Below, in pieces: positions 1-64,000 of a stretch of DNA of 64,000 nucleotides. Under the pieces are notes generated by a model. That model was not told where the DNA came from and made no database searches. It saw only the letters and a list, made by a program, of their open reading frames with translations. The stretch is from Deltaproteobacteria bacterium (GTDB taxonomy: Bacteria; Desulfobacterota; Desulfobacteria; Desulfobacterales; C00003060), in assembly GCA_019307135.1 (NCBI GenBank), contig JAFDKF010000018.1, positions 11,321 to 75,320 of the forward strand. Direction: 5' to 3'. Positions within the stretch are counted from its first letter, which is position 1. Each line of letters begins with the position of its first letter. A program made the position numbers and the translations under genes.

Positions 1-1
1 T

Positions 2-2227
2 TTTGTCCTTGGACTGAAGGAGCTCGGGAAAGAGACCGTGGCCTCGGCTGGCGGCAAGCTTGCGCACATGGCAGAGCTTGCCAATGTTTTGGGCCTTCCT
101 GTTCCCCCCGGGTTCGTGGTGACGACCTATGCCTACCAGACCTTTGTCCGGCACAATCAGATCCAGGACGTCTTGAACGAAAGAACGAGTAAGCTTGACA
201 TCCGCAATTATGACGAATTGACGGCCGCAAGCCACGAAATGCAGCAACTGGTTAGAAACGGACAAATACCACAGGAGATTGAAAAAGCCATCCTTGATGC
301 ATACAGCGCCATGTGTCAAGAGGCGGGGGAGGAGAACCTGAGGGTGTCTGTTCGGAGCAGTGCACTTCACGAAGACATTATGGCCAGTTTTGCAGGCCAG
401 TATGAAACAGCCCTGAATGTGCCTGCGGAGGACCTTCTGGCCCAATACAAGAGCGTGTTGTCCAGCCAGTTTACCCCTCGAGCCCTGTTTTATTACAAAG
501 ATAAGGGGTTCCGTATCGAAGAAATGGCCATGGCGGTGGGTGTGGTTGCCATGATCCAGGCCAAGGCCAGCGGTATCATGTACTCCTGTGATCCTGGCAG
601 CCCACAAGAAAATGCCATATTGATTAATGCGGTGTGGGGGCTCGGGGCCTATGCTGTGGGAGGCGTGGTGCCCACAGATAACTACAGGGTTTTTGGAGAC
701 GGCGCAAGAAAGATCATACATGAAGAGATAGGCCACCAGGAAGTGATGTTGGTCGGGGGGGCAGAAGGTGACACTCATGAAGTCCCCGTACCCAAAGAAT
801 TGCTGGGAAAACCGTGCCTGAGCGATGAGCAGATCTATGAGCTTGCCTCCTATGCGCGCAAGGTGAAAGCCCACTTTGGCCAGCCCCAGGATATGGAGTG
901 GACCATGGACCAAAAGGGTCAATTGTATCTCCTCCAGTCCCGGCTGTTGCGTGTGGCTCCTGCAGGAGCCCTGGCCGACGAGAAACCGCCAATGGTGCCC
1001 AAGGGGTACAAGATTCTCCTGGATAAGGGAACCATTGCTTGCCGCGGCGTTGGGGCGGGGCCTGTGTATGTCGTCAACCGCGAAGAGGACCTGGCGGATT
1101 TTCCTGAGGGTGGCGTGCTGGTGGTGAGACACACTCACCCGCAGTTTGCGGTGGTGCTTGAAAAGGCATCTGCTGTTGTCTCGGACATCGGAACTCTCCT
1201 GGGGCACCTGGCCACGGTAGCCAGAGAGTACAGTGTGCCGGCCATTTTTAGTACTGAGAACGCCACCAAGGTCCTCAAGAATGGCATGCACGTGACCGTG
1301 GATGCAGTCTATGCCAATATCTACGAGGGGGTCGTGGAAGAATTGCTGAGGAAAAAAAAGACTGACGATAGCTTTAAGGCGTCTCCTGTCCTAAGGCAAC
1401 TTCGAGAGATATTGCAAATGATAACCCCTTTGAACCTGACAGATCCACGGAGCCCGGACTTTAGACCCACAGGATGCAAGACGCTCCACGATATTACGAG
1501 GTTTGCCCATGAAGTCTCTCTGGAGGCCATGTTTGATCTTAGCAAAAAGAGTCATTTTGCTGCTGAATCGACTAAACAATTGGTCTACAGGGTTCCTATG
1601 CAGTGGTGGGTTATTGATCTGGAAGATGGTATCAAAGAAGGTGCAAAAGGGAAAAAGGTCAGATATGAAGAGATCGTATCTATCCCTATGCGAGCCCTGT
1701 GGGAAGGTATGACAGCCATACCGTGGAAAGGCCCCCCACCGGTGGATACCAGGGGTTTCCTTTCGGTTATGTTAGCGGCCTCGACAGATCCCAGCATGGA
1801 TCCTGCGGTTCGGAAAGGATTTGCCGAGAAGAATTATATCATCATCTCCAAGCACTTTTGCAACTTGAGTAGCCGGCTGGGGTTTCACTTTTCAACAACG
1901 GAGGCGTATGTAGGTGACAACCCTAATGAAAACTATGTCAGCTTTATCTTCAAAGGTGGCGCGGCCAATGTTGACCGGAGGGTGAGAAGGGTCCAGTTGA
2001 TTGGAAAACTCCTGCAGCAGTTTGATTTTCGAACCGAGGTCAAGGAGGATTCACTCTTTGCTCGCCTGGAAGGCCACGATCAGGATTATGTGAAGGAGCG
2101 TCTAAAGATATTAGGACACATCATCATGCATACCAGACAACTCGACATGGGCATGTCGAATGTCGCCAGGGCTAACTGGTATTATGAAGACATATTGAAA
2201 GGGATCGAGTCGTTTATGAGGAAATAG
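2..2227 (+). CDS. PEP-utilising enzyme, PpsA/PPDK-like (ATP-grasp nucleotide-binding half plus swivelling phosphohistidine domain, non-canonical C-terminal domain); 5' end lies outside the window
   Basis: The frame is open from base 2, upstream of track ORF 38..2227. The residues before the first Met (FVLGLKELGKETV-ASAGGK) already resemble the conserved PpsA N-terminus. A swivel-domain His motif (TLLGHLATVAREYSVPA) is present. The last ~270 aa do not look like the usual PEP/pyruvate TIM barrel. Confidence 0.75.
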   Translation, partial: FVLGLKELGKETVASAGGKLAHMAELANVLGLPVPPGFVVTTYAYQTFVRHNQIQDVLNERTSKLDIRNYDELTAASHEMQQLVRNGQIPQEIEKAILDAYSAMCQEAGEENLRVSVRSSALHEDIMASFAGQYETALNVPAEDLLAQYKSVLSSQFTPRALFYYKDKGFRIEEMAMAVGVVAMIQAKASGIMYSCDPGSPQENAILINAVWGLGAYAVGGVVPTDNYRVFGDGARKIIHEEIGHQEVMLVGGAEGDTHEVPVPKELLGKPCLSDEQIYELASYARKVKAHFGQPQDMEWTMDQKGQLYLLQSRLLRVAPAGALADEKPPMVPKGYKILLDKGTIACRGVGAGPVYVVNREEDLADFPEGGVLVVRHTHPQFAVVLEKASAVVSDIGTLLGHLATVAREYSVPAIFSTENATKVLKNGMHVTVDAVYANIYEGVVEELLRKKKTDDSFKASPVLRQLREILQMITPLNLTDPRSPDFRPTGCKTLHDITRFAHEVSLEAMFDLSKKSHFAAESTKQLVYRVPMQWWVIDLEDGIKEGAKGKKVRYEEIVSIPMRALWEGMTAIPWKGPPPVDTRGFLSVMLAASTDPSMDPAVRKGFAEKNYIIISKHFCNLSSRLGFHFSTTEAYVGDNPNENYVSFIFKGGAANVDRRVRRVQLIGKLLQQFDFRTEVKEDSLFARLEGHDQDYVKERLKILGHIIMHTRQLDMGMSNVARANWYYEDILKGIESFMRK

Positions 2228-2230
2228 TCC

Positions 2231-3553
2231 TTGAAGAGATACTTCAAATACTTTGCCCGAAAACGGGGCCTGCGCCTTATGACTATCGTCATCCTGGTTC
2301 TCCTGGTCGGTGCAGCCATACACACCGTGTACGCGAGCCAATCTATGATACAGGGTGCATTCGTTGCTGCGGTGGTTATTGCATTAGTAGCCTTTTTCAT
2401 CGCAAACGAAAGGGCCTGGCAGCAAACCCTTGAAGAGGAGCTAAAAGAAAAGACCAAAGACCTTGAAGATTATGCTCAGATGCTAAAATGTTCTGAGGAA
2501 AAATGCTGCTCTCTGGTAGAGTCAGCCGATGACCTGATCTATACGATAGGCAAAGATTGTAATGTCTTGTCTGTCAATCAATATAGCAGGAAACTCATGG
2601 GACACCGGTCTGAGGACATCATCGGCAAGAATATAAGTAACTTTATCGAATATGAAGGCAATAATGGTGTCCATTCTATCGTTGCAAGGATTTTCGAAAC
2701 CTCGGAGACTATTCTGCGAGAAGAGAAGGTAAAGATAGGGGATAAGGGGTATTGGCTCGACACAAAATACAGGGCTGTGCGACCAGACCAGGGTGAGGTA
2801 AATGCGGTTCTTGTGATTTCACGGGATATCACGGAACAGAAGAGGATGGAAGAACAGTTCTTTCACACGGCAAAACTGGCATCTATGGGGTCCCTTTCGG
2901 CCGGCGTTGCCCATGAAATGAACAACCCGATTGCCATTATCCTGGGTTTTACGGAACTATTGCTGGAAAGGGCCCCTGAGAATTCCAAAGAGTATGAAAT
3001 TCTCAAGACCATTGAAAGGCAAGGAAACAACTGTAAAAGAATCGTCGAAAATCTCCTTGCTTTTGCCAGGATTCCCAAAAAGACCACCACAGAGACTGAT
3101 GTGGTTGACGACCTACAAAATGTTGTCAATGTGGTTATGAATACCCTGCTGACCAGGAAGGTAGACCTCAAGACCGACATAGAAGAAACTCTCCCCACAG
3201 TGAGAGCGGACGGCCGGCAGCTCGAACAGGTGTTCTTGAACATTATTAACAATGCGGTGGCAGCTATGGATGGCGGGGGAATCCTGACCATCTCAGCACA
3301 CCGTTCCGGCGATATGGTCAATATAGGCTTTACAGATACAGGCCATGGCATATCCCCGGAGAATATGGACAAGATATTTGAACCGTTCTTTACCACCAAA
3401 GGAGAGGGAACAGGGTTAGGCCTTTCTGTGAGCTACGACATTGTGAAAAAGTTTGGAGGCGATATTCTGGTCAAAAGCCAAACCAGAGAGGAAGGCAAGG
3501 AGGCCGGGACTACCTTTACGGTGTTACTACCTGTGGCCGATGGGGAAGATTGA
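2231..3553 (+). CDS. Membrane-anchored PAS sensor histidine kinase
   Basis: Track ORF of 440 aa with an N-terminal TM segment and a PAS-like region. It has an H-box (HEMNNPIAIILGF), N-box (NIINNAVAAM), G1 (DTGHGI) and G2 (GTGLGLS). The TTG start at 2231 is uncertain; ATG 2279 is an alternative. Confidence 0.85.
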   Translation: MKRYFKYFARKRGLRLMTIVILVLLVGAAIHTVYASQSMIQGAFVAAVVIALVAFFIANERAWQQTLEEELKEKTKDLEDYAQMLKCSEEKCCSLVESADDLIYTIGKDCNVLSVNQYSRKLMGHRSEDIIGKNISNFIEYEGNNGVHSIVARIFETSETILREEKVKIGDKGYWLDTKYRAVRPDQGEVNAVLVISRDITEQKRMEEQFFHTAKLASMGSLSAGVAHEMNNPIAIILGFTELLLERAPENSKEYEILKTIERQGNNCKRIVENLLAFARIPKKTTTETDVVDDLQNVVNVVMNTLLTRKVDLKTDIEETLPTVRADGRQLEQVFLNIINNAVAAMDGGGILTISAHRSGDMVNIGFTDTGHGISPENMDKIFEPFFTTKGEGTGLGLSVSYDIVKKFGGDILVKSQTREEGKEAGTTFTVLLPVADGED

Positions 3554-3645
3554 AAATTGAGAATTGGGAATTGAGGATTGAGAATTGAATAACCAATAAC
3601 CAATAACGGCCACTTCAACCTCTCTGTGTGAGTGGCATTGTTGCC

Positions 3646-3698
3646 TGTGGGAGCGGCTTTCCAGCCGCGATCATCGCGGCTGGAAAGCCGCTCCCACA
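3646..3698. repeat. Perfect 53-nt palindrome (26-nt arms around one central base) between the kinase and receiver genes
   Basis: tgtgggagcggctttccagccgcgat-c-atcgcggctggaaagccgctcccaca, read directly. The element is REP-like, and its translation creates the false N-terminal extension of track ORF 3628..4140. Confidence 0.8.
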
Positions 3699-3717
3699 AA
3701 CATCAAAGGAGAAGATC

Positions 3718-4140
3718 ATGCCACAAAAGATTCTAGTCATTGACGACGAACTCGATATGCTCATGCTGTTGAGGATGATCATTGAAGATAACACCGACTA
3801 TGAAGTGGAGACGACCAATAACCCGTCCGAAGCGCTGAAAATGGTCAGGGAAAACGATTATGACCTTGTCATTTCCGACCTCAAGATGCCTGGTATGGAC
3901 GGGTTAGAGCTCTGTGATGAAGTTAGAGAAATAAACCCGGATCTTCCTCTGATCATGATCACGGCCTATGGTTCCCTTGAAACAGCCGATGAGGCCATGA
4001 AAAAGGGGGTTGCTGACTTCATCACCAAACCTTTCAGGAAGGACGGTATCCTCTTTACCATAAACAGGGTCCTGGAACTTGCACGGGTAAAAAGGGAGAA
4101 CATAGAGCTCAAAGAGAAGTTAGGTAAACAGAGCACCTGA
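3718..4140 (+). CDS. Stand-alone CheY-like response-regulator receiver
   Basis: The ATG at 3718 is preceded by aaggag. Receiver motifs are present: ILVIDDE, VISDLKMPGMDG and ITKPF. There is no output domain. Confidence 0.85.
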   Translation: MPQKILVIDDELDMLMLLRMIIEDNTDYEVETTNNPSEALKMVRENDYDLVISDLKMPGMDGLELCDEVREINPDLPLIMITAYGSLETADEAMKKGVADFITKPFRKDGILFTINRVLELARVKRENIELKEKLGKQST

Positions 4141-4154
4141 ACGTAGGAAAGTTG

Positions 4155-4390
4155 CAACCTGTGCGGTTAGGTGATTCCTAAGCCTTTCAGAATGACCGGG
4201 GTTCCCGTAGGGGCGGCCCGCCCTGGCGCGACAGAGATTGGACAATACCCAGAGGTGAAAAACCCGGTCTGGGCCAGGGGTTTACCCCGCCCGAATCGAT
4301 TTGGTGGGCGGCATAAAGCCGCCCCTACGACGTCTCCTTCATAACCATTAACTCATTGACAAAACACTGTAAATGCTAACCGCACAGGCT
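4155..4390. mobile_element. MITE, family B (terminal inverted repeats cCACCTGTGCGGTTAG), copy B1, carrying a nested mini-hairpin insertion
   Basis: The ends are caacctgtgcggttag and ctaaccgcacaggct. The core is the reverse complement of copy B2 (26594..26780) plus an extra ~67 bp (gcccgccctggcgcgac...cccggtctgggccagggg) inserted in the central GTAGGGGCGG hairpin. The flanking 9-mers are degenerate (ggaaagttg / caaagcttg). Confidence 0.7.
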
Positions 4391-4623
4391 CAAAGCTTGT
4401 GGACTCCTGGTTCCAACGCTCTGCGTTGGAACCCATTCCACCGGACGCTCTGCGTCCTCTCTCAAAGACGCAGAGTGCCACGCAAAGTCCCAATCTTTCG
4501 TAATAGTGTACCCCCTACTCCTTTTTCTGTCATTTCGACCCCTTTGCCTCTGTCATTTCGAGCGAAGCTTTGCGATACAGCAGGGCCACTGAATGACCCT
4601 GCCACATATCGCAAGGTATTCCG

Positions 4624-5313
4624 TTAGTGTTCCAGCTTCATGCCCCATCCTTCAAACATGAACAAAATGGCAAAGCCGTACCAGACGGTGTAAACCACGT
4701 AAAAAATCAAGGAGAAGGTGACCATGCCAATACGGTCATCGATTTTTTGAGGTTCGATCTTGTAGTAGTTATAGGACGTCTCCACGGCCTTTTTCCTGAC
4801 CGTAGTAACCATCTTGGCCTCTTTAAACTTCTTCTGCGTCTTTAAGTTCTTATCCATCGCCTTCAGTGCGTTCCACCAGTTAAAAAGGACCCGCTTTTCG
4901 TCGTAGCCGTACTTGCCGGAGACCGCTTGCCCATTGTTTCTATACATGTCCTCTGCATCGGCAAGACAGTTTTCCAGGATCTTGGCCAGGTCACCGCTAA
5001 CCTTCAACTCTGCACCTGACGTGCTTACGGAGGCACCGCCGCTCTTAAAAAGTGGAGCGGTCTGCCCGGCCTGCTTCTCGTCCGCCATTTTTAAGGTCAC
5101 ATCCACAGAGTTCCCCTTGAACTTGTCTTCGACCCCTTTCTTGACCTCTGGAATATAATAGGCCGAGTTCTTTGATATGGTGTTATACAACTCGTCTAAG
5201 TATTCCAGACCGTTTTTGCCCTTGAAAATAGGCGCGAACATGATGAACAGCACCACGGTAAACGTCACCATCATGCCAAGGCCGCCATAAAACTCTTTTT
5301 TTCCCTCAATCAT
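4624..5313 (-). CDS. Bitopic membrane protein of unknown family (third gene of the CBS/TSUP operon, copy 1)
   Basis: Track ORF of 229 aa with hydrophobic helices at the N and C termini and a ~150-aa K/E-rich soluble middle. It overlaps the upstream permease stop by ATGA. Its paralogue is 7770..8456. Confidence 0.7.
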   Translation of the reverse strand: MIEGKKEFYGGLGMMVTFTVVLFIMFAPIFKGKNGLEYLDELYNTISKNSAYYIPEVKKGVEDKFKGNSVDVTLKMADEKQAGQTAPLFKSGGASVSTSGAELKVSGDLAKILENCLADAEDMYRNNGQAVSGKYGYDEKRVLFNWWNALKAMDKNLKTQKKFKEAKMVTTVRKKAVETSYNYYKIEPQKIDDRIGMVTFSLIFYVVYTVWYGFAILFMFEGWGMKLEH

Positions 5314-6611
5314 GATTTCGCCTCCTCTCCCTTAAGGACCCTAAGATTCCTGAAGAACGTGGCAGTCACCCAAATCGCAAACCCGCCGATAATAATGAAA
5401 AAGGCATAGATTCCGATCTGCTCCAGGACGTAGCACACCGTTTTTGATATGGTAATGACCTCCATGTCCTGCAACTTGGCCGGCAGGGCAAAGAACCGGT
5501 TGACAAAACCGGCTATAATGGCCATGGCGTAAAAGCCACGGATCGTGACACCCTTCACCACCTTTGTGACCATTGCGCCGACCTGGATACCGAGCAAGGA
5601 TCCTAAGAGCATGCCCGTGGCCAGGGTGTAGAAGATAAACCCGTAGATGGCGTACTGGCCTATCGCGGCATAGCTTGCCGTGAAGATGATCTGGAAGATG
5701 TCAGTTCCCACCGTGGTCATGGAGGAAACCCCCAGGACATAGACGAATATGGGAAAGGTCACAAAACCGCCGCCAACCCCCATAATCGCAGCCAGAAACC
5801 CGACAAAGAAACCGGCGAGGACCAAAAACACCCATGAAATCCCGCGTCCACCAGGGGTAAAGTCAAAATCGAACTTGACCATCGGAGGAAGCTTCATGGA
5901 CTGAAGCTTTTTGGGCAGATTACCCATCTCAACCCCTTCTTCTTTTCCACCATGGCCACCTGCTTCTGGTTCTGCTGCTGCTCCTGCCGCCTTCCTAGCC
6001 CTGAGAAAGTCGGTCCCCGCGTAGATTCCCAAAAACCCCAACATGATCGAGTAGACAACCGTAATAAATGCATCACTCATCACAGGATTGATCTCATAGA
6101 TCAAGCGATTAATGTACCCGCCCACTGTCGCTCCTGTGATGGAGCCGATCAAGAAGGTCACGGCCAGGGGCACGGACACGTTTCCTAACTTCCGGTGGAT
6201 CACGCTCCCCATGATCGCCTTGGCAAAGATGTGAAACAGGTCCGTTCCGACGACCAGGATGCCTTTGATGCCTGCGCTCATCAGGGCAGGAGTAATAACG
6301 AACCCGCCACCCGCGCCGATGCAGCCTGTGATCAGGCCCGCCATCGCACCGATAAGAATGGATATGATAAAGATACCGGTACCGTAAAACGCCGGGCTGT
6401 ACGCCTTCTTGCCGCCCAGGAATTGCGGCATGGCCCCGGCAATCTCATCAGCAAAAGCGACACCCAGGATTATAATGGGAACGATCAACAACCCGAGTGC
6501 AATCAGCCGCTTGCGGTCCCGAAGTATGGTGTTTGAGTTCTCGATTTCCCATTTGGCAAAGGATCTTGCCCCCATCATCATAAATTCGCCCCACTGTTTA
6601 AAAAAACTCAT
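5310..6611 (-). CDS. Double-length TSUP (TauE/SafE, DUF81) family anion permease, copy 1
   Basis: Two TSUP-like halves carry GxGGG motifs (GCIGAGGGFVITPALM, IMGVGGGFVTFPIF). I place the start at ATG 6611 (MSFFKQWGEF) because it aligns with the paralogue start MNFFRQWYEF. The track ORF extends to 6671 through a TTG. Confidence 0.8.
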   Translation of the reverse strand: MSFFKQWGEFMMMGARSFAKWEIENSNTILRDRKRLIALGLLIVPIIILGVAFADEIAGAMPQFLGGKKAYSPAFYGTGIFIISILIGAMAGLITGCIGAGGGFVITPALMSAGIKGILVVGTDLFHIFAKAIMGSVIHRKLGNVSVPLAVTFLIGSITGATVGGYINRLIYEINPVMSDAFITVVYSIMLGFLGIYAGTDFLRARKAAGAAAEPEAGGHGGKEEGVEMGNLPKKLQSMKLPPMVKFDFDFTPGGRGISWVFLVLAGFFVGFLAAIMGVGGGFVTFPIFVYVLGVSSMTTVGTDIFQIIFTASYAAIGQYAIYGFIFYTLATGMLLGSLLGIQVGAMVTKVVKGVTIRGFYAMAIIAGFVNRFFALPAKLQDMEVITISKTVCYVLEQIGIYAFFIIIGGFAIWVTATFFRNLRVLKGEEAKS

Positions 6612-6726
6612 GGCAAATCTCTCCTTTTCTGTATAGTTTTTGTGTATAGACCCAGTATCGTGTAGCAGCAACCTCTACCCCCCCCCCGTTACATCTGTTC
6701 ACACCCCCTTTCCATGCTTCGCAATT

Positions 6727-6800
6727 AGTCGAGTGGTCGAGTGGGAAAATGGTCAAGTGGTTGACGACTCGACTACTCAACGACTCGACTACTCAACCAA
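6727..6800. repeat. Hairpin repeat, family I (CGAGTGGTCGAGTGG / CGACTCGACTACTCAAC arms), between the CBS and permease genes
   Basis: The inverted arms were read directly. The same element lies at the equivalent place in the second operon copy (9861..9935), and a related copy is at 42363..42443. Confidence 0.6.
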
Positions 6801-6817
6801 CTAGGGCGCAGCCCCTT

Positions 6818-7087
6818 CTACTCCACTATGATCCTCCGACGCTGCATAACAACGCCTCGCCTCCCTTTTGAGTTCAGATTCCCTTCCAATCCGACTTGCT
6901 TCAGGGCATCCTCAAGCGTGATCATGCCCAAAACCTCCTTTCCCCGGGTTACGGCAACCCGCTTCAGGTCATTCTTGAGCATGACCTCGAGGGCCTCCAT
7001 GATCCTGTCTTCAGGACCAACAGAGGGTTTCAGCCCAACCTCTTCCTGGATCGGTATGATGATCGCTTTAACAGAAAGCCTTTTCAT
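6818..7087 (-). CDS. Single-CBS-domain protein (first gene of the CBS/TSUP operon, copy 1)
   Basis: The protein MKRLSVKAIIIPI...VLGMITLEDALKQ fits one CBS motif. I place the start at ATG 7087. The track ORF extension to 7186 is a translation of the sigma-54 promoter (see the rejected items). Confidence 0.75.
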   Translation of the reverse strand: MKRLSVKAIIIPIQEEVGLKPSVGPEDRIMEALEVMLKNDLKRVAVTRGKEVLGMITLEDALKQVGLEGNLNSKGRRGVVMQRRRIIVE

Positions 7088-7114
7088 GCCGGTCAGCGTC
7101 CTGCAGTAAAAAGA

Positions 7115-7129
7115 GCAATGGGTATGCCA
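7115..7129 (-). promoter_or_regulatory. Sigma-54 (-24/-12) promoter P1
   Basis: The minus strand reads cTTGGCATacccaTTGCTc, with GG and GC separated by exactly 10 nt. It lies ~28 nt upstream of ATG 7087. Confidence 0.8.
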
Positions 7130-7252
7130 AGACACATGATGACGGGGAATTGGACCAACTAGAAGGAAATAAAGAGGATTATTCAAAAGTGGATGGGCCT
7201 TTGGCTGTGGCCCAGGATAGATGTCTGTCAGGATTTTTTACAGATTGTAAAA
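7130..7252 (-). promoter_or_regulatory. Upstream activating region shared with the locus at 21947..22070
   Basis: This region is colinear with 21947..22070 on the opposite strand. Conserved blocks include the 15-bp palindrome TTTACAatcTGTAAA (~115 bp upstream of -24), CTGACAGACATCT, TGGGCCAC and CTTTTGAATAAT. Confidence 0.6.
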
Positions 7253-7277
7253 GATGGGCGTGAATCGAATGAGGAAT

Positions 7278-7628
7278 GACAAACGTCAAAGGCAACCGTT
7301 CACAGAGCAACCGTCTTTTGTCATTGCGAGGAGTCCCGAATGGATCGGGACGACGAAGCAATCTCCAGGGTTTGGGATTAGGAAAGTCGTAACTTCTCAA
7401 TAAGTTGGGGCAAATCATTTTTTGCGACTATTCACTGGATTCCCGCTTTCGCGGGAATGACAGGCACTTGCACCCAATCGTCATTCCCGCGAAGGCGGGA
7501 ATCCAGTAGCTATTACCCGGACTTTCTGAGAACTTACGGAAAGTCTTCCTACTAGCCTTTCAGAGATTGCTTCGCTTCGCTCGCAATGACCGTTCGGTGA
7601 ACGCCCCCGTGAATGGTTACCGTCAACT
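7278..7628. mobile_element. Palindromic element, family F (GTCATTGCGAGG ... CCTCGCAATGAC core), hosting a nested family-H MITE
   Basis: The imperfect inverted arms are ggcaaccgttcac...gtcattgcgagg and ctcgcaatgac...gtgaatggttacc. The outer borders are approximate. Confidence 0.5.
7389..7537. mobile_element. MITE, family H (termini GTAACTTCTCAATAAGTTGGGG / CCGGACTTTCTGAGAACTTAC), copy H1, nested in the family-F element
   Basis: It is flanked by a perfect 8-bp direct repeat, ggaaagtc (7381..7388 and 7538..7545). The interior contains the hairpin ctggattcccgc...gcgggaatccag. Confidence 0.75.
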
Positions 7629-7769
7629 TAAATGGGGAAAACATGGAAGTGAAAAAGAAGTGAAATGAATAGGGTTGGGGATGGGTTGGGATTTACGATA
7701 CGGCAAGACATTAGCGGCCCTGCCGTATCGCAAGGTATTGACTCACATAAAATCGCTTCGCGATCTTAG

Positions 7770-8456
7770 TTAATGACTCAGCTTCATACCCCATCCTTCA
7801 AACATGAACATGATGGCAAAGCCGTACCACAGGGTGTAAACCACATAAAAGATCAAAGAGAAGATCACAATGCCAATCTTGTCACCGATTTTTTGGGGCT
7901 CGATCTTATAGTAGTTATAAGACGACTCCACAGCCTTTTTCACCACCATGGCAATGATCTTGGCCTCCTTGAACTTCTTCTGCTTCTTCAGGTCCTTATC
8001 CATGGTCTTGGATGCCTTCCACCAGTTATAAAGGACCCGCCTCTCATCATAGCCGTATTTGCCCTTAACCTCTTCCCCTTTGTTATGATACATACTATCT
8101 GCATCAGCAAGGCAGTTTGCCAGAATCTTGCCCAGGTCGCCGGTGACCTTCAACTCTGCCGACGATGTGGTTACCGAGGCGCCGCCCTTCTCAAAGAGGG
8201 GAGCAGTCTGCCTGGCCTGTGTCTCATCCGCCATCTTCAAGGTCACAGTTACGGAGTTCCCGACAAACTCGTCGGTCGCTTCCTTGACCTTTGGAATGTA
8301 GTAGGCCGAGCCCTTGGATATGGAGTTATACAGGCTGTCCAGGTATTCCAAACCGTTCTGGCCCTTGAAGACAGGTGAAAATACGATAATCAGGACCACG
8401 ATAAAAGCCGCCATCATGCCAACGCCGCCATAAAATTCTTTCTTATGCTCAATCAT
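7770..8456 (-). CDS. Bitopic membrane protein of unknown family (copy 2)
   Basis: Track ORF of 228 aa, colinear with 4624..5313, with the same ATGA overlap with the permease gene. Confidence 0.7.
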   Translation of the reverse strand: MIEHKKEFYGGVGMMAAFIVVLIIVFSPVFKGQNGLEYLDSLYNSISKGSAYYIPKVKEATDEFVGNSVTVTLKMADETQARQTAPLFEKGGASVTTSSAELKVTGDLGKILANCLADADSMYHNKGEEVKGKYGYDERRVLYNWWKASKTMDKDLKKQKKFKEAKIIAMVVKKAVESSYNYYKIEPQKIGDKIGIVIFSLIFYVVYTLWYGFAIMFMFEGWGMKLSH

Positions 8457-9748
8457 GCTGTCACCTCCCCCTTAAGTGTTTTGATATTAAAGAGGAACGT
8501 CCCGATTACCCAGACCCCAAACCCGGCGATTACAATGAAGAAGGCCCAGACGCCAATGGTGTCTAGAATATCACCCGCCTGTTTTGATATCGGAATGTAA
8601 CCCAAGGCGCCCAACTTGCCTGGCAGGGCAAAGGCACGATTGACAAAACCGGCCAACACAGCCATGGCATAGAATCCACGGATCGTGATCCCCTTCACGA
8701 CCTTTGTGGTCATGGCCCCGACCTGGATGCCCAGCAAGGACCCCAGGAGCATACCCATTGCCAGGGTATAGAAAATAAAGCCGTAGATGGCGTACTGGCT
8801 GATTGCGGCATATCCTGCCGTGAAGACGATCTGGAAGATGTCCGTTCCCACTGTGGTCATGGACGAAACCCCCAGGACATAAACAAAGATAGGGAAGGTC
8901 AGAAAACCGCCGCCAACCCCCATGATGCCTGCTGCCATCCCCACGAGGCAACCGGCCAAGACCAGAAAGATCCACGAAATGCCGCGACCACCGGGCGTAA
9001 AGTCATAATCGAATTTGACCATGGGAGGAATCTTCATGGCCTGAAGCTTTTTCGGGAGATTTCCCATCTCCGCCCCTTCTTCTTTTCCACCATGGGCCCC
9101 TGTATCAACGGCTCCACCTGCCGCGGCCTTTCTTGCCTTGAGGAAGTCCGTCATGGCGTAGATCCCCAGAAAACCCAACATGCCAGAGTAGACCGTCGTA
9201 ATAAAGGCATCACTGAGCACCGGATTGATCTCATAAAAAAACCGGTTGATCACCCCGCCGAGTGTCGCCCCTATAATGGCGCCGATCAAGAAGACCGCGG
9301 CCAGAGGCACAGAGACGTTTCCTAACTTCCTGTGGATCACGCTCCCCATGATCGCCTTGGCAAAAATGTGAAAAAGGTCCGTTCCAACCGCTAGAATACC
9401 CTTGATGCCTGCGCTCATCAGGGCAGGAGCGATCACGAACCCCCCGCCTGCGCCGATGCAGCCTGTGATGAGCCCGGCGCCCATGCCTATGGCGATGGAT
9501 ACGATAAAGATAAAGGTATTGTAAAACGCCGGGCTATACGCCTTCTTGCCACCCAGCAAGTCCGGCAGGACCCCGCTAATCGGCTCAGCAAAAGCGACAC
9601 CCACGATTATAATGGGAACAATCAACAAGCCGAGTGCGATTAGCCTCTTGCGGTCGCCAAGTATGGTCTTCGAGTTGTCAATTTCCCACCTGGCAAAGGC
9701 TTTTGTCCCCATCATCATAAACTCATACCACTGTCTAAAGAAATTCAT
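8453..9748 (-). CDS. Double-length TSUP (TauE/SafE) family permease, copy 2
   Basis: Track ORF of 431 aa, colinear with copy 1, with the same GxGGG motifs and the same Gly/Glu-rich inter-half linker. Confidence 0.8.
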   Translation of the reverse strand: MNFFRQWYEFMMMGTKAFARWEIDNSKTILGDRKRLIALGLLIVPIIIVGVAFAEPISGVLPDLLGGKKAYSPAFYNTFIFIVSIAIGMGAGLITGCIGAGGGFVIAPALMSAGIKGILAVGTDLFHIFAKAIMGSVIHRKLGNVSVPLAAVFLIGAIIGATLGGVINRFFYEINPVLSDAFITTVYSGMLGFLGIYAMTDFLKARKAAAGGAVDTGAHGGKEEGAEMGNLPKKLQAMKIPPMVKFDYDFTPGGRGISWIFLVLAGCLVGMAAGIMGVGGGFLTFPIFVYVLGVSSMTTVGTDIFQIVFTAGYAAISQYAIYGFIFYTLAMGMLLGSLLGIQVGAMTTKVVKGITIRGFYAMAVLAGFVNRAFALPGKLGALGYIPISKQAGDILDTIGVWAFFIVIAGFGVWVIGTFLFNIKTLKGEVTA

Positions 9749-9860
9749 GGCAAATCTCTCCTTTTCTGTATACGTTTGTGTACAGGCTCAATATCCTGTG
9801 GAAAAAATATCTCCCCTCCTCGTTACGTCTATTCACACCCCCTTTCTATGCTTCGCAATT

Positions 9861-9935
9861 AGTCGAGTGGTCGAGTGGGAAAATGGTCAAGTGGTTAACG
9901 ACTCGACCACTCAACACACTCGACTACTCGACCAA
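9861..9935. repeat. Hairpin repeat, family I (copy in operon 2)
   Basis: It has the same sequence and position as 6727..6800. Confidence 0.6.
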
Positions 9936-9957
9936 CTGGGGCCAAGCCCCTGATTTC

Positions 9958-10227
9958 CTATTCCACCACAATCCTCCGGCCGTGAATAATAACGCTTCGA
10001 CTCTCTTTTGACTTCAGATCCCCTTCCAATCCGACTTGCTTCAGGGCATCCTCAAGCGTGATCATGCCCAGAACCTCCTTTCCACTGCTTACGGCAATCC
10101 GCTTCAGGTCATTCTTCAGCATCACCTCGAGGGCCTCTGTGATCCTGTCTTCAGGACCAACAGAGGGTTTGAGCCCAACATCTTCTTTAATCGGTATGAT
10201 GATCTCTTCAACAGCAAGCCGCTTCAT
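9958..10227 (-). CDS. Single-CBS-domain protein, copy 2
   Basis: MKRLAVEEIIIPIKED... aligns with copy 1. I prefer ATG 10227, because the track start at 10254 is a GTG inside the terminus of the adjacent MITE. Confidence 0.75.
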   Translation of the reverse strand: MKRLAVEEIIIPIKEDVGLKPSVGPEDRITEALEVMLKNDLKRIAVSSGKEVLGMITLEDALKQVGLEGDLKSKESRSVIIHGRRIVVE

Positions 10228-10242
10228 GCCGGTCCTTTCAGT

Positions 10243-10440
10243 GTAGGCGTTCACAGGTTCAGAGGTTCAGGGTTCACGGTTCACCGTTCAGAAGTCAGAG
10301 ATCAGAAGTCAGAGATCAGAAGTCAGAGATCAGAAGTCAGAGATCAGAAGTCAGAGATCAGAAGTCAGAGATCAGAAGTCAGAGATCAGAATTCTATTTT
10401 TTTAACTGCCCCCTGAACCTCTGAACCCGTGAACGGTTAC
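10243..10440. mobile_element. Hairpin MITE, family A (arms built of GGTTCAG heptads, termini GTAACCGTTCACGGG-like), copy A1
   Basis: The left arm is gtaggcgttcacaggttcagaggttcagggttcac and the right arm is ctgaacctctgaacccgtgaacggttac. The core is seven exact tandem copies of cagaagtcagagat (10289..10386). Confidence 0.8.
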
Positions 10441-10462
10441 GGGAGCGTTGCGTCCGTCAAGG

Positions 10463-10477
10463 GCAAGATACGTACCA
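10463..10477 (-). promoter_or_regulatory. Sigma-54 (-24/-12) promoter P3
   Basis: The minus strand reads tcTGGTACgtatcTTGCCc with GG-N10-GC spacing. It lies just downstream of the activator gene stop and ~235 nt upstream of ATG 10227, and MITE A1 fills the leader. Confidence 0.7.
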
Positions 10478-10664
10478 GAGACCAGCCGGGCATGGCTGAT
10501 TGTTCATAACATATTGATATTACAACAAAGCGAGCATTGCTGGCCTCAGCATATTTTTAAGGGGATAGCAGGCCTGTCAACTAATAGGTTACAGTTGAAG
10601 TGGATATCAGGAGGCGGGGACGGGGAAAGCGCTTGAAATTACTTGAGCTTGATGGGAGCAACTT

Positions 10665-12068
10665 TTAGGTTACATGCTTCTTGAATTCCTCTGCATCGAT
10701 CTTCTCGTGTTTCATTATTCTATGCAGGTATTGCCGCTGAACCCCTGCCTGGTCTGCGGCCCGGGAAATGTTGCCTCTGTTTTGCTGAAGAACGCCCTGA
10801 ATGTATTCTCTATGAAATGCCTTGATCACGGCCTCTTTGGCCTCCCTGAAAGGAAGCCCGTAAATGGCCTCGTTGAAATACGGCAGCGGCCTCGAGTCAG
10901 TCCTTTCAGGCATGAGATCTTCAAGCCTGATTCGATCAGACTGACACAGGATCACTCCACGCTCAATCACATTTTCTAACTGTCTGACATTTCCCGGCCA
11001 CTCCCGAGCCATGAGCATGGACATGGCCTTGGGCTCGATATCACGTATGTCTCTATTGTTGAGTTTGCTGTATTTTTCAACAAAGTGATGCACCAGAAGC
11101 GGTATATCCTCCCGACGCTCACGGAGTGCAGGCAGGCGAAAACAAATCACATTCAGCCGATAGAAGAGGTCCTCTCGGAATTTCTTCTCACCTATACGCT
11201 GCCTGAGATCATGGTTAGTGGCAGCCACAAACCGAATGTCAGCATCCCTGGTATTCAAGCCGCCCACCGGCTTGTACTCTCCCTCCTGGAGAAGGCGCAA
11301 AAGCTTCGCCTGCATGACCGTGTTCAGCTCTCCAACCTCATCCAGGAACAGGGTCCCCTTGTTGGCCTCCTCCACCAGGCCCTTCTTATCATTCCAGGCG
11401 CCGGTGAATGCGCCCTTCTTATGTCCAAAAAGCTCGCTTTCAATAATCTGTTCAGGGATGGCTGTGCAGTCGATGGTTACAAGAGGCTTGTCACGCCGGT
11501 CGCTGTAGGCATGGATCGCCTTGGCCACAACTTCTTTTCCGGTGCCACTCTCCCCTTGAATCAAGATCGTTGCCATCGATTTGGCCACCTGCTTTATCCT
11601 GCTTAGAATCGACATCATGGCCAGGCTGGACCCGACAATGGAAGGAAACGCCTTCTGCTGTTCAAGGGACTGGCGCAAGGCAACGTTCTCGCGGGCCAGT
11701 GCCTGCCAGTCTAAGGCCCTGCGAAGGGTCAACAGGATGCGTTCTTTTCGGAAGGGTTTTGCAATATAGTCAAAGGCCCCCTTTCGTGTGGCTTCTACCG
11801 CGGTTTCAATCGTTGCATAGGCAGTCATGATAATAACGTCCGAAGAAGGTTGAATCCTTTTGATCTCCTCAAGCAAGGCAATCCCATCCATCTTGGGCAT
11901 CTTCAGGTCGGTGATGATCAGGTTAAAGGGTTCTCTGTGGATCATTTCGATCGCCCTCAACGGGTCAGATTCTGTCATCACGTCATGTTCGGTCTTTCCG
12001 GTGATGATCCTCCTGAGAAGGGCCAGCATATCCTTTTCGTCATCAACAATCAAAATCCTACCCTTCAT
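10665..12068 (-). CDS. Sigma-54-dependent response regulator (NtrC family: REC + AAA+ + HTH)
   Basis: Track ORF of 467 aa with REC motifs (ILIVDDE, ITDLKMPKMDG), Walker A (GESGTGKE), the GAFTGA loop (GHKKGAFTGA) and a C-terminal HTH. Confidence 0.9.
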   Translation of the reverse strand: MKGRILIVDDEKDMLALLRRIITGKTEHDVMTESDPLRAIEMIHREPFNLIITDLKMPKMDGIALLEEIKRIQPSSDVIIMTAYATIETAVEATRKGAFDYIAKPFRKERILLTLRRALDWQALARENVALRQSLEQQKAFPSIVGSSLAMMSILSRIKQVAKSMATILIQGESGTGKEVVAKAIHAYSDRRDKPLVTIDCTAIPEQIIESELFGHKKGAFTGAWNDKKGLVEEANKGTLFLDEVGELNTVMQAKLLRLLQEGEYKPVGGLNTRDADIRFVAATNHDLRQRIGEKKFREDLFYRLNVICFRLPALRERREDIPLLVHHFVEKYSKLNNRDIRDIEPKAMSMLMAREWPGNVRQLENVIERGVILCQSDRIRLEDLMPERTDSRPLPYFNEAIYGLPFREAKEAVIKAFHREYIQGVLQQNRGNISRAADQAGVQRQYLHRIMKHEKIDAEEFKKHVT

Positions 12069-13272
12069 GACCCATCCCCTTCTTGGCTCTCAGCAAGACT
12101 GTAAACGTCGTTCCTCGGGGTCTCCGGTGCCCATCTTCGGTGCTGCTTTCACACGTAATAGTTCCTTCGTATTTCGTTACAATCCCGTGACTCACGAACA
12201 GCCCCAATCCTGTCCCCTCCCCTTCGCTCTTGGTCGTGAAGAAGGGGTCGAAGATATTCTCCACATGTTCTTCCTTGATGCCGTGTCCGTTGTCTCGGAC
12301 CGTGACGCGCACCTTCCCTGGCCCTGCATCCGGAGCTGTCTTGATTTCCAACATGCCTTCACCCTTCATAGCTGCGGCCGCATTGTTGATCAGGTTCAAG
12401 AAGACCTGTTGCATCTGGCGCAAATCCCCCTTTACCCTGGGAAGGCCGGAAGCCAGTTCCATCCGGAGTTCAACATTGTTCATCTCCAGAGAATGCTCTA
12501 CAACACCAATAATCTCATTAATAGCCTCATTGATGTCACAAGATTCAGACTCCCCCTCACCCTGTCGGGCAAAACTCAGGAGATTTTCCACCACTTGCTT
12601 GCAATGAAGGCTGTGGCGCTCAATGGTTTTCAAGTCCTGGTAGTTCTGGCTCTCTTTATCAAACTTCTCCAACAAAAGATCCGTAAAGCCAAGCATAACA
12701 CCTAAGGGATTGTTCAGTTCATGGGCCACGCCGGCAGCCAGGGTCCCCATTGAAGCCAGCTTTTCGGTATTGATGAGCTGGCTTTCGAGTTTTTTGTTTT
12801 CAGTAATGTCCCTGGCAATACATAGAACAGATACGACCCTTTCCTGCTCGTCTTTTAAGGGCATAAGGTTGGCGCTCAGCCATGTGTAATGCTCACCCGT
12901 CTTTACCATGAACTCATCCCGCACGCTTTTCCCAAACCGAAAGACCATGCGGATAAGCTTGAGCTGCTGAGATGCAACCTCTTCCGAGAAAAGGACAGAC
13001 AGCGGCTTGCCAAGAAACTGCGAAGGGGTCCCCCCGAAAAAATTAGCGGTAAAATTGTTCAAGGATTGAAAACGGCCGGATTTATCAACCGTAAAGATAA
13101 AGTCTTCTGTGCTTTCGATCAAACTACGGTACTTTTCTTCAGACTTCTTCAGTTCCTCAGTCTTCCCGGCGACCTGCTGCCGGAGACTGCGAACCCGCTT
13201 CTCTTCGTATAATAGAACAGCGCCTATACCTGTAACGATAAAAGCAATGCTTGTGCACAGTACCCAGAACAT
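12058..13272 (-). CDS. PAS sensor histidine kinase
   Basis: Track ORF of 404 aa with an N-terminal TM segment and a PAS region, plus the motifs HELNNPLGVMLGF, LINNAAAAM, DNGHGI and GTGLGLF. It overlaps the downstream regulator gene by 11 nt. Confidence 0.85.
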   Translation of the reverse strand: MFWVLCTSIAFIVTGIGAVLLYEEKRVRSLRQQVAGKTEELKKSEEKYRSLIESTEDFIFTVDKSGRFQSLNNFTANFFGGTPSQFLGKPLSVLFSEEVASQQLKLIRMVFRFGKSVRDEFMVKTGEHYTWLSANLMPLKDEQERVVSVLCIARDITENKKLESQLINTEKLASMGTLAAGVAHELNNPLGVMLGFTDLLLEKFDKESQNYQDLKTIERHSLHCKQVVENLLSFARQGEGESESCDINEAINEIIGVVEHSLEMNNVELRMELASGLPRVKGDLRQMQQVFLNLINNAAAAMKGEGMLEIKTAPDAGPGKVRVTVRDNGHGIKEEHVENIFDPFFTTKSEGEGTGLGLFVSHGIVTKYEGTITCESSTEDGHRRPRGTTFTVLLRAKKGMGHEG

Positions 13273-13297
13273 ACGGCTCTACCCTGCTTCGCCCATA

Positions 13298-13438
13298 AGA
13301 GATCAGAAGTCAGAAGTCAGAGGTCAGAGGTCAGAGGTCAGAGATCAAAAGCCAGAAGCCAGACCTCCGACCTCTGATCTCTGATCTCTATTTTTTCAAC
13401 TGACCTCTATTCTTTTAACTGAACCCGTGAACGGTTAC
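13298..13438. mobile_element. Family A element, copy A2 (core and right arm only)
   Basis: It contains cagaagt/cagaggt heptad runs, ccagacctccgacctctgatctctg, and the terminus ctgaacccgtgaacggttac. It lies 26 nt upstream of the kinase start at 13272. Confidence 0.7.
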
Positions 13439-13591
13439 GAAAGATCTTAATGCAACAAAACCAGCAAAGAGTCAACAAAGGAAAACTCGACCTTGCATGA
13501 AGGGCGATTGTGTCATAGTATGGCCGGACTCAGGGGCTTGGCCCCAATTGGAGTAATGGAGTGATGATGAAAGTGAACTTTTTTTGATATT

Positions 13592-15082
13592 TTGAGAATG
13601 TCGAACCGAATTAGTCTACGCGCCCGTCTGTTCTTGATCCTGGCCGCCCTGGTTGTCATCACGTCGGCTGGCGGGTCCGTCATGATGTGGCACACCTATC
13701 AGACAGACTCCCTTTTGAAGGGGATCATCGATAAGGACCTGGCTGCACTTCAGGCTGCCGAATGCTTGGAGAACGCTCTGGTGAACCAGAAGGGGTTTGT
13801 CTCCTATTACTTTCTCGACGGCAACCCGGACTGGCTCAAGAAATTGGGAGAGTACCGTGGGGCATTCAAGGAACGGCTCAGCGAGGTCAGGAAACTTGCT
13901 CGCACGCCGACTGACAGCGAAACCATAGATCAAATCGCGTCCGGCTATGCTGAGTACATAAGAGACAAAGATGAAGTGATCGCTTTGTACAAGGCTGGAG
14001 AGCGGGAATCCGGTGCCAGGCTCCATTGGAAGGTGCGCAGTCACTTTTTCAAAATCCTCGACCTGTGTGAGGAGTACAAGAATGTTTATAATAGAAGGAT
14101 TGACCTCGCCCGGACCAAGAGCGACACCCGGGCCAGGCAGCTCAGGCTCATTGCGGGCACAACCATATGGACGGCTATTCTTCTCGGCGTGCTATTGGCC
14201 TTTGTTCTGATGAGGCAAATCCTGAATCCGCTTCGCAGGCTGGCGTTGGACGGAGATGAAGCCGGAAGTACGGTCGCATCCGGGGATGAAGTCAAGGCCG
14301 TAAGCCGCCGTGTTCACAGCCTGATGGAAGACATGGGCCAAACCAGAATCCAGCTAGAACGAAGCCAGGAGCATCTGTTGCAGTCTGAGAAGCTGGCCCT
14401 TGTGGGTAGGCTGGCGGCAGGGATGGCTCACAGCATAAGGAATCCTTTGACATCCGTGAAGATGCGACTCTTTTCTATGGGACGAACGATGGAGCTGTCT
14501 GAAACCCAGAAAGACGACTTCGATGTGATTTCGGAAGAGATCCGCCATATTGATAACATCGTTCAGAATTTCCTCGAGTTTTCCCGGCCGCCCAAGCTAA
14601 AGATGCAGAAAGTGAGTCCTTCAGATGTGGTGGACATGGCACTCCAGCTTCTCCGGCACCGCCTCGAATCGTACGGTGCTGACGTCAAGCTTGAACGTCA
14701 ACGCCGGCTTCCCGAGATCGCGGCAGATCCGGAGCAGTTGAAAGAAGTCCTGGTCAACCTGCTGGTTAACGCGTGCGAAGCCATGGGAGGAGGTGGCCGG
14801 ATTGTAATATCCGAACAAGAGGGCATTATCGAACCACTGGGCAACGTAGTGGTCATCCAGGTGAAAGACAACGGCCCGGGGGTCCCTGAAACTATCCAGG
14901 ACACGTTGTTTGAGCCATTTTTTAGCACCAAAGAGGAAGGCACGGGGCTCGGCCTGAGCATCGCCGCACGAATCGTCGAAGACCACGGCGGCTGGCTGAA
15001 TCTCAGATCTCATAGAGGCAAGGGAGCAACCTTCACCATTACCCTTCCATGCAAGGAGGAACAGAGTTGGGTGAGATCCTGA
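13592..15082 (+). CDS. Sensor histidine kinase with a periplasmic helical sensor domain
   Basis: Track ORF of 496 aa. Two TM segments flank a ~170-aa extracytoplasmic region. Motifs are HSIRNPLTSV, LLVNACEAM, DNGPGV and GTGLGLS. Confidence 0.85.
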   Translation: MRMSNRISLRARLFLILAALVVITSAGGSVMMWHTYQTDSLLKGIIDKDLAALQAAECLENALVNQKGFVSYYFLDGNPDWLKKLGEYRGAFKERLSEVRKLARTPTDSETIDQIASGYAEYIRDKDEVIALYKAGERESGARLHWKVRSHFFKILDLCEEYKNVYNRRIDLARTKSDTRARQLRLIAGTTIWTAILLGVLLAFVLMRQILNPLRRLALDGDEAGSTVASGDEVKAVSRRVHSLMEDMGQTRIQLERSQEHLLQSEKLALVGRLAAGMAHSIRNPLTSVKMRLFSMGRTMELSETQKDDFDVISEEIRHIDNIVQNFLEFSRPPKLKMQKVSPSDVVDMALQLLRHRLESYGADVKLERQRRLPEIAADPEQLKEVLVNLLVNACEAMGGGGRIVISEQEGIIEPLGNVVVIQVKDNGPGVPETIQDTLFEPFFSTKEEGTGLGLSIAARIVEDHGGWLNLRSHRGKGATFTITLPCKEEQSWVRS

Positions 15083-16500
15083 TCGTTGATGACGATGCCC
15101 AGTTGCGGCAAAGCTTCGACAAACTCTTGACCGAAGAAGGCCACACCATACGCACCGCACCTAAAGGCGAGACGGCCATTGCTATGATTCGTGAGTGCGC
15201 GCCCGACATGGTCGTCATGGATGTGCGTTTGCCCGGAATGAGTGGACTTGAGACCTTTCGGGAAATACGCGAAATAGAGCCCAGGCTTCCCGTGATAGTG
15301 ATGACGGCCTTCGGCACTACTGAGACTGCCATCGAGGCTACCAAGTTAGGTGCCTTCGAGTATGTGCTCAAGCCGTTCGACATCCCAGACATCCTGGCCT
15401 TGATTGACCAGGCCCTCGAAGCGGGTCGATTCATGCGCGCAAGGGTGGAGATAGACGCAGTCCCGGAAGCGGGCTCTACCGAAGCAATTATTGGTCGAAG
15501 TAAGGCCATGCAGGAAGTCTACAAGGCCATTGGCCGGGTAGCTCCTACTGACGCTACAGTACTTATCCGTGGCGAGTCTGGCACCGGCAAGGAGCTGGTG
15601 GCTCGTGCAATATATCAGCACAGTCTCCGGCCAGACCAACCTTTTCTTGTGATCAACTGCGTGGCCATTCCCGAGACCCTGCTGGAAAGTGAGCTGTTCG
15701 GATATGAAAAAGGGGCCTTCACCGGTGCGGTGAGCCGCCGTGTGGGAAAGATCCAGCAAGCCCACAACGGAACGGTGTTCCTTGATGAAATCGGCGACAT
15801 GCCTTCCAGTATCCAGGCCAAGATCCTGCGCCTGCTCCAGGAAAAGAGTATAGAACGCCTCGGCGGCCGCGAGCCCATCCCGGTGGACGTAAGAATGATT
15901 GCGGCAACCAACCGGGACCTGGAAGCGGCCTTAACTGAGGGCCGGTTCCGAGAGGATCTCTATTATCGCCTCAAGGTGGTCACCCTCCGGCTTCCTCCGC
16001 TGCGCGATCGATTCGACGATATCCCTCTTCTTGCCGATTACTTCCTTGCCCGCTTCTCAAAAGAGATGAGCGCTGACAATCCGGGAATAACTAAGAAGGC
16101 CACGACCTTTCTTAGAGGTCATCATTGGCCGGGTAATGTCCGCGAATTGTCCAATACAATCCAAAAGGCATTGATTTTCAACCGAGGCGGCCCCATCAGT
16201 CTGGAGGATATGGCCCAGGCCATGGGCCGCGAGCGTGTCTCAGCGGGGGCAGAGAGCAACGCGAATGAGGCGATCCGTCAATGGGTTCGCGAAACACTCA
16301 CCTCCGGCACTGCAAAGGATACGTTTAACTCCCTGATGGATCACTTTGCCGCAGTGCTAATCAGTGAAGCCCTGGAACTCACTTCCGGCAACCGCACCCG
16401 TGCGGCCGAACTATTAGGAGTTTCCAGGCCCACCCTCCTGTCCAAAATCGAAAAATATCGCCTTAGGATAGAAACTTCGGTTAAAGGAGACTCGCCTTGA
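15067..16500 (+). CDS. Sigma-54-dependent response regulator (NtrC family)
   Basis: Motifs are REC (ILIVDDD), GESGTGKE, GYEKGAFTGA and a C-terminal HTH. I prefer the TTG start at 15067, 7 nt after aggagg. The track start at 15049 lies inside the kinase gene. Confidence 0.9.
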   Translation: MGEILIVDDDAQLRQSFDKLLTEEGHTIRTAPKGETAIAMIRECAPDMVVMDVRLPGMSGLETFREIREIEPRLPVIVMTAFGTTETAIEATKLGAFEYVLKPFDIPDILALIDQALEAGRFMRARVEIDAVPEAGSTEAIIGRSKAMQEVYKAIGRVAPTDATVLIRGESGTGKELVARAIYQHSLRPDQPFLVINCVAIPETLLESELFGYEKGAFTGAVSRRVGKIQQAHNGTVFLDEIGDMPSSIQAKILRLLQEKSIERLGGREPIPVDVRMIAATNRDLEAALTEGRFREDLYYRLKVVTLRLPPLRDRFDDIPLLADYFLARFSKEMSADNPGITKKATTFLRGHHWPGNVRELSNTIQKALIFNRGGPISLEDMAQAMGRERVSAGAESNANEAIRQWVRETLTSGTAKDTFNSLMDHFAAVLISEALELTSGNRTRAAELLGVSRPTLLSKIEKYRLRIETSVKGDSP

Positions 16501-16535
16501 TATTTGTGGCCATTCAGGATAATCCGTGAAAGGCT

Positions 16536-18479
16536 TTGTCTTTGGTCACGAACGAGTGGAATATTGTAATAGTGGAAGAGCTTGTTTTCGTCCTCATTGT
16601 TTTACCTTTTCTGGCGGCTATATGCTCTTATTTGATACGATCCGGTGCGGTTCGGTCTTTTATCGTTCTGGCCACAGGCTCCCTTATGGCCGCAAGCGCA
16701 TTGTTGCTTATCCCCCGTGTCCCTTTCGCCTTTTCGCCGAAAGCCCTTTTTGGCGTGGGTGTCCATGACATCATCCTGGCCGCGGATTTCTTCCTGCTGT
16801 TTCTTATCTTGTATTTCGGGTTCAAGCACCACAGCCTTGTGATAAAAATCCTGGCCCTTTTCCAGATCGTACTCATGGCCTATCTCGAGTTTTTCCTGAT
16901 CAGAGATGACGCTGCTTTCCTGACCATTTATTGCGACAATCTCACACTCATTATGGTCCTGATCATTTCCATCGTGGGCTCTATCATCTGCGTTCAGGCC
17001 ATCCCGTACATGAAAAACTACGAGGAGCACCTGGATCTGAAAAAGTCCCGGCAGCACCGGTTTTTCTTCGTTATGATACTCTTTTTGGGCGCCATGAACG
17101 GCCTGGTTCTCTCCAACGACATGGTGTTTTTCTATTTTTTCTTCGAGGTAACCACCCTCTGCTCGTTCTTACTCATCGCTCACGACGGGACCGAGACCGC
17201 CATAAAAAACGCGGTGCGGGCTTTGTGGATGAACAGCCTTGGGGGTGCGGCCTTCATCGTGGCTCTGGTCTTGATCTACAAAGAAATGGGCGCTCTGGAC
17301 ATGCAGCGAATTGTTCACACCAGTCCGGCGGCCGGACTCTGTCTTCTGGCGCTCGCGCTCCTTTGCTTTGCGGCCTTCACCAAGGCCGCCCAGTTTCCTT
17401 TCCAGGGCTGGCTGTTGGGTGCTATGGTCGCTCCGACGCCTGTCTCGGCCCTTCTGCACTCGAGCACCATGGTCAAGGTCGGCGTATATCTGGTTCTTCG
17501 GCTCGCCCCGGCTATGAACGGAACCTTTTTGAGCCAGTGCGTAGCCCTGTTTGGCGGGTTTACCTTTCTGGCCGCAGCCGCGCTGGCAGTCGGGCAGAGC
17601 AACGGCAAGAAGGTTCTGGCCTATTCCACCATCAGCAACTTAGGTCTAATCTTTGCCTGCGCGGGACTGAACATCCCTGAAGCCATCACTGCCGCGATTT
17701 TGCTTGTCATCTTCCACGCCGTGATCAAGGCGCTTCTCTTTCTCTGTGTGGGAACCATAGAGCAACATATTGAAAGCCGCGATATCGAGGATATGCGCGG
17801 CCTGTACGCCCAGATGCCCCTGACGGCCCTGACCACCGTCATGGGCGTCATTATGATGATCATGCCACCCTTTGGCGTGCTCTTGGGCAAATGGATGGCC
17901 ATGGAGGCGGCCGCCAGGAACCTTTATGTGATCATCATGATCGCCTTAGGCAGTGCGCTGACAGTCATGTACTGGGCCCGGTGGGCCGGTACCCTGATGA
18001 GCGACCCGTTCGCGGGGAGGTTCAGGCCGGAAAGACAACCGTTGCTGACCTGGGCTGCCCTGGCCTCGCTCTGCGCGGGCGGGGGAGTCCTGAGCATTGC
18101 CGCGCCGTGGCTCTACTCGCGGATGATCATCCCTGCCTTGAATGGAAACTACGTTCCGCCTTACACGGTGCATGTCGGGATTCTGGAGAATTCCTTTGGG
18201 GTGTTCCCGGTTTTGCCGCTCTGTCTGGTCGCGGCTCTCGGGTTCGTCATCTCCATCTGGGCGGTGAGAAGGGCGGCGCGCGCACGCATCATTGCACCCT
18301 ACTTGAGTGGCTTGCAGACAGCCGAACCTGGCGTCTTCAGGGGGCCTATGAACCGGCTCGTGAAAGCTGAAGCCAGAAACTACTATCTCTCGTCTATATT
18401 TGGTGAGGAAAGGCTGACTACCTGGATCAACCTCGGCGCGGCAGTGCTGCTAACCCTCCTGGTGGGAGGAGCGTTATGA
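16536..18479 (+). CDS. echA: Ech hydrogenase membrane subunit A (NuoL/HyfB-like antiporter-type subunit)
   Basis: Track ORF of 647 aa, polytopic, with conserved proton-pump subunit blocks (FPFQGWLLGAMVAPTPVSALLHSSTMVKVG). The start is uncertain, at TTG 16536 or GTG ~16572. Confidence 0.8.
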   Translation: MSLVTNEWNIVIVEELVFVLIVLPFLAAICSYLIRSGAVRSFIVLATGSLMAASALLLIPRVPFAFSPKALFGVGVHDIILAADFFLLFLILYFGFKHHSLVIKILALFQIVLMAYLEFFLIRDDAAFLTIYCDNLTLIMVLIISIVGSIICVQAIPYMKNYEEHLDLKKSRQHRFFFVMILFLGAMNGLVLSNDMVFFYFFFEVTTLCSFLLIAHDGTETAIKNAVRALWMNSLGGAAFIVALVLIYKEMGALDMQRIVHTSPAAGLCLLALALLCFAAFTKAAQFPFQGWLLGAMVAPTPVSALLHSSTMVKVGVYLVLRLAPAMNGTFLSQCVALFGGFTFLAAAALAVGQSNGKKVLAYSTISNLGLIFACAGLNIPEAITAAILLVIFHAVIKALLFLCVGTIEQHIESRDIEDMRGLYAQMPLTALTTVMGVIMMIMPPFGVLLGKWMAMEAAARNLYVIIMIALGSALTVMYWARWAGTLMSDPFAGRFRPERQPLLTWAALASLCAGGGVLSIAAPWLYSRMIIPALNGNYVPPYTVHVGILENSFGVFPVLPLCLVAALGFVISIWAVRRAARARIIAPYLSGLQTAEPGVFRGPMNRLVKAEARNYYLSSIFGEERLTTWINLGAAVLLTLLVGGAL

Positions 18480-19327
18480 TCAACACCTGCGCTCTCATCC
18501 TCGCCGGCCTTGTCGCCGCCCCCTTAGCCGGGGGTCTTGTAAACGGCCTGGACAGGATTCTCACCGCCCGCTTTCAGGCGCGCGTGGGCCCGCCCGTTGT
18601 GCAACCGTTTTATGATGTGGTCAAGCTCCTGGGCAAGGAAAAGACGGTCGTCAACGTCTGGCAGGCGTTTTGCGCATACTGCTATCTGGCGGCAACCGCC
18701 ATCTCGGTGGTTCTTTTTTTCCTGCAATCCGACCTCTTACTCATCTTATTCATTCAGGCCGTAGGCGCGGTCTTCTTGGTCATCGGAGCACTTTCTTCGA
18801 CCTCGCCTTACAGCCAGGTCGGTGCCCAACGCGAGCTTTTACAGATTCTCTCTTACGAGCCGTTGCTTGTCCTCGTCACCGTAGGCATCTATCTTGAGAC
18901 AGGCAGTTTCAAGATCGGACAGGTCTACGCCTGGGATGAGCCGCTTCTTCTGAAGCTCCCGTTTCTGTTCGTGGTTCTCGGTTACGCCCTCACCATCAAG
19001 CTTCGAAAATCGCCTTTTGATTTGTCCACCTCGCATCACGGCCACCAGGAGCTCGTCAAAGGGTTGCTCACTGACTACTCCGGGCCTTTCCTGGCTCTCA
19101 CCGAGATTGGCCACTGGTTTGAGGTCGTGCTGATCCTTGGCCTTTGCTCCCTGTTTTGGGCCACGAGCTGGATAGGCATGATCATAATTGTAGCGACAAC
19201 GTATTTTCTGGAAATCGTGATCGATAACGTTTCGGCCCGCATGAACTGGCGATGGATGCTCGGTTACGTATGGGCCATGGGACTGACCCTGTCCGTGGTG
19301 AATCTTGTCTGGTTGTACGTACGGTAA
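18476..19327 (+). CDS. echB: Ech hydrogenase membrane subunit B (NuoH/HycD-like)
   Basis: Track ORF of 283 aa, polytopic, with a 4-nt overlap with echA. Confidence 0.8.
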   Translation: MINTCALILAGLVAAPLAGGLVNGLDRILTARFQARVGPPVVQPFYDVVKLLGKEKTVVNVWQAFCAYCYLAATAISVVLFFLQSDLLLILFIQAVGAVFLVIGALSSTSPYSQVGAQRELLQILSYEPLLVLVTVGIYLETGSFKIGQVYAWDEPLLLKLPFLFVVLGYALTIKLRKSPFDLSTSHHGHQELVKGLLTDYSGPFLALTEIGHWFEVVLILGLCSLFWATSWIGMIIIVATTYFLEIVIDNVSARMNWRWMLGYVWAMGLTLSVVNLVWLYVR

Positions 19328-19332
19328 AGGGT

Positions 19333-19405
19333 ATCCGTTCACGGTTTCTTTTAACCCTGAACCCTGAACCCTGAACCTCTGAACCGTGAACCCATGAACG
19401 GTTAC
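19333..19405. mobile_element. Short family A element, copy A3, inside the ech operon
   Basis: The sequence tccgttcacgg...ccctgaaccctgaaccctgaacctctgaaccgtgaacccatgaacggttac fills almost the whole echB-echC spacer and ends 5 nt before the echC ATG. Confidence 0.7.
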
Positions 19406-19410
19406 TCGAC

Positions 19411-19842
19411 ATGTTCAAAAGAATGATAACAGAGTCTCGGATCAAGTCGCCGTGGCTGCTGCACTACGATTGCGGCAGTTGCAACGGCTGCGACATCGAG
19501 GTCTTGGCCTGCCTGACGCCGGTCTATGACATTGAGCGGTTCGGCATCGTCAATGTGGGCAACCCCATGCACGCCGATATCCTGCTCGTTACCGGCACGG
19601 TCAATCATAGGAACAAAAAGGTGCTGGTCAATCTGTACGATCAGATGCCGCACCCCAAGGTGGTCGTGGCCATCGGCTCCTGCGGCCTGTCGGGTGGTAT
19701 TTTTCGGGAGGCATACAATGTGGTTGGCGGCGTGGACAAGGTCATTCCGGTGGACGTTTACGTCCCCGGCTGCCCGGCAAAGCCCGAGGCCATCATCGAT
19801 GGTGTGGTCATAGGTTTGCAAAAATTCCATGAAAAGATGTGA
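19411..19842 (+). CDS. echC: Ech hydrogenase small subunit (NuoB-like, one [4Fe-4S])
   Basis: Track ORF of 143 aa with the Cys pattern CGSCNGC ... GSCGLSGG ... PGCPAKP. Confidence 0.85.
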   Translation: MFKRMITESRIKSPWLLHYDCGSCNGCDIEVLACLTPVYDIERFGIVNVGNPMHADILLVTGTVNHRNKKVLVNLYDQMPHPKVVVAIGSCGLSGGIFREAYNVVGGVDKVIPVDVYVPGCPAKPEAIIDGVVIGLQKFHEKM

Positions 19843-19848
19843 GGGATA

Positions 19849-20241
19849 ATGACCATGAAAGGTGAAATGATTTCCGTCAGCATTGATACTGTGGTGGGGG
19901 AGACCGCGAAAATCAAAGTCGAAGGTTACAGGTTTGTCACCATGTCTTGCGCAGAGCTGGATCAGACCATGATAGACATCCTGTACCATTTCGATAAGGA
20001 TCTCGAACTGAAACATTTGCGACTGACAGTGCTCCGGGATACCCCGGTGCCGAGCGTTTCCCCGGTTTATTTCGCCGCCTTCCTGGTCGAAAACGAGATA
20101 CAGGACCTGTTTGCCGTCCGCTTCAAAGGGCTGGCTATCGATTACGAGCGCACCCTGTACCTGGACGAGGAAGTAAAGGTCACGCCCTTTTGCAAGTACA
20201 CGGTGGAGAAAACGGGGTGGGGAGTAGGGAGTAAGCAGTAA
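19849..20241 (+). CDS. echD: Ech hydrogenase subunit D (NuoC-like)
   Basis: Track ORF of 130 aa. Its position between the small and large subunits is as in six-gene ech operons. Confidence 0.7.
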   Translation: MTMKGEMISVSIDTVVGETAKIKVEGYRFVTMSCAELDQTMIDILYHFDKDLELKHLRLTVLRDTPVPSVSPVYFAAFLVENEIQDLFAVRFKGLAIDYERTLYLDEEVKVTPFCKYTVEKTGWGVGSKQ

Positions 20242-20267
20242 GCAGTAGGGAGCGAGGAGAACCTGCT

Positions 20268-21341
20268 ATGCCCCAGATAATACCGTTCGGACCACAACAC
20301 CCGGTGTTGCCCGAACCGATTCATTTGAAACTGAGCGTGGTGGACGGGATCATCACGGAGGCTGTTCCAGCCTTCGGGTTTGTCCACAGGGGGCTTGAGA
20401 AACTCGCAGACATCCGGGATTTCCACCAGATGATCCAGGTGGTGGAGCGAGTTTGCGGCATCTGCTCGATGATGCACGCCATGTGCTACGCTCAGGGCAT
20501 CGAGGAGATCATGGGCGTTGAAGTGCCGCCCAGGGCAAGGTTCCTGCGCGTCATCTGGGCCGAATTGCACCGGATGCACAGCCATCTCTTGTGGCTTGGC
20601 CTGTTTGCCGACAGCTTTGGCTTTGAAAGCCTGTTCATGCAGATCTGGAGAATCCGTGAAAAAGTCCTGGACATCAACGAGGCCACCACAGGGAACAGGA
20701 TTATCGTCGCGGTCAACGTCATCGGCGGCGTCAGAACGGATTTGAACCAGGAGCAGATGCGCTGGATCCTCTCTGAGCTTGCGGAGGTAGAAAAGGAAAT
20801 CAGGCGATTGGAAACCACCTTGATGGATGACTACACCGTCAAGAAGCGGACCGTGTGTAAGGGCGTCTTAACACGTAGCCAGGCATTTGAGTTGGGTCTT
20901 GCCGGTCCGACGCTGCGGGCCAGCGATGTTGCCCAGGACATGCGCATGCTCGGGTACGCTGCCTACAACGAGCTGGACTTTGAGCCGGTGGTGGAAAAGG
21001 ACGGTGATTGCTATGCCCGTTGCAAGGTCCGCTTTCGCGAAACCCTGCAGAGTATTGACATCATCAGACAGGCCGTCTCCAAGATACCCGAGGGTGAGTT
21101 AAGCGCAAAGGTCAAGTGCAGGCCCGATGGTGAGTCCGTTTCCCGGGTGGAACAGCCCAGGGGCGAATGCTTTTATTATATCAAGGCAAACGGCAAGAAG
21201 AACCTGGACAGGCTGCGGATCAGGACACCGACGTTTGCCAACGTCCCGGCGATTCTCGCCATGCTGCCCGGCATGTGGCTGTCCGACGTGCCAGTGATCG
21301 TCCTGTCCATTGACCCGTGCATTGCCTGCACGGAAAGGTAA
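20268..21341 (+). CDS. echE: Ech hydrogenase [NiFe] large subunit (group 4, NuoD-like)
   Basis: Track ORF of 357 aa with the N-terminal Ni-binding motif RVCGICS and the C-terminal motif DPCIACTER. Confidence 0.9.
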   Translation: MPQIIPFGPQHPVLPEPIHLKLSVVDGIITEAVPAFGFVHRGLEKLADIRDFHQMIQVVERVCGICSMMHAMCYAQGIEEIMGVEVPPRARFLRVIWAELHRMHSHLLWLGLFADSFGFESLFMQIWRIREKVLDINEATTGNRIIVAVNVIGGVRTDLNQEQMRWILSELAEVEKEIRRLETTLMDDYTVKKRTVCKGVLTRSQAFELGLAGPTLRASDVAQDMRMLGYAAYNELDFEPVVEKDGDCYARCKVRFRETLQSIDIIRQAVSKIPEGELSAKVKCRPDGESVSRVEQPRGECFYYIKANGKKNLDRLRIRTPTFANVPAILAMLPGMWLSDVPVIVLSIDPCIACTER

Positions 21342-21354
21342 GGGGGTATGGACT

Positions 21355-21702
21355 GTGTTCAAAATGACCCCGAACATAATCAGAAACTTCGTCACCAAAA
21401 GGGCCACGAGGCGCTATCCCCATGAGGTAAGAGCGCCCTTTGAAGGCGCGCGGGGCGAGCTGTATAACGAAATCGAAAAATGCACGTTTTGCAGGATTTG
21501 CGCTGTCAAGTGCCCTTCACAATGCATCACGGTGGACAAAAAGACGGCCACATGGGAATGCAACCCCTTTGCCTGCGTGTATTGCGGCATATGCGTGGAT
21601 GTCTGCCGGGAAAAATGCCTGCACCAGAAATGCCAGTACCGGCCTCCGGTTTGCGAACGGGAGATTATTTTCATGAAGGGCAAGACCAAAAAAACGGGGT
21701 AG
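21355..21702 (+). CDS. echF: Ech hydrogenase 2x[4Fe-4S] ferredoxin subunit (NuoI-like)
   Basis: Cys motifs are CTFCRICAVKCP and CVYCGICVDVC. The track ORF begins at 21310, but a GTG at 21355 or ATG at 21364 after aaggggg is more likely. The stop codon lies inside the first bases of MITE A4. Confidence 0.8.
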   Translation: MFKMTPNIIRNFVTKRATRRYPHEVRAPFEGARGELYNEIEKCTFCRICAVKCPSQCITVDKKTATWECNPFACVYCGICVDVCREKCLHQKCQYRPPVCEREIIFMKGKTKKTG

Positions 21703-21932
21703 GCGTTCACAGGTTCAGAGTTCACCGTTTCAGCCGTCGTAGCCTACGGCTACTTTCAGCCGTCGTAGCTGCGCTACTATGGCGAAGTCGGCATGGCGAA
21801 GTCGGCTCAGGGTTACCTTTCCTTTGTTCGGTCAACCCTGAACCCGTGAACCCTGAACCTCTGAACCCGTGAACCCTGAACCTCTGAACCCTGAACCCTG
21901 AACCTCTGAACCGTGAACCCGTGAACGGTTAC
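21699..21932. mobile_element. Family A MITE, copy A4, with an 8-bp target duplication
   Basis: It is flanked by aaaacggg (21691..21698 and 21933..21940). The arms are gtaggcgttcacaggttcag and ctgaaccgtgaacccgtgaacggttac. The core carries the sub-repeat cagccgtcgtagc...ctatggcgaagtcggc, which is also seen in 23253..23551. Confidence 0.8.
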
Positions 21933-21946
21933 AAAACGGGTTTTCA

Positions 21947-22070
21947 CTTTTACAATCTGTAAAGAATACTGACAGACATCTTTGATGGGCCACGGGCAAA
22001 GTTCCGTCCTCTTTTGAATAATATTACCTGTTTTCAACTACTTGTTCCGATTACCGGTCATCATTTGTCT
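21947..22070 (+). promoter_or_regulatory. Upstream activating region, paralogous to 7130..7252
   Basis: It has the same ordered blocks, including the palindrome TTTACAatcTGTAAA at its 5' end. Confidence 0.6.
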
Positions 22071-22085
22071 TGGCACACCCATTGC
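22071..22085 (+). promoter_or_regulatory. Sigma-54 (-24/-12) promoter P2
   Basis: cTTGGCACacccaTTGCTc matches the consensus with exact GG-N10-GC spacing, ~37 nt upstream of GTG 22122. Confidence 0.85.
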
Positions 22086-22121
22086 TCTTTCTCACTCCAA
22101 ACGACTGAGAAGGTAAATGCC

Positions 22122-22523
22122 GTGACCGAACAATTCACTATATTGATCGCAGACCGCAACCCCCACGTTCGGGAGTTTTTGCGTCGCGAGTTCATGGCAG
22201 AGGGCTACCGCGTCCGGACCGCCAAGGATGGCCGCGAGGTGGTGAGGATGACTCATGCTGATGAGCCTCCGGAGCTCCTGATCTTAGACCTGGACATGCC
22301 TTATGTGAGCGGACTGGCAATATTGGAGGAACTCCAGAACCGGAAGTCTCCTCTACCAGTAGTGGTCCACACTTTCCTTACGGAGCATGCAAAGCACCCC
22401 GCGGTCCAAAGGGCGGCAGGTTTTTGGGAGAAGCGCGGCAATAATATTGACGGCTTTAAGGCAACTGTCGCACAGGTGCTGAGAAAGTGCTATCCTCATC
22501 AGTTTGAGGCGGAGTTTCGTTAG
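22122..22523 (+). CDS. Stand-alone response-regulator receiver
   Basis: The in-frame GTG at 22122 follows gagaagg. Motifs are ILIADRN and LILDLDMPYVSG. The track ORF start at 22014 reads through the promoter. Confidence 0.75.
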   Translation: MTEQFTILIADRNPHVREFLRREFMAEGYRVRTAKDGREVVRMTHADEPPELLILDLDMPYVSGLAILEELQNRKSPLPVVVHTFLTEHAKHPAVQRAAGFWEKRGNNIDGFKATVAQVLRKCYPHQFEAEFR

Positions 22524-22728
22524 AAAACACATGTTGATTTCTCTGTGGGTAACCCCTTCCCAAAATATGAATTGTTTTTTTCTCTTGATTAGGGTAATAG
22601 ATGCACGTACAGACAATTCGGGAAGGGAGGTGGGAAAGATCAGGACTGGAGGCGGCTATGAGGAGGGGGATCATGCCCTGGCAAACCGAAACACATAAAG
22701 AACCAAACAAAAAAAGGAGGTGCAAGCG

Positions 22729-23181
22729 ATGGCGGAAATAAAGAAGATTCTTTTCCCTTGTGATTTGACAGAAAACTCGTCAAAGATTCTCCCCTATGTT
22801 TTGTCGGTTTCTGAGAAATGCAACAGCATGATTTATCTGCTTCATGTTGTACAAGACCTTCACAGGTGGGGCAAAGTGTATATTCCCCATGCTTCCATGA
22901 ATACGTTTCAAAACGAAGCCCTGGAAGGAGCTGAAAAGGCCCTGGACAGGGTTTGCGACGAACAGTTGGAAAGCTGTCCCAACTTTCAAAGAAGGATCGT
23001 TTCCGGGGACCCGGCCACGGAAATTCTGAAGACTATTGATACCGAAGATATAGACCTGGTAATCATGGGAACACACGGCCGCAAGGGATTGGAGCACACG
23101 ATCTTTGGGAGCGTGGCCGAGAATGTGGTGAAGAAATCCCCCGTTCCTGTGATGACTGTTAATCCTTATAAGGTCAAATAA
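22729..23181 (+). CDS. Universal stress protein (UspA family)
   Basis: The ATG at 22729 lies 9 nt after aggagg. The C-terminal ATP-binding motif is VMGTHGRKGLEHTIFGSVAENVV. Confidence 0.85.
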   Translation: MAEIKKILFPCDLTENSSKILPYVLSVSEKCNSMIYLLHVVQDLHRWGKVYIPHASMNTFQNEALEGAEKALDRVCDEQLESCPNFQRRIVSGDPATEILKTIDTEDIDLVIMGTHGRKGLEHTIFGSVAENVVKKSPVPVMTVNPYKVK

Positions 23182-23252
23182 CTCTTTGTCCAAATGGGCA
23201 TGATCTTGTGTAACCACTTTCAACGATTGAAATCCGAACATGTAAAAAAATG

Positions 23253-23551
23253 CCACCTGTGCGGTTAGGATGTCGGCCATTTGAGCCCTTTTGCCTGTTG
23301 AGTATGCCTCGGACATCCGCACCCGGTAGCGTGCCCCCTCCCCGCCTGCCAACGCCTGGGTCGCACCGAGGTTACAATTCAGCCGTCGTAGCTGACGCTA
23401 CTATGGCGAAGTCGGCTGCCCACACACAAGGCAACCTGCCCGCCATTGCCAGAGATGCCAGCATATAAGCTCAATGCTGTCTCAGGCGTTGGCAGGCGGG
23501 TGGCGGGCAGGTGTGGGGCACATATTGTGGTTTCAAGTAACCGCACAGGTC
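23253..23551. mobile_element. Family B MITE, copy B3
   Basis: The termini are ccacctgtgcggttag and gtaaccgcacaggtc. The flanking 9-mers are aaaaaaatg and gaaaaaatg (8 of 9 identical). Confidence 0.75.
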
Positions 23552-23581
23552 GAAAAAATGTGATACGTCAGGAGGTATACG

Positions 23582-23908
23582 ATGAAAAAGGCGAGCTGTT
23601 TCACAGTGATCTTCTTAACCGTCGTTTTGACCATCTGTCTGTTTGGTACGCAAGGCACAGCAGGTGAGAAGATCTACCAAATGAAGGGTGAAATAACGGC
23701 TATTGAGTCGGCTTACAACACGGTGGTCATCGAGGTCCCCATGGGAAAAAGGATGTTTACGGTAGCCGGGCCACTCTCGTCCGAGGCTATTTTGAAAAGG
23801 GGTGGACAGTGTGCAGGCTTGACAGATTTTGTGGTGGGTGATCAGGTCACGGTCAAATGGAGAGGTACAGATAAAGGGCACATCATTGAAATGCTCAAAG
23901 GCAATTAG
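23582..23908 (+). CDS. Small secreted protein of unknown function
   Basis: Track ORF of 108 aa with aggagg upstream and a signal-peptide-like N-terminus (MKKASCFTVIFLTVVLTICLFGTQGTAG). Confidence 0.6.
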   Translation: MKKASCFTVIFLTVVLTICLFGTQGTAGEKIYQMKGEITAIESAYNTVVIEVPMGKRMFTVAGPLSSEAILKRGGQCAGLTDFVVGDQVTVKWRGTDKGHIIEMLKGN

Positions 23909-23935
23909 ACAAAAAAGCAAAACAAGGAGGTCATC

Positions 23936-24391
23936 ATGAAAGCATTTAAGCAGATACTTTTCCCGATTGACTTTTCAGAATGTTCCGAAAAGGTTTTCCC
24001 CTTTGCGCTCGAAATGGCTCAAAAATTTGATGCAAAACTTCATATCCTATTCGTGGCAAGGGATATATCTTACCTGACAATGCTTGCCATTCCGCGCGAT
24101 CGGTTGATGAATACCTCGACCGAAATCGCCAGCGCAGGAGAAAACCAGATGAAGGCGTTTTGCGACAAACAGTTGAGCGGTTTTCCCAACCATGAGACCA
24201 AAGTGGTGATCGGGGACCCCGCAGAGGAAATTGTGAAATTTGCCGATGAACAGGGCATTGACATGATCGTCATGGGTACCCACGGCAGAAAGGGCCTGGA
24301 CCGCACTTTGATGGGCAGTGTTGCCGATCATGCAATCAAGAATGCCGCTATGCCGGTCTTGACCATCAATCCCTACAGGCTCAAAGTATAA
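23936..24391 (+). CDS. Universal stress protein (UspA family)
   Basis: Track ORF of 151 aa with aaggagg upstream and the motif VMGTHGRKGLDRTLMGSVADHAI. Confidence 0.85.
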   Translation: MKAFKQILFPIDFSECSEKVFPFALEMAQKFDAKLHILFVARDISYLTMLAIPRDRLMNTSTEIASAGENQMKAFCDKQLSGFPNHETKVVIGDPAEEIVKFADEQGIDMIVMGTHGRKGLDRTLMGSVADHAIKNAAMPVLTINPYRLKV

Positions 24392-24414
24392 TAGGTGTAT
24401 ACGTAGGGAAAACA

Positions 24415-24512
24415 GTAACCGTTCATGGGTTCAATGGTTCAGTTAAAAGAATAGAGGTCAGAGGTCAGAGGTCTGATCTGATCTCTGATCTCTGCTTTGT
24501 CAGATTTGATCT
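24415..24512. mobile_element. Family A element, copy A5 (left arm and core)
   Basis: gtaaccgttcatgggttcaatggttcagttaaaagaatagaggtcagaggtcagaggtctgatctgatctctgatctct. Confidence 0.65.
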
Positions 24513-24708
24513 CTCGTTCCAATCGGGCGGGGATAAACCCCGTTCCTACGTAGGGTCGGGATTTACTCCCGACCGAAAAGCACCACAAAGTCCCCCTTTT
24601 TTAAAGGGGGATTTAGGGGGATTTTAGAAAAAAAAAGGGGGGGGGATTTTCTCCCACATAGGCACAGAAGCGAGAAAACAGAATAATGTGATGAAGTAAA
24701 CCTAGTTA

Positions 24709-24857
24709 GTGCTTGAACGAAAACCCCCTAAATTACATTTTTCCTGTCATTGCGAGGGAGGCACGACCGAAGCAATCTCCTGGAAATAAAGAGATTGCCA
24801 CGTCGTTCGTTCCTCACTCCTCGCAATGACAGCTCGCAATTAAGGGTTTTCGTTCAG
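24709..24857. mobile_element. MITE inserted in the 5' region of hsp20 copy 1 (absent from copy 2)
   Basis: Alignment with 41390..41420 shows an extra ~150 bp bounded by the direct repeat aacctagtta (24699..24708 and 24858..24867). The ends are ttgaacgaaaaccc and gggttttcgttcag. The core is gtcattgcgaggg...cctcgcaatgac. Confidence 0.8.
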
Positions 24858-24889
24858 AACCTAGTTATCAGGTGAAAGGAGTGATGACT

Positions 24890-25336
24890 ATGGCAGACAT
24901 GATTCCATGGACAACCGGAGAGTTAAGTCGGATGAGGCAAGAGATGGACAATCTCTTTGAGAGATTCTTTGAAGGTTTCCCGCGCCTTGGCTTGACCAGG
25001 AGAACGGGGCTAACACCATCGATCGATCTTTCTGAGACCAAGGACGACATTATCGTGAAGGCTGAAATCCCCGGGATAGATAGCAAGGACGTCGATATTT
25101 CCCTGTATGGCAATGTTTTGAGCATCAAGGGAGAAAAGAGGCAAGAAAAAGTAGACGAAGATGAGGACTTTCACCGCATTGAACGGTCCTATGGAGCCTT
25201 TTCCCGTAGCGTGAGTCTCCCGTGTGAGGTAGAAGAAACAAAGATAACCGCAACGTATGAAAAGGGCGTGCTGAAGATCAGGCTTCCAAAATGCGAGCCG
25301 ACCAAACCAAGACGGATCAAGATTGATGTCAAGTAG
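24890..25336 (+). CDS. Small heat-shock protein (Hsp20/alpha-crystallin), copy 1
   Basis: The alpha-crystallin core is PSIDLSETKDDIIVKAEIPGI...GVLKIRLPK. I prefer ATG 24890, 8 nt after aaggag; ATG 24884 is also possible. Confidence 0.9.
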   Translation: MADMIPWTTGELSRMRQEMDNLFERFFEGFPRLGLTRRTGLTPSIDLSETKDDIIVKAEIPGIDSKDVDISLYGNVLSIKGEKRQEKVDEDEDFHRIERSYGAFSRSVSLPCEVEETKITATYEKGVLKIRLPKCEPTKPRRIKIDVK

Positions 25337-25380
25337 CTATAACTAGCTTGGACCTGGCCTACCGAAAGGCGAGATTTCAA

Positions 25381-25412
25381 AGGGCGGGCTGTTTGTCCCG
25401 CCCTTTCTGTCC
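25381..25412 (+). terminator. Putative intrinsic terminator after hsp20 copy 1
   Basis: The GC-rich hairpin agggcggg-ctgtttgt-cccgccct is followed by ttctgtcc, a weak U-tract. Confidence 0.45.
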
Positions 25413-25439
25413 GTATCGGTTGTCGAGCAAATTGTGGAC

Positions 25440-25580
25440 ACTAACCCGACCTGCCCGCCATCCAGGCGTTGGCAGGCGGGTTCTCAGGTTTTATTTCGTG
25501 TTTTGCGGCGTTCGCCTTGAGAACATTACGTACTTTCGTGTTTTCGTGATTAGTTTTGTATAGTTTCTTAACCGCACAGG
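25440..25580. repeat. Partial family B element (right terminus only)
   Basis: It ends in cttaaccgcacaggtgg and contains ccaggcgttggcaggcgg, which is also present in copy B3. Confidence 0.45.
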
Positions 25581-25623
25581 TGGAAAAATTGAGAGCGACT
25601 GGAACACAACCCGGGAGGAGAGT

Positions 25624-25854
25624 ATGAGAGAAGGAGAAGTCGAAAAACAACTCAAGGCGCTTCAGCAGGAAATCGCTCTGGCTGGAGAGGAGGTGGAAGC
25701 TCTCAGGCGTGACCAGCGGGCAGGGATAGATGGGTTACGCCTCGAACTGGAAGCCCTCCGGCAGTGTCTGGTACGGCTCAATCCCGATTATGAGGAGTGC
25801 TTTGCTGAGGTGTGGGCTACCGTGATGCAGGAGACAGATCCGGAAGCACTGTAG
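25624..25854 (+). CDS. Small coiled-coil protein, hypothetical
   Basis: Track ORF of 76 aa with gggaggag upstream and a heptad-like E/L/R-rich sequence. Confidence 0.4.
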   Translation: MREGEVEKQLKALQQEIALAGEEVEALRRDQRAGIDGLRLELEALRQCLVRLNPDYEECFAEVWATVMQETDPEAL

Positions 25855-25860
25855 AAAAAT

Positions 25861-26031
25861 GGTAGCCGTTCACGGGTTCAGGGTTCAGAGGTTCAGGGTT
25901 CAGTTAAAAGAATAGAGGTCAGAGATCAAAGGTCGGAGGTCTGGCTTCTGATTTCTGACTTCTGATCTCTGACTTCTGATCTCTGACTTCTGAACGGTGA
26001 ACTCTGAACCTGTGAACGCTTACGCTAAAGG
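25861..26031. mobile_element. Family A MITE, copy A6, with a 10-bp target duplication
   Basis: It is flanked by gtagaaaaat (25851..25860 and 26032..26041). The arms are ggtagccgttcacgggttcagggttcag and ctgaacctgtgaacgcttac. Confidence 0.75.
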
Positions 26032-26071
26032 GTAGAAAAATAAGGGGATTGCAAAAAACGGAGGAACACGT

Positions 26072-26554
26072 ATGGATAAAAGCCAATACAGTAGAAGGGA
26101 CAGAATGATCCAGGAAAAACGGCACGATACGTACAGAGAGCGGGGCAAGTGGCCGGAGCCCACTGTATGTAGCGAATGCGGCTCTTTGTTTCAAGACGGA
26201 CGTTGGTCCTGGAACAAGCCAACAAAGGAGGCTAATAAAGTCGTCTGTCCCGCCTGTCAGCGGATTGCTGATAACTGCCCGGCAGGGTATGTTGAGATTA
26301 GAGGGGGGTTTTTCGAGAGACACCGTGAAGAGCTTTTGAATCTTATCCGCCGTGAGGAGGAGTTAGAGAAGGGGGAACATCCAATGGAAAGGATCATTTC
26401 AATTGTTGATGAAGAGAACCACACTCTTGTGACGACAACCGGGGTTCACATAGCTGGGCGCATTGGAAAAGTCTTATCACGGGCCTGTCAGGGTAATTTA
26501 TCCATTCAGTACGGTGACGATGAAAAGAGCATAAGGGTTTATTGGAGTCGATAG
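26072..26554 (+). CDS. Conserved hypothetical zinc-ribbon protein (CxxC ... CxxC)
   Basis: Track ORF of 160 aa with CSECG...CPACQ and a conserved-looking tail ending in IRVYWSR. Confidence 0.6.
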   Translation: MDKSQYSRRDRMIQEKRHDTYRERGKWPEPTVCSECGSLFQDGRWSWNKPTKEANKVVCPACQRIADNCPAGYVEIRGGFFERHREELLNLIRREEELEKGEHPMERIISIVDEENHTLVTTTGVHIAGRIGKVLSRACQGNLSIQYGDDEKSIRVYWSR

Positions 26555-26593
26555 CGTTGTCCATTTAGCTCACTTCACTCCCCCGAACTTTTT

Positions 26594-26780
26594 CCACCTG
26601 TGCGGTTAGCATTCACCGTGTTTTGTCAATGAGTTGATGGTTATGAGGGAGACGTCGTAGGGGCGGCTTTACGCCGCCCGCCAAATCAATTCGGGCGAGG
26701 TAAACTCGCCCCTACGGGAAGCCGCCGATCAGAATTAGATCATTCGGAAGGGCTCAAGAATCACCCTAACCGCACAGGTC
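26594..26780. mobile_element. Family B MITE, copy B2, with a perfect 9-bp target duplication
   Basis: The termini are ccacctgtgcggttag and ctaaccgcacaggtc, flanked by gaacttttt on both sides (26585..26593 and 26781..26789). Confidence 0.85.
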
Positions 26781-26823
26781 GAACTTTTTGAGAAGTTACG
26801 AATTTTAGAACTAAGCGACTAAT

Positions 26824-27462
26824 ATGTTTTTCCCACACAAATTGAAGATATTTGACGAATTGCTTAAACAATCTTCAATCGTTAAAGAAGCGACCCAGCT
26901 ATTTCACAACATCACGCGTGACTGGGGGCAGTTAAAAAACGGGGCTCTCGCATTGCAAACACTGGAACGACAAGCGGACGAATTAGTCCACAGAATTACG
27001 CATGATATCGAAAAAACCTTTATTCTACCATTAGACAAAGAGGATATTGCAGATTTAACAGAGTCTTTAGATGATGTGGTCGACAACGTAGAAGAGGCTG
27101 CGAACCGTCTCAATATCTACAAGATTTCTAAAGGCAACGAGGCACTCGGGGATTTTTCGGAATTGATAAAACAAGCTGCTGCTCAGATTCACGAAGGGAT
27201 ATCGATGCTTAAAGAACGCAAAATGGCCTCAGAAGAGTTTGCTTCCTGTGGTAAGACGCTTGGTGATCTCGAAAGCCGAGGAGATAGAGTACATAGAAAA
27301 GTGTTGGAAAATCTGATGGCTAACCGCTCCTCCTTCGTTAATAGGGATGACTTCCTCTCCATACTTAAGTGGAAAGAAATCTTTCAAACCCTTGAGGACA
27401 CATTGGACAAATGTGACAATATTGGTAAACTTTTTGCGAGATTAAGGATAAAGTATATCTAG
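26824..27462 (+). CDS. DUF47 / PhoU-like accessory protein of PiT transporters
   Basis: Track ORF of 212 aa, helical, lying immediately upstream of a PiT gene as in the conserved DUF47-PiT pairs. Confidence 0.7.
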   Translation: MFFPHKLKIFDELLKQSSIVKEATQLFHNITRDWGQLKNGALALQTLERQADELVHRITHDIEKTFILPLDKEDIADLTESLDDVVDNVEEAANRLNIYKISKGNEALGDFSELIKQAAAQIHEGISMLKERKMASEEFASCGKTLGDLESRGDRVHRKVLENLMANRSSFVNRDDFLSILKWKEIFQTLEDTLDKCDNIGKLFARLRIKYI

Positions 27463-27467
27463 CGGCT

Positions 27468-28460
27468 ATGGAGTTAGGATTCATTGTATTTTTACTTGCC
27501 GTTCTCCTCTCTTACATATATGCCTTTGTCGGCGGCTTTACTGACGCTGCCAATGCCATTGCCACATCCGTTGGGTCCCGCGCCCTCTCCCCCATGACTG
27601 CAGTCCTGATGGCTGGCGTTCTGGAAATTCTCGGTGCCTTGACCGGTACCGCAGTTGCTCTAACCATCGGTAAGAGTATCGTAGCATTAGATTTGATTTC
27701 TCTTTCTACCGTTATCGCAGCCCTCATGGGGACAATGGTTTGGAGTTTATTCACCTATTATCTAGGCATTCCAGTCAGCGAAACGCACGGATTGATTGGA
27801 GCTATTGTTGGTGCAGCGCTAGCGATGGCAGGTATTAAGGTCGTTCTTTGGGCGGGATTGACAAAAGCCTTGATTGCGATTGTTGCCTCACCATTGTTAG
27901 GTTTTGCAGGTGGAGCAGTGTTAATGCATATGATCTATTTTTGCTGCAGTTCCGGTCCTGCACGAAAAATGACCTTGATCTTCAAAAATCTTCAGCGCTT
28001 TTCTGCCGCTTTTATGGCTTTTAGCCATGGCCGAAACGATGCTCAAAAACCAATGGGTATTTTGGTCATGGCGCTGGCACTTCATTTCGGATGGAAAGAT
28101 CCAGGCGTACCTCTTTGGGTTATTCTGAGCATCGGATTAACTGCCGGGCTTGGGGTGGCATATGGAGGGTGGCGAATTATTAAGACTTTAGGTATGAAGC
28201 TTGCCCCGTTGGCACCTGAACAAGGTTTTGCAGCGGAAACCTCCGCAGCTTGTGGGTTACAGTTGGCTTCTATTTTTGGCATTCCGGTTTCTACAACGCA
28301 CGTAATTACTTCATCTATTGTGGGGGCCGGAGTAGCTCGTCGATTCTCGAGTGTACGCTGGGGTATTGCTGTTGATATTCTACTTTCCTGGGTTTTGACG
28401 CTGCCAGCAACTGTAGCCCTTGGGTGGCTTTTCAAGAAACTGTTTGGCTTGATATTTTAG
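27468..28460 (+). CDS. PiT family inorganic anion (phosphate or sulfate) transporter
   Basis: Track ORF of 330 aa, polytopic, with duplicated PiT signatures (GGFTDAANAIATSVGS and HGRNDAQKPMG). Confidence 0.85.
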   Translation: MELGFIVFLLAVLLSYIYAFVGGFTDAANAIATSVGSRALSPMTAVLMAGVLEILGALTGTAVALTIGKSIVALDLISLSTVIAALMGTMVWSLFTYYLGIPVSETHGLIGAIVGAALAMAGIKVVLWAGLTKALIAIVASPLLGFAGGAVLMHMIYFCCSSGPARKMTLIFKNLQRFSAAFMAFSHGRNDAQKPMGILVMALALHFGWKDPGVPLWVILSIGLTAGLGVAYGGWRIIKTLGMKLAPLAPEQGFAAETSAACGLQLASIFGIPVSTTHVITSSIVGAGVARRFSSVRWGIAVDILLSWVLTLPATVALGWLFKKLFGLIF

Positions 28461-28546
28461 CGTCAAGGCCCTTTCCGGCAAAGGGTGACGCGGGAGTTGA
28501 CAAAAAGGAATCCTAAAGATATAAGTCCAATTTTCAAAGAGTTATA

Positions 28547-28917
28547 CCTAAAGTGATCGGTTCAAGGTTCAGGGTTCAAGGTTCAAAGGTTATAGTCTAC
28601 TGATATCCTTAACTTTATAACAGAATGCTCAGATTAGCCTCTTTCACCCATCAGGTGTCAGGTGTCAGGTGTCAAAACCCTGAACACTGAAACCTGAACA
28701 CTGAAACCTGAACACTGAAACCTGAACTTTGCTAACAGCCAGTTAGGCCTGCCCTGCCCGCCCTGGCGCGACAGCCTTGGACAGATGTGTCATCCCTCTC
28801 ATCCCGGTCTGGGCCAGGGGCGCGACATCCCAAGATGATTTTGGTGCCCATGTAGTCCCGGTCTGGGCCAGGGGCTCTTCAACCGGGAACCGTGAACGTT
28901 GAACCGCTCAACCCAGG
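28547..28917. mobile_element. Composite MITE, family C (termini CCTAAAGTGATCGGTTC... / ...GAACCGCTCAACCCAGG), copy C1, with nested heptad and hairpin inserts
   Basis: The flanking 5-mers are ttata and tttta. The interior has caggtgt x3, gaacactgaaacct repeats and two gcccgccctggcgcgac/cccggtctgggccagggg units. Confidence 0.7.
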
Positions 28918-29043
28918 TTTTATGCAAACCATATAAATTCAACTAATGATAACCACTTAACTAATCAACTACTCAACCACTTAACGAGGTCTGTACTGAG
29001 AAGTAACGTCATTTGTTGTTAAGGCCAACGGGAGGGCGTTGGA

Positions 29044-30249
29044 ATGCAGAAAAAGCCAACCTATGAAGAATTGGAACAAAGGGTCAAGGAGTTAGAGAAA
29101 GAAGCCCTTAGGCGCAAGAAGACGGAAGAGACGCTCGAAGAATTACACCGATACACAAGGGAACTAATCGAAGTCAGTCTGGATCCCTTAGTGATGATTT
29201 CCTCTGAGGGCAAGATTACAGACGTGAATCATGCAACGGAGTTGGTCACCGGATATCCCAGGGACAAGCTCATAGGGACGCGTTTCTCAGTGTATTTCAC
29301 TGAACCCCGGAAAGCACGCCAGGGCTACCTGGATGTACTGAGGCATGGACATGTCCGTGATTATCCATTGGAGATTAGACATCGTGACGGAAAAGTCACC
29401 CCTATACTTTATAACGCCTCGGTTTACTGTGACGCGAAAGGAGGTGTAGCCGGGGTCTTTGCCGCTGCGCGGGACATCACCAGGCGCAGGGAGGCGGAGG
29501 AAAGGTTACGAAAAAACGAAAAGAAACTGAAGGCCATGCTTGCCGAGCTCACTGCCAAGAGCGAAGAGCTTGACTCCTTTGTTTATAGGGTCTCCCATGA
29601 TCTCAAGAGCCCCATCGTCACCATTGAAGGTTTCGTTGGCGCCTTGAAAGAAGATTTTGGGGACGTCCTCCTAAAAGACGGAGAGAAATACCTCAGGTAC
29701 ATAAGCGATGCCGCCCGAAAAATGGAGCTTTTGATCAATGACCTGCTCGATCTTTCCCGCATCGAGCGCGTAACCCGAAAAAAGAGAGAGTTCCCTTTTG
29801 CCAGGCTCGTAGAAGATGTCCTGAAAGCGCTTCAACCTCAAATCAAGGCGCAAGGTATTGTAGTTGAGATCCAGGGAGATCTCCCGGTCATCTACGGTGA
29901 AAGAAGGCGGTTAGGCCGGGTAGTGGATAACCTATTGACAAACGCGATTAAATATATTGGAAAAGAGAATCCCTCCCCCCGCATTGATGTAGGAGTTGAA
30001 GAACAGGATGGCCAAAAGGCATTTTTTGTCCGTGACAACGGTATTGGCATTGACGAAAGGGATTTTGATAAGATTTTCCAGGTCTTCCAGCGGCTCCCGT
30101 CCGCAAAAAAACAGATTGGAGAGGGCACCGGAGTCGGCCTGACAATTGTGAAGCGAATCATCGAACACCATGGAGGAAAAATCTGGCTTATATCAGAGCC
30201 CGGGAAAGGAAGCACATTTTACTTCACACTTAAAGACAAGGAGGCTTGA
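29044..30249 (+). CDS. Cytoplasmic PAS sensor histidine kinase
   Basis: Track ORF of 401 aa with coiled-coil and PAS regions, plus the motifs HDLKSPIVTIEGF, LLTNAIKY, DNGIGI and GTGVGLT. Confidence 0.85.
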   Translation: MQKKPTYEELEQRVKELEKEALRRKKTEETLEELHRYTRELIEVSLDPLVMISSEGKITDVNHATELVTGYPRDKLIGTRFSVYFTEPRKARQGYLDVLRHGHVRDYPLEIRHRDGKVTPILYNASVYCDAKGGVAGVFAAARDITRRREAEERLRKNEKKLKAMLAELTAKSEELDSFVYRVSHDLKSPIVTIEGFVGALKEDFGDVLLKDGEKYLRYISDAARKMELLINDLLDLSRIERVTRKKREFPFARLVEDVLKALQPQIKAQGIVVEIQGDLPVIYGERRRLGRVVDNLLTNAIKYIGKENPSPRIDVGVEEQDGQKAFFVRDNGIGIDERDFDKIFQVFQRLPSAKKQIGEGTGVGLTIVKRIIEHHGGKIWLISEPGKGSTFYFTLKDKEA

Positions 30250-30251
30250 AC

Positions 30252-30701
30252 ATGGATTATGAACCTTCCAACATTTTGCTTGTAGAAGATGATGAAGCAC
30301 ATGCTGAACTGACCGAACGAGCGATTCGAAAGGCAGGCAATGCAAACCGGATTGATGTTCTGACTGACGGAGAAGACGCGCTCGAATATGTTTTCAACCG
30401 TGGCAAATACGCTGATAAGGCAAAGTATCCCCTCCCGGGCCTGATCCTGCTCGACATCAAACTCCCCGGCATTGACGGGATAGAAGTATTGACGCAGATT
30501 AAGGAACATCCCATTGTGAAGAAGATCCCTGTAATCATGCTCACGACCTCGGAACGAGAAGAAGACATTTGCCAATCCTATAGCCACTATGCGAATAGCT
30601 ATCTGACCAAGCCGGTGGGATTCAAGGAGTTTGAGGAAAAGATTATGCAAATCGATTTTTACTGGATGCTCCTCAACAAACCGCCTTCCCTGGAAACGTG
30701 A
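30252..30701 (+). CDS. Stand-alone response-regulator receiver
   Basis: The ATG at 30252 lies 8 nt after aaggagg. Motifs are ILLVEDDE, ILLDIKLPGIDG and YLTKPV. Confidence 0.85.
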   Translation: MDYEPSNILLVEDDEAHAELTERAIRKAGNANRIDVLTDGEDALEYVFNRGKYADKAKYPLPGLILLDIKLPGIDGIEVLTQIKEHPIVKKIPVIMLTTSEREEDICQSYSHYANSYLTKPVGFKEFEEKIMQIDFYWMLLNKPPSLET

Positions 30702-30743
30702 GCATTTTGCGGGACGCGTAATGCATCCCAAAGGATTTAGGAG

Positions 30744-32189
30744 ATGAAACCATTAAAGGTTGTGATTATTGATGATGAAGAGGCGCACTTTCGGCTCATG
30801 AAACGGGCCATTAGTAAGGAATTCCCGCTTGCCTCGGTCGATTACTTTGAGGATGCCAAGTCCTGCCTTGAAAGGCTCCATGAGATTAGCCCGGATGTCA
30901 TCATCCTCGATTACCTCATGCCCGTCATGAACGGTATCGAGTTTTTAGCAGCTTTAAAGCGAGAGGGCAGCGATATTATCCCGGTCATCATGATCACCGG
31001 CCAGGGGGATGAGAGTATTGCTGTCCAGGCCATGAAACTGGGGGCCTGGGATTATTTGGTGAAGTCTCCGAATTTCTTTGACCTGCTTCCCAGTATCATT
31101 GAGAAGGTGGTTCGCGAACGGAAACTTAAGGAGACACTGCGCGAATCTGAAGAAAGATACAGAGCCTCATTTGACAATTCTGTAGATGCAATAAACATTT
31201 TCTCTGAAGATAGAAGATTTTTAGATGTGAACAAAAAGCTGATTCAATTCAGCGGGTACTCGAAAGAAGAGATTCTCTCTATGAAGCTGGAAGATCTATA
31301 CCCAGAAAGTGTCAAACCCGCGACAAAAGAAAGAATCCAGAAGATGTTACAAGGAGAAGAAGTCTCTGTCTTTGAAACCTACCTTCTTACAAAAAAACAA
31401 GAGAAGATACCTGTTGAGGTAGGCGTTACTGCATTAAAAGACTGCTACGGCCAAAAAATTGTCTTTCAAGGCAACATAAGAGACATCACCGAACGGAAGC
31501 GGGCTCAAGAGCATGTTCATACTCTTTCCCAACAACTAATGAAGGCACAAGAAAACGAGCGGCAAAGGCTTTCTCGTGACCTGCACGACCTGGTGGGGCA
31601 AGACCTTTCCGCCTTAAAAATCGGCCTTGACACCCTTTTTGATGATCAAGCGGAAGTCCCTCCTGGCAAGAGGCAAAGGGTAGCCGAACTCTCCAAAACG
31701 GTTCAGGGAACTATAATATCTGTCAGGGATCTGGCCTATGGCTTACGTCCCACCAGCCTGGATCAGTTCGGGTTTGCCAAGACTATCCTCCGGTATTGCG
31801 AAGAGTTCTCTGCCAGGACAGGAGTCAAGGTTGACTTCTTTGCCGCAGGTCTGGACGATCTAAAATTCGATTCTGATACTGAGATTACCCTGTACCGCCT
31901 GATTCAAGAAGGGTTCAACAACGTTAAGAAACATGCTGACGCCACCGAAGTGACCATCCGGTTGGTCGCCTCTTTCCCTGACATTATTCTTCGCATCGAA
32001 GACAATGGCAAAGGTTTTGACATTCAGAATCGGCTGGTTTCAGCAGTCGATGAAAAACGTATGGGACTTCGGAGCATGGAAGAAAGGGTGGCGCTGCTTG
32101 GCGGAAAAATGAGTATCGAATCCCGCGTCATGCAGGGCACAAAAATTCTTATAGAGATCCCTATCAAGGGCAAAAAGAGTGGCCAATAA
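30744..32189 (+). CDS. Hybrid sensor kinase (REC + PAS + HisKA_3 + HATPase_c, NarX/DegS-type)
   Basis: Track ORF of 481 aa with REC (VVIIDDEE, IILDYLMPVMNG), the HisKA_3 box ERQRLSRDLHDLVGQ, and NNVKKHA...DNGKGF. Confidence 0.85.
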   Translation: MKPLKVVIIDDEEAHFRLMKRAISKEFPLASVDYFEDAKSCLERLHEISPDVIILDYLMPVMNGIEFLAALKREGSDIIPVIMITGQGDESIAVQAMKLGAWDYLVKSPNFFDLLPSIIEKVVRERKLKETLRESEERYRASFDNSVDAINIFSEDRRFLDVNKKLIQFSGYSKEEILSMKLEDLYPESVKPATKERIQKMLQGEEVSVFETYLLTKKQEKIPVEVGVTALKDCYGQKIVFQGNIRDITERKRAQEHVHTLSQQLMKAQENERQRLSRDLHDLVGQDLSALKIGLDTLFDDQAEVPPGKRQRVAELSKTVQGTIISVRDLAYGLRPTSLDQFGFAKTILRYCEEFSARTGVKVDFFAAGLDDLKFDSDTEITLYRLIQEGFNNVKKHADATEVTIRLVASFPDIILRIEDNGKGFDIQNRLVSAVDEKRMGLRSMEERVALLGGKMSIESRVMQGTKILIEIPIKGKKSGQ

Positions 32190-32856
32190 GAAAACCGTTC
32201 TGATTGTTGACGACCATCCCCTTTTCAGGGAGGGTCTCAAGTCCCTTATATCCCGCAACCCAAGGTTCGAGGTGGTTGGGGAAGCCGGAAATGGACGTGA
32301 AGGGCTCCGGATGAGCAAGCGACTCAAGCCGGACCTGGTGGTGATGGACCTATCCCTGCCGGATAAAAGCGGCATTGACGTTACCCGCAACATACGAGGC
32401 CTTTTGCCAGAGACACGTGTCATGATTGTCAGCATGCACTCCAAAATCGATTATATCACCGAGGCATTTCAGGCAGGGGCTACTGGATATGTGGTGAAGG
32501 AATCAGCCACTGACAGACTCGTGCAGGGGCTGGAAGCCGTGTCAAAGGGCGAGTATTTCCTGGACACTTCGCTTTCCCATAAGGTGGTGAACAAGCTCAT
32601 GGAATTCCCTGAAAAGGAGGCAAAGATCACGGATGCAAGATATGAGACCCTGACTTCTCGCGAGCAACAGGTCATGCGTCTGCTGGCCGAAGGGTTTTCC
32701 TCCAAAAAGATCGCTGAAAAGCTTTTCATCAGCCGCAAGACCGTTGAGAACCACCGGGCCAACATTATGAACAAACTTGACCTTCACAGCACCATGGAAC
32801 TGGTTCGATATGCGGTCAGGCTCGGCCTGATCGATGTGGACCTCTGGAAGGGTTAG
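32179..32856 (+). CDS. NarL/FixJ-family response regulator (REC + LuxR-type HTH)
   Basis: Track ORF of 225 aa with a GTG start overlapping the kinase stop. Motifs are VLIVDDHPLFREG and the HTH LTSREQQVMRLLAEGFSSKKIAEKLFISRKTVENHR. Confidence 0.9.
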   Translation: MANKKTVLIVDDHPLFREGLKSLISRNPRFEVVGEAGNGREGLRMSKRLKPDLVVMDLSLPDKSGIDVTRNIRGLLPETRVMIVSMHSKIDYITEAFQAGATGYVVKESATDRLVQGLEAVSKGEYFLDTSLSHKVVNKLMEFPEKEAKITDARYETLTSREQQVMRLLAEGFSSKKIAEKLFISRKTVENHRANIMNKLDLHSTMELVRYAVRLGLIDVDLWKG

Positions 32857-33131
32857 ACCTGCCTACAGAAATCCTCCTCATTGGTTATTTTTCCCACTTT
32901 TCCTTGGGACAAACTCCCACCAACTAGGGGTTTCCCTCATAAAAATGAGCGCCTTCCTCTATGGACAAATCTTATGGAAATACATATACAAATAAGAAAC
33001 TCCTACGGCTGGGATGAAACCAGCATGGGCGAGAACGCGCCATCCAAAGAAAGGCGAGGAGAGTTCGGATTTCCCTGGGGAGCATAGGCAACCAACAACA
33101 TGCAGAAGCATGAAGAGACGGGGGAAAAGAC

Positions 33132-33323
33132 TTGGTTTTAAAAGAGAATTTCTTGGATGTGATAGAGCTGATCAGGAGCATTCAGCGTGCCGAGGGAAAC
33201 CCTGATTGCTTCGGCACAGCACAGGAGTATTGTGACCAGCTTGACTGTGCCTGGCGTGCCTACTGTCTGGAAAACCACAGCATTTCCCGCATGAAGGGGA
33301 ACAAGACTCATGAAGAGGGATAA
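33132..33323 (+). CDS. Cys4 mini-protein of unknown function, copy 1
   Basis: Track ORF of 63 aa with a TTG start 6 nt after ggggga. An in-frame TGA lies 8 codons upstream. It is paralogous to 39401..39619, with the conserved core ELIRSIQRAxGNPxCFGTAQxYCDQxxCAWRxYCLE. Confidence 0.6.
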   Translation: MVLKENFLDVIELIRSIQRAEGNPDCFGTAQEYCDQLDCAWRAYCLENHSISRMKGNKTHEEG

Positions 33324-33361
33324 AGAAGACATATGGCCACAAAATCGAGGTTAAAAACCAA

Positions 33362-33477
33362 GTAACCGTTCACGGGTTCAATGGTTCAGGGTTCAGTTAA
33401 AAGAATAGAGGTCAGAGATCAGAGGTCGGAGGTCTGACTTCTGATCTCTGACTTCTGAACTCTGAACCTGTGAACGC
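33362..33477. mobile_element. Family A MITE, copy A7
   Basis: gtaaccgttcacgggttcaatggttcagggttcag ... tctgaacctgtgaacgc. It occupies the position where the paralogous locus (39620..39866) has unrelated sequence. Confidence 0.75.
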
Positions 33478-33515
33478 CTGCCAGGACCGTTTAAGACTGA
33501 CACAACACGGAGGGC

Positions 33516-33935
33516 ATGATGGCGAAGATTCTGATTGTCGATGACCAGGCGTGCGTTCGGGAACTCCTTTCCGAAGAACTGATCTCTGATGGGTACCGGG
33601 TTGCAACGGCAGGCGATGCCGAATCAATCAGCGGACACATGAGATTTTCAGAACCGGATTTGGTGCTTCTCGACCTTTACCTGGATGGGGCTGAGGGATT
33701 TAGGATTTTGCGTGATATCAAGGGGCAAAATCCCGATCTGCCGGTCATTATCTTTACCGCTTACGACAGCTACTGGGAGGACCCGCGCTTGTCTCAGGCC
33801 GATGGGTACGTGATCAAGAGTATTGATCTTGGTGAACTAAAAGGGAAGATAGCCGATATCCTCAGCCGCAAACCAGCGCCTCAAGAGCTCGAGGTAAAGA
33901 CGCACTTCCCCGAATCTAGTATGGCCTATGGCTAA
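33516..33935 (+). CDS. Stand-alone response-regulator receiver (paralogue of 39867..40292)
   Basis: Track ORF of 139 aa with the motifs ILIVDDQ, VLLDLYLDG and YVIKS. Confidence 0.85.
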   Translation: MMAKILIVDDQACVRELLSEELISDGYRVATAGDAESISGHMRFSEPDLVLLDLYLDGAEGFRILRDIKGQNPDLPVIIFTAYDSYWEDPRLSQADGYVIKSIDLGELKGKIADILSRKPAPQELEVKTHFPESSMAYG

Positions 33936-33997
33936 TGGCCTTGTAATGCACCGTGCCACGGCTGACAGGGTACCGTGCCAATGAAATAGAGGTGTAG

Positions 33998-34444
33998 ATG
34001 AAAAAAAACAAAATACTATTTGTAGATGACGATCCCAAGATCCTGACAGTAATTGCCTCCGTCCTGGAGCATCGGGGCTACCACGTCACCACAGCTTCAG
34101 GCGGTGAGGCCGCCATTGACGCACTGTGTATGAAGGACTTCGATCTGGTAATCACCGACCTGAACATGCCAGAGATAGACGGTATCGCCGTCGTGAAGAA
34201 AGCCAAAGAGCTAAACCGCGATCGTGGCGTCATGATATTGACCGGTAGTCATGACGCGGCTCTGATTACCGAAGCCCTTCGAGTTGGCGCTGATGACTAT
34301 GTGTTGAAGCCGTGCAAGATGACCGAACTCTGGAGGAGGGTAGACAATTGCCTTGAGAGATCGGAAGTTAGACGAAAGGAGGTATCCTCATGGCATCAAA
34401 TTTCAGAATCTCCATTCACCGAAACAGCGACAACCTGGACCTAA
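33998..34444 (+). CDS. Stand-alone response-regulator receiver
   Basis: Track ORF of 148 aa with the motifs ILFVDDD, VITDLNMPEIDG and YVLKPC. Confidence 0.85.
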   Translation: MKKNKILFVDDDPKILTVIASVLEHRGYHVTTASGGEAAIDALCMKDFDLVITDLNMPEIDGIAVVKKAKELNRDRGVMILTGSHDAALITEALRVGADDYVLKPCKMTELWRRVDNCLERSEVRRKEVSSWHQISESPFTETATTWT

Positions 34445-34683
34445 AACTAATGGGGGATTTCGATGGCACCTCGGCATGCGAGCTCCTCAATGCCATGGAG
34501 GAAAATTGTGACGGCGTCGCAAGGATTTTCGTCAATACCAGTGGTCTGAAGCACATTTATCCTTTTGGCCAGGATACGTTTCAAAATAGTCTTTACCTCC
34601 TTAAGGACCGACCGTTTCGCCTTGTATTTACAGGAGAGAATGCCGGCAGCATAGCACCGGAACGGAACAAGTTCTTCACATGA
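34390..34683 (+). CDS. Hypothetical protein, possibly STAS-like
   Basis: Track ORF of 97 aa with a strong SD (aaggagg) 7 nt upstream. It overlaps the tail of the preceding receiver gene by 55 nt. The pattern LKLMGDFDGTSACELL resembles STAS/anti-sigma-antagonist N-termini, but this is a weak call. Confidence 0.5.
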   Translation: MASNFRISIHRNSDNLDLKLMGDFDGTSACELLNAMEENCDGVARIFVNTSGLKHIYPFGQDTFQNSLYLLKDRPFRLVFTGENAGSIAPERNKFFT

Positions 34684-35012
34684 ACCTGCGCGAAGTAAAT
34701 AGAAGGGAAACTGACCACTTTAGATAAGCACCTAAGGCCTTGGTCAGAAATAACTTGCCATTTTGGCATCTCAGCTTCAGGCCATCTTTGGCTGATTTTC
34801 ATTCGCAAAATCCTCGAAATAGCTGGCTATTCCTGTGGTTTTGCTCAATCAGATCGGCCAATTCTAACCCAAATCTGAGCGCCAGTTCTGCCAAGTTATT
34901 TTTGGCCAAGCCCTAAACCGTTCAAGCATATCGGCTCACGAGTTGGTTCGTTAGCTTGAGGAGCTATATAGGGCAACGTAAAGTTTTCTTCCATTAATAA
35001 GGAGAAACCAAC

Positions 35013-35210
35013 ATGGATCTGTATTACGAAAACGCGGAAGACCTGGGGAGGACCCAGTGGCACGAGGAAACAAGCAACGACGTCGACCAATGGCAACGTT
35101 GGGACGAAGAGCTTGTCGAACAGTTTGGTCGCTGGCTTAGCATTCTTGCGAAGGCATTCGCCGTCTTGCTACTTGCTATTTCTGCTGCAGTTCTTATTCG
35201 ATGGTTCTAA
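35013..35210 (+). CDS. Hypothetical tail-anchored small protein
   Basis: Track ORF of 65 aa with aaggag upstream and a single C-terminal hydrophobic helix. Confidence 0.3.
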   Translation: MDLYYENAEDLGRTQWHEETSNDVDQWQRWDEELVEQFGRWLSILAKAFAVLLLAISAAVLIRWF

Positions 35211-35374
35211 CCGATTCTATGCCGTTCCATGCCAATATGGCTTTGAGAATTGTGGTTTGTGCCGTCGGCTCCGGGAGGCACGGATTGTATCTCAAGAAGC
35301 GGAAAAGATGGCCAAAAAGTGTGAGGATATCTTCAGGCGGATCATGTCAAAGTGAGAAGTAAGAAGGAGGTGAG

Positions 35375-35812
35375 GTGCCCGTATCCCCAGATCTTGTTGC
35401 GGATTCATTGCGAGAAGAAATAACCATTGAAAAACCAGGGGGTGTCATGACAGATTTGGAAAAAGAGATGCCGATCAGGCTCGAGGATATCATCAGTTGG
35501 GCAAAGGCAGGGAAGACGGTCAAGGCGGACGTGGAATTGGCAAAGGAAGACATCGTTCAAAAGGTGCTTGTAGAGGCGGGCGATGTTGAGGAAATATACG
35601 CTTATCTCCTCGGAGGCAATTTCACGTTCGATGTCGACGGTAAGATGTACAAGGTATCAAAGACGTACCTGAGAGGCTATGCTTCTGAATCCATTGAAGT
35701 TGCGGCTGCAAATAGGAACATTGCAAGTGCCAGGTTGAAGATGGATTACGACCGCCTCATGGAAAGTGGAATCGGGTTGGAAGAAAAATACTTCGAAAAG
35801 ATGAGACTTTAG
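35375..35812 (+). CDS. Hypothetical protein
   Basis: Track ORF of 145 aa with a GTG start after aaggagg. I recognised no family. Confidence 0.45.
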   Translation: MPVSPDLVADSLREEITIEKPGGVMTDLEKEMPIRLEDIISWAKAGKTVKADVELAKEDIVQKVLVEAGDVEEIYAYLLGGNFTFDVDGKMYKVSKTYLRGYASESIEVAAANRNIASARLKMDYDRLMESGIGLEEKYFEKMRL

Positions 35813-35958
35813 CCTAAAGTGATCGGTTCCAGGTTCAGGCCCGCCCTGGCGCGACGTGCTTAAATTAATCTACTAAGCTCATAATCCCGGTCTGGGCCAG
35901 GGTCTGGGCCAGGGGTTCTTCAACCGGGAACCGTGAACGTTGAACCGCTCAACCCAGG
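35813..35958. mobile_element. Family C MITE, copy C2, with a 5-bp target duplication
   Basis: It runs from cctaaagtgatcggttccaggttcagg to gaaccgctcaacccagg and is flanked by tttag (35808..35812 and 35959..35963). Confidence 0.75.
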
Positions 35959-36017
35959 TTTAGAGCCGCTTGTCAGACACATAGCACATCCGTTTTCATC
36001 AGGCGAGTTGGATACCA

Positions 36018-36248
36018 ATGTGGTACTACGAGACAAAAGTCGGCACGTTTTCCATTCGCCGGGATCCCAATAAGCCGGGTAGCTGGCTTTTATGTATGGA
36101 CGCTGTGGAACTCGGTTCTTATGCCTCTCCTGAGTTGGCTGCTAGCGATGTATACAAGCAATCTACTGCATGGGATGAATGGGACACGCTTGAAGATGTC
36201 ACCATTCCAACGGACCTGGATGAATGGGTGATAAGTAAGCCCTATTAA
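36018..36248 (+). CDS. Hypothetical small protein
   Basis: Track ORF of 76 aa. I recognised no family. Confidence 0.45.
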   Translation: MWYYETKVGTFSIRRDPNKPGSWLLCMDAVELGSYASPELAASDVYKQSTAWDEWDTLEDVTIPTDLDEWVISKPY

Positions 36249-36355
36249 TCGGGAAACGTTGAATTGCGTAAGCAACCTGTGCATCCCTCAAGATTTCAGC
36301 CTACCCTAACATGTCAGCAACATCAAACACATCGACATAACCGCGTTCTTGACGA

Positions 36356-36538
36356 TCAGCGTCTCGACCTACGAGACACTTCCTTCTTCAACAGTTTTGA
36401 AGCTTCCTCACCTAGGGCCGCAAAGCGCTCCTCGATGCATTCGGTGATAATCCGCAGCATGGACTTTCCTTCGAGCGCTGAAAGGATTTTCAATTTTGCG
36501 TGGGCCTCATCACTGAGCCTTGCTGTCATCTTTTTCAT
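36356..36538 (-). CDS. Ribbon-helix-helix (CopG/Arc-like) protein, orphan antitoxin-like
   Basis: The ATG at 36538 lies 5 nt after aaggagg. MKKMTARLSDEAHAKLKILSALEGKSM fits the RHH beta-strand plus helix pattern. No adjacent toxin ORF is present. Confidence 0.6.
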   Translation of the reverse strand: MKKMTARLSDEAHAKLKILSALEGKSMLRIITECIEERFAALGEEASKLLKKEVSRRSRR

Positions 36539-36614
36539 ACCATACCCCTCCTTGCCGTAATATCGGCAAGACGGCAAACATCCTTTACAACAAAAATCTA
36601 TTTGGCGTATTTCA

Positions 36615-36792
36615 GTAACTTCTCAATAACTTCGGGCTTAGGGCTCACCCTGCCCTCTCCCCCGTGGGGGAGAGGGTTTAGCCTGCCCTAGTGCGACAGG
36701 CATAAATCAAGCTCTAACCCGTCCAAACCAGGTCTGGGCCAAGGGTGAGGGGGGATCAACAAATACACGGACTTTTTGAGAAGAGAAGTCAC
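36615..36792. mobile_element. Family H MITE, copy H2
   Basis: The termini are gtaacttctcaataacttcggg and cggactttttgagaagagaagtcac. The flanking 8-mers are gtatttca and ctatttca (7 of 8 identical). Confidence 0.7.
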
Positions 36793-37011
36793 CTATTTCA
36801 TGAATTCTTATGTGAATTTATTGCATTTTCGTGTGGCGGGCGGTTCGCTTTGACAGCTTGCCGTCTTTATGATATATGGGCTTAACCTTTACGTATTGTA
36901 AAAAAAAATGACACAGATAGGCGCTCTATCCTTTTCAAAGCCTACCCTTCTATTCACTTAATATCAATTATATGAATAACCTGCTGCAATTTTATCGACA
37001 GCATCGTATCT

Positions 37012-37026
37012 TGGTACACCCTTTGC
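37012..37026 (+). promoter_or_regulatory. Sigma-54 (-24/-12) promoter P4
   Basis: cTTGGTACaccctTTGCCa has GG-N10-GC spacing. MITE C3 begins 10 nt downstream. Confidence 0.65.
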
Positions 37027-37036
37027 CACTTAATTA

Positions 37037-37202
37037 CCTAAAGTGATCGGTTCCAGGTTCAGGGTTCAAGGTTCAGGGTTGACAACCTTTGAACCTATAA
37101 ACTTTGAACGGTGAACTTTCTTTATTGACGCGTCATCCTTTTGTTAACAGCCAGTTAGGGCTCTTCAACCGGGAACCGTGAACGTTGAACCGCTTAACCC
37201 AG
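37037..37202. mobile_element. Family C MITE, copy C3, with a 5-bp target duplication
   Basis: It is flanked by aatta (37032..37036 and 37203..37207), with termini as in C1 and C2. Confidence 0.8.
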
Positions 37203-37332
37203 GAATTAGTAAAGCCCTTTTCGTGGCACCGAGAAACCTTGGACATTTTCAACGACGAATTGTGGTGTTTTTGAAAAACCGTAAGGGCAAAAGTTTCGTA
37301 AAAGTTTCATCAGTCTCTTGTGGACCAATCTT

Positions 37333-38586
37333 ATGAATTTAGCGCTCAAGACCGCTGATACGGCTATACCTTATGATCCGCGCAAAATTTTGATAGTCGA
37401 CGATGAACCTCGCATGTGTGACAGCCTGAAGGCTTTGTTAAGCAGTGAGGGCTATGAAATACACATATATAATAGTGGCAAAGAGGCTATAAAGCACCTA
37501 GAAAAGAATCGTGTCGACTTGGTTCTTCTGGATATAGTTATGCCGGAAATAGATGGGCACCGGGTCATGGATTACATAAATAGTCAGGACACAGAGACCT
37601 TAGTCATTTTCATAACGGGGTACGCTTCCGTAGAATCAGCCATAGAGGCTCTTAGGGGTAGGGCCTACGATTACCTGAAAAAGCCGTTTGAGTATGAGGA
37701 ATTGTTAAAGGCAGTCAAAAATGCTCTTGATGAAAAAGCGTTAAGAAGTGAACGGAAGCGAGTCGAGGAGGCACTTCGCAAAGCTCGGGATGAACTGGAA
37801 CTCAGGGTGAAGGAGGAAACTGCGGAACTGACAAGGACTAATGAACTACTTCACCAGGAGATCATAGGGCGCAAGCGGGCGGGGGATCAGATTCGCAGGC
37901 TGAGCCACGAGCTTTTAGTGGCGCAAGAAAGTGAGCGGCAAAGGATTTCTCGTGAGTTGCACGACGTGTTGGGGCAAGAGCTTTCTGCCTTGAAAATCGG
38001 CCTTGACACCTTTATTGATAATCAAGCGGAAGTGCCTCCTGGCACAAGACAAAGGCTGGCCGAACTTTCCAAAACGGTTCGGGGAACTATAATGTCTGTC
38101 AGAGATCTGGCCTATAACTTACGGCCGCCCAGTCTGGATCAGCTCGGACTTGGTCAGACGATTCTCCAGTGTTGCGAAGAGTTCTCCGCCAAGAGCGAAG
38201 TAAAGGTTGACTTTTTTGCCACCGGCATAGATAAGTCAACACTCGATTTTAATACGAAAATTAACCTGTACCGCCTGATTCAAGAAGGGCTCAACAACGT
38301 TAAGAAACATGCTGACGCCACCGAAGTGACCATCCGGTTGGTCGCCTCTTTTCCTGACATTATTCTTCGCATCGAAGACAATGGCAAAGGTTTTGACATT
38401 CAGAATCGATTGGCCTCAGCACTTGATGAAAAACGTATGGGACTTCGGAGCATGGAAGAAAGGGTGGCGCTGCTTGGCGGAAAAATGAGGATCGAATCCC
38501 GCGCCATGCAGGGCACGAAAATTCTTATAGAGATCCCTATCAAGGACAAAAAGAGCGGCCAAAAAGAAAACCGTTCTGATTGTTGA
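37333..38586 (+). CDS. Hybrid sensor kinase (REC + coiled coil + HisKA_3 + HATPase_c), paralogue of 30744..32189
   Basis: The track ORF begins at 37318 (TTG), but ATG 37333 is more likely. Motifs are ILIVDDEP and [15 protein letters not shown]. The 3' third is nearly identical in DNA to copy 1. The stop is displaced 7 codons because the ancestral TAA is now AAA. Confidence 0.85.
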
Positions 38587-38751
38587 CGGCCATCCCCTTT
38601 TCAGGGAGGGTCTCAAGTCCCTTATATCCCGCAACCCAAGGTTCGAGGTGGTTGGGGAAGCCGGAAGAGGCATTCCAGGCATGGGCTACTGGATATGTGG
38701 TGAAAGAATCAGCCACTGACAGGCTGGTGCAGGCGCTGGAAGCCGTGTCAA
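38555..38751 (+). pseudogene. Remnant of a NarL-family response regulator (paralogue of 32179..32856)
   Basis: The GTG start is changed to GCG. A 170-bp internal deletion (equivalent to 32291..32460) shifts the frame. A second deletion removes everything after the equivalent of ~32546, including the LuxR HTH. Track ORF 38580..38828 is a chimeric reading of this remnant. Confidence 0.8.
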
Positions 38752-38955
38752 TAGAAACCCTTCTTATTGGTTATTTCTGCCACCTGTCCTTAGGACAAAT
38801 TCCCATCTACTGGGGATTTCCCTCATAAAAATGAGTGCCTTCCCCTATGGACAAATCATACAAAAACCGTCATACGATGCAGAAACGCTCCGGAAAATAG
38901 CAAGGGATGAGAAAACGTACAGGCAACCAAAAGCCCATTGCTAGGGAGGAACAAA

Positions 38956-39360
38956 ATGAACAACATCTTAATCGTCGATGACGTAGAGTGCGTTTCTGCT
39001 GTGCTTCAACAAATTTTGTCCCGGTCTGGTTATCATGCCGAGATCGCGGCCGGAGGTCACGAAGGCATCCAAATGTTTGATACTACACCCTTTGATTTAG
39101 TCATAACAGACATCAAGATGCCTGGTATTGACGGGTATGGGGTGGCTCGACACATTCGCAAATCTCACAGATCCTCCACACCAATTATAGGCATTTCGGG
39201 CACGCCATGGCTTTTGGATGGCGATGAATTTGACTGGGTCATACCAAAACCTTTTGGGCTCCAGGCCCTCTTGGACGCTGTGGAAAACCTGATAGGTCAC
39301 ACAGTGACTTCTTGCCAAGATTCCCCCGACAGCGTGAACCAACCTACTCAAAACGTTTAA
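38956..39360 (+). CDS. Stand-alone response-regulator receiver
   Basis: The ATG at 38956 follows gggagga. Motifs are ILIVDDV, VITDIKMPGIDG and IPKPF. Confidence 0.85.
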   Translation: MNNILIVDDVECVSAVLQQILSRSGYHAEIAAGGHEGIQMFDTTPFDLVITDIKMPGIDGYGVARHIRKSHRSSTPIIGISGTPWLLDGDEFDWVIPKPFGLQALLDAVENLIGHTVTSCQDSPDSVNQPTQNV

Positions 39361-39400
39361 GAGGCTTCGGACTTGCCTCTGAGAAATAGGGGACAAAAAC

Positions 39401-39619
39401 ATGTCAAAGCCTCAACAGGCGACAAAATCGTTGGATTTCAAAAATAGTTTTTTGGATATGACAGAGCTGATCAGAAGCATACAGCGTGCTGATGGAAACC
39501 CTGCTTGCTTCGGCACAGCACAGGGGTATTGTGACCAGGTCAATTGCGCCTGGCGCCGCTACTGCCTCGAAAAGCCACAGCAGTTTCTGAACGGGGGCAA
39601 GACTCATGAAGATGAATAG
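39401..39619 (+). CDS. Cys4 mini-protein of unknown function, copy 2
   Basis: Track ORF of 72 aa with the same C-x7-C-x4-C-x5-C core and the same ggggaCAAAAAC-start context as copy 1. Confidence 0.6.
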   Translation: MSKPQQATKSLDFKNSFLDMTELIRSIQRADGNPACFGTAQGYCDQVNCAWRRYCLEKPQQFLNGGKTHEDE

Positions 39620-39687
39620 AGAGGAAGTTAGCCGCACCGCAATTGCAATATTGCAATGGTGGAATGATGGGTTGAAAGGAGGAAGCC

Positions 39688-39861
39688 TTGGAGAAAATAG
39701 TGATTGTAACCAGCCAACCAAAGCCTGATTATGGTTTACTTGAATTAGTCAGTACAGCGTTCCCTGACTGCGAGATCCAAATTGTTTTCAGGGGGATTGA
39801 AACCTTTGAGCAGTTTCAGGCCAACTGCTTTTCAGGACCGTTTACGACTGACACAACATAG
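39688..39861 (+). CDS. Possible 57-aa ORF (below the track threshold)
   Basis: A TTG start lies 6 nt after aaaggagg, and the frame is open to TAG 39859..39861 (LEKIVIVTSQPKPDYGLLELV...). Only its last ~30 nt are retained at the paralogous locus. Confidence 0.25.
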   Translation: MEKIVIVTSQPKPDYGLLELVSTAFPDCEIQIVFRGIETFEQFQANCFSGPFTTDTT

Positions 39862-39866
39862 GGGGC

Positions 39867-40292
39867 ATGATGACCAAGATTCTGATTGTCGATGACCAGC
39901 CGTGCGTTCGGGAACTCCTTTCCGAAGAACTGATCTCTGAGGGGTACCAGGTTGCAATGGCAGGCGATGTCGAATCAGTCAGGGGACATTTGAGATTTTC
40001 AAAACCGGATTTGGTGCTTCTCGACCCGTACCTGGATGGGGCTGAGGGATTTGGGGTGTTGCGTGATATCAAGGGGCAAAACCCTAATCTGCCTGTTATT
40101 ATCTTTACCGCCTACGATAGCTATGTAGATGACCCGCGGCTATCTCAGACCGATGGCTACGTGATCAAAAGTATTGTCCTTGATGAATTAAAAGGAAAGA
40201 TAGCCGATGTCCTCAGGCGGAAACCGTCGCTTCAAGAGGAGGTCGACTCGAAGATACATTTCCCCCAATTTAGCGCGGCGCATGGATTTTGA
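39867..40292 (+). CDS. Stand-alone response-regulator receiver (paralogue of 33516..33935)
   Basis: Track ORF of 141 aa, colinear with 33516..33935. Confidence 0.85.
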   Translation: MMTKILIVDDQPCVRELLSEELISEGYQVAMAGDVESVRGHLRFSKPDLVLLDPYLDGAEGFGVLRDIKGQNPNLPVIIFTAYDSYVDDPRLSQTDGYVIKSIVLDELKGKIADVLRRKPSLQEEVDSKIHFPQFSAAHGF

Positions 40293-40360
40293 TGAGATCT
40301 GGAGCAATTGAGGAAGGGGTATAGGTTTTAAGAAAATCTTTTTGGGGATACAGACTTACA

Positions 40361-40628
40361 GTAACTTCTCAATAGGTTCGGGGAAGTTACCTGAAATCAA
40401 GCCCGCGGACAGGGAATTAAATTTGAAAACGTCTGAAACTCGCTTATAAGTGAGCCTAAAGAAAAAAGAGTATTGATGACGTTAAAACACATGTCCTTAG
40501 ACTTGAAATTCATATGTGCTAACGAAAGGATCAGAAAGCCGCCTCTTTTTTCTTAAGGCTCACTAATGCGTTCAGACAGTCAGACGTTTTCAAATTTAAC
40601 CCCCCTGTTGGCTCAGGTTATTGAGAAG
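40361..40628. mobile_element. Family H-like palindromic MITE, copy H3
   Basis: The long inverted arms are gtaacttctcaataggttc...aaatttgaaaacgtctga and tcagacgttttcaaattt...ggttattgagaag. There is a second inner inverted repeat, gtgagcctaaagaaaaaagag / ctcttttttcttaaggctcac. Confidence 0.7.
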
Positions 40629-40718
40629 ATATGATTTACACGGATAAGCACAGATCATCATAGTATATTAAAATCCGTGTTAATCCGTGTCCAAATTCTT
40701 TTTCTGAAAGGCTATACC

Positions 40719-41159
40719 ATGACAAAAATCCTTGTTGTAGACGACGAGAACGTGCTCTGCCAGCTTTATGCTGAAGAGCTCAGCAGCGAAGACTACGAAG
40801 TCATCTCCACCAGTGACTGCGAAGGACTCATGGAGATGATTGAGCAACAGAGGCCGGACCTCATCGTGTTAGACATTAGAATGGGCGAATATGACGGACT
40901 TGATCTCCTCCAGGATATTCGAAATACATACTATAACATGCCAGTGATTCTGTGCTCGGCGTATTCTTCTTTCAAACATGATCTGAAGTCCATTGCTGCC
41001 GACTCCTATGTTGTCAAGAGTGCGGATTTAACCGAATTAAAAGTCAAGATTAACACGGCCCTGGAAGGGCACCGCATCAGTGCTGACAGCAAAGCGTGCG
41101 AAGAAAATGGGGGGCAAGGCAATGAAAAAAGCTACGGAAGCCCTTCGACTTGGTGGTGA
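40719..41159 (+). CDS. Stand-alone response-regulator receiver
   Basis: ATG 40719 starts MTKILVVDDE. Further motifs are IVLDIRMGEYDG and YVVKS. Confidence 0.8.
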   Translation: MTKILVVDDENVLCQLYAEELSSEDYEVISTSDCEGLMEMIEQQRPDLIVLDIRMGEYDGLDLLQDIRNTYYNMPVILCSAYSSFKHDLKSIAADSYVVKSADLTELKVKINTALEGHRISADSKACEENGGQGNEKSYGSPSTWW

Positions 41160-41182
41160 TGACTACATGTTGAAGGCATAGA
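41108..41182 (+). pseudogene. Possible relic of the 3' end of another receiver domain
   Basis: In another frame the sequence reads MGGKAMKKATEALRLGGDDYMLKA-stop, which is the alpha4-beta5 signature of REC domains with no upstream REC sequence. It abuts a repeat element. Confidence 0.3.
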
Positions 41183-41228
41183 GGTCGGAGGTCAGAGGTC
41201 AGAGGTCGGAGGTCAGATTTGATCTCTC
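41178..41228. repeat. Family A core fragment (A8) at the border of the hsp20 duplication
   Basis: catagaggtcggaggtcagaggtcagaggtcggaggtcagatttgatctct. Confidence 0.5.
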
Positions 41229-41436
41229 GTTCCAATCGTGCGGGGATAAACCCCGCCCCTACGTAAGGTCGGGATTTACTCCCGGAGCGAAAAGCACCAC
41301 AAAGTCCCCCTTTTTTAAAGGGGGATTTAGGGGGATTTTAGAAAGGGGGGCATTTTCTCCCACACAGGCACAGAAGCGAGGAAACAGAATAATGTGGGGA
41401 AGTAGACCTAGTTATCAGGTGAAAGGAGTGATGATT

Positions 41437-41883
41437 ATGACAGACATGATTCCATGGACAACCGGAGAGTTAGGCCGATTGCGGCAAGAGATGGACAGTC
41501 TCTTTGAGAGATTCTTTGAAGGTTTCCCGCGGCTTGGCTTGACCAGGAGAACGGGGCTAACACCATCGATCGATCTTTCTGAGACCAAGGACGACATTAT
41601 CGTGAAGGCTGAAATCCCTGGGATAGATAGCAAGGATGTCGATATTTCCCTGTATGGCAATGTCTTGAGCATCAAGGGAGAAAGGAGGCAAGAAAAAGTG
41701 GACGAAGATGAGGAGTTTCATCGTATTGAACGGTCCTATGGAGCCTTCTCCCGCAGCGTGAGCCTCCCGTGTGAGGTAGAAGAAAAGAATATAACAGCGA
41801 CATATGAAAAGGGCGTGCTGAAAATCAGGCTTCCGAAATGCGAGCCGTCCAAGCCAAGACGGATCAAGATTGACGTCAAGTAG
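41437..41883 (+). CDS. Small heat-shock protein (Hsp20/alpha-crystallin), copy 2
   Basis: It is colinear with copy 1 with only a few substitutions, and about 190 bp of upstream sequence is duplicated as well. Confidence 0.9.
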   Translation: MTDMIPWTTGELGRLRQEMDSLFERFFEGFPRLGLTRRTGLTPSIDLSETKDDIIVKAEIPGIDSKDVDISLYGNVLSIKGERRQEKVDEDEEFHRIERSYGAFSRSVSLPCEVEEKNITATYEKGVLKIRLPKCEPSKPRRIKIDVK

Positions 41884-42362
41884 CTATTATCCCCACTTTG
41901 GGGGAGAGTAATTTTTCCTTTTGTCTGCTGTGTTCGTTGTAAGGCTGTACCTGACAGCAAGTTTCTTCACTCAAAAGGCCCCTTGAGAAACTGCCTTCAG
42001 CCCTGGCGGCACAAGCGGATAGTGTAAGCCCCCTGCATGTAAGGGGGCTTACACATATCAGGAGTAGAACTCATAAAATCGCTGGGCGATTTTATGACTC
42101 AAAGTAAGGAAGAAGTTGCCATACCCACATCTCCCCTCCCCTGGCGGCCTACGCCTCGTAGAGCCTACTCCGCTACCTTTGCCCGATACTCATTATGGTC
42201 AAAATTAGAATTGCTGTGTCTGATTTTTCTTGGAATCGGAGCCCTTTGACTACAAGCTCAAAACCCTGTATTGTTGTTATACGACTCTGCGAGACGGACA
42301 CAAATCACGGGGTTGCGAAACTAGCAGAGTTCAAATGAACTTAGTTCGCTTCGCTCACAATT

Positions 42363-42443
42363 GGTCGAGTAGTTGAGTAGTTAAGTGGTTGAGTGGTCCA
42401 ACGACCTCACAACTTAACCACTCGACCACTCGACCACTCAACT
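42363..42443. repeat. Hairpin repeat, family I
   Basis: ggtcgagtagttgagtagttaagtggttgagtgg pairs with ccactcgaccactcgaccactcaac. Confidence 0.6.
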
Positions 42444-42465
42444 AAAGTCGCAGGAATTTCAATAG

Positions 42466-42490
42466 GTTGTAGAAATTCCGAGACGTTGAG
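42466..42490 (+). promoter_or_regulatory. Conserved 25-nt leader motif GTTGTAGAAAYTCCGAGASGTYKAR (copy 1 of 3)
   Basis: gttgtagaaattccgagacgttgag ends 10 nt before ATG 42501. Confidence 0.45.
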
Positions 42491-42500
42491 CACCAGAGGA

Positions 42501-43340
42501 ATGAAAAACCCGATAGCTCAAGGATTCTCACCAGAGAGGTGCGTCGCCATATGCATTTTGTTCGTCGGAGCCCTCGCCGGAGCGGTCATCTATTTCGACG
42601 CGCAATCCCACCTGTTGAGGTTCTTTGATTGGCTTGAGGAGATTGGCGCATGGGCTCCACTTCTGTTCATTCTTATCGACATGTTAGTCGTGGTCTTTGT
42701 CTTGCCAGGGGTCATGCTGACGCTTGGCGCCGGATTTATGTTCGGTGTTCTAAAAGGCTCCTTGTACGTTGTCATCGGCACAACTCTTGGGGCGACGATC
42801 GCATTCATGATCGCGCGCCATTTTTTCGGCGAAAAGACCTCAAGATTCGTCCTGGCCCACTCAAAGTTGAAGCTGGTTAATGACGAGTTTACACGCAAGG
42901 GTTGGAAGATCGTTCTGCTAACGCGCCTTGTGCCGTTCTTTCCCTTCAAGCTCTCCAATTACTTTTTCGGGCTCATGCAAATCTCTCTGCGGCATTTCAT
43001 CTTAGGAGTTTTCTTCGGAATCTGGCCAATCACGATCAACAACGTTTATATCGGTTCTCTTGCTGCTGACCTCGCAACGCTTGGCTCGCGCAGCTCTTCA
43101 AGATCGCAGGCGGAATGGGCCATGTATGGCATCGGCCTTATCATAACAATCGCAGCGGTTGTTTACATCACTCGCCTGGCCCGCAGAGCGCTGGATGACT
43201 ATGGTCTGGAGGCGTTGACAGGTTCAGAGTTCACCGTTCAGAAATCAGAGATCAGAAATCAGAAGTCAGAGATCAGAAATCAGAAGTCAGAGATCAGAAA
43301 TCAGAAATCAGAAGCCAGACCTCCGACCTCTGATCTCTGA
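42501..43340 (+). CDS. TVP38/TMEM64 (DedA-related) family membrane protein
   Basis: The characteristic block is FVLPGVMLTLGAGFMFG. I prefer ATG 42501, because the track start at 42393 reads through a hairpin repeat. The last ~44 codons are encoded by MITE A9. Confidence 0.75.
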   Translation: MKNPIAQGFSPERCVAICILFVGALAGAVIYFDAQSHLLRFFDWLEEIGAWAPLLFILIDMLVVVFVLPGVMLTLGAGFMFGVLKGSLYVVIGTTLGATIAFMIARHFFGEKTSRFVLAHSKLKLVNDEFTRKGWKIVLLTRLVPFFPFKLSNYFFGLMQISLRHFILGVFFGIWPITINNVYIGSLAADLATLGSRSSSRSQAEWAMYGIGLIITIAAVVYITRLARRALDDYGLEALTGSEFTVQKSEIRNQKSEIRNQKSEIRNQKSEARPPTSDL

Positions 43341-43388
43341 CCTCTATTCTTTTAACCGACCCCTGAACCTGGAACCGATCACTTTAGA
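43208..43388. mobile_element. Hybrid family A/C MITE, copy A9
   Basis: The left end is A-type (ggaggcgttgacaggttcagagttcaccgttcag). The core is made of cagaaat/cagaagt/cagagat heptads. The right end is C-type (ctgaacctggaaccgatcactttag). Confidence 0.7.
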
Positions 43389-43401
43389 TTTGAGGTGAGC
43401 G

Positions 43402-45642
43402 ATGGTGTGGCTGAAATGGTTGCCTTGGAAATTCATCATTCGTCGTGCGGCCAGGGCCCACGGGTTCCTTGACCCGATCGCCCTGCTGGCCCACCTCCAT
43501 CGCTTCGCCCAACCCTCCGAGGTTGCCGAGCCGATCGAGTTGCTGCGCGCAGGCGTGGTGCTTCATGCCCGGGGCCTGATCAATAGCCGGGTCATACAGC
43601 ACAACCTGGATTGGGTTTGGCCCTACTGGATCGAGCGCCAATTCGACCCCAAAGACGACTCTTTTGTTCCTCGGGCCTTCTCCATCACCCACATCAATCT
43701 CACGCATCGCAACTGGACGGCCATCGGTTTGCCTGACTGTCCGGAACTGCCCATCGTCGATCCTCGGGGTTTAGTCACACCCCTTTTCGACGGCTGGTCC
43801 CTCGATGGATGGATTCTTGCTGAAGACGGACGCGTGTTGCTTCCTTCGCGCTTGCAATCGTGTCTCCAGAAACTTCATTTTGGCAATAGTCTTGCCGTTA
43901 AGACCGAAACTCATCAGGATGCCTTTTCTCTGATCACTCATGCGGAGGTTCAACTGGAAGCCCACACACCGGTCTGCCGAATGAGACTGATTGCGTGCGC
44001 CGGCACTGAAGCCTGGGCCGTTGTTGCGCTCCGTCCCTACAACCCCGAAGGGGTAAGCTTTATCCACAAGGTGGTCCTTTCGCCCGACCGAACGACCTGG
44101 ACGATCGACGGGCGCTGCGCCGTCGAATTCAGCGCTCCGGCAGAGCGCCACCATGTTTCCCATTATCGAACCGGAGACGTTCATATCCATTTGCGTGACC
44201 TCGACGACGAAAGCGCGGGGGCGTGTGACGTGGGCATGGCCACGGCGGCCGCGCTCTTCAAGCTTGAATCAAACAAACCCCGAGAAATCGTCGCCAGCGT
44301 CCCGCTCAAGAGCGATCAGGCCACAACGGACATTCCAATTGCTGCATGGCAAGAAAGCTTGAGAAACCACTGTGAACTTCGCGTTCCCGATGAACGTCTT
44401 CAGTTTCTCTACGACGCGGCCTTAAGGACCCTGGTCCTGCACTCGCCTGGCGACGTCTACCCGGGTCCCTATACGTACAAACGGTTCTGGTTCCGCGACG
44501 CGGCCTTTATCATTCACGCCTTACTTTGCGCCGGTTTGATCGATCGCGCTGAACGGGCCCTGGACCGTTTCCCTGCCCGCCAGAATGCTCTGGGATATTT
44601 TCATTCCCAGGACGGTGAATGGGATTCAAATGGCGAGGCGCTCTGGATCATGCGCCGGTTTTGCGAGCTTACCGGCTGGTCGGCCAAGAGTGACTGGTGG
44701 CATTCCATTCATCGTGGCGCTCGCTGGATTTATAAGAAACGCCTCCCCGACGATCATGATGCCTTTCATTCGGGTTTGCTGCCCCCGGGCTTCAGTGCCG
44801 AGCATCTCGGCCCCAACGACTACTACTACTGGGATGACTTCTGGGGGATCGCCGGTTTACAAGCCGCGGCCTATCTCGCTGAATCCTTGGGCAATAAGGA
44901 GGCGAGCAAGAAGTTCCTTCGTGAGGCCGACGCATTCTCGCGCGCCATTGATCGCAGCCTCGGCAAGGTGTCCGAGCGCCTTGGCCGGCACGCCATCCCG
45001 GCTTCCCCGTACCGCCGGCTTGATGCCGGAGCGATCGGGTCCCTGGCGGCTGGTTATCCACTCAGGCTCTGGCCTTCGGATGATCCCCGCTTGCTCGATA
45101 CCGTCGACTTCCTCCTCTCTAATTGCTTCGTTAAAGGGGGGTTCTTTCAGGATATGATCCACTCCGGGATTAATGCTTACCTGACGTTACATGTCGCTCA
45201 GGTTTTGCTTCGGGCAGGCAATCCATGCTATATTGAATTGATGACCTCGGTCGCGGAACTGGCGTCGCCAACAGGGCAGTGGCCCGAGGCGATTCACCCC
45301 TGCACCTGTGGCGGGTGCATGGGTGATGGCCAACACGTTTGGGCGGCGGCCGAGTGGGTCCTTATGATAAGGAATTGTTTTGTGCGCGAGGAAGGAGATC
45401 GCTTGATCATAGCTTCCGGGATTCCGCGATCCTGGTTAAGAGGCAGGGAGACGCTCTCCTTCGGCCCCGCGCCGACTTCCTTTGGCACTGTCTCGCTCTC
45501 CATCGAATCCGAAAGGAATAAGATCGTTATTTCCTGGAAAGGGGCATGGCACGCTGAACCGCCTTGCATTGAAGTGCGCGTTCCAGGGTTTGATCCCTGT
45601 ATTGCCAGGCCGGATCAACATGCCATCGAGTTATCCCTATGA
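43402..45642 (+). CDS. Six-hairpin (alpha/alpha)6 glycosidase-like protein (GDE_C / GH15-like)
   Basis: Track ORF of 746 aa. The block YKRFWFRDAAFIIHALL...GYFHSQDGEWDSNGEALW resembles the catalytic-domain signature of debranching-enzyme/glucoamylase-like folds. The family assignment is by eye only. Confidence 0.5.
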   Translation: MVWLKWLPWKFIIRRAARAHGFLDPIALLAHLHRFAQPSEVAEPIELLRAGVVLHARGLINSRVIQHNLDWVWPYWIERQFDPKDDSFVPRAFSITHINLTHRNWTAIGLPDCPELPIVDPRGLVTPLFDGWSLDGWILAEDGRVLLPSRLQSCLQKLHFGNSLAVKTETHQDAFSLITHAEVQLEAHTPVCRMRLIACAGTEAWAVVALRPYNPEGVSFIHKVVLSPDRTTWTIDGRCAVEFSAPAERHHVSHYRTGDVHIHLRDLDDESAGACDVGMATAAALFKLESNKPREIVASVPLKSDQATTDIPIAAWQESLRNHCELRVPDERLQFLYDAALRTLVLHSPGDVYPGPYTYKRFWFRDAAFIIHALLCAGLIDRAERALDRFPARQNALGYFHSQDGEWDSNGEALWIMRRFCELTGWSAKSDWWHSIHRGARWIYKKRLPDDHDAFHSGLLPPGFSAEHLGPNDYYYWDDFWGIAGLQAAAYLAESLGNKEASKKFLREADAFSRAIDRSLGKVSERLGRHAIPASPYRRLDAGAIGSLAAGYPLRLWPSDDPRLLDTVDFLLSNCFVKGGFFQDMIHSGINAYLTLHVAQVLLRAGNPCYIELMTSVAELASPTGQWPEAIHPCTCGGCMGDGQHVWAAAEWVLMIRNCFVREEGDRLIIASGIPRSWLRGRETLSFGPAPTSFGTVSLSIESERNKIVISWKGAWHAEPPCIEVRVPGFDPCIARPDQHAIELSL

Positions 45643-46928
45643 ATATCCTCATGATGACCAATACGTTCACCCCCCATGTCGGCGGAGTATCTCGCTCGGT
45701 CGAAGCCTTCACGGCCGCGTATCGGAAGCGTGGCCACCGGGTGCTGGTGGTGGCTCCCGTGTTTGAAAACATGCCGGAAGACGAGATGGATGTGGTCCGC
45801 ATCCCGGCCATCCAGCATTTCAATGGCAGCGATTTTTCGGTCGTTTTGCCGATCCCCGGATTTGTCACCTTGGCTGTCGAGGCATTCAAACCGGATATTG
45901 TCCACTCCCATCATCCTTTTCTCGTCGGTAGAACGGCACTGCGGATGGCCCGTCGCCATGAGCTTCCGCTTGTCTTCACACACCACACCATGTACGAACA
46001 ATACACCCACTATGTTCCGGGAGACTCAAAAGCACTCAAGCGCTTCGTTATCAAGCTCTCGACCAGCTATGGCAATATCTGCGACCAGGTCTTTGCCCCG
46101 AGCGAAAGCGTGGCTTCGGTACTGCGGGAGCGCGGGGTCGAGGCCCCGATCGATGTCGTTCCCACCGGCGTTCAGTTGCAGCGATTCGCCCGAGGCAGCG
46201 GCCCGGGCTTTCGGTCGGCCATGGAGATCCCCGAAGATGCCTTTGTCATCGGTCACCTGGGCAGGCTTGCCCCGGAAAAAAACCTCGAGTTCCTGGCCAA
46301 AGCCATCACCGCATTTCTTAAAAGCGAAAAACGAGCCCATTTCCTCGTTGTTGGAAGGGGGCCTTCGGAGAAAGCCATCCGGGATTTCTTCATTGGGAAA
46401 GGAATGGCCGATCGCTTGCACGTCGCAGGTATTCTTGAGCATCCTCTGCTTGCGAGCGCCTATCGCGCCATGGATGTGTTTGCATTTGCGTCAAAGAGCG
46501 AGACACAGGGCATGGTCTTGACAGAAGCCATGGCGGCCGGGGTTCCTGTGGTGGCCCTTGATGCGCCCGGGGTACGCGAGGTCGTGGTAGATCACCGCAA
46601 CGGCAGGCTCCTGCATTCTGAGACCATCGCGGAATTCTCATCTGCCTTGCAGTGGGTTGCCTCGCTTACCCCTGAACAAATGCAACAACTCAGGGAGGGC
46701 GCCAAAAATACCGCCGAACAATTCTCCATAGGCCGCTCGGCCGATAAGGCCCTGGTTTTGTACGAGTATCTCCGGAAAAGGGAATTTGTTCACCGGCATG
46801 CGGAGTACAACGTGTGGACGACCGTCCTGCGTCTGATCAAAACCGAGTGGGACGTGCTAAAAGGTTTAGCCGAAGCGGCTGGCGCTGCATTTAAGGTTCA
46901 CAAGCCGGGAGGTGAAACGCAACCATGA
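45639..46928 (+). CDS. GT4-family glycosyltransferase (GT-B fold)
   Basis: Track ORF of 429 aa. The N-terminus is MNILMMTNTFTPHVGGVSRSV. The C-terminal EX7E-type region is SETQGMVLTEAMAAGVPVVA. It overlaps the upstream gene by 4 nt. Confidence 0.8.
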   Translation: MNILMMTNTFTPHVGGVSRSVEAFTAAYRKRGHRVLVVAPVFENMPEDEMDVVRIPAIQHFNGSDFSVVLPIPGFVTLAVEAFKPDIVHSHHPFLVGRTALRMARRHELPLVFTHHTMYEQYTHYVPGDSKALKRFVIKLSTSYGNICDQVFAPSESVASVLRERGVEAPIDVVPTGVQLQRFARGSGPGFRSAMEIPEDAFVIGHLGRLAPEKNLEFLAKAITAFLKSEKRAHFLVVGRGPSEKAIRDFFIGKGMADRLHVAGILEHPLLASAYRAMDVFAFASKSETQGMVLTEAMAAGVPVVALDAPGVREVVVDHRNGRLLHSETIAEFSSALQWVASLTPEQMQQLREGAKNTAEQFSIGRSADKALVLYEYLRKREFVHRHAEYNVWTTVLRLIKTEWDVLKGLAEAAGAAFKVHKPGGETQP

Positions 46929-49333
46929 TCTGTCGGCTTGAAGTGCTTCTACGAAAGGTGCGCCGCCGCGTCAGCCGCAGTGAGTGGTTGATCCGTTTGT
47001 TTCGCCTCCCAAAGTCGAAGGAAACAGCCACGACTCCCGGTCTCGTCATGATCCAGATTGACGGCCTCTCCCATACGCAATTGAACCGTGCCCTTGAAAA
47101 CGACAGGATGCCTTCCCTTCGCAACCTCCTCGGGCGCGAGCGATATTGCCTGCACACGCTTTACTCTGGCATGCCTTCGAGCACGCCGGCCGTGCAAGGT
47201 GAACTCTTCTATGGCGTCAAATGTGCTACCCCGGCCTTCAGCTACATGGATCGGGAATCCGGTCAGGTGATGCAAATGTTCGATCCTGCCTCGGCCGCCG
47301 GCGTTGAGCACAAACTTGAGAAAAAAGGCGAGGCCCTCCTCAAAGGTGGAAGCGCTTACACAGATATCTACACCGGCGGCGCGGCTGAGGCCCACTTCTG
47401 CCCGTCGTCTCTCGGCTGGGGATCGCTTCTCCGGGTGGCCAATCCCCTTGCTTTAAGTTTTTTTATCCTCTCGAATGCTTACAGTTTCGTGCGCACGGCT
47501 GTTCTCCTGGTCATCGAGTTCTTCCTGGCTATTGTTGACTGCCTCCGCGGTCTGATCAATGGCCACGATCTGGTAAAAGAACTCAAATTCGTGCCGACTC
47601 GCGTGGCCATTTGCATTCTGCTGCGTGAATTGGTCACGATTGGGACAAAGATCGATATGGCAAGAGGGTTGCCCGTCCTCCACCTCAACTTCATCGGCTA
47701 CGACGAGCAGGCTCATCGCCGAGGCCCCTCATCAAAATTCGCCCATTGGACCCTTAAGGGGATCGATGACGCTATCGCCCGAATCTGGCGCGCGGCAAAA
47801 CGCTCGGCTCGTCGCGATTACGATGTCTGGGTCTACTCTGACCACGGGCAGGAAAAAACACTCCCCTATCCCAACCAACACGGCCGGACCATAGAAGAGG
47901 CCGTGGCCGACGTGTTTGAGCATTTGGAGGACGAGCGTACTGATGTCCGGCCCGACGATCGCCCGGGCATCCAGTACCAACGTGCACGCCATCTCGGTGG
48001 CAAGAAGATTCAAAAGCTCTTCCCCGTCCACCGTGAAGCTGAAGAAAAACCGAAAAGCTCCAAGCTTGCCGTGACAGCAATGGGCCCTCTGGGCATGGTT
48101 TACGCTTCCCCTGAACTTGCGCCGGCGGAACGTGACCGTCTGGCCAGGCAACTCGTGGACTCCGCAAAGGTCCCTCTTGTGCTGGTGACCGACGGGCCCG
48201 TAAAACTACGGGCCTGGACCGAAGAAGGTGAGTTTGTGTTACCCGAACAAAAAGAAAAGATCCTCGGTCCTGACCATCCCTTCCTTGAGGAGGTCACCCG
48301 CGATTTGATCGCATTGTGCCAGCATCCCGACGCCGGAGACTTTGTGATCTGCGGATGGCGAGCCGGCGCCGAACCCTACAGCTTTCCCATAGAGAACGGT
48401 TCCCATGCAGGGCCGGGACCCGAGGAAACAAAAGCTTTCGCGTTGCTACCTGCTGATACGCCTCTTCCCGAGCGCCACCGCGATTACCTCCGCCCCATGG
48501 ATCTTCGCCACGCCGCCTTCCACGCCCTTGGCCGATCCGAAGGCAGGATTTCCATGAAACCGAATCGGAAGACCGCCGCAGACCAAACGCTTCGCATCAT
48601 GACCTACAACGTCCACAGTTGTATCGGGATGGATGGCAAGATTCTACCCGAGCGGATCGCACGGGTAATCGCCCAACACGCCCCTGACATCGTTGCGCTT
48701 CAGGAACTGGACGTGGGCAGGTCGCGCACCAATGGTGTTGACCAGGCCTGTCTCATCGCGCGATCCCTCGAGATGGAATTTCACTTTCATCCGTCAATCC
48801 GCATGGAAAAAGGTCTTTACGGCAACGCCATCCTGACCCATTTTCCCATGCGTCCGGTCAGGGCTGACAAGTTGCCCGGGCTGCCCAACAAGCCGCACCT
48901 TGAACCCCGAGGAGCGCTCTGGGCCGCCATCGACGTGCACGGAACTGAGATCCAGTTCATCACCACCCATCTGGGGCTTAGGATGAATGAACGGAGGGTG
49001 CAGGCTGACGCGCTGCTTAACGCCGACTGGCTATCCCATCCCGATTGTCGCGAGCCGATTATTCTATGTGGCGACTTCAACGCCCTCCCGTCTGCACCCG
49101 TGTGCCTCCGGCTCCGAGGCCGTCTCCACGATGCACAGATCAAGATAGACAACCACCGCCCGAAAAACACCTGGTTCGGGCGGTATCCATCGGCTCGCAT
49201 TGATCACGTCTTTGTGGACGTCAGTGTCGAGGTGGTCCACGTCGAGGTGCCAAGCACCGAGCTTACGCGCGTTTCTTCTGACCATCTACCGCTGATTGTT
49301 GACGTTCGAATACCCAGGGAAAGAGCGATATGA
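46925..49333 (+). CDS. Fusion protein: alkaline-phosphatase-superfamily phosphodiesterase/pyrophosphatase-like N-half plus endonuclease/exonuclease/phosphatase (EEP) C-half
   Basis: Track ORF of 802 aa. The N-half has IQIDGLS, MPSSTPAVQ (nucleophile-like Thr), GYDEQAHRRGP and SDHGQE. The C-half has LRIMTYNVHS, DIVALQELD and SDHLPLIVDV. Confidence 0.7.
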   Translation: MICRLEVLLRKVRRRVSRSEWLIRLFRLPKSKETATTPGLVMIQIDGLSHTQLNRALENDRMPSLRNLLGRERYCLHTLYSGMPSSTPAVQGELFYGVKCATPAFSYMDRESGQVMQMFDPASAAGVEHKLEKKGEALLKGGSAYTDIYTGGAAEAHFCPSSLGWGSLLRVANPLALSFFILSNAYSFVRTAVLLVIEFFLAIVDCLRGLINGHDLVKELKFVPTRVAICILLRELVTIGTKIDMARGLPVLHLNFIGYDEQAHRRGPSSKFAHWTLKGIDDAIARIWRAAKRSARRDYDVWVYSDHGQEKTLPYPNQHGRTIEEAVADVFEHLEDERTDVRPDDRPGIQYQRARHLGGKKIQKLFPVHREAEEKPKSSKLAVTAMGPLGMVYASPELAPAERDRLARQLVDSAKVPLVLVTDGPVKLRAWTEEGEFVLPEQKEKILGPDHPFLEEVTRDLIALCQHPDAGDFVICGWRAGAEPYSFPIENGSHAGPGPEETKAFALLPADTPLPERHRDYLRPMDLRHAAFHALGRSEGRISMKPNRKTAADQTLRIMTYNVHSCIGMDGKILPERIARVIAQHAPDIVALQELDVGRSRTNGVDQACLIARSLEMEFHFHPSIRMEKGLYGNAILTHFPMRPVRADKLPGLPNKPHLEPRGALWAAIDVHGTEIQFITTHLGLRMNERRVQADALLNADWLSHPDCREPIILCGDFNALPSAPVCLRLRGRLHDAQIKIDNHRPKNTWFGRYPSARIDHVFVDVSVEVVHVEVPSTELTRVSSDHLPLIVDVRIPRERAI

Positions 49334-49366
49334 TATTTACATTTCCAAACAGTGTGTGATAAATTT

Positions 49367-49543
49367 GTAACATGGGTTCAGGGTTCACCGTTCAGAAGTC
49401 AGAGATCAGAAGTCAGAGATCAGAAGTCAGAGTCAGAGATCAGAAGTCAGAAGTCAGAAGTCAGAAGTCAGACCTCCGACCTCTGATCTCTGACCTCTAT
49501 TCTTTTAACTGAACCCATGAACGGTGAACCCGTGAACGGTTAC
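49367..49543. mobile_element. Family A MITE, copy A10, ending 10 nt before atpD
   Basis: It runs from gtaacatgggttcagggttcaccgttcag through cagaagtcagagat and cagaagt runs to ctgaacccatgaacggtgaacccgtgaacggttac. Confidence 0.75.
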
Positions 49544-49550
49544 GGTTTGA

Positions 49551-51328
<1,778 letters not shown>

Positions 51329-51336
51329 ACAAGCCC

Positions 51337-51666
51337 GTGAAAAAAAAGCGTTACCGAACATGCGAAGAACTGAGCGAGACGGTAGGGGCCAAAGAAGCCC
51401 GCAAGATAAGGGCGCGTCGTCAAAAACACGAGGGTGTCTGGTTCGGACTCGGCATGTTTGGCCTCGTGGGATGGTCGGTGGCCATCCCCACATTGGTAGG
51501 CATAGCATTAGGGATCTGGATAGATCTGAAATGGCCAGGCCGCTATTCGTGGACTCTTATGCTACTCATCATCGGCATCATGCTTGGTTGCCTGAATGCT
51601 TGGTTCTGGATTGCGCGTGAGCGAAACATGATTGGGGAGGACAAAGAGGAGCAGGGGTGTGGGTGA
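51337..51666 (+). CDS. atpQ: N-ATPase AtpQ (AtpI/ATPase_gene1-like small membrane protein)
   Basis: Track ORF of 109 aa with a basic N-terminus and two TM helices. It occupies the third position, as in N-ATPase operons. Confidence 0.7.
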   Translation: MKKKRYRTCEELSETVGAKEARKIRARRQKHEGVWFGLGMFGLVGWSVAIPTLVGIALGIWIDLKWPGRYSWTLMLLIIGIMLGCLNAWFWIARERNMIGEDKEEQGCG

Positions 51667-51979
51667 TCTCTTATCGCTTGTGCTGGCTCTTGCGGCAGGC
51701 ATCGGACTCGGGATGTTTTACTTCGGTGGCCTGTGGTTGACGGTCCGGCGGCTCCCCACAGTGCGATGGCCGGCCTTTTTGAGTCTGTTGAGTTTCTTTG
51801 CGCGCTTGGGGGTGGTTCTGTTTGGGTTTTATCTCGTCATGGGCGGTCACTGGGAACGACTTCTCGTTTGTCTGTTCGGTTTTCTAGCGATCCGGATCAT
51901 CCTTGTGCGTCTGTGGGGACCTGATAGAACCAGTCGCAGTAAAAGGATGGCTGAAGTTAAGGATTTTCGTCATTTCTAA
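51632..51979 (+). CDS. atpR: N-ATPase AtpR (membrane protein with conserved intramembrane Arg)
   Basis: The motif FYFGGLWLTVRRL is typical of AtpR. The real start is probably GTG 51659, which overlaps the atpQ stop. Confidence 0.7.
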   Translation: MGRTKRSRGVGDLLSLVLALAAGIGLGMFYFGGLWLTVRRLPTVRWPAFLSLLSFFARLGVVLFGFYLVMGGHWERLLVCLFGFLAIRIILVRLWGPDRTSRSKRMAEVKDFRHF

Positions 51980-51981
51980 TT

Positions 51982-52017
51982 TTAGGCACTTTAGCTCACT
52001 TTAGGCACTTTAGCTCA
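51982..52017. repeat. Tandem 18-mer x2 in the atpR-atpB spacer
   Basis: ttaggcactttagctcac is repeated twice without a gap. Confidence 0.7.
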
Positions 52018-52033
52018 CTCAAATCGGTTTCCT

Positions 52034-52750
52034 ATGCGTATAAGTCCTGATGCCGTAGTCTTCTTTCAATGGGGACCCATTTCCCTGAATGCAACGATCC
52101 TTTTTACCTGGTGCGTGATGGCGCTCATGGTCCTTGGCTCCTGGCTGGTAACCCGAAGGCTCTCGACAGAGACCAGGCTGTCTCGATGGCAGAACCTCAT
52201 GGAAGTTCTGGTGACCGGTATAAGAGATGAGATCCGCGAGATCAGTGGCCAGGTTCCAGGCCGATACTTGCCTTTTGTGGGTACGCTCTTTCTATTCATT
52301 GCGGTGTCAAATCTTTTGAGCATCGTTCCTGGCTATGAGCCACCCACGGGCTCTCTCTCAACCACAGCAGCACTGGCTGGGTGTGTCTTTGTGGCGGTTC
52401 CCCTATACGGCATTGCCGAGAATGGTCTCTCCTACTTCGGGCAGTATATCAAGCCTTCGGTGTTCATGTTGCCGTTCAATATCATGGGAGAGTTATCGCG
52501 CACCCTGGCACTGGCCGTTCGACTTTTTGGAAACGTCATGAGCGGCACTATGATCGTTGCCATCCTGCTTGGCCTTGCACCTCTTATCTTTCCCGTTGTC
52601 ATGCAGGCCTTGGGGCTCTTAACCGGAATGATCCAGGCGTATATTTTTGCAATCCTGGCCATGGTATATATCGCTGCCGCGACTCGCGCCCACCGCCAGG
52701 AAGGACAAGCCAACCAGCAAGCTAAGAAAGGAGATCTGTCAGATGGATAA
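52034..52750 (+). CDS. atpB: N-type F-ATPase a subunit
   Basis: Track ORF of 238 aa, polytopic, with the essential Arg context LAVRLFGNVMSG. Confidence 0.85.
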   Translation: MRISPDAVVFFQWGPISLNATILFTWCVMALMVLGSWLVTRRLSTETRLSRWQNLMEVLVTGIRDEIREISGQVPGRYLPFVGTLFLFIAVSNLLSIVPGYEPPTGSLSTTAALAGCVFVAVPLYGIAENGLSYFGQYIKPSVFMLPFNIMGELSRTLALAVRLFGNVMSGTMIVAILLGLAPLIFPVVMQALGLLTGMIQAYIFAILAMVYIAAATRAHRQEGQANQQAKKGDLSDG

Positions 52751-53021
52751 CATTGGTCTCATTGGTACGATATCCGTAATTGCCTCGGGACTGACCATGG
52801 CCATAGGTTCGATCGCTCCCGCACTGGGAGAGGCGCGGGCATTGGCCCAGGCGTTGAGCTCCATTGCTCAACAGCCGGATGAAGCCAATACCATTACACG
52901 AACCCTCTTTGTGGGTTTGGCCATGGTGGAGTCTACCGCCATTTACTGCTTTGTGGTGGCCATGATTCTGATCTTTGCCAACCCCTTCTGGGAACACGTG
53001 GTATCTAAGGTCCGTCCGTAA
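52743..53021 (+). CDS. atpE: N-type F-ATPase c subunit
   Basis: ATG 52743 starts MDNIGLIG and overlaps the atpB stop (ATGGATAA). The protein is a two-helix hairpin with the loop QQPDE, helix-2 motif VESTAIY and helix-1 motif ALGEA. Confidence 0.85.
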   Translation: MDNIGLIGTISVIASGLTMAIGSIAPALGEARALAQALSSIAQQPDEANTITRTLFVGLAMVESTAIYCFVVAMILIFANPFWEHVVSKVRP

Positions 53022-53033
53022 ATACGCCAAATT

Positions 53034-53085
53034 TCCTTCCCCCAACTCCTATTCTTAGGAGGGAGTTGGGGGAAGGAGTTTATCT
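53034..53085 (+). terminator. Strong hairpin (16-bp stem) plus a U-rich tail directly after atpE; terminator, attenuator or mRNA stabiliser
   Basis: tccttcccccaactcc pairs with ggagttgggggaagga and is followed by gtttatct. Confidence 0.4.
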
Positions 53086-53234
53086 ATAGTGTCCATCCAG
53101 AAATGGTAGATTTTGTCCCGAGACAAGGCCGCACAAAGGTTTCTACCGCAGATGTAGCAGCGCTACTTCGAGGATAGGAACCTGCGGAGAACGCTGTATC
53201 GGGGCAAAAGATGCCGTTTCTGGATGGACACTAT
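53086..53234. mobile_element. MITE with ~20-bp terminal inverted repeats (ATAGTGTCCATCCAGAAA) in the atpE-atpF spacer
   Basis: The left end is atagtgtccatccagaaatgg and the right end is ccgtttctggatggacactat. I could not define a clear target duplication. Confidence 0.7.
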
Positions 53235-53254
53235 CTAAGGCTGGAGGATGGTCC

Positions 53255-54031
53255 ATGCTCATTGATTGGTTTACAGTGGCCGCCCAGGTCATCAATTTCC
53301 TGGTGCTTGTCTACTTGCTCAAGCGTTTTCTTTATGGTCCAATTATCAAGGCCATGGACAAGCGAGAGAAAAGGATCGCTTTCCGCCTGGAAGAGGGCCA
53401 GAAGAAGAAGGAGGAAGCTGAGCGGGAGGTGGAACGCTATCTGAAAAAAAACAGGGACCTTGATAACCGGCGTGAAGCCTTGCTATCCGAGATCAAGGGA
53501 GAAGCGGACGCTCGCCGAAAAGAACTTGTGAGCGAGGCACGCAACGAGGTTGAGGTGATCAGGACTAACTGGTATGAGGCGATCCAGCGGGAGAAAGATG
53601 CCTTCCTTCAGGACCTTCGCCAGCGTGCTGGCAAGCAGACTTGCGCCATTGCCCGCCGGATCCTCAGGGACCTGGCAAATGTGGATCTTGAACATCACAT
53701 CATCCGTGTGTTCATCGAACGTCTCCGGAATCTGGGCAAGGAGGAACTGGGCGCTCTCAACGAATCCATTCTGAAATCAGGACGAAGAATCAACCTGCGG
53801 AGCGCTTTTGAAATCCCGCAGGAAATGGCCCGGCAAATTGCGGAAGTCTTGCAGAACCACGGGGCCGATCCTGTTGATTTGCAGCTTGAGATTTCATCGG
53901 ACGTTATATGTGGCATTGAATTGAACGTCCATGGGCGCAAGATTGCGTGGAGCCTGGAGGACTATCTGGAGACCCTGGAAGAAGCGTTGGCCGAAGCGCT
54001 TGAGGGAAAGAGAATTGAATCAACGGATTGA
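53255..54031 (+). CDS. atpF: N-type F-ATPase b subunit
   Basis: Track ORF of 258 aa with ggagga upstream, one N-terminal TM helix, and then a long charged coiled coil. Confidence 0.8.
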   Translation: MLIDWFTVAAQVINFLVLVYLLKRFLYGPIIKAMDKREKRIAFRLEEGQKKKEEAEREVERYLKKNRDLDNRREALLSEIKGEADARRKELVSEARNEVEVIRTNWYEAIQREKDAFLQDLRQRAGKQTCAIARRILRDLANVDLEHHIIRVFIERLRNLGKEELGALNESILKSGRRINLRSAFEIPQEMARQIAEVLQNHGADPVDLQLEISSDVICGIELNVHGRKIAWSLEDYLETLEEALAEALEGKRIESTD

Positions 54032-54042
54032 GGGATTGGGGG

Positions 54043-54436
54043 TCCGCAGATTACGCAGATTACATGGATTACATGGAATTGTTGGCATCCTTCATTCCTC
54101 GGTTTACACTTTTCAAGAATGCGGGCGCCAAGAGATAAATTCTTTTGTTCGTACTTTTTGGTGTCAGGTGTCAGGTGTCAGGAGCAAGAAACGCAAGATC
54201 TGTACTGTTCTCAAGGCGTAAGCCGCAAACCCGAACACTGAAACCAGGCACCAGGTGTCAGGTGTCAGGTGTCAGGTGTCAGAAACTGAAAAAGCAAGAC
54301 CTGTACTGTTCTCAAGGCGTAAGCCGCAAACCTGAACACTGAAACCTGAACACTGGTCAATAGGTGTAAACTACAAAATGAAGGATGCCGAATTGTTCTT
54401 TAATAATCTGCGAGAATCGGTGAAATCTGTGGATGG
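54043..54436. mobile_element. Composite ~390-bp insertion with ~60-bp imperfect terminal inverted repeats in the atpF-atpA spacer
   Basis: The arms are cgcagattac...ggcatccttcattcctcggtttacac and ggtgtaaactacaaaatgaaggatgcc...aataatctgcg. The interior holds two ~100-bp tandem units with caggtgt heptads and gaacactgaaacct. The flanking ~18-mers are ggattgagggattggggg and ggattgagaaattgggga. Confidence 0.7.
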
Positions 54437-54461
54437 GATTGAGAAATTGGGGAATTAGGGA

Positions 54462-55991
54462 ATGGAAGAAAATGCAGTACTGAAAACCTTTCTGGATGAT
54501 ACGTTCACGGCTTTTGATGGCGTGTTGGAGGGCTACAGGGCTGAGCTGAAGGGCCGGGAGGTCGGCACGATAAACTATATTGGCCAAGGGATCGCACGGT
54601 TAGAAGGATTGCCTGGCGTTAAATCGGAGGAGCTTGTCCGCTTTCACGGAGACGTATTTGGAATGGTTTTCAACGTGGATCCTTCTGAGGTAGGAGTCAT
54701 TCTGCTGGGCGAGAGCCAAATGCTGAAGGCTGGCACCGAGGCACGACGAACGGGACGGGTCCTGGACGTGCCGGTGGGTGACGCACTGATTGGCCGGGTT
54801 TTGGACCCCATGGGGCGTCCCCTGGACGACCTTGGCCCGGTGCGCACTTCAGAGCGACGTCCTGTCGAACGGGAAGCTCCTGAAATCATGGATCGCGATC
54901 CTGTCACCGTTCCCCTTCAGACAGGGCTCAAGGTGGTGGACGCCTTGATTCCCATTGGCAGGGGCCAGCGAGAGCTCATCCTTGGCGACCGGCAAACTGG
55001 CAAGACCGCTATCGCGCTGGATACAATGATCAACCAGCGAGATAAAGATGTACTTTGTGTCTATTGTGCTATCGGGCAGCGAAGCTCGTCTGTGGCAAAG
55101 TTCATCGAGGACCTCCGGAGGTACGGTGCCATGGGCTACTGTATCGTCATGGTAGCTGGGGGAGAAAATCCCCCTGGCTTGCAGTTCATTGCGCCATACG
55201 CAGCGACCACCATGGCAGAGTATTTTATGGAACAGGGACGGGACGTATTGATCGTGTATGACGATCTGACGCGCCATGCCCAGGCATATCGGGAGCTTTC
55301 ACTCCTGCTGCGTCGCCCTCCCGGCAGGGAAGCTTTTCCGGGCGACATATTCTATATCCATTCCCGACTCCTTGAGCGGGCCACCCATCTCCGAGAAGAA
55401 CTGGGGGGTGGCTCTTTGAGCGCCATGCCGATCGTGGAGACAGAGGCTCAAAACATATCGGCATATATTCCAACAAATATCATCTCCATCACTGATGGTC
55501 AGATCTATCTTGCCCCGGATCTATTTCAAAAAGGGGTGCTCCCGGCCGTGGACGTTGGCAAATCCGTGTCCAGGGTTGGGGGAAAAACACAGCTTGCCGC
55601 ATATCGCACCGTTGCCGGCGATTTGCGCCTTTCCTACTCGCAGTTTGAGGAACTGGAGACATTCTCCCGTTTTGGGACGCGTCTCGATGAGGAAACGCGC
55701 AAAACGCTGGATCATGGCCGCCGCGTCCGAGAGATTCTTAAACAGCCACAATATCAACCCATGTCGGTTTCCGATCAGATTGCTGTTCTTCTAACTGTGA
55801 CAGAGGGCGTCTTTGATCAGCTTCCACCGGATCAGATCGTGGGGGCCGAGCAGGTGGTACGCAAGGCTGTTACCAAAGAGCTGCCCGATCTTTGCACACG
55901 AATCCAATCCGGGGAGAAACTCAACGAGATGGATCGGGATGCCATTGTGGGCACCGCTGGGAAAGCGATCACCAACCATGCAAACGATTGA
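54462..55991 (+). CDS. atpA: N-type F-ATPase alpha subunit
   Basis: Track ORF of 509 aa with Walker A GDRQTGKT. Confidence 0.9.
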
Positions 55992-56865
55992 GTCACTGAA
56001 ACGCAAGATTAAGAGTGCGGAAGACTTGCACTCTGTGGTGAAGACAATGAAGGCCCTTGCTGCTGTGAGTATCCGGCAGTACGAGAAGGCCGTAGAATCC
56101 CTTGCCGAATACAACCGAACGGTTGAGATGGGTTTTCAGATCATTCTTAAACAGAAACCCCGGGGGGTCTCAATGGCCCAACCTGTGCTGAACGGACGCC
56201 TTGGCGCCGTGGTCTTTGGTTCGGACCAGGGCATGGTGGGACAGTTTAATGAAGTGATAGCCCGCTATGCGGCCAATAAAATGGATAAACTCCGGATCAG
56301 GGAAGAAAACCGTGCGGTGCTGGCCGTGGGTCTGCGAGTTTTTGCACGCCTTGAAGAGGCCGGACACCCGGTTGAAGGCCACGTTTCTCTGCCGGACTCC
56401 CTGGCTGCCATTACGCCCATCGTGCAGGACATGGTGCTGAAAATAGAGGCGTGGCGCTCCGAGCGTGAAATCGATCAGTTTGTCCTTTTTTATAACAGAC
56501 CGATCTCGGGTGCCTCCTATCGCCCCAACACCCTCTATCTTCTGCCGGTGGACCTGGGGTGGTTTCAAGACCTGGAACACAAACCATGGCCCTGCCGCTG
56601 CCTCCCTTTCTTTACCATGGATTGGAACAAGCTTTTTTCCTCATTGATTCGAGAATATCTCTTTGTATCCCTCTACCGCGCCTTTGCCGAGTCACTGGCC
56701 AGCGAAAATGCCAGCCGGCTCGCATCGATGCAGGCCGCTGAGAGAAATATCGAAGATCGTTTGGAAGAACTCAAAACTCAATTCCACCAACAGCGGCAGA
56801 GCTCCATTGACGAAGAACTCTTTGACCTGGTGGCTGGCTTCGAGGCGGTCACACAGGCAGGATAG
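55978..56865 (+). CDS. atpG: N-type F-ATPase gamma subunit
   Basis: The in-frame ATG at 55978 ([29 protein letters not shown]) overlaps the atpA end by 14 nt. The track ORF start at 55813 lies inside atpA. Confidence 0.85.
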
Positions 56866-56946
56866 TATTTCTTTTTGTTCCGAAATACTGTAGAGAGGCT
56901 GTATTAGCGAGGACTTTGGCGTTCTTGAGCACTGAGAGAGGATGGC

Positions 56947-58017
56947 ATGATGGTTACTTTATACATTACCTCCATTGAGAGGTACACCGGCAAGGATTTA
57001 ATTACCATTGGGTTAATGGACCGGCTGAGACGAGATGGCTTTGAAGTCGGCTATTTCAAGCCTATGGGGCATTTTCCCGTAAAGGTGGAAAACATTGTCA
57101 CCGATAAAGACGCTTGGCTCATTCACAGGCTCTTTGAGATGAAGGATGCCATTGAACTCATATGCCCTGTCATCATCACCCAGGACCTGATCATGCAAAA
57201 CTATGAGAAAGATATCACAGGGTTAGGGAAAAAAATAGAAGGGGCCTTTAAGAAAATATCGGAGCAAAAGGATATTGTGGTAGTAAGCTGTGACACCAAT
57301 CTCAGCGATGGGAGCTGCCTGGGGCTGTCAGGCTCACAACTCATCAAACTATTGAACGCCTATACCCTGTTCGTGGAGCGGTATGAAACTCATTCTTCTA
57401 TCGACTTTGTCTTGGAAATCAAGAAGGTCCTGGGCGAGCCTATGATAGGCGTCGTATTCAATAAGATTGAAGCCGTGGATCTGGAGGAGCTCAAGGAATT
57501 TGTTACACCTTTCCTGCATCGGAGGGATGTGGAGGTATTCGGCTGCTTGCCCAGGGATACGTTGGTAGGGTCTATTGAGGTAAGGGAACTTGTGGACCAT
57601 CTGGGTGCTGATGTGGTGTGTGGCAAGGATAGGCTCGATCCCTTGGTGGAAAACTTCCTGGTGGGTGCCATGCAGGTAGACAAGTTCATAACGTACTTGC
57701 TGAAGAGCCCTTCCTCGGCGGTTATTGTGGGTGGTGATCGCACAGAGATCCAGCTTGTTGCCATAGAAAATGAAGTGAGATGCCTTATCCTATCCGGAAA
57801 CCTCTACCCCAATGAAATCATCATGGCAAGGGCTGAGGCAAAGGGTGTGCCTATTCTGGTAGTCAGAAATGATACCTACACAATAGCAAAAAATGTGGAG
57901 GCCATGGTTGGAAAGTTTAGCCTGGGGAAAAGAGAAAAGATAGCCCACGGGATCAAGCTGGTAGATGAGACCTTCGATTTTAGGAAGCTTTACAAGCGCC
58001 TCAACCTTGAGCCCTAA
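56947..58017 (+). CDS. Phosphotransacetylase-N-terminal-like protein (BioD/CobQ-like P-loop-fold domain plus DRTGG domain)
   Basis: Track ORF of 356 aa. The N-terminus is LYITSIERYTGKDLITIGL...GYFKPMG. A DRTGG-like block (VIVGGDRTEIQLVA) is present. Confidence 0.6.
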   Translation: MMVTLYITSIERYTGKDLITIGLMDRLRRDGFEVGYFKPMGHFPVKVENIVTDKDAWLIHRLFEMKDAIELICPVIITQDLIMQNYEKDITGLGKKIEGAFKKISEQKDIVVVSCDTNLSDGSCLGLSGSQLIKLLNAYTLFVERYETHSSIDFVLEIKKVLGEPMIGVVFNKIEAVDLEELKEFVTPFLHRRDVEVFGCLPRDTLVGSIEVRELVDHLGADVVCGKDRLDPLVENFLVGAMQVDKFITYLLKSPSSAVIVGGDRTEIQLVAIENEVRCLILSGNLYPNEIIMARAEAKGVPILVVRNDTYTIAKNVEAMVGKFSLGKREKIAHGIKLVDETFDFRKLYKRLNLEP

Positions 58018-58025
58018 GTTTAGCT

Positions 58026-58181
58026 GTAAGCGTTCAGAGGTTTAGAGTTCACCGTTCAGGGTTACCTTTCTTTCGTTGACCTTGCTCGTAGGCTAGCAAA
58101 TACTTGATGAAACCTCGAATCAACGGTTTAGATTTTTGGTAAACCCTGAACCCTTGAACCTCTGAACCCGTGAACGGTTAC
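58026..58181. mobile_element. Family A MITE, copy A11, with a perfect 8-bp target duplication
   Basis: It is flanked by gtttagct (58018..58025 and 58182..58189). The arms are gtaagcgttcagaggtttagagttcaccgttcagg and cctgaacccttgaacctctgaacccgtgaacggttac. Confidence 0.85.
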
Positions 58182-58206
58182 GTTTAGCTTTTGCCCAAGG
58201 GGTGGA

Positions 58207-58231
58207 GTTGTAGAAATTCCGAGACGTCTAG
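58207..58231 (+). promoter_or_regulatory. Conserved 25-nt leader motif (copy 2 of 3)
   Basis: gttgtagaaattccgagacgtctag ends 16 nt before ATG 58248. Confidence 0.45.
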
Positions 58232-58247
58232 TTAAGGGAGGGCATCC

Positions 58248-58946
58248 ATGTTAGTAAAAGGCTGGATGACTGATGATGTCATAACTGCGGGTGAAGACAC
58301 CACCATGATGAAGGCTTTTATCATCATGAAGGAGAAAAAGATCCGCTCCTTGCCAGTTGTGAACAAAAAGGGTAGACTGTTAGGGATCGTTACCGACAGG
58401 GACTTGAGAGACGCTTCACCATCCAAGGCAACGACCCTGGACGTGTATGAACTGAATTACCTGATCTCTACCATTAAGATCAAGGATCTTATGACCAAAA
58501 ATCTGGTGTTTGTCAGGCCCGATGAGACAGTGGAATTCGCTGCAATCTTGATGCTCGAAAACAAGATCTCATCACTTCCTGTCATCAATGACAAGGATTC
58601 CTTGATCGGCATTATCACGCAAACCGACATTTTCAAGGTGCTGATCAATATTACAGGGGTTTACACCGGGGGCATTCAGTTTGCGTTCAGTCTGGAGGAT
58701 CGCCCGGGTTCGATCAGAGAAGTAACCGATGTGATCCGGTCCTATGGTGGGCGAGTGGCGAGCCTCTTATCTACACGCGAAACCGCTGAAGAGGGTTGCC
58801 ATAATGTTTACATACGCACCAGCCCCTTGCCAGAAGACAAGCTGAGAGGTTTGGTCAAAGAACTGGAAGAGAAGTTTGTGGTCCTTTACACGTCCAAGGA
58901 CTTACTCGGCGAGGTTGAGAGTCGTCGCATTCGAATTCCGGGATAG
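58248..58946 (+). CDS. CBS-pair plus ACT domain protein (AcuB-like)
   Basis: Track ORF of 232 aa with two CBS motifs (LLGIVTDRDL and LIGIITQTDIF) and a C-terminal ACT-like region. Confidence 0.75.
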   Translation: MLVKGWMTDDVITAGEDTTMMKAFIIMKEKKIRSLPVVNKKGRLLGIVTDRDLRDASPSKATTLDVYELNYLISTIKIKDLMTKNLVFVRPDETVEFAAILMLENKISSLPVINDKDSLIGIITQTDIFKVLINITGVYTGGIQFAFSLEDRPGSIREVTDVIRSYGGRVASLLSTRETAEEGCHNVYIRTSPLPEDKLRGLVKELEEKFVVLYTSKDLLGEVESRRIRIPG

Positions 58947-58982
58947 CCCATTCGCTCCGCTTCCTTAAAATCCCCCCTTTAA

Positions 58983-59096
58983 CCTAAAGTGATCGGTTCA
59001 AGGTTCAGGGTTCAAGGTTCAAGGTTCAGGGTTCAGGGTTCAGGGTTCAGGGTTCAAGGTTCAAAGGTTCAAAGGTTATAGTCTACTTTACAAGGG
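58983..59096. mobile_element. Family C element, copy C4 (left part with an expanded GGTTCAG/GGTTCAA heptad run)
   Basis: cctaaagtgatcggttc is followed by about 11 heptads and then aaaggttatagtctac, as in the left part of C1. Confidence 0.65.
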
Positions 59097-59149
59097 GTGT
59101 GAATCACAGCTGTTGGCAATGAGAAAATCCATGTCCGTCTGGAAACGTT

Positions 59150-59208
59150 GTAGGGGCGGCTTTACGCCGCCCACCAAATCGATTCGGGCGGGGTAAACCC
59201 GCCCCTAC
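59150..59208. repeat. GTAGGGGCGG double-hairpin unit (the core of family B elements) without the B termini
   Basis: gtaggggcggctttacgccgcccaccaaatcgattcgggcggggtaaacccgcccctac matches the B1/B2 interior. Confidence 0.65.
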
Positions 59209-59324
59209 GGGAACTGGAATATTGGGTTATTTTTTTCTGCTTCTCACTCCCATTATTCCAATATTCCAACATTCCATTTTCATGCCACAGAAAACTGTTG
59301 CTGAAAGATAAATAATTACAGCGA

Positions 59325-59349
59325 GTTGTAGAAACTCCGAGAGGTTGAA
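59325..59349 (+). promoter_or_regulatory. Conserved 25-nt leader motif (copy 3 of 3)
   Basis: gttgtagaaactccgagaggttgaa ends 17 nt before ATG 59367. Confidence 0.45.
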
Positions 59350-59366
59350 TTAGGGTATGAGTCGTC

Positions 59367-60629
59367 ATGGTAGTCGATAAAAAGTATATATCGACCAAAT
59401 TTAGCCACACCAAGCTTAAAAGGAGGCATAAGGAGCTTGCCGTCCTGTATGACATTAGCAGCGACCTGACGAGCTCTCTTGGCCTTACAGAGGTTTTGGA
59501 TAGAGCGATCCTGAAAGTTCTGGAACACTTTAAGGTAGATACTGTCAGGATTTATTTAATGGATCAAACCGAGCAGTGCCTTGAACTCGTTGCCTATAAA
59601 GGGATTGCAAAGAACCAGGTGAAGGAGTTACGCAAAATCCGTATAAGTGAGGGCTTTTCAGGCAAAGCGGCTCGAACCAAAAGCTTTATCGCTCAGAAGG
59701 TTGCGGACCTGGAAAACAAGGAAAGAGCAGCCCTTCTGCAAAGGAAGGGATTCAAAGTTGTCATATGTGTGCCTCTCATCTTAAGGGACAAAGTGGTAGG
59801 CGTCATGAATCTGGGTTCAAAACGGATGATTTCACTAACTGAAGCAAAGATTGATCTGTTAGTCGCCATAGGAAGCCAGATCGCCATTGCAATCAACGTA
59901 GCCAGACTTTATGAGGATATCCGGAAAAAAGCAGAAGAGATCAGGAAGACAAAAGAGGAGTTGGAATTGTTTGCCTATACGATCTCACACGATCTCAAGA
60001 ATCCGGCTATCGGCGTCTCGGGGTTTGCCAGATTACTCGCTGAAAAATATGAACATAGCCTGAACGAAAAAGGGAAAAGATACTGCAATCAAATCAGGAA
60101 GGCAGCCGAACAGATCGAGATATTCACTCAAGACATCAATGAGTACATCAAGTCCAGGAGAGTCTCTTTCAACATCAAAAAGACCAATATCAAAAAGATC
60201 ATAGGGCACATCAGGAATGAAGTGTTACATGTTTTGAAGGAGCGGAATATAAAATGGTCGGAACCCGACACCATTCCCCAGGTCATGGCAGACCAGTTGG
60301 CCATAACCCGAGTTTTTAGAAACTTGATCGATAACGCGCTGAAACACGCCGGAGAAAATCTTACCAAGATTGCCATAGGCTATGACGAGGACAAGGACTT
60401 CCATATATTTTCGTTTAGCAATGACGGTGTGGCTATGAAAAAGAAGAATTCCGAGGTGATCTTTCAAATGTTCCAAAAACTTCCAGCATCGGAGCAAACA
60501 GATGGCTCGGGCCTGGGTTTAACCATTGTGAAAGAAATCGTGGAAGCCCACAAGGGCAAAGTCTGGTGTGAATCCGGGCCCAAAAAGGGTACAACCTTTT
60601 ACGTAGCTATTTCAAAGGACCTCGGATAA
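59367..60629 (+). CDS. GAF-domain sensor histidine kinase
   Basis: Track ORF of 420 aa with a GAF-like N-half and the motifs HDLKNPAIGVSGF, LIDNALKHA and GSGLGLT. Confidence 0.85.
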   Translation: MVVDKKYISTKFSHTKLKRRHKELAVLYDISSDLTSSLGLTEVLDRAILKVLEHFKVDTVRIYLMDQTEQCLELVAYKGIAKNQVKELRKIRISEGFSGKAARTKSFIAQKVADLENKERAALLQRKGFKVVICVPLILRDKVVGVMNLGSKRMISLTEAKIDLLVAIGSQIAIAINVARLYEDIRKKAEEIRKTKEELELFAYTISHDLKNPAIGVSGFARLLAEKYEHSLNEKGKRYCNQIRKAAEQIEIFTQDINEYIKSRRVSFNIKKTNIKKIIGHIRNEVLHVLKERNIKWSEPDTIPQVMADQLAITRVFRNLIDNALKHAGENLTKIAIGYDEDKDFHIFSFSNDGVAMKKKNSEVIFQMFQKLPASEQTDGSGLGLTIVKEIVEAHKGKVWCESGPKKGTTFYVAISKDLG

Positions 60630-60650
60630 TCTTCTGGGGGGAAGTTTGGG

Positions 60651-60759
60651 GTAAGTTCTCAAAAAGTTCGGGTAAGACCATTTCTCGTAGGGGCGGGTTT
60701 ATCCCGCCCGTAAGAGCTTTGCGCCGCAATGAACACAGGCGGGATAAACCCGCCCCTAC
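60651..60759. repeat. H-type terminus followed by a GTAGGGGCGGG hairpin unit
   Basis: gtaagttctcaaaaagttcggg is followed by gtaggggcgggtttatcccgccc...ggcgggataaacccgcccctac. Confidence 0.55.
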
Positions 60760-60869
60760 TTTAAGAATATGCGGGTTTGGGCACTGGCATCGCATTGAGA
60801 TCCATAGCGCTTACATTGAAGCCGTCCCGAATCTATTGAGTTACAGTTTGGGCAGATAAGGGACCGATC

Positions 60870-61955
60870 TCAACCATTTTTTTGGGCAAATTCGTCCATG
60901 AAATCTACCAGTGCTTTTACTGCCTCCAGGGTTGTGGCATTGTAGATCGAGGCCCGACACCCTCCGACCGAACGGTGACCCTTGAGCCCGCCCAGGCCAT
61001 GCTCAAGGGCCTGCTGCACGAATTCTTTTTCCAGATCCTTGCCAGGAAGGCGAAAGGTCACATTCATCACAGACCGGCTCTCCTTTTCCGCGGTTCCTCG
61101 GTAGAACTCGGACTCATCAATTGTGCGATAAAGGAGACCAGCCTTCTCTCGGTTGACTCCTTCCATTTTCTCAAGCCCCCCAATGGTCTCCTCCAGCCAT
61201 TTTAGCACCAGTTGAATGGTGTAAACCGCAAAACAGGGTGGTGTGTTGAACATCGAGTTGTGATCGACAAACGTGGTATACTTGAGCATGGTAGGAAGCT
61301 CCTTGGGCACACGCTCCAGCATGTCCTCGCGAATGATCACCAGGGTGGCTCCTGCCGGCCCGAGGTTCTTTTGAGCCCCGGCATAGATCAAGCCAAAAGG
61401 AGAAACGTCAATAGACCGGCTCATTATGTCTGAAGACATGTCACATATAAGAGGGACCCCGTCTGTATCAGGAAAAGATACCCACTGAGTACCCTTGATC
61501 GTATTGTTCGAAGTGATGTGAGCATAGGCAGCGTCAGAGCTGAAGGAAATCCCCTTGGGAATATAGGAAAAGTTCTTATCTTCAGATGAGGCGACCACCT
61601 TGACCGCCTTTCCCTGGATCCTGGCCTCCTTGATCGCCTTGGTGGCCCAGGTGCCCGTGTTTACATAATCGGCCGAGTGGCCCTCGGGCAGCAAGTTCAT
61701 GGGAATCATGCAAAACTGCAAGCTTGCACCACCTTGAAGGAAGAGCACGTGGAAGCTCTCATCGAACTTAAGGAGCCGCCTGATACGCACTGCGGCATCC
61801 TCAATAACCTCTTCAAACCATTTTGATCGATGGCTTACCTCAGTGATAGACATGCCTGACCCTTTGAAATCTAGAAGTTCTGCCTGAATCTCCTCCAGAA
61901 CCGGCAACGGCAGAACTGCCGGCCCTGCATTGAAGTTATGGATTCTCCCTTTCAT
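60870..61955 (-). CDS. serC: Phosphoserine aminotransferase
   Basis: ATG 61955 lies 6 nt after aggagg and starts MKGRIHNFNAGPAVLP. The protein is a class-V aminotransferase throughout. The 71-aa N-terminal extension in the track is unsupported. Confidence 0.9.
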   Translation of the reverse strand: MKGRIHNFNAGPAVLPLPVLEEIQAELLDFKGSGMSITEVSHRSKWFEEVIEDAAVRIRRLLKFDESFHVLFLQGGASLQFCMIPMNLLPEGHSADYVNTGTWATKAIKEARIQGKAVKVVASSEDKNFSYIPKGISFSSDAAYAHITSNNTIKGTQWVSFPDTDGVPLICDMSSDIMSRSIDVSPFGLIYAGAQKNLGPAGATLVIIREDMLERVPKELPTMLKYTTFVDHNSMFNTPPCFAVYTIQLVLKWLEETIGGLEKMEGVNREKAGLLYRTIDESEFYRGTAEKESRSVMNVTFRLPGKDLEKEFVQQALEHGLGGLKGHRSVGGCRASIYNATTLEAVKALVDFMDEFAQKNG

Positions 61956-62232
61956 TTGAACCTCCTGACGTATCTTCTTCAAATTGCATGTTAGCCCAGA
62001 TAAATGCTCCTTGTTTATGGAATGATGGAGTGACCAGTTACCCATCAAGTGTGAAGAGCCTACCTCCTGACTTTTTTTCGGCGACGCTATAGGCAAAGGC
62101 CCGTGGGTGTCAAGGGGAATTCCATCGAAATTCTTATTGACGTATATGATACTCAGAACCGGATTCATATCTTTTTTCCGTTTCTTGTTATGCTCGGGAC
62201 TATGGAGGTGGGAATATGGCCGGATTAACCAT

Positions 62233-62631
62233 TTACTCGGGAGTCAACACCTTCAAGGAAAGATGTGATACCATTGGTTCAAAGTCACTGTCATTATGTA
62301 ACAACGTGATGCCTTCAGAAATGCAAAAAGTACCAATAATGACATCGATAGTCTTTCTGACAGTTATTCCTTTTTTCCGCAGCAACCTGTAATTTTGGGC
62401 ACTCCGCAAAGCAATTTCATATCCTCCAATTTCTCGAAACGGGATGATACTCAGGCAGGTTTTTGCAGCTTCAAAGTCATCATCGGAACGAAACCCCTGT
62501 AGAACCTCAGTTAAGATCAAGTCGCCAATCAGAATAGGAACGTTTGAAAGCAGATCATCAAGCATATCGGTTTGCCAGGTACTTAGTCCGTTGAAATAAT
62601 CGATCCAAACGGAGGAGTCGACTAATATCAT
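62233..62631 (-). CDS. vapC: PIN-domain toxin VapC
   Basis: Track ORF of 132 aa starting MILVDSSVWIDYF, with acidic PIN residues. It overlaps the antitoxin gene by 4 nt. Confidence 0.85.
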   Translation of the reverse strand: MILVDSSVWIDYFNGLSTWQTDMLDDLLSNVPILIGDLILTEVLQGFRSDDDFEAAKTCLSIIPFREIGGYEIALRSAQNYRLLRKKGITVRKTIDVIIGTFCISEGITLLHNDSDFEPMVSHLSLKVLTPE

Positions 62632-62822
62632 TGATCGAGCCTCATGTTTTCGAGATCACCATCCCATTTTAGCTTGCCGCGTAAGTTTTTTATGCGCTCT
62701 TGTTTTTTGATTTGGATTAAAAGGCGTAACCCGCTTTCGACCACGGCTTTTTTTGTTTTCAATGCGCTGACTTTCATGGCTTCAGCCATTAATGTGTCAT
62801 CAATGACAATATTGGTTCGCAT
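62628..62822 (-). CDS. vapB: VapB-type antitoxin
   Basis: Track ORF of 64 aa starting MRTNIVIDDTLMAEAMK, typical of the antitoxins paired with PIN toxins. A candidate promoter/operator is described in the vapBC finding. Confidence 0.8.
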   Translation of the reverse strand: MRTNIVIDDTLMAEAMKVSALKTKKAVVESGLRLLIQIKKQERIKNLRGKLKWDGDLENMRLDQ

Positions 62823-63145
62823 AGCACCTCCTATGTGTATCTTATTAAAAGAACATACACATTATCAACTTAAAATGCAATGCAAAATTCATCAGAAAAT
62901 CGCTCAAGTCGTCTTCCCCTTACTTTTTAAAGGAGTACTCCTCTATAAACTCCTGGGGACGGAAAAGCATAAAAATGACCAAGTTTTTTCCTCTGGGTTT
63001 CTTTCCAATGAAACTATTCATCTGACACAATAAGCCTGATTCGTGTTGGGCTTCAACATTTCTTCTTGACATAGGGAAGAGGAATGAATTAAATTGAATT
63101 CAAGTGAGCGCTCAGTCGATACTCATTCACAGGACACCCCCAACA

Positions 63146-63733
63146 ATGTCGAAAAAAGACGCCATACTTCAAGTCGCCACCAAGCTCTTCTCCGAAAAGG
63201 GCTTCAAAGAGACCCGGATGTCAGAGCTCTCCAAGATGACGGGTGCGGCTGAAGGAACCATCTTCTATCACTTTAAGAACAAAGAGGAGATATTTCTTGC
63301 CATTCTCGAACACTTCAAGGGGGATATTGTTAAAGAATTCCAGCAGTATATTGCAGAGAGAAACTTTGGCACCGGCCTGGAGATGATGGAGGGGGCTATA
63401 TCCTTCTATCTTCATCTGGCCAGTGCCATGGAGGACCGATTCCTCCTGTTACACCGCCACGACGCATACGAACTGGCCAGAGTCAATCCAGTTTGCAGAG
63501 AACAGCTTGAAACGATTTACAATTGTTTTCTGGATATTTTCGAGCAGGCCATCCTACTGGGACAGCAGGACGGGTCCATAGCTCCCATGCCCGCGAGAAA
63601 GACGGCGCTGATTCTCTTTTCCATGGTGGACGGCCTCGTGAGGTTCAACACCTACGACCTCTACGATGCCGGGGCTCTTTATAACGAACTCATAGAGGCA
63701 TGTCGCAGGATGCTGAAAACCCCACAATCTTAG
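63146..63733 (+). CDS. TetR/AcrR-family transcriptional regulator
   Basis: ATG 63146 starts the protein. The N-terminal HTH is ILQVATKLFSEKGFKETRMSELSKMTGAAEGTIFYHFKNKEEIF. A candidate sigma-70 promoter, TTGACA-17-TTAAAT, lies at ~63066..63094. Confidence 0.85.
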   Translation: MSKKDAILQVATKLFSEKGFKETRMSELSKMTGAAEGTIFYHFKNKEEIFLAILEHFKGDIVKEFQQYIAERNFGTGLEMMEGAISFYLHLASAMEDRFLLLHRHDAYELARVNPVCREQLETIYNCFLDIFEQAILLGQQDGSIAPMPARKTALILFSMVDGLVRFNTYDLYDAGALYNELIEACRRMLKTPQS

Positions 63734-63754
63734 CTTTAGCGAGAGGTGTAAAGA

Positions 63755-64000
63755 ATGCTGAGCCGAATTTTCCCTTTTCTTGATTGGTTTAGGAAGTATG
63801 ATCTTGGTAGTTTCAGGGTTGATGCCATTTCTGGGGTGACTGTGGCGCTGGTCCTCATCCCTCAGTCCATGGCGTACGCCCAGTTGGCTGGTCTACCGCC
63901 TTACTATGGCCTCTATGCATCGTTCCTGCCCCCCATGATTGCGGCCCTGTTCGGTTCGAGCCGTCAGCTGGCCACGGGCCCGGTGGCCGTGGTTTCGCTT
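63755..64000 (+). CDS. SulP-family anion (sulfate/bicarbonate) permease, 3' end outside the window
   Basis: This gene is not in the ORF track because there is no stop before the window end. ATG 63755 follows gagagg. My translation is [82 protein letters not shown], the canonical SulP N-terminus. Confidence 0.85.

Follow-up and report, generated by a model that had tools for sequence, protein, structure and literature searches.

The window (the whole 64,000-nt stretch of DNA that was analyzed, from the assembly of a sulfate-reducer-type bacterium of the Desulfobacterales) carries a gene for a hybrid response regulator and histidine kinase, preceded by a spacer that holds a putative sigma-54 promoter and repeat insertions, one of which, the family C element C3, sits at the predicted transcription start. 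Two metagenome contigs (L097 and L098) encode the identical kinase protein, and the orthologue on a third contig (L108) is 86% identical in protein and 90% identical at the nucleotide level. The small gene that diverges from the kinase is kept beside its homologues in the gene calls of L097, L103, L105, and L108. We observe ~18 repeat elements of several families in the window, placed in nearly every spacer longer than ~150 nt. Repeats of other families lie within the hydrogenase operon (19331-19405) and before a gene of the V-type ATPase alpha/beta family (49360-49543, also operon-internal), and the element at 43208-43388 lies at the 3′ end of a gene. Elsewhere in the window, positions 57263-61968 are 97-98.5% identical to the MAG CSMAG_1091. 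Coordinates of the features are collected in the table.

Table. Features of the kinase locus and of related promoters and repeat elements in the window.
Feature	Position	Strand	Remarks
Enhancer-promoter module, intact	7115..7251	-	palindrome 7237-7251, core 7115-7129; repeat element 7292-7622 upstream
Second promoter-element-gene case	10243..10477	-	core 10463-10477, then family A element A1 10243-10440 (starts at ~+12), then CBS gene with its ATG 16 nt after A1
Enhancer-promoter module, intact	21949..22085	+	family A element 21699-21932 (8-bp duplication AAAACGGG) 17 nt upstream
Family C copy C1, 371 bp	28547..28917	+	flanks TTATA / TTTTA
Family C copy C2, 146 bp	35813..35958	+	the upstream ORF stops at the TAG within the duplication TTTAG
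Divergent 60-aa gene	36356..36538	-	weak ribbon-helix-helix (ParD/HicB-like) similarity; Pfam matches below curated cut-offs
Repeat insertion, ~186 bp	36605..36792		absent from L108 (alignment to window)
Sigma-70-like element, possible second promoter or operator	36850..36878	+	TTGACA 36850-55, 17-nt spacer with TG, TATATG 36873-78
Palindrome TTTACGTATTGTAAA, likely enhancer (putative activator-binding site)	36888..36902		124 nt upstream of the TGG of the core
Candidate sigma-54 -24/-12 core TGGTAC-N5-TTGC, TGGTACACCCTTTGC	37012..37026	+	exact match; identical in orthologues L099 and L108
Left target-site duplication AATTA	37032..37036	+	-6 to -2 of the predicted promoter; L108, where the site is empty, has one AATTA
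Family C copy C3, 167 bp, no ORF	37037..37203	+	ends CCTAAAGTGATCGGTTC... and ...GAACCGCTTAACCCAGG; absent from L108
Right target-site duplication AATTA	37204..37208	+	matches left copy
Original leader, 124 nt	37209..37332	+	~95% identical to orthologues
Hybrid response regulator / HisKA_3 histidine kinase gene, 417 aa	37333..38586	+	Pfam Response_reg, HisKA_3, HATPase_c

The orthologous contig L108, ~90% identical to the window, has an empty site where the window carries C3. It reads ...ccacttaattagtaaagcc... at the junction (...gccacttaattagtaaagcc... and ...cttggtacaccctttgccacttaattagtaaagccctttt... in other extents), which is the window sequence minus C3 and one AATTA. Insertion of C3 with a 5-bp duplication is proven by this empty allele, relative to which both flanks of the C3 site are perfectly conserved. 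An earlier note on this DNA had reported the AATTA copies on both sides and an element running from 37037 to 37202; the duplication and the left boundary hold, but the right boundary was one base short. A paralogous kinase at 30744 was considered as an empty-site control and was of no use, being within an operon and without its own promoter. The interior of C3 has no ORF of ≥40 amino acids. Its terminal inverted repeats are imperfect, with CCTAAAGTGATCGGTTC matching the reverse complement of the right end (CCTGGGTTAAGCGGTTC) at 11 of 17 positions, and they extend inward through GGTTCA/TGAACC pairing. Copies 95-97% identical to C3 are found in the MAGs L024, L049, and L060.

The family to which C3 belongs consists of non-autonomous transposons (MITEs) and is found widely in the Desulfobacterales. 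The 17-nt left end of family C occurs in at least 96 contigs of a species-representative genome collection; among the matches listed these are almost all MAGs of Desulfobacterales/Thermodesulfobacteriota from many species, and many Desulfobacterales species share the 17-nt end without change. Complete copies (n = 51) are 70-505 bp long, and ~27 are flanked by perfect 5-bp duplications while ~10 more have duplications that match at 4 of 5 positions. The duplicated sequences are AT-rich, mostly of the form T-N3-A. Four copies lie in the window. Between the ends lies a variable mosaic in which heptamer arrays and nested repeats are combined. Tandem heptamers make up much of families A and C (among them GGTTCAG and TCAGAAG, and some with TAACTGA inside), and these elements often end 10-50 nt before start codons. 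In the loci analyzed, no pair of family C ends encloses a transposase that would mark an autonomous partner IS, one long end pair (L052) encloses host genes, and a plasmid collection gave no relevant match for such a partner. A scan of the whole window against Rfam at the gathering threshold returned no family. Its size, its inverted ends, its duplication of fixed length, the empty site in a relative, and its number of copies make family C a MITE family, an ordinary one that is apparently undescribed.

The promoter in front of C3 has a recognizable architecture. The GG/GC spacing in TGGTACACCCTTTGC is canonical for sigma-54, and the sequence TGGTACACCCTTTGCC at 37012-37027 is a good fit to TGGCACG-N4-TTGCW, with GG at -24 and GC at -12. 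The C of the -12 element is at 37026 and places the predicted +1 at ~37038, so that the proposal of a sigma-54 start where C3 begins agrees with the first base of the element (37037) to within one nucleotide. Exact cores of the form TGGYAY-N5-TTGC occur four times in the window against 0.62 expected, a number reached in 0 of 100 shuffles, and all four lie between genes and point towards one. Conservation of the motif alone was rejected as evidence for a promoter, since the whole spacer is ~97% identical between lineages and the 69/70 match in L099 is not discriminating. The informative test, and the strongest evidence for the promoter, is a palindrome at a fixed distance. TTTAC-N5-GTAAA is present three times in the window against 0.03 expected, with no further window copies, and each copy precedes a sigma-54 core by 122-124 nt (palindrome at 7251 and core at 7129 on the minus strand, 21949 and 22071, 36888 and 37012). 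The same palindrome-core module recurs in L108 and, with 123 nt between the two, in L073, an unrelated locus. Across ~696 kb comprising the window and the other loci there are six occurrences of TTTAC-N5-GTAAA, five of them with a sigma-54 core at that spacing.

The cores at 37012, 7115, and 22071 also have TCTTGGYAYACCCWTTGC in common. Comparison of the window with L108 gives 90% identity for coding DNA and ~97% for the spacer without its insertions, and within the latter a ~130-nt perfect stretch spans the sigma-54 motif from roughly -115 to +15. The window further encodes an NtrC-type sigma-54 activator at 10665-12068 (Sigma54_activat domain, E = 2.9e-68), and no copy of rpoN was found within it. 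From the fixed-distance palindrome, the core enrichment, the activator gene, and the conservation in L108, the sigma-54 promoter at 37012 is probably functional, both its activity and its start site being predictions from sequence. TTTAC-N5-GTAAA followed after 122-124 nt by TCTTGGYAYACCCWTTGC is a probable signature of a sigma-54 regulon that would link the hybrid kinase gene, two CBS/TauE operons, and a response-regulator gene.

Repeat elements border these 137-nt enhancer-promoter modules. They begin at ~+1 in the case of C3 and at ~+22 at the L073 promoter (a family A element with the 8-bp duplication GATTTCCC), and they lie 17 nt upstream of 21949 and 41 nt upstream of 7251. Across the four modules, all elements are thus at the borders and none is inside, with a single exception in L099 described below. 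Such border positions are the pattern that would be expected if selection removes insertions that separate enhancer, core, and leader. The idea that leaders are the safest landing sites fits both these intact modules and the perfectly conserved flanks of the C3 site. The second arrangement of promoter, element, and gene that had been proposed, with A1 in front of the CBS gene, is also borne out, and the paralogous operon with its promoter at 7115-7129 has no element in its leader. Two further cases did not hold up. For C1, said to follow a candidate sigma-70 promoter with an 18-nt spacer, the spacer between TTGACA (28497-28502) and TATAAG (28520-28525) is 17 nt, the conserved last T of the -10 hexamer is missing, and a sigma-70 scan was silent. 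For A2, placed between a candidate promoter and the kinase start at 13272, there is no promoter-like site between the element and 13592 on the kinase strand.

The orthologous spacer upstream of the kinase gene occurs as four allele types: empty (L108), with C3 (the window, L097, and L098), with a family E element (L099), and with a full IS (L100-L102 and L107). L107 was the sole contig from a metagenome scan with the leader pattern, and a metagenome scan with a 24-nt promoter-junction pattern gave no match. In L099 a complete family E element lies inverted between CCACTTAA and TAAAGCCC, inside the same 11-bp TTAATTAGTAA and within ~7 bp of the C3 site. L099 has a second family E end within the module, ~70 nt before the start, and protection of the module is accordingly not absolute. 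The IS, with a DUF772/DDE_Tnp_1 transposase, is inserted 75 nt before the ATG. Counting also the 186-bp repeat at 36605-36792 of the window, the ancestral 436-nt spacer has received five independent insertions across lineages. We considered the shared C3/E site as an insertion hot spot and rejected this, since neither probability is significant: a second insertion in the 11-bp site given five in 436 nt has an estimated P of ~0.1, and any two of five insertions fall within 7 bp with P ~0.28. The spacer has two AATTA pentamers only, both of which have been used. Elsewhere the ends of family E commonly abut AATTA-like sequence and family C duplicates AT-rich pentamers, so that target sequence accounts for the site that C3 and E share.

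The position of C3 could be mechanistic and not filtered by selection if transposases prefer DNA just downstream of sigma-54 promoters, for instance because the stable closed complex distorts the DNA from -12 towards +1. Two families within ~7 bp of each other at one promoter would be in keeping with such active targeting, and so would counts made from the promoter side. In 694 kb, a repeat lies within 45 nt downstream of 8 of 37 strong intergenic sigma-54 motifs compared with 3 of 71 weak ones (Fisher one-sided p = 0.007), a comparison that rests on a small sample from loci chosen for carrying family C. On the upstream side of the same motifs strong and weak do not differ (4/37 and 7/71). Among the intergenic matches to the exact core, a repeat follows 5 of 9, where the background at random intergenic positions is 9%, with repeats called from an all-against-all BLAST coverage map and the result varying from 3 to 5 of 9 with the coverage threshold. 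These insertions begin ~8-40 nt past the motif, which is the near end of leaders running up to ~120 nt. The excess of downstream repeats is suggestive. Beyond C3, the persuasive cases of a repeat shortly after a core are A1 in the window and the family A element of L073.

However, family C as a whole has no association with sigma-54 promoters. Only one of its 152 ends (101 copies), that of C3, has an inward-pointing sigma-54 motif within 80 nt, where 1.0 is expected. For the 32 complete copies with ORFs on both sides, crude ORF calls give 19 tandem, 7 convergent, and 6 divergent contexts; the tandem copies are in the two orientations 12 and 7 times, showing no bias, and promoter-less 3′/3′ spacers are as well represented as any. 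The suggestion in the earlier note that the elements target or exploit promoter-proximal DNA thus finds no support for this family. Targeting would also have to operate without a fixed register, the distance from the -12 element varying from ~8 to ~40 nt, and at least three unrelated element types (with 5-bp duplications, with 8-bp duplications, and with asymmetric ends) would have to share the preference. Together with the chance expectation for the 11-bp site and the AATTA-like sequence at family E ends elsewhere, this makes active targeting improbable. Some real promoter-proximal preference beyond selection is possible given the concentration of downstream insertions within ~40 nt of the motif. 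In its general form, that the first tens of nucleotides after sigma-54 promoters are a zone of preferred integration or retention for several unrelated repeat families in MITE-rich Desulfobacterales, beyond neutral tolerance, we regard the idea as doubtful. Were it true, a long-lived sigma-54 closed complex that marks or distorts DNA could be the cause, or elements with 5′ hairpins could be favored as stabilizers of tightly switched sigma-54 transcripts, and the series of empty, C3, E, and IS alleles would record repeated rewiring of sigma-54 leaders.

C3 might alternatively have been co-opted as an RNA module of the leader, as a 5′ stem-loop stabilizer, an RNase III/E processing site, or an attenuation site in the manner of Correia elements. 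Folded as RNA, C3 has a predicted energy of -51.5 kcal/mol (z = -2.3) with its termini paired, so a transcript from 37038 would have a base-paired 5′ end. Base-paired 5′ ends can stabilize mRNA in other systems. Several sigma-54 leaders of related genomes carry hairpin-forming repeats, and Correia elements are reported as binding RNase III and affecting the expression of neighboring genes (PMC2649163). Against this, C3 folded with the remaining leader is no better than shuffles (z = -0.4). We found no terminator-like tail in C3 and no outward promoter or sigma-70-like site within it or at its ends, the right end having TTGAAC, 17 nt, and AGTAAA with 3 of 6 matches to the -10 consensus; nor was there an Rfam match. 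The alleles themselves argue against co-option. The window, L097, and L098 are near-identical and over 2.1 kb differ at C3 only, where L097 has a 30-bp deletion of the inner hairpin and L098 a 47-bp deletion that extends from the right end of C3 through the duplication into 25 nt of flank. C3 appears to be decaying within the population, and the orthologous site is empty in L108 and holds an unrelated element in L099, so that an essential regulatory role is unlikely on the evidence of these alleles. We consider a function in the leader RNA to be an improbable account of C3. A genuine preference for promoter-proximal DNA, or a leader hairpin that has been co-opted, seems unlikely.

The sigma-70-like element upstream of the palindrome may act as a sigma-70 promoter or as an operator; in both cases C3 is within the leader. 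It is part of a block, CTTGACRGCTTGCCGYCTTYATG, that is conserved in L108 and in the homologous loci L103 and L105. A strict sigma-70 scan of 36300-37400 found nothing, this element included. We also considered the block as a small ORF encoding MNNLLQFYRQHRILVHPLPLN, which lacks a ribosome-binding site and whose C-terminus differs in every allele, and as a repeat, which is ruled out by its single copy. That the sigma-54 motif is not a working promoter and that the kinase gene is instead transcribed from 36850-36878, with C3 mid-way in a long 5′ untranslated region, is improbable: TTGACA-N17(TG)-TATATG and its surroundings are indeed conserved in L103 and L105 (67-69% identical), both of which lack the sigma-54 motif, and the kinase gene is still intact in the L100/L107 lineage with its IS 75 nt before the ATG, but the palindrome has the spacing of two other cores in the window and of L073 with no other window copies, the core shares TCTTGGYAYACCCWTTGC with those promoters, the ~130-nt stretch around it is perfect in L108, and a sigma-70 and a sigma-54 promoter can coexist in tandem.

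We therefore think it likely that C3 is an ordinary MITE in an AT-rich pentamer, placed where the constrained enhancer-promoter module ends and the conserved leader begins, the only gap that permits insertion. C3 integrated into the AATTA at -6 to -2 of the predicted sigma-54 promoter and duplicated the pentamer. The duplication would spare all that the polymerase and its activator touch, from the palindromic enhancer (~124 nt upstream) and the -24/-12 core to position -2, and the first base of C3 is now at the predicted -1. If the start is as predicted, the front of the transcript gains 172 nt, and the leader grows from ~124 to ~296 nt and starts with the imperfect C3 hairpin. Two causes could have acted together: a target preference for AT-rich pentamers, with both AATTA sites of the spacer having been hit, and purifying selection, which would remove insertions in the module and in the conserved leader and leave the junction at +1 as a permissive gap. 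The coincidence of C3 with +1 is probably due to these two causes and not to promoter targeting by the family. Altogether, C3 looks like a tolerated insertion in repeat-saturated DNA and not like a new mechanism.

Heptamer-rich mobile repeats of several families saturate the intergenic DNA of the window; these repeats break MAG assemblies and create spurious ORFs. Clean masking is possible from their ends and duplications, family C being CCTAAAGTGATCGGTTC...CCCAGG with 5 bp and family A GTARSCGTTCACRGGTTCAG with 8 bp. One orthologous spacer provides a ready-made allelic series to test whether a MITE at +1 alters the output of a sigma-54 promoter. If there is no effect, as we expect, the case would illustrate clearly how selection shapes the places in which MITEs persist.

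C3 shares with the bacterial MITEs derived from DDE-transposase IS elements a short non-coding sequence, imperfect inverted repeats, a duplication of fixed length, many copies, and a mostly intergenic location, ~90% of prokaryotic MITEs being reported as intergenic (PMC11602168). Family C differs from them in its mosaic interior, in having no autonomous partner with the same ends among the sequences searched, and in a 17-nt end that is identical across species. The parallel with the Correia elements of Neisseria drawn in the earlier note is loose. These are also hairpin-forming MITEs that often lie between a promoter and a gene and are co-transcribed. Correia elements, however, duplicate TA, whereas C3 duplicates 5 bp, has no detected outward promoter, and has a structure that is not conserved among strains, its hairpin being deleted in near-identical ones. 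Family C is not a Correia-type element, given its 5-bp duplication and the lack of promoters generated at its ends; promoters can arise at the ends of Correia elements, which also bind IHF and serve as substrates of RNase III (PMC2649163). Heptamer arrays upstream of genes are a feature in common with the TAACTGA repeats of marine Beggiatoaceae and with cyanobacterial heptamer repeats, the former being reported mostly just upstream of start codons (PMC4679880). In families A and C the arrays differ in being inverted, in belonging to elements with defined ends and duplications, and in comprising many heptamers, and no regulator is implied. The promoter itself resembles the enhancer-dependent promoters of the glnAp2 type in its canonical spacing of the -24 GG and -12 GC, in a palindromic upstream site ~110-125 nt from the core, and in the NtrC-type activator gene in the window, and differs from them in the mobile element that lies at -1/+1 of the predicted promoter.

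The sigma-54 enhancer-promoter module has the same layout at the four sites tabulated below, with the palindrome TTTAC-N5-GTAAA followed, after 122-124 nt, by TCTTGGYAYACCCWTTGC; a TGACA-like sequence often comes after the palindrome. This common module suggests that two CBS/TauE operons, a response-regulator gene and the hybrid kinase gene form one putative regulon. Two segmental duplications are present in the window. The CBS/TauE/unknown operon has a tandem copy (4623-7250 versus 7769-10400, 72-88% identity), and the response-regulator and kinase gene cluster is copied approximately 6.35 kb apart (31482-34000 versus 37858-40300, 79-89% identity).

Coordinates of modules, repeats and allelic differences in the window and in comparison contigs (L).
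Feature	Coordinates	Strand	Remark
Enhancer-promoter module	window 7115-7251	(-)	
Enhancer-promoter module	window 21949-22085	(+)	
Enhancer-promoter module	window 36888-37026	(+)	
Enhancer-promoter module	L073 1246-1383	(-)	
C3 deletion sites	window 37070-37099 and about 37183-37229		30 bp in L097, 47 bp in L098
IS of sister lineage	L100 1-54; L107 258-1795		
Family A elements	window 10243-10440, 13285-13438, 25862-26023, 33362-33481, 43208-43388, 49360-49543, and others		
Family E repeats	window 42337-42487, 58196-58228, 59200-59345; L099 160-375		
GC-rich repeat GGGTTTACCCCGCCCGAATCGATTTGGTGGGCGGC...	window 4278-4388, 26597-26705, 59141-59200		

A conserved block, CTTGACRGCTTGCCGYCTTYATG (window 36850-36878; also in comparison loci L103, L105 and the empty-site orthologue L108), separates the kinase gene from a divergent gene of 60 aa (36356-36538, (-)) with weak ribbon-helix-helix similarity. 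The block, which may be an operator, forms an imperfect palindrome (GACnGC..GCnGTC) overlapping a -35 element of sigma-70-like type. Downstream, the family C copy C3 differs among contigs of the same strain: across 2.1 kb of otherwise identical sequence, the sole differences of L097 and L098 from the window are deletions of 30 bp and 47 bp at C3, reflecting either decay of the element at the population level or assembly artefacts at the repeat. In a sister lineage, an IS has inserted 75 nt 5′ of the kinase start codon; it encodes a DUF772/DDE_Tnp_1 transposase of 458 aa and carries three TTGAGTTACT repeats at its end.

Elements also occupy sites that leave no space for a promoter (window 19331-19405, 49360-49543, 43208-43388 and 35813-35958). 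One within the hydrogenase operon lies 3-5 nt from each flanking gene, another fills the gap ahead of a V-type ATPase alpha/beta-family gene, and one overlaps the 3′ end of a VTT-domain gene. At the family C copy C2, the duplication TTTAG takes in the stop codon that ends the preceding ORF.

Family A elements end in GTARSCGTTCACRGGTTCAG and are flanked by 8-bp duplications, such as GTTTAGCT for 58026-58181 and AAAACGGG for 21699-21932. Each arm is built of heptamers in tandem (GGTTCAG, TCAGAAG, TCAGAGA), the arrays being inverted in order and differing in length from copy to copy. A complete family C copy of 204 bp with a perfect TTTTA duplication is found in L029, a contig binned outside Desulfobacterota (Gammaproteobacteria), which could represent horizontal spread or mis-binning. 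Matches to the 17-mer of the family C end in contigs L013, L031 and L077 appear to be due to chance, because no GGTTCA repeats follow them.

Copies of the GC-rich repeat are 93-95% conserved and in places are nested beside other elements. Family E is not a classical inverted-repeat MITE. Its two ends are unlike (GAACTTAGTTCGCTTCGCTCACAATTGG... at one and ...GGTTGTAGAAATTCCGAGACG at the other), and it has a variable core of arrayed short repeats. At three places in the window its right end, often adjoined by an AATTAG-like sequence, lies 14-22 nt upstream of a start codon.
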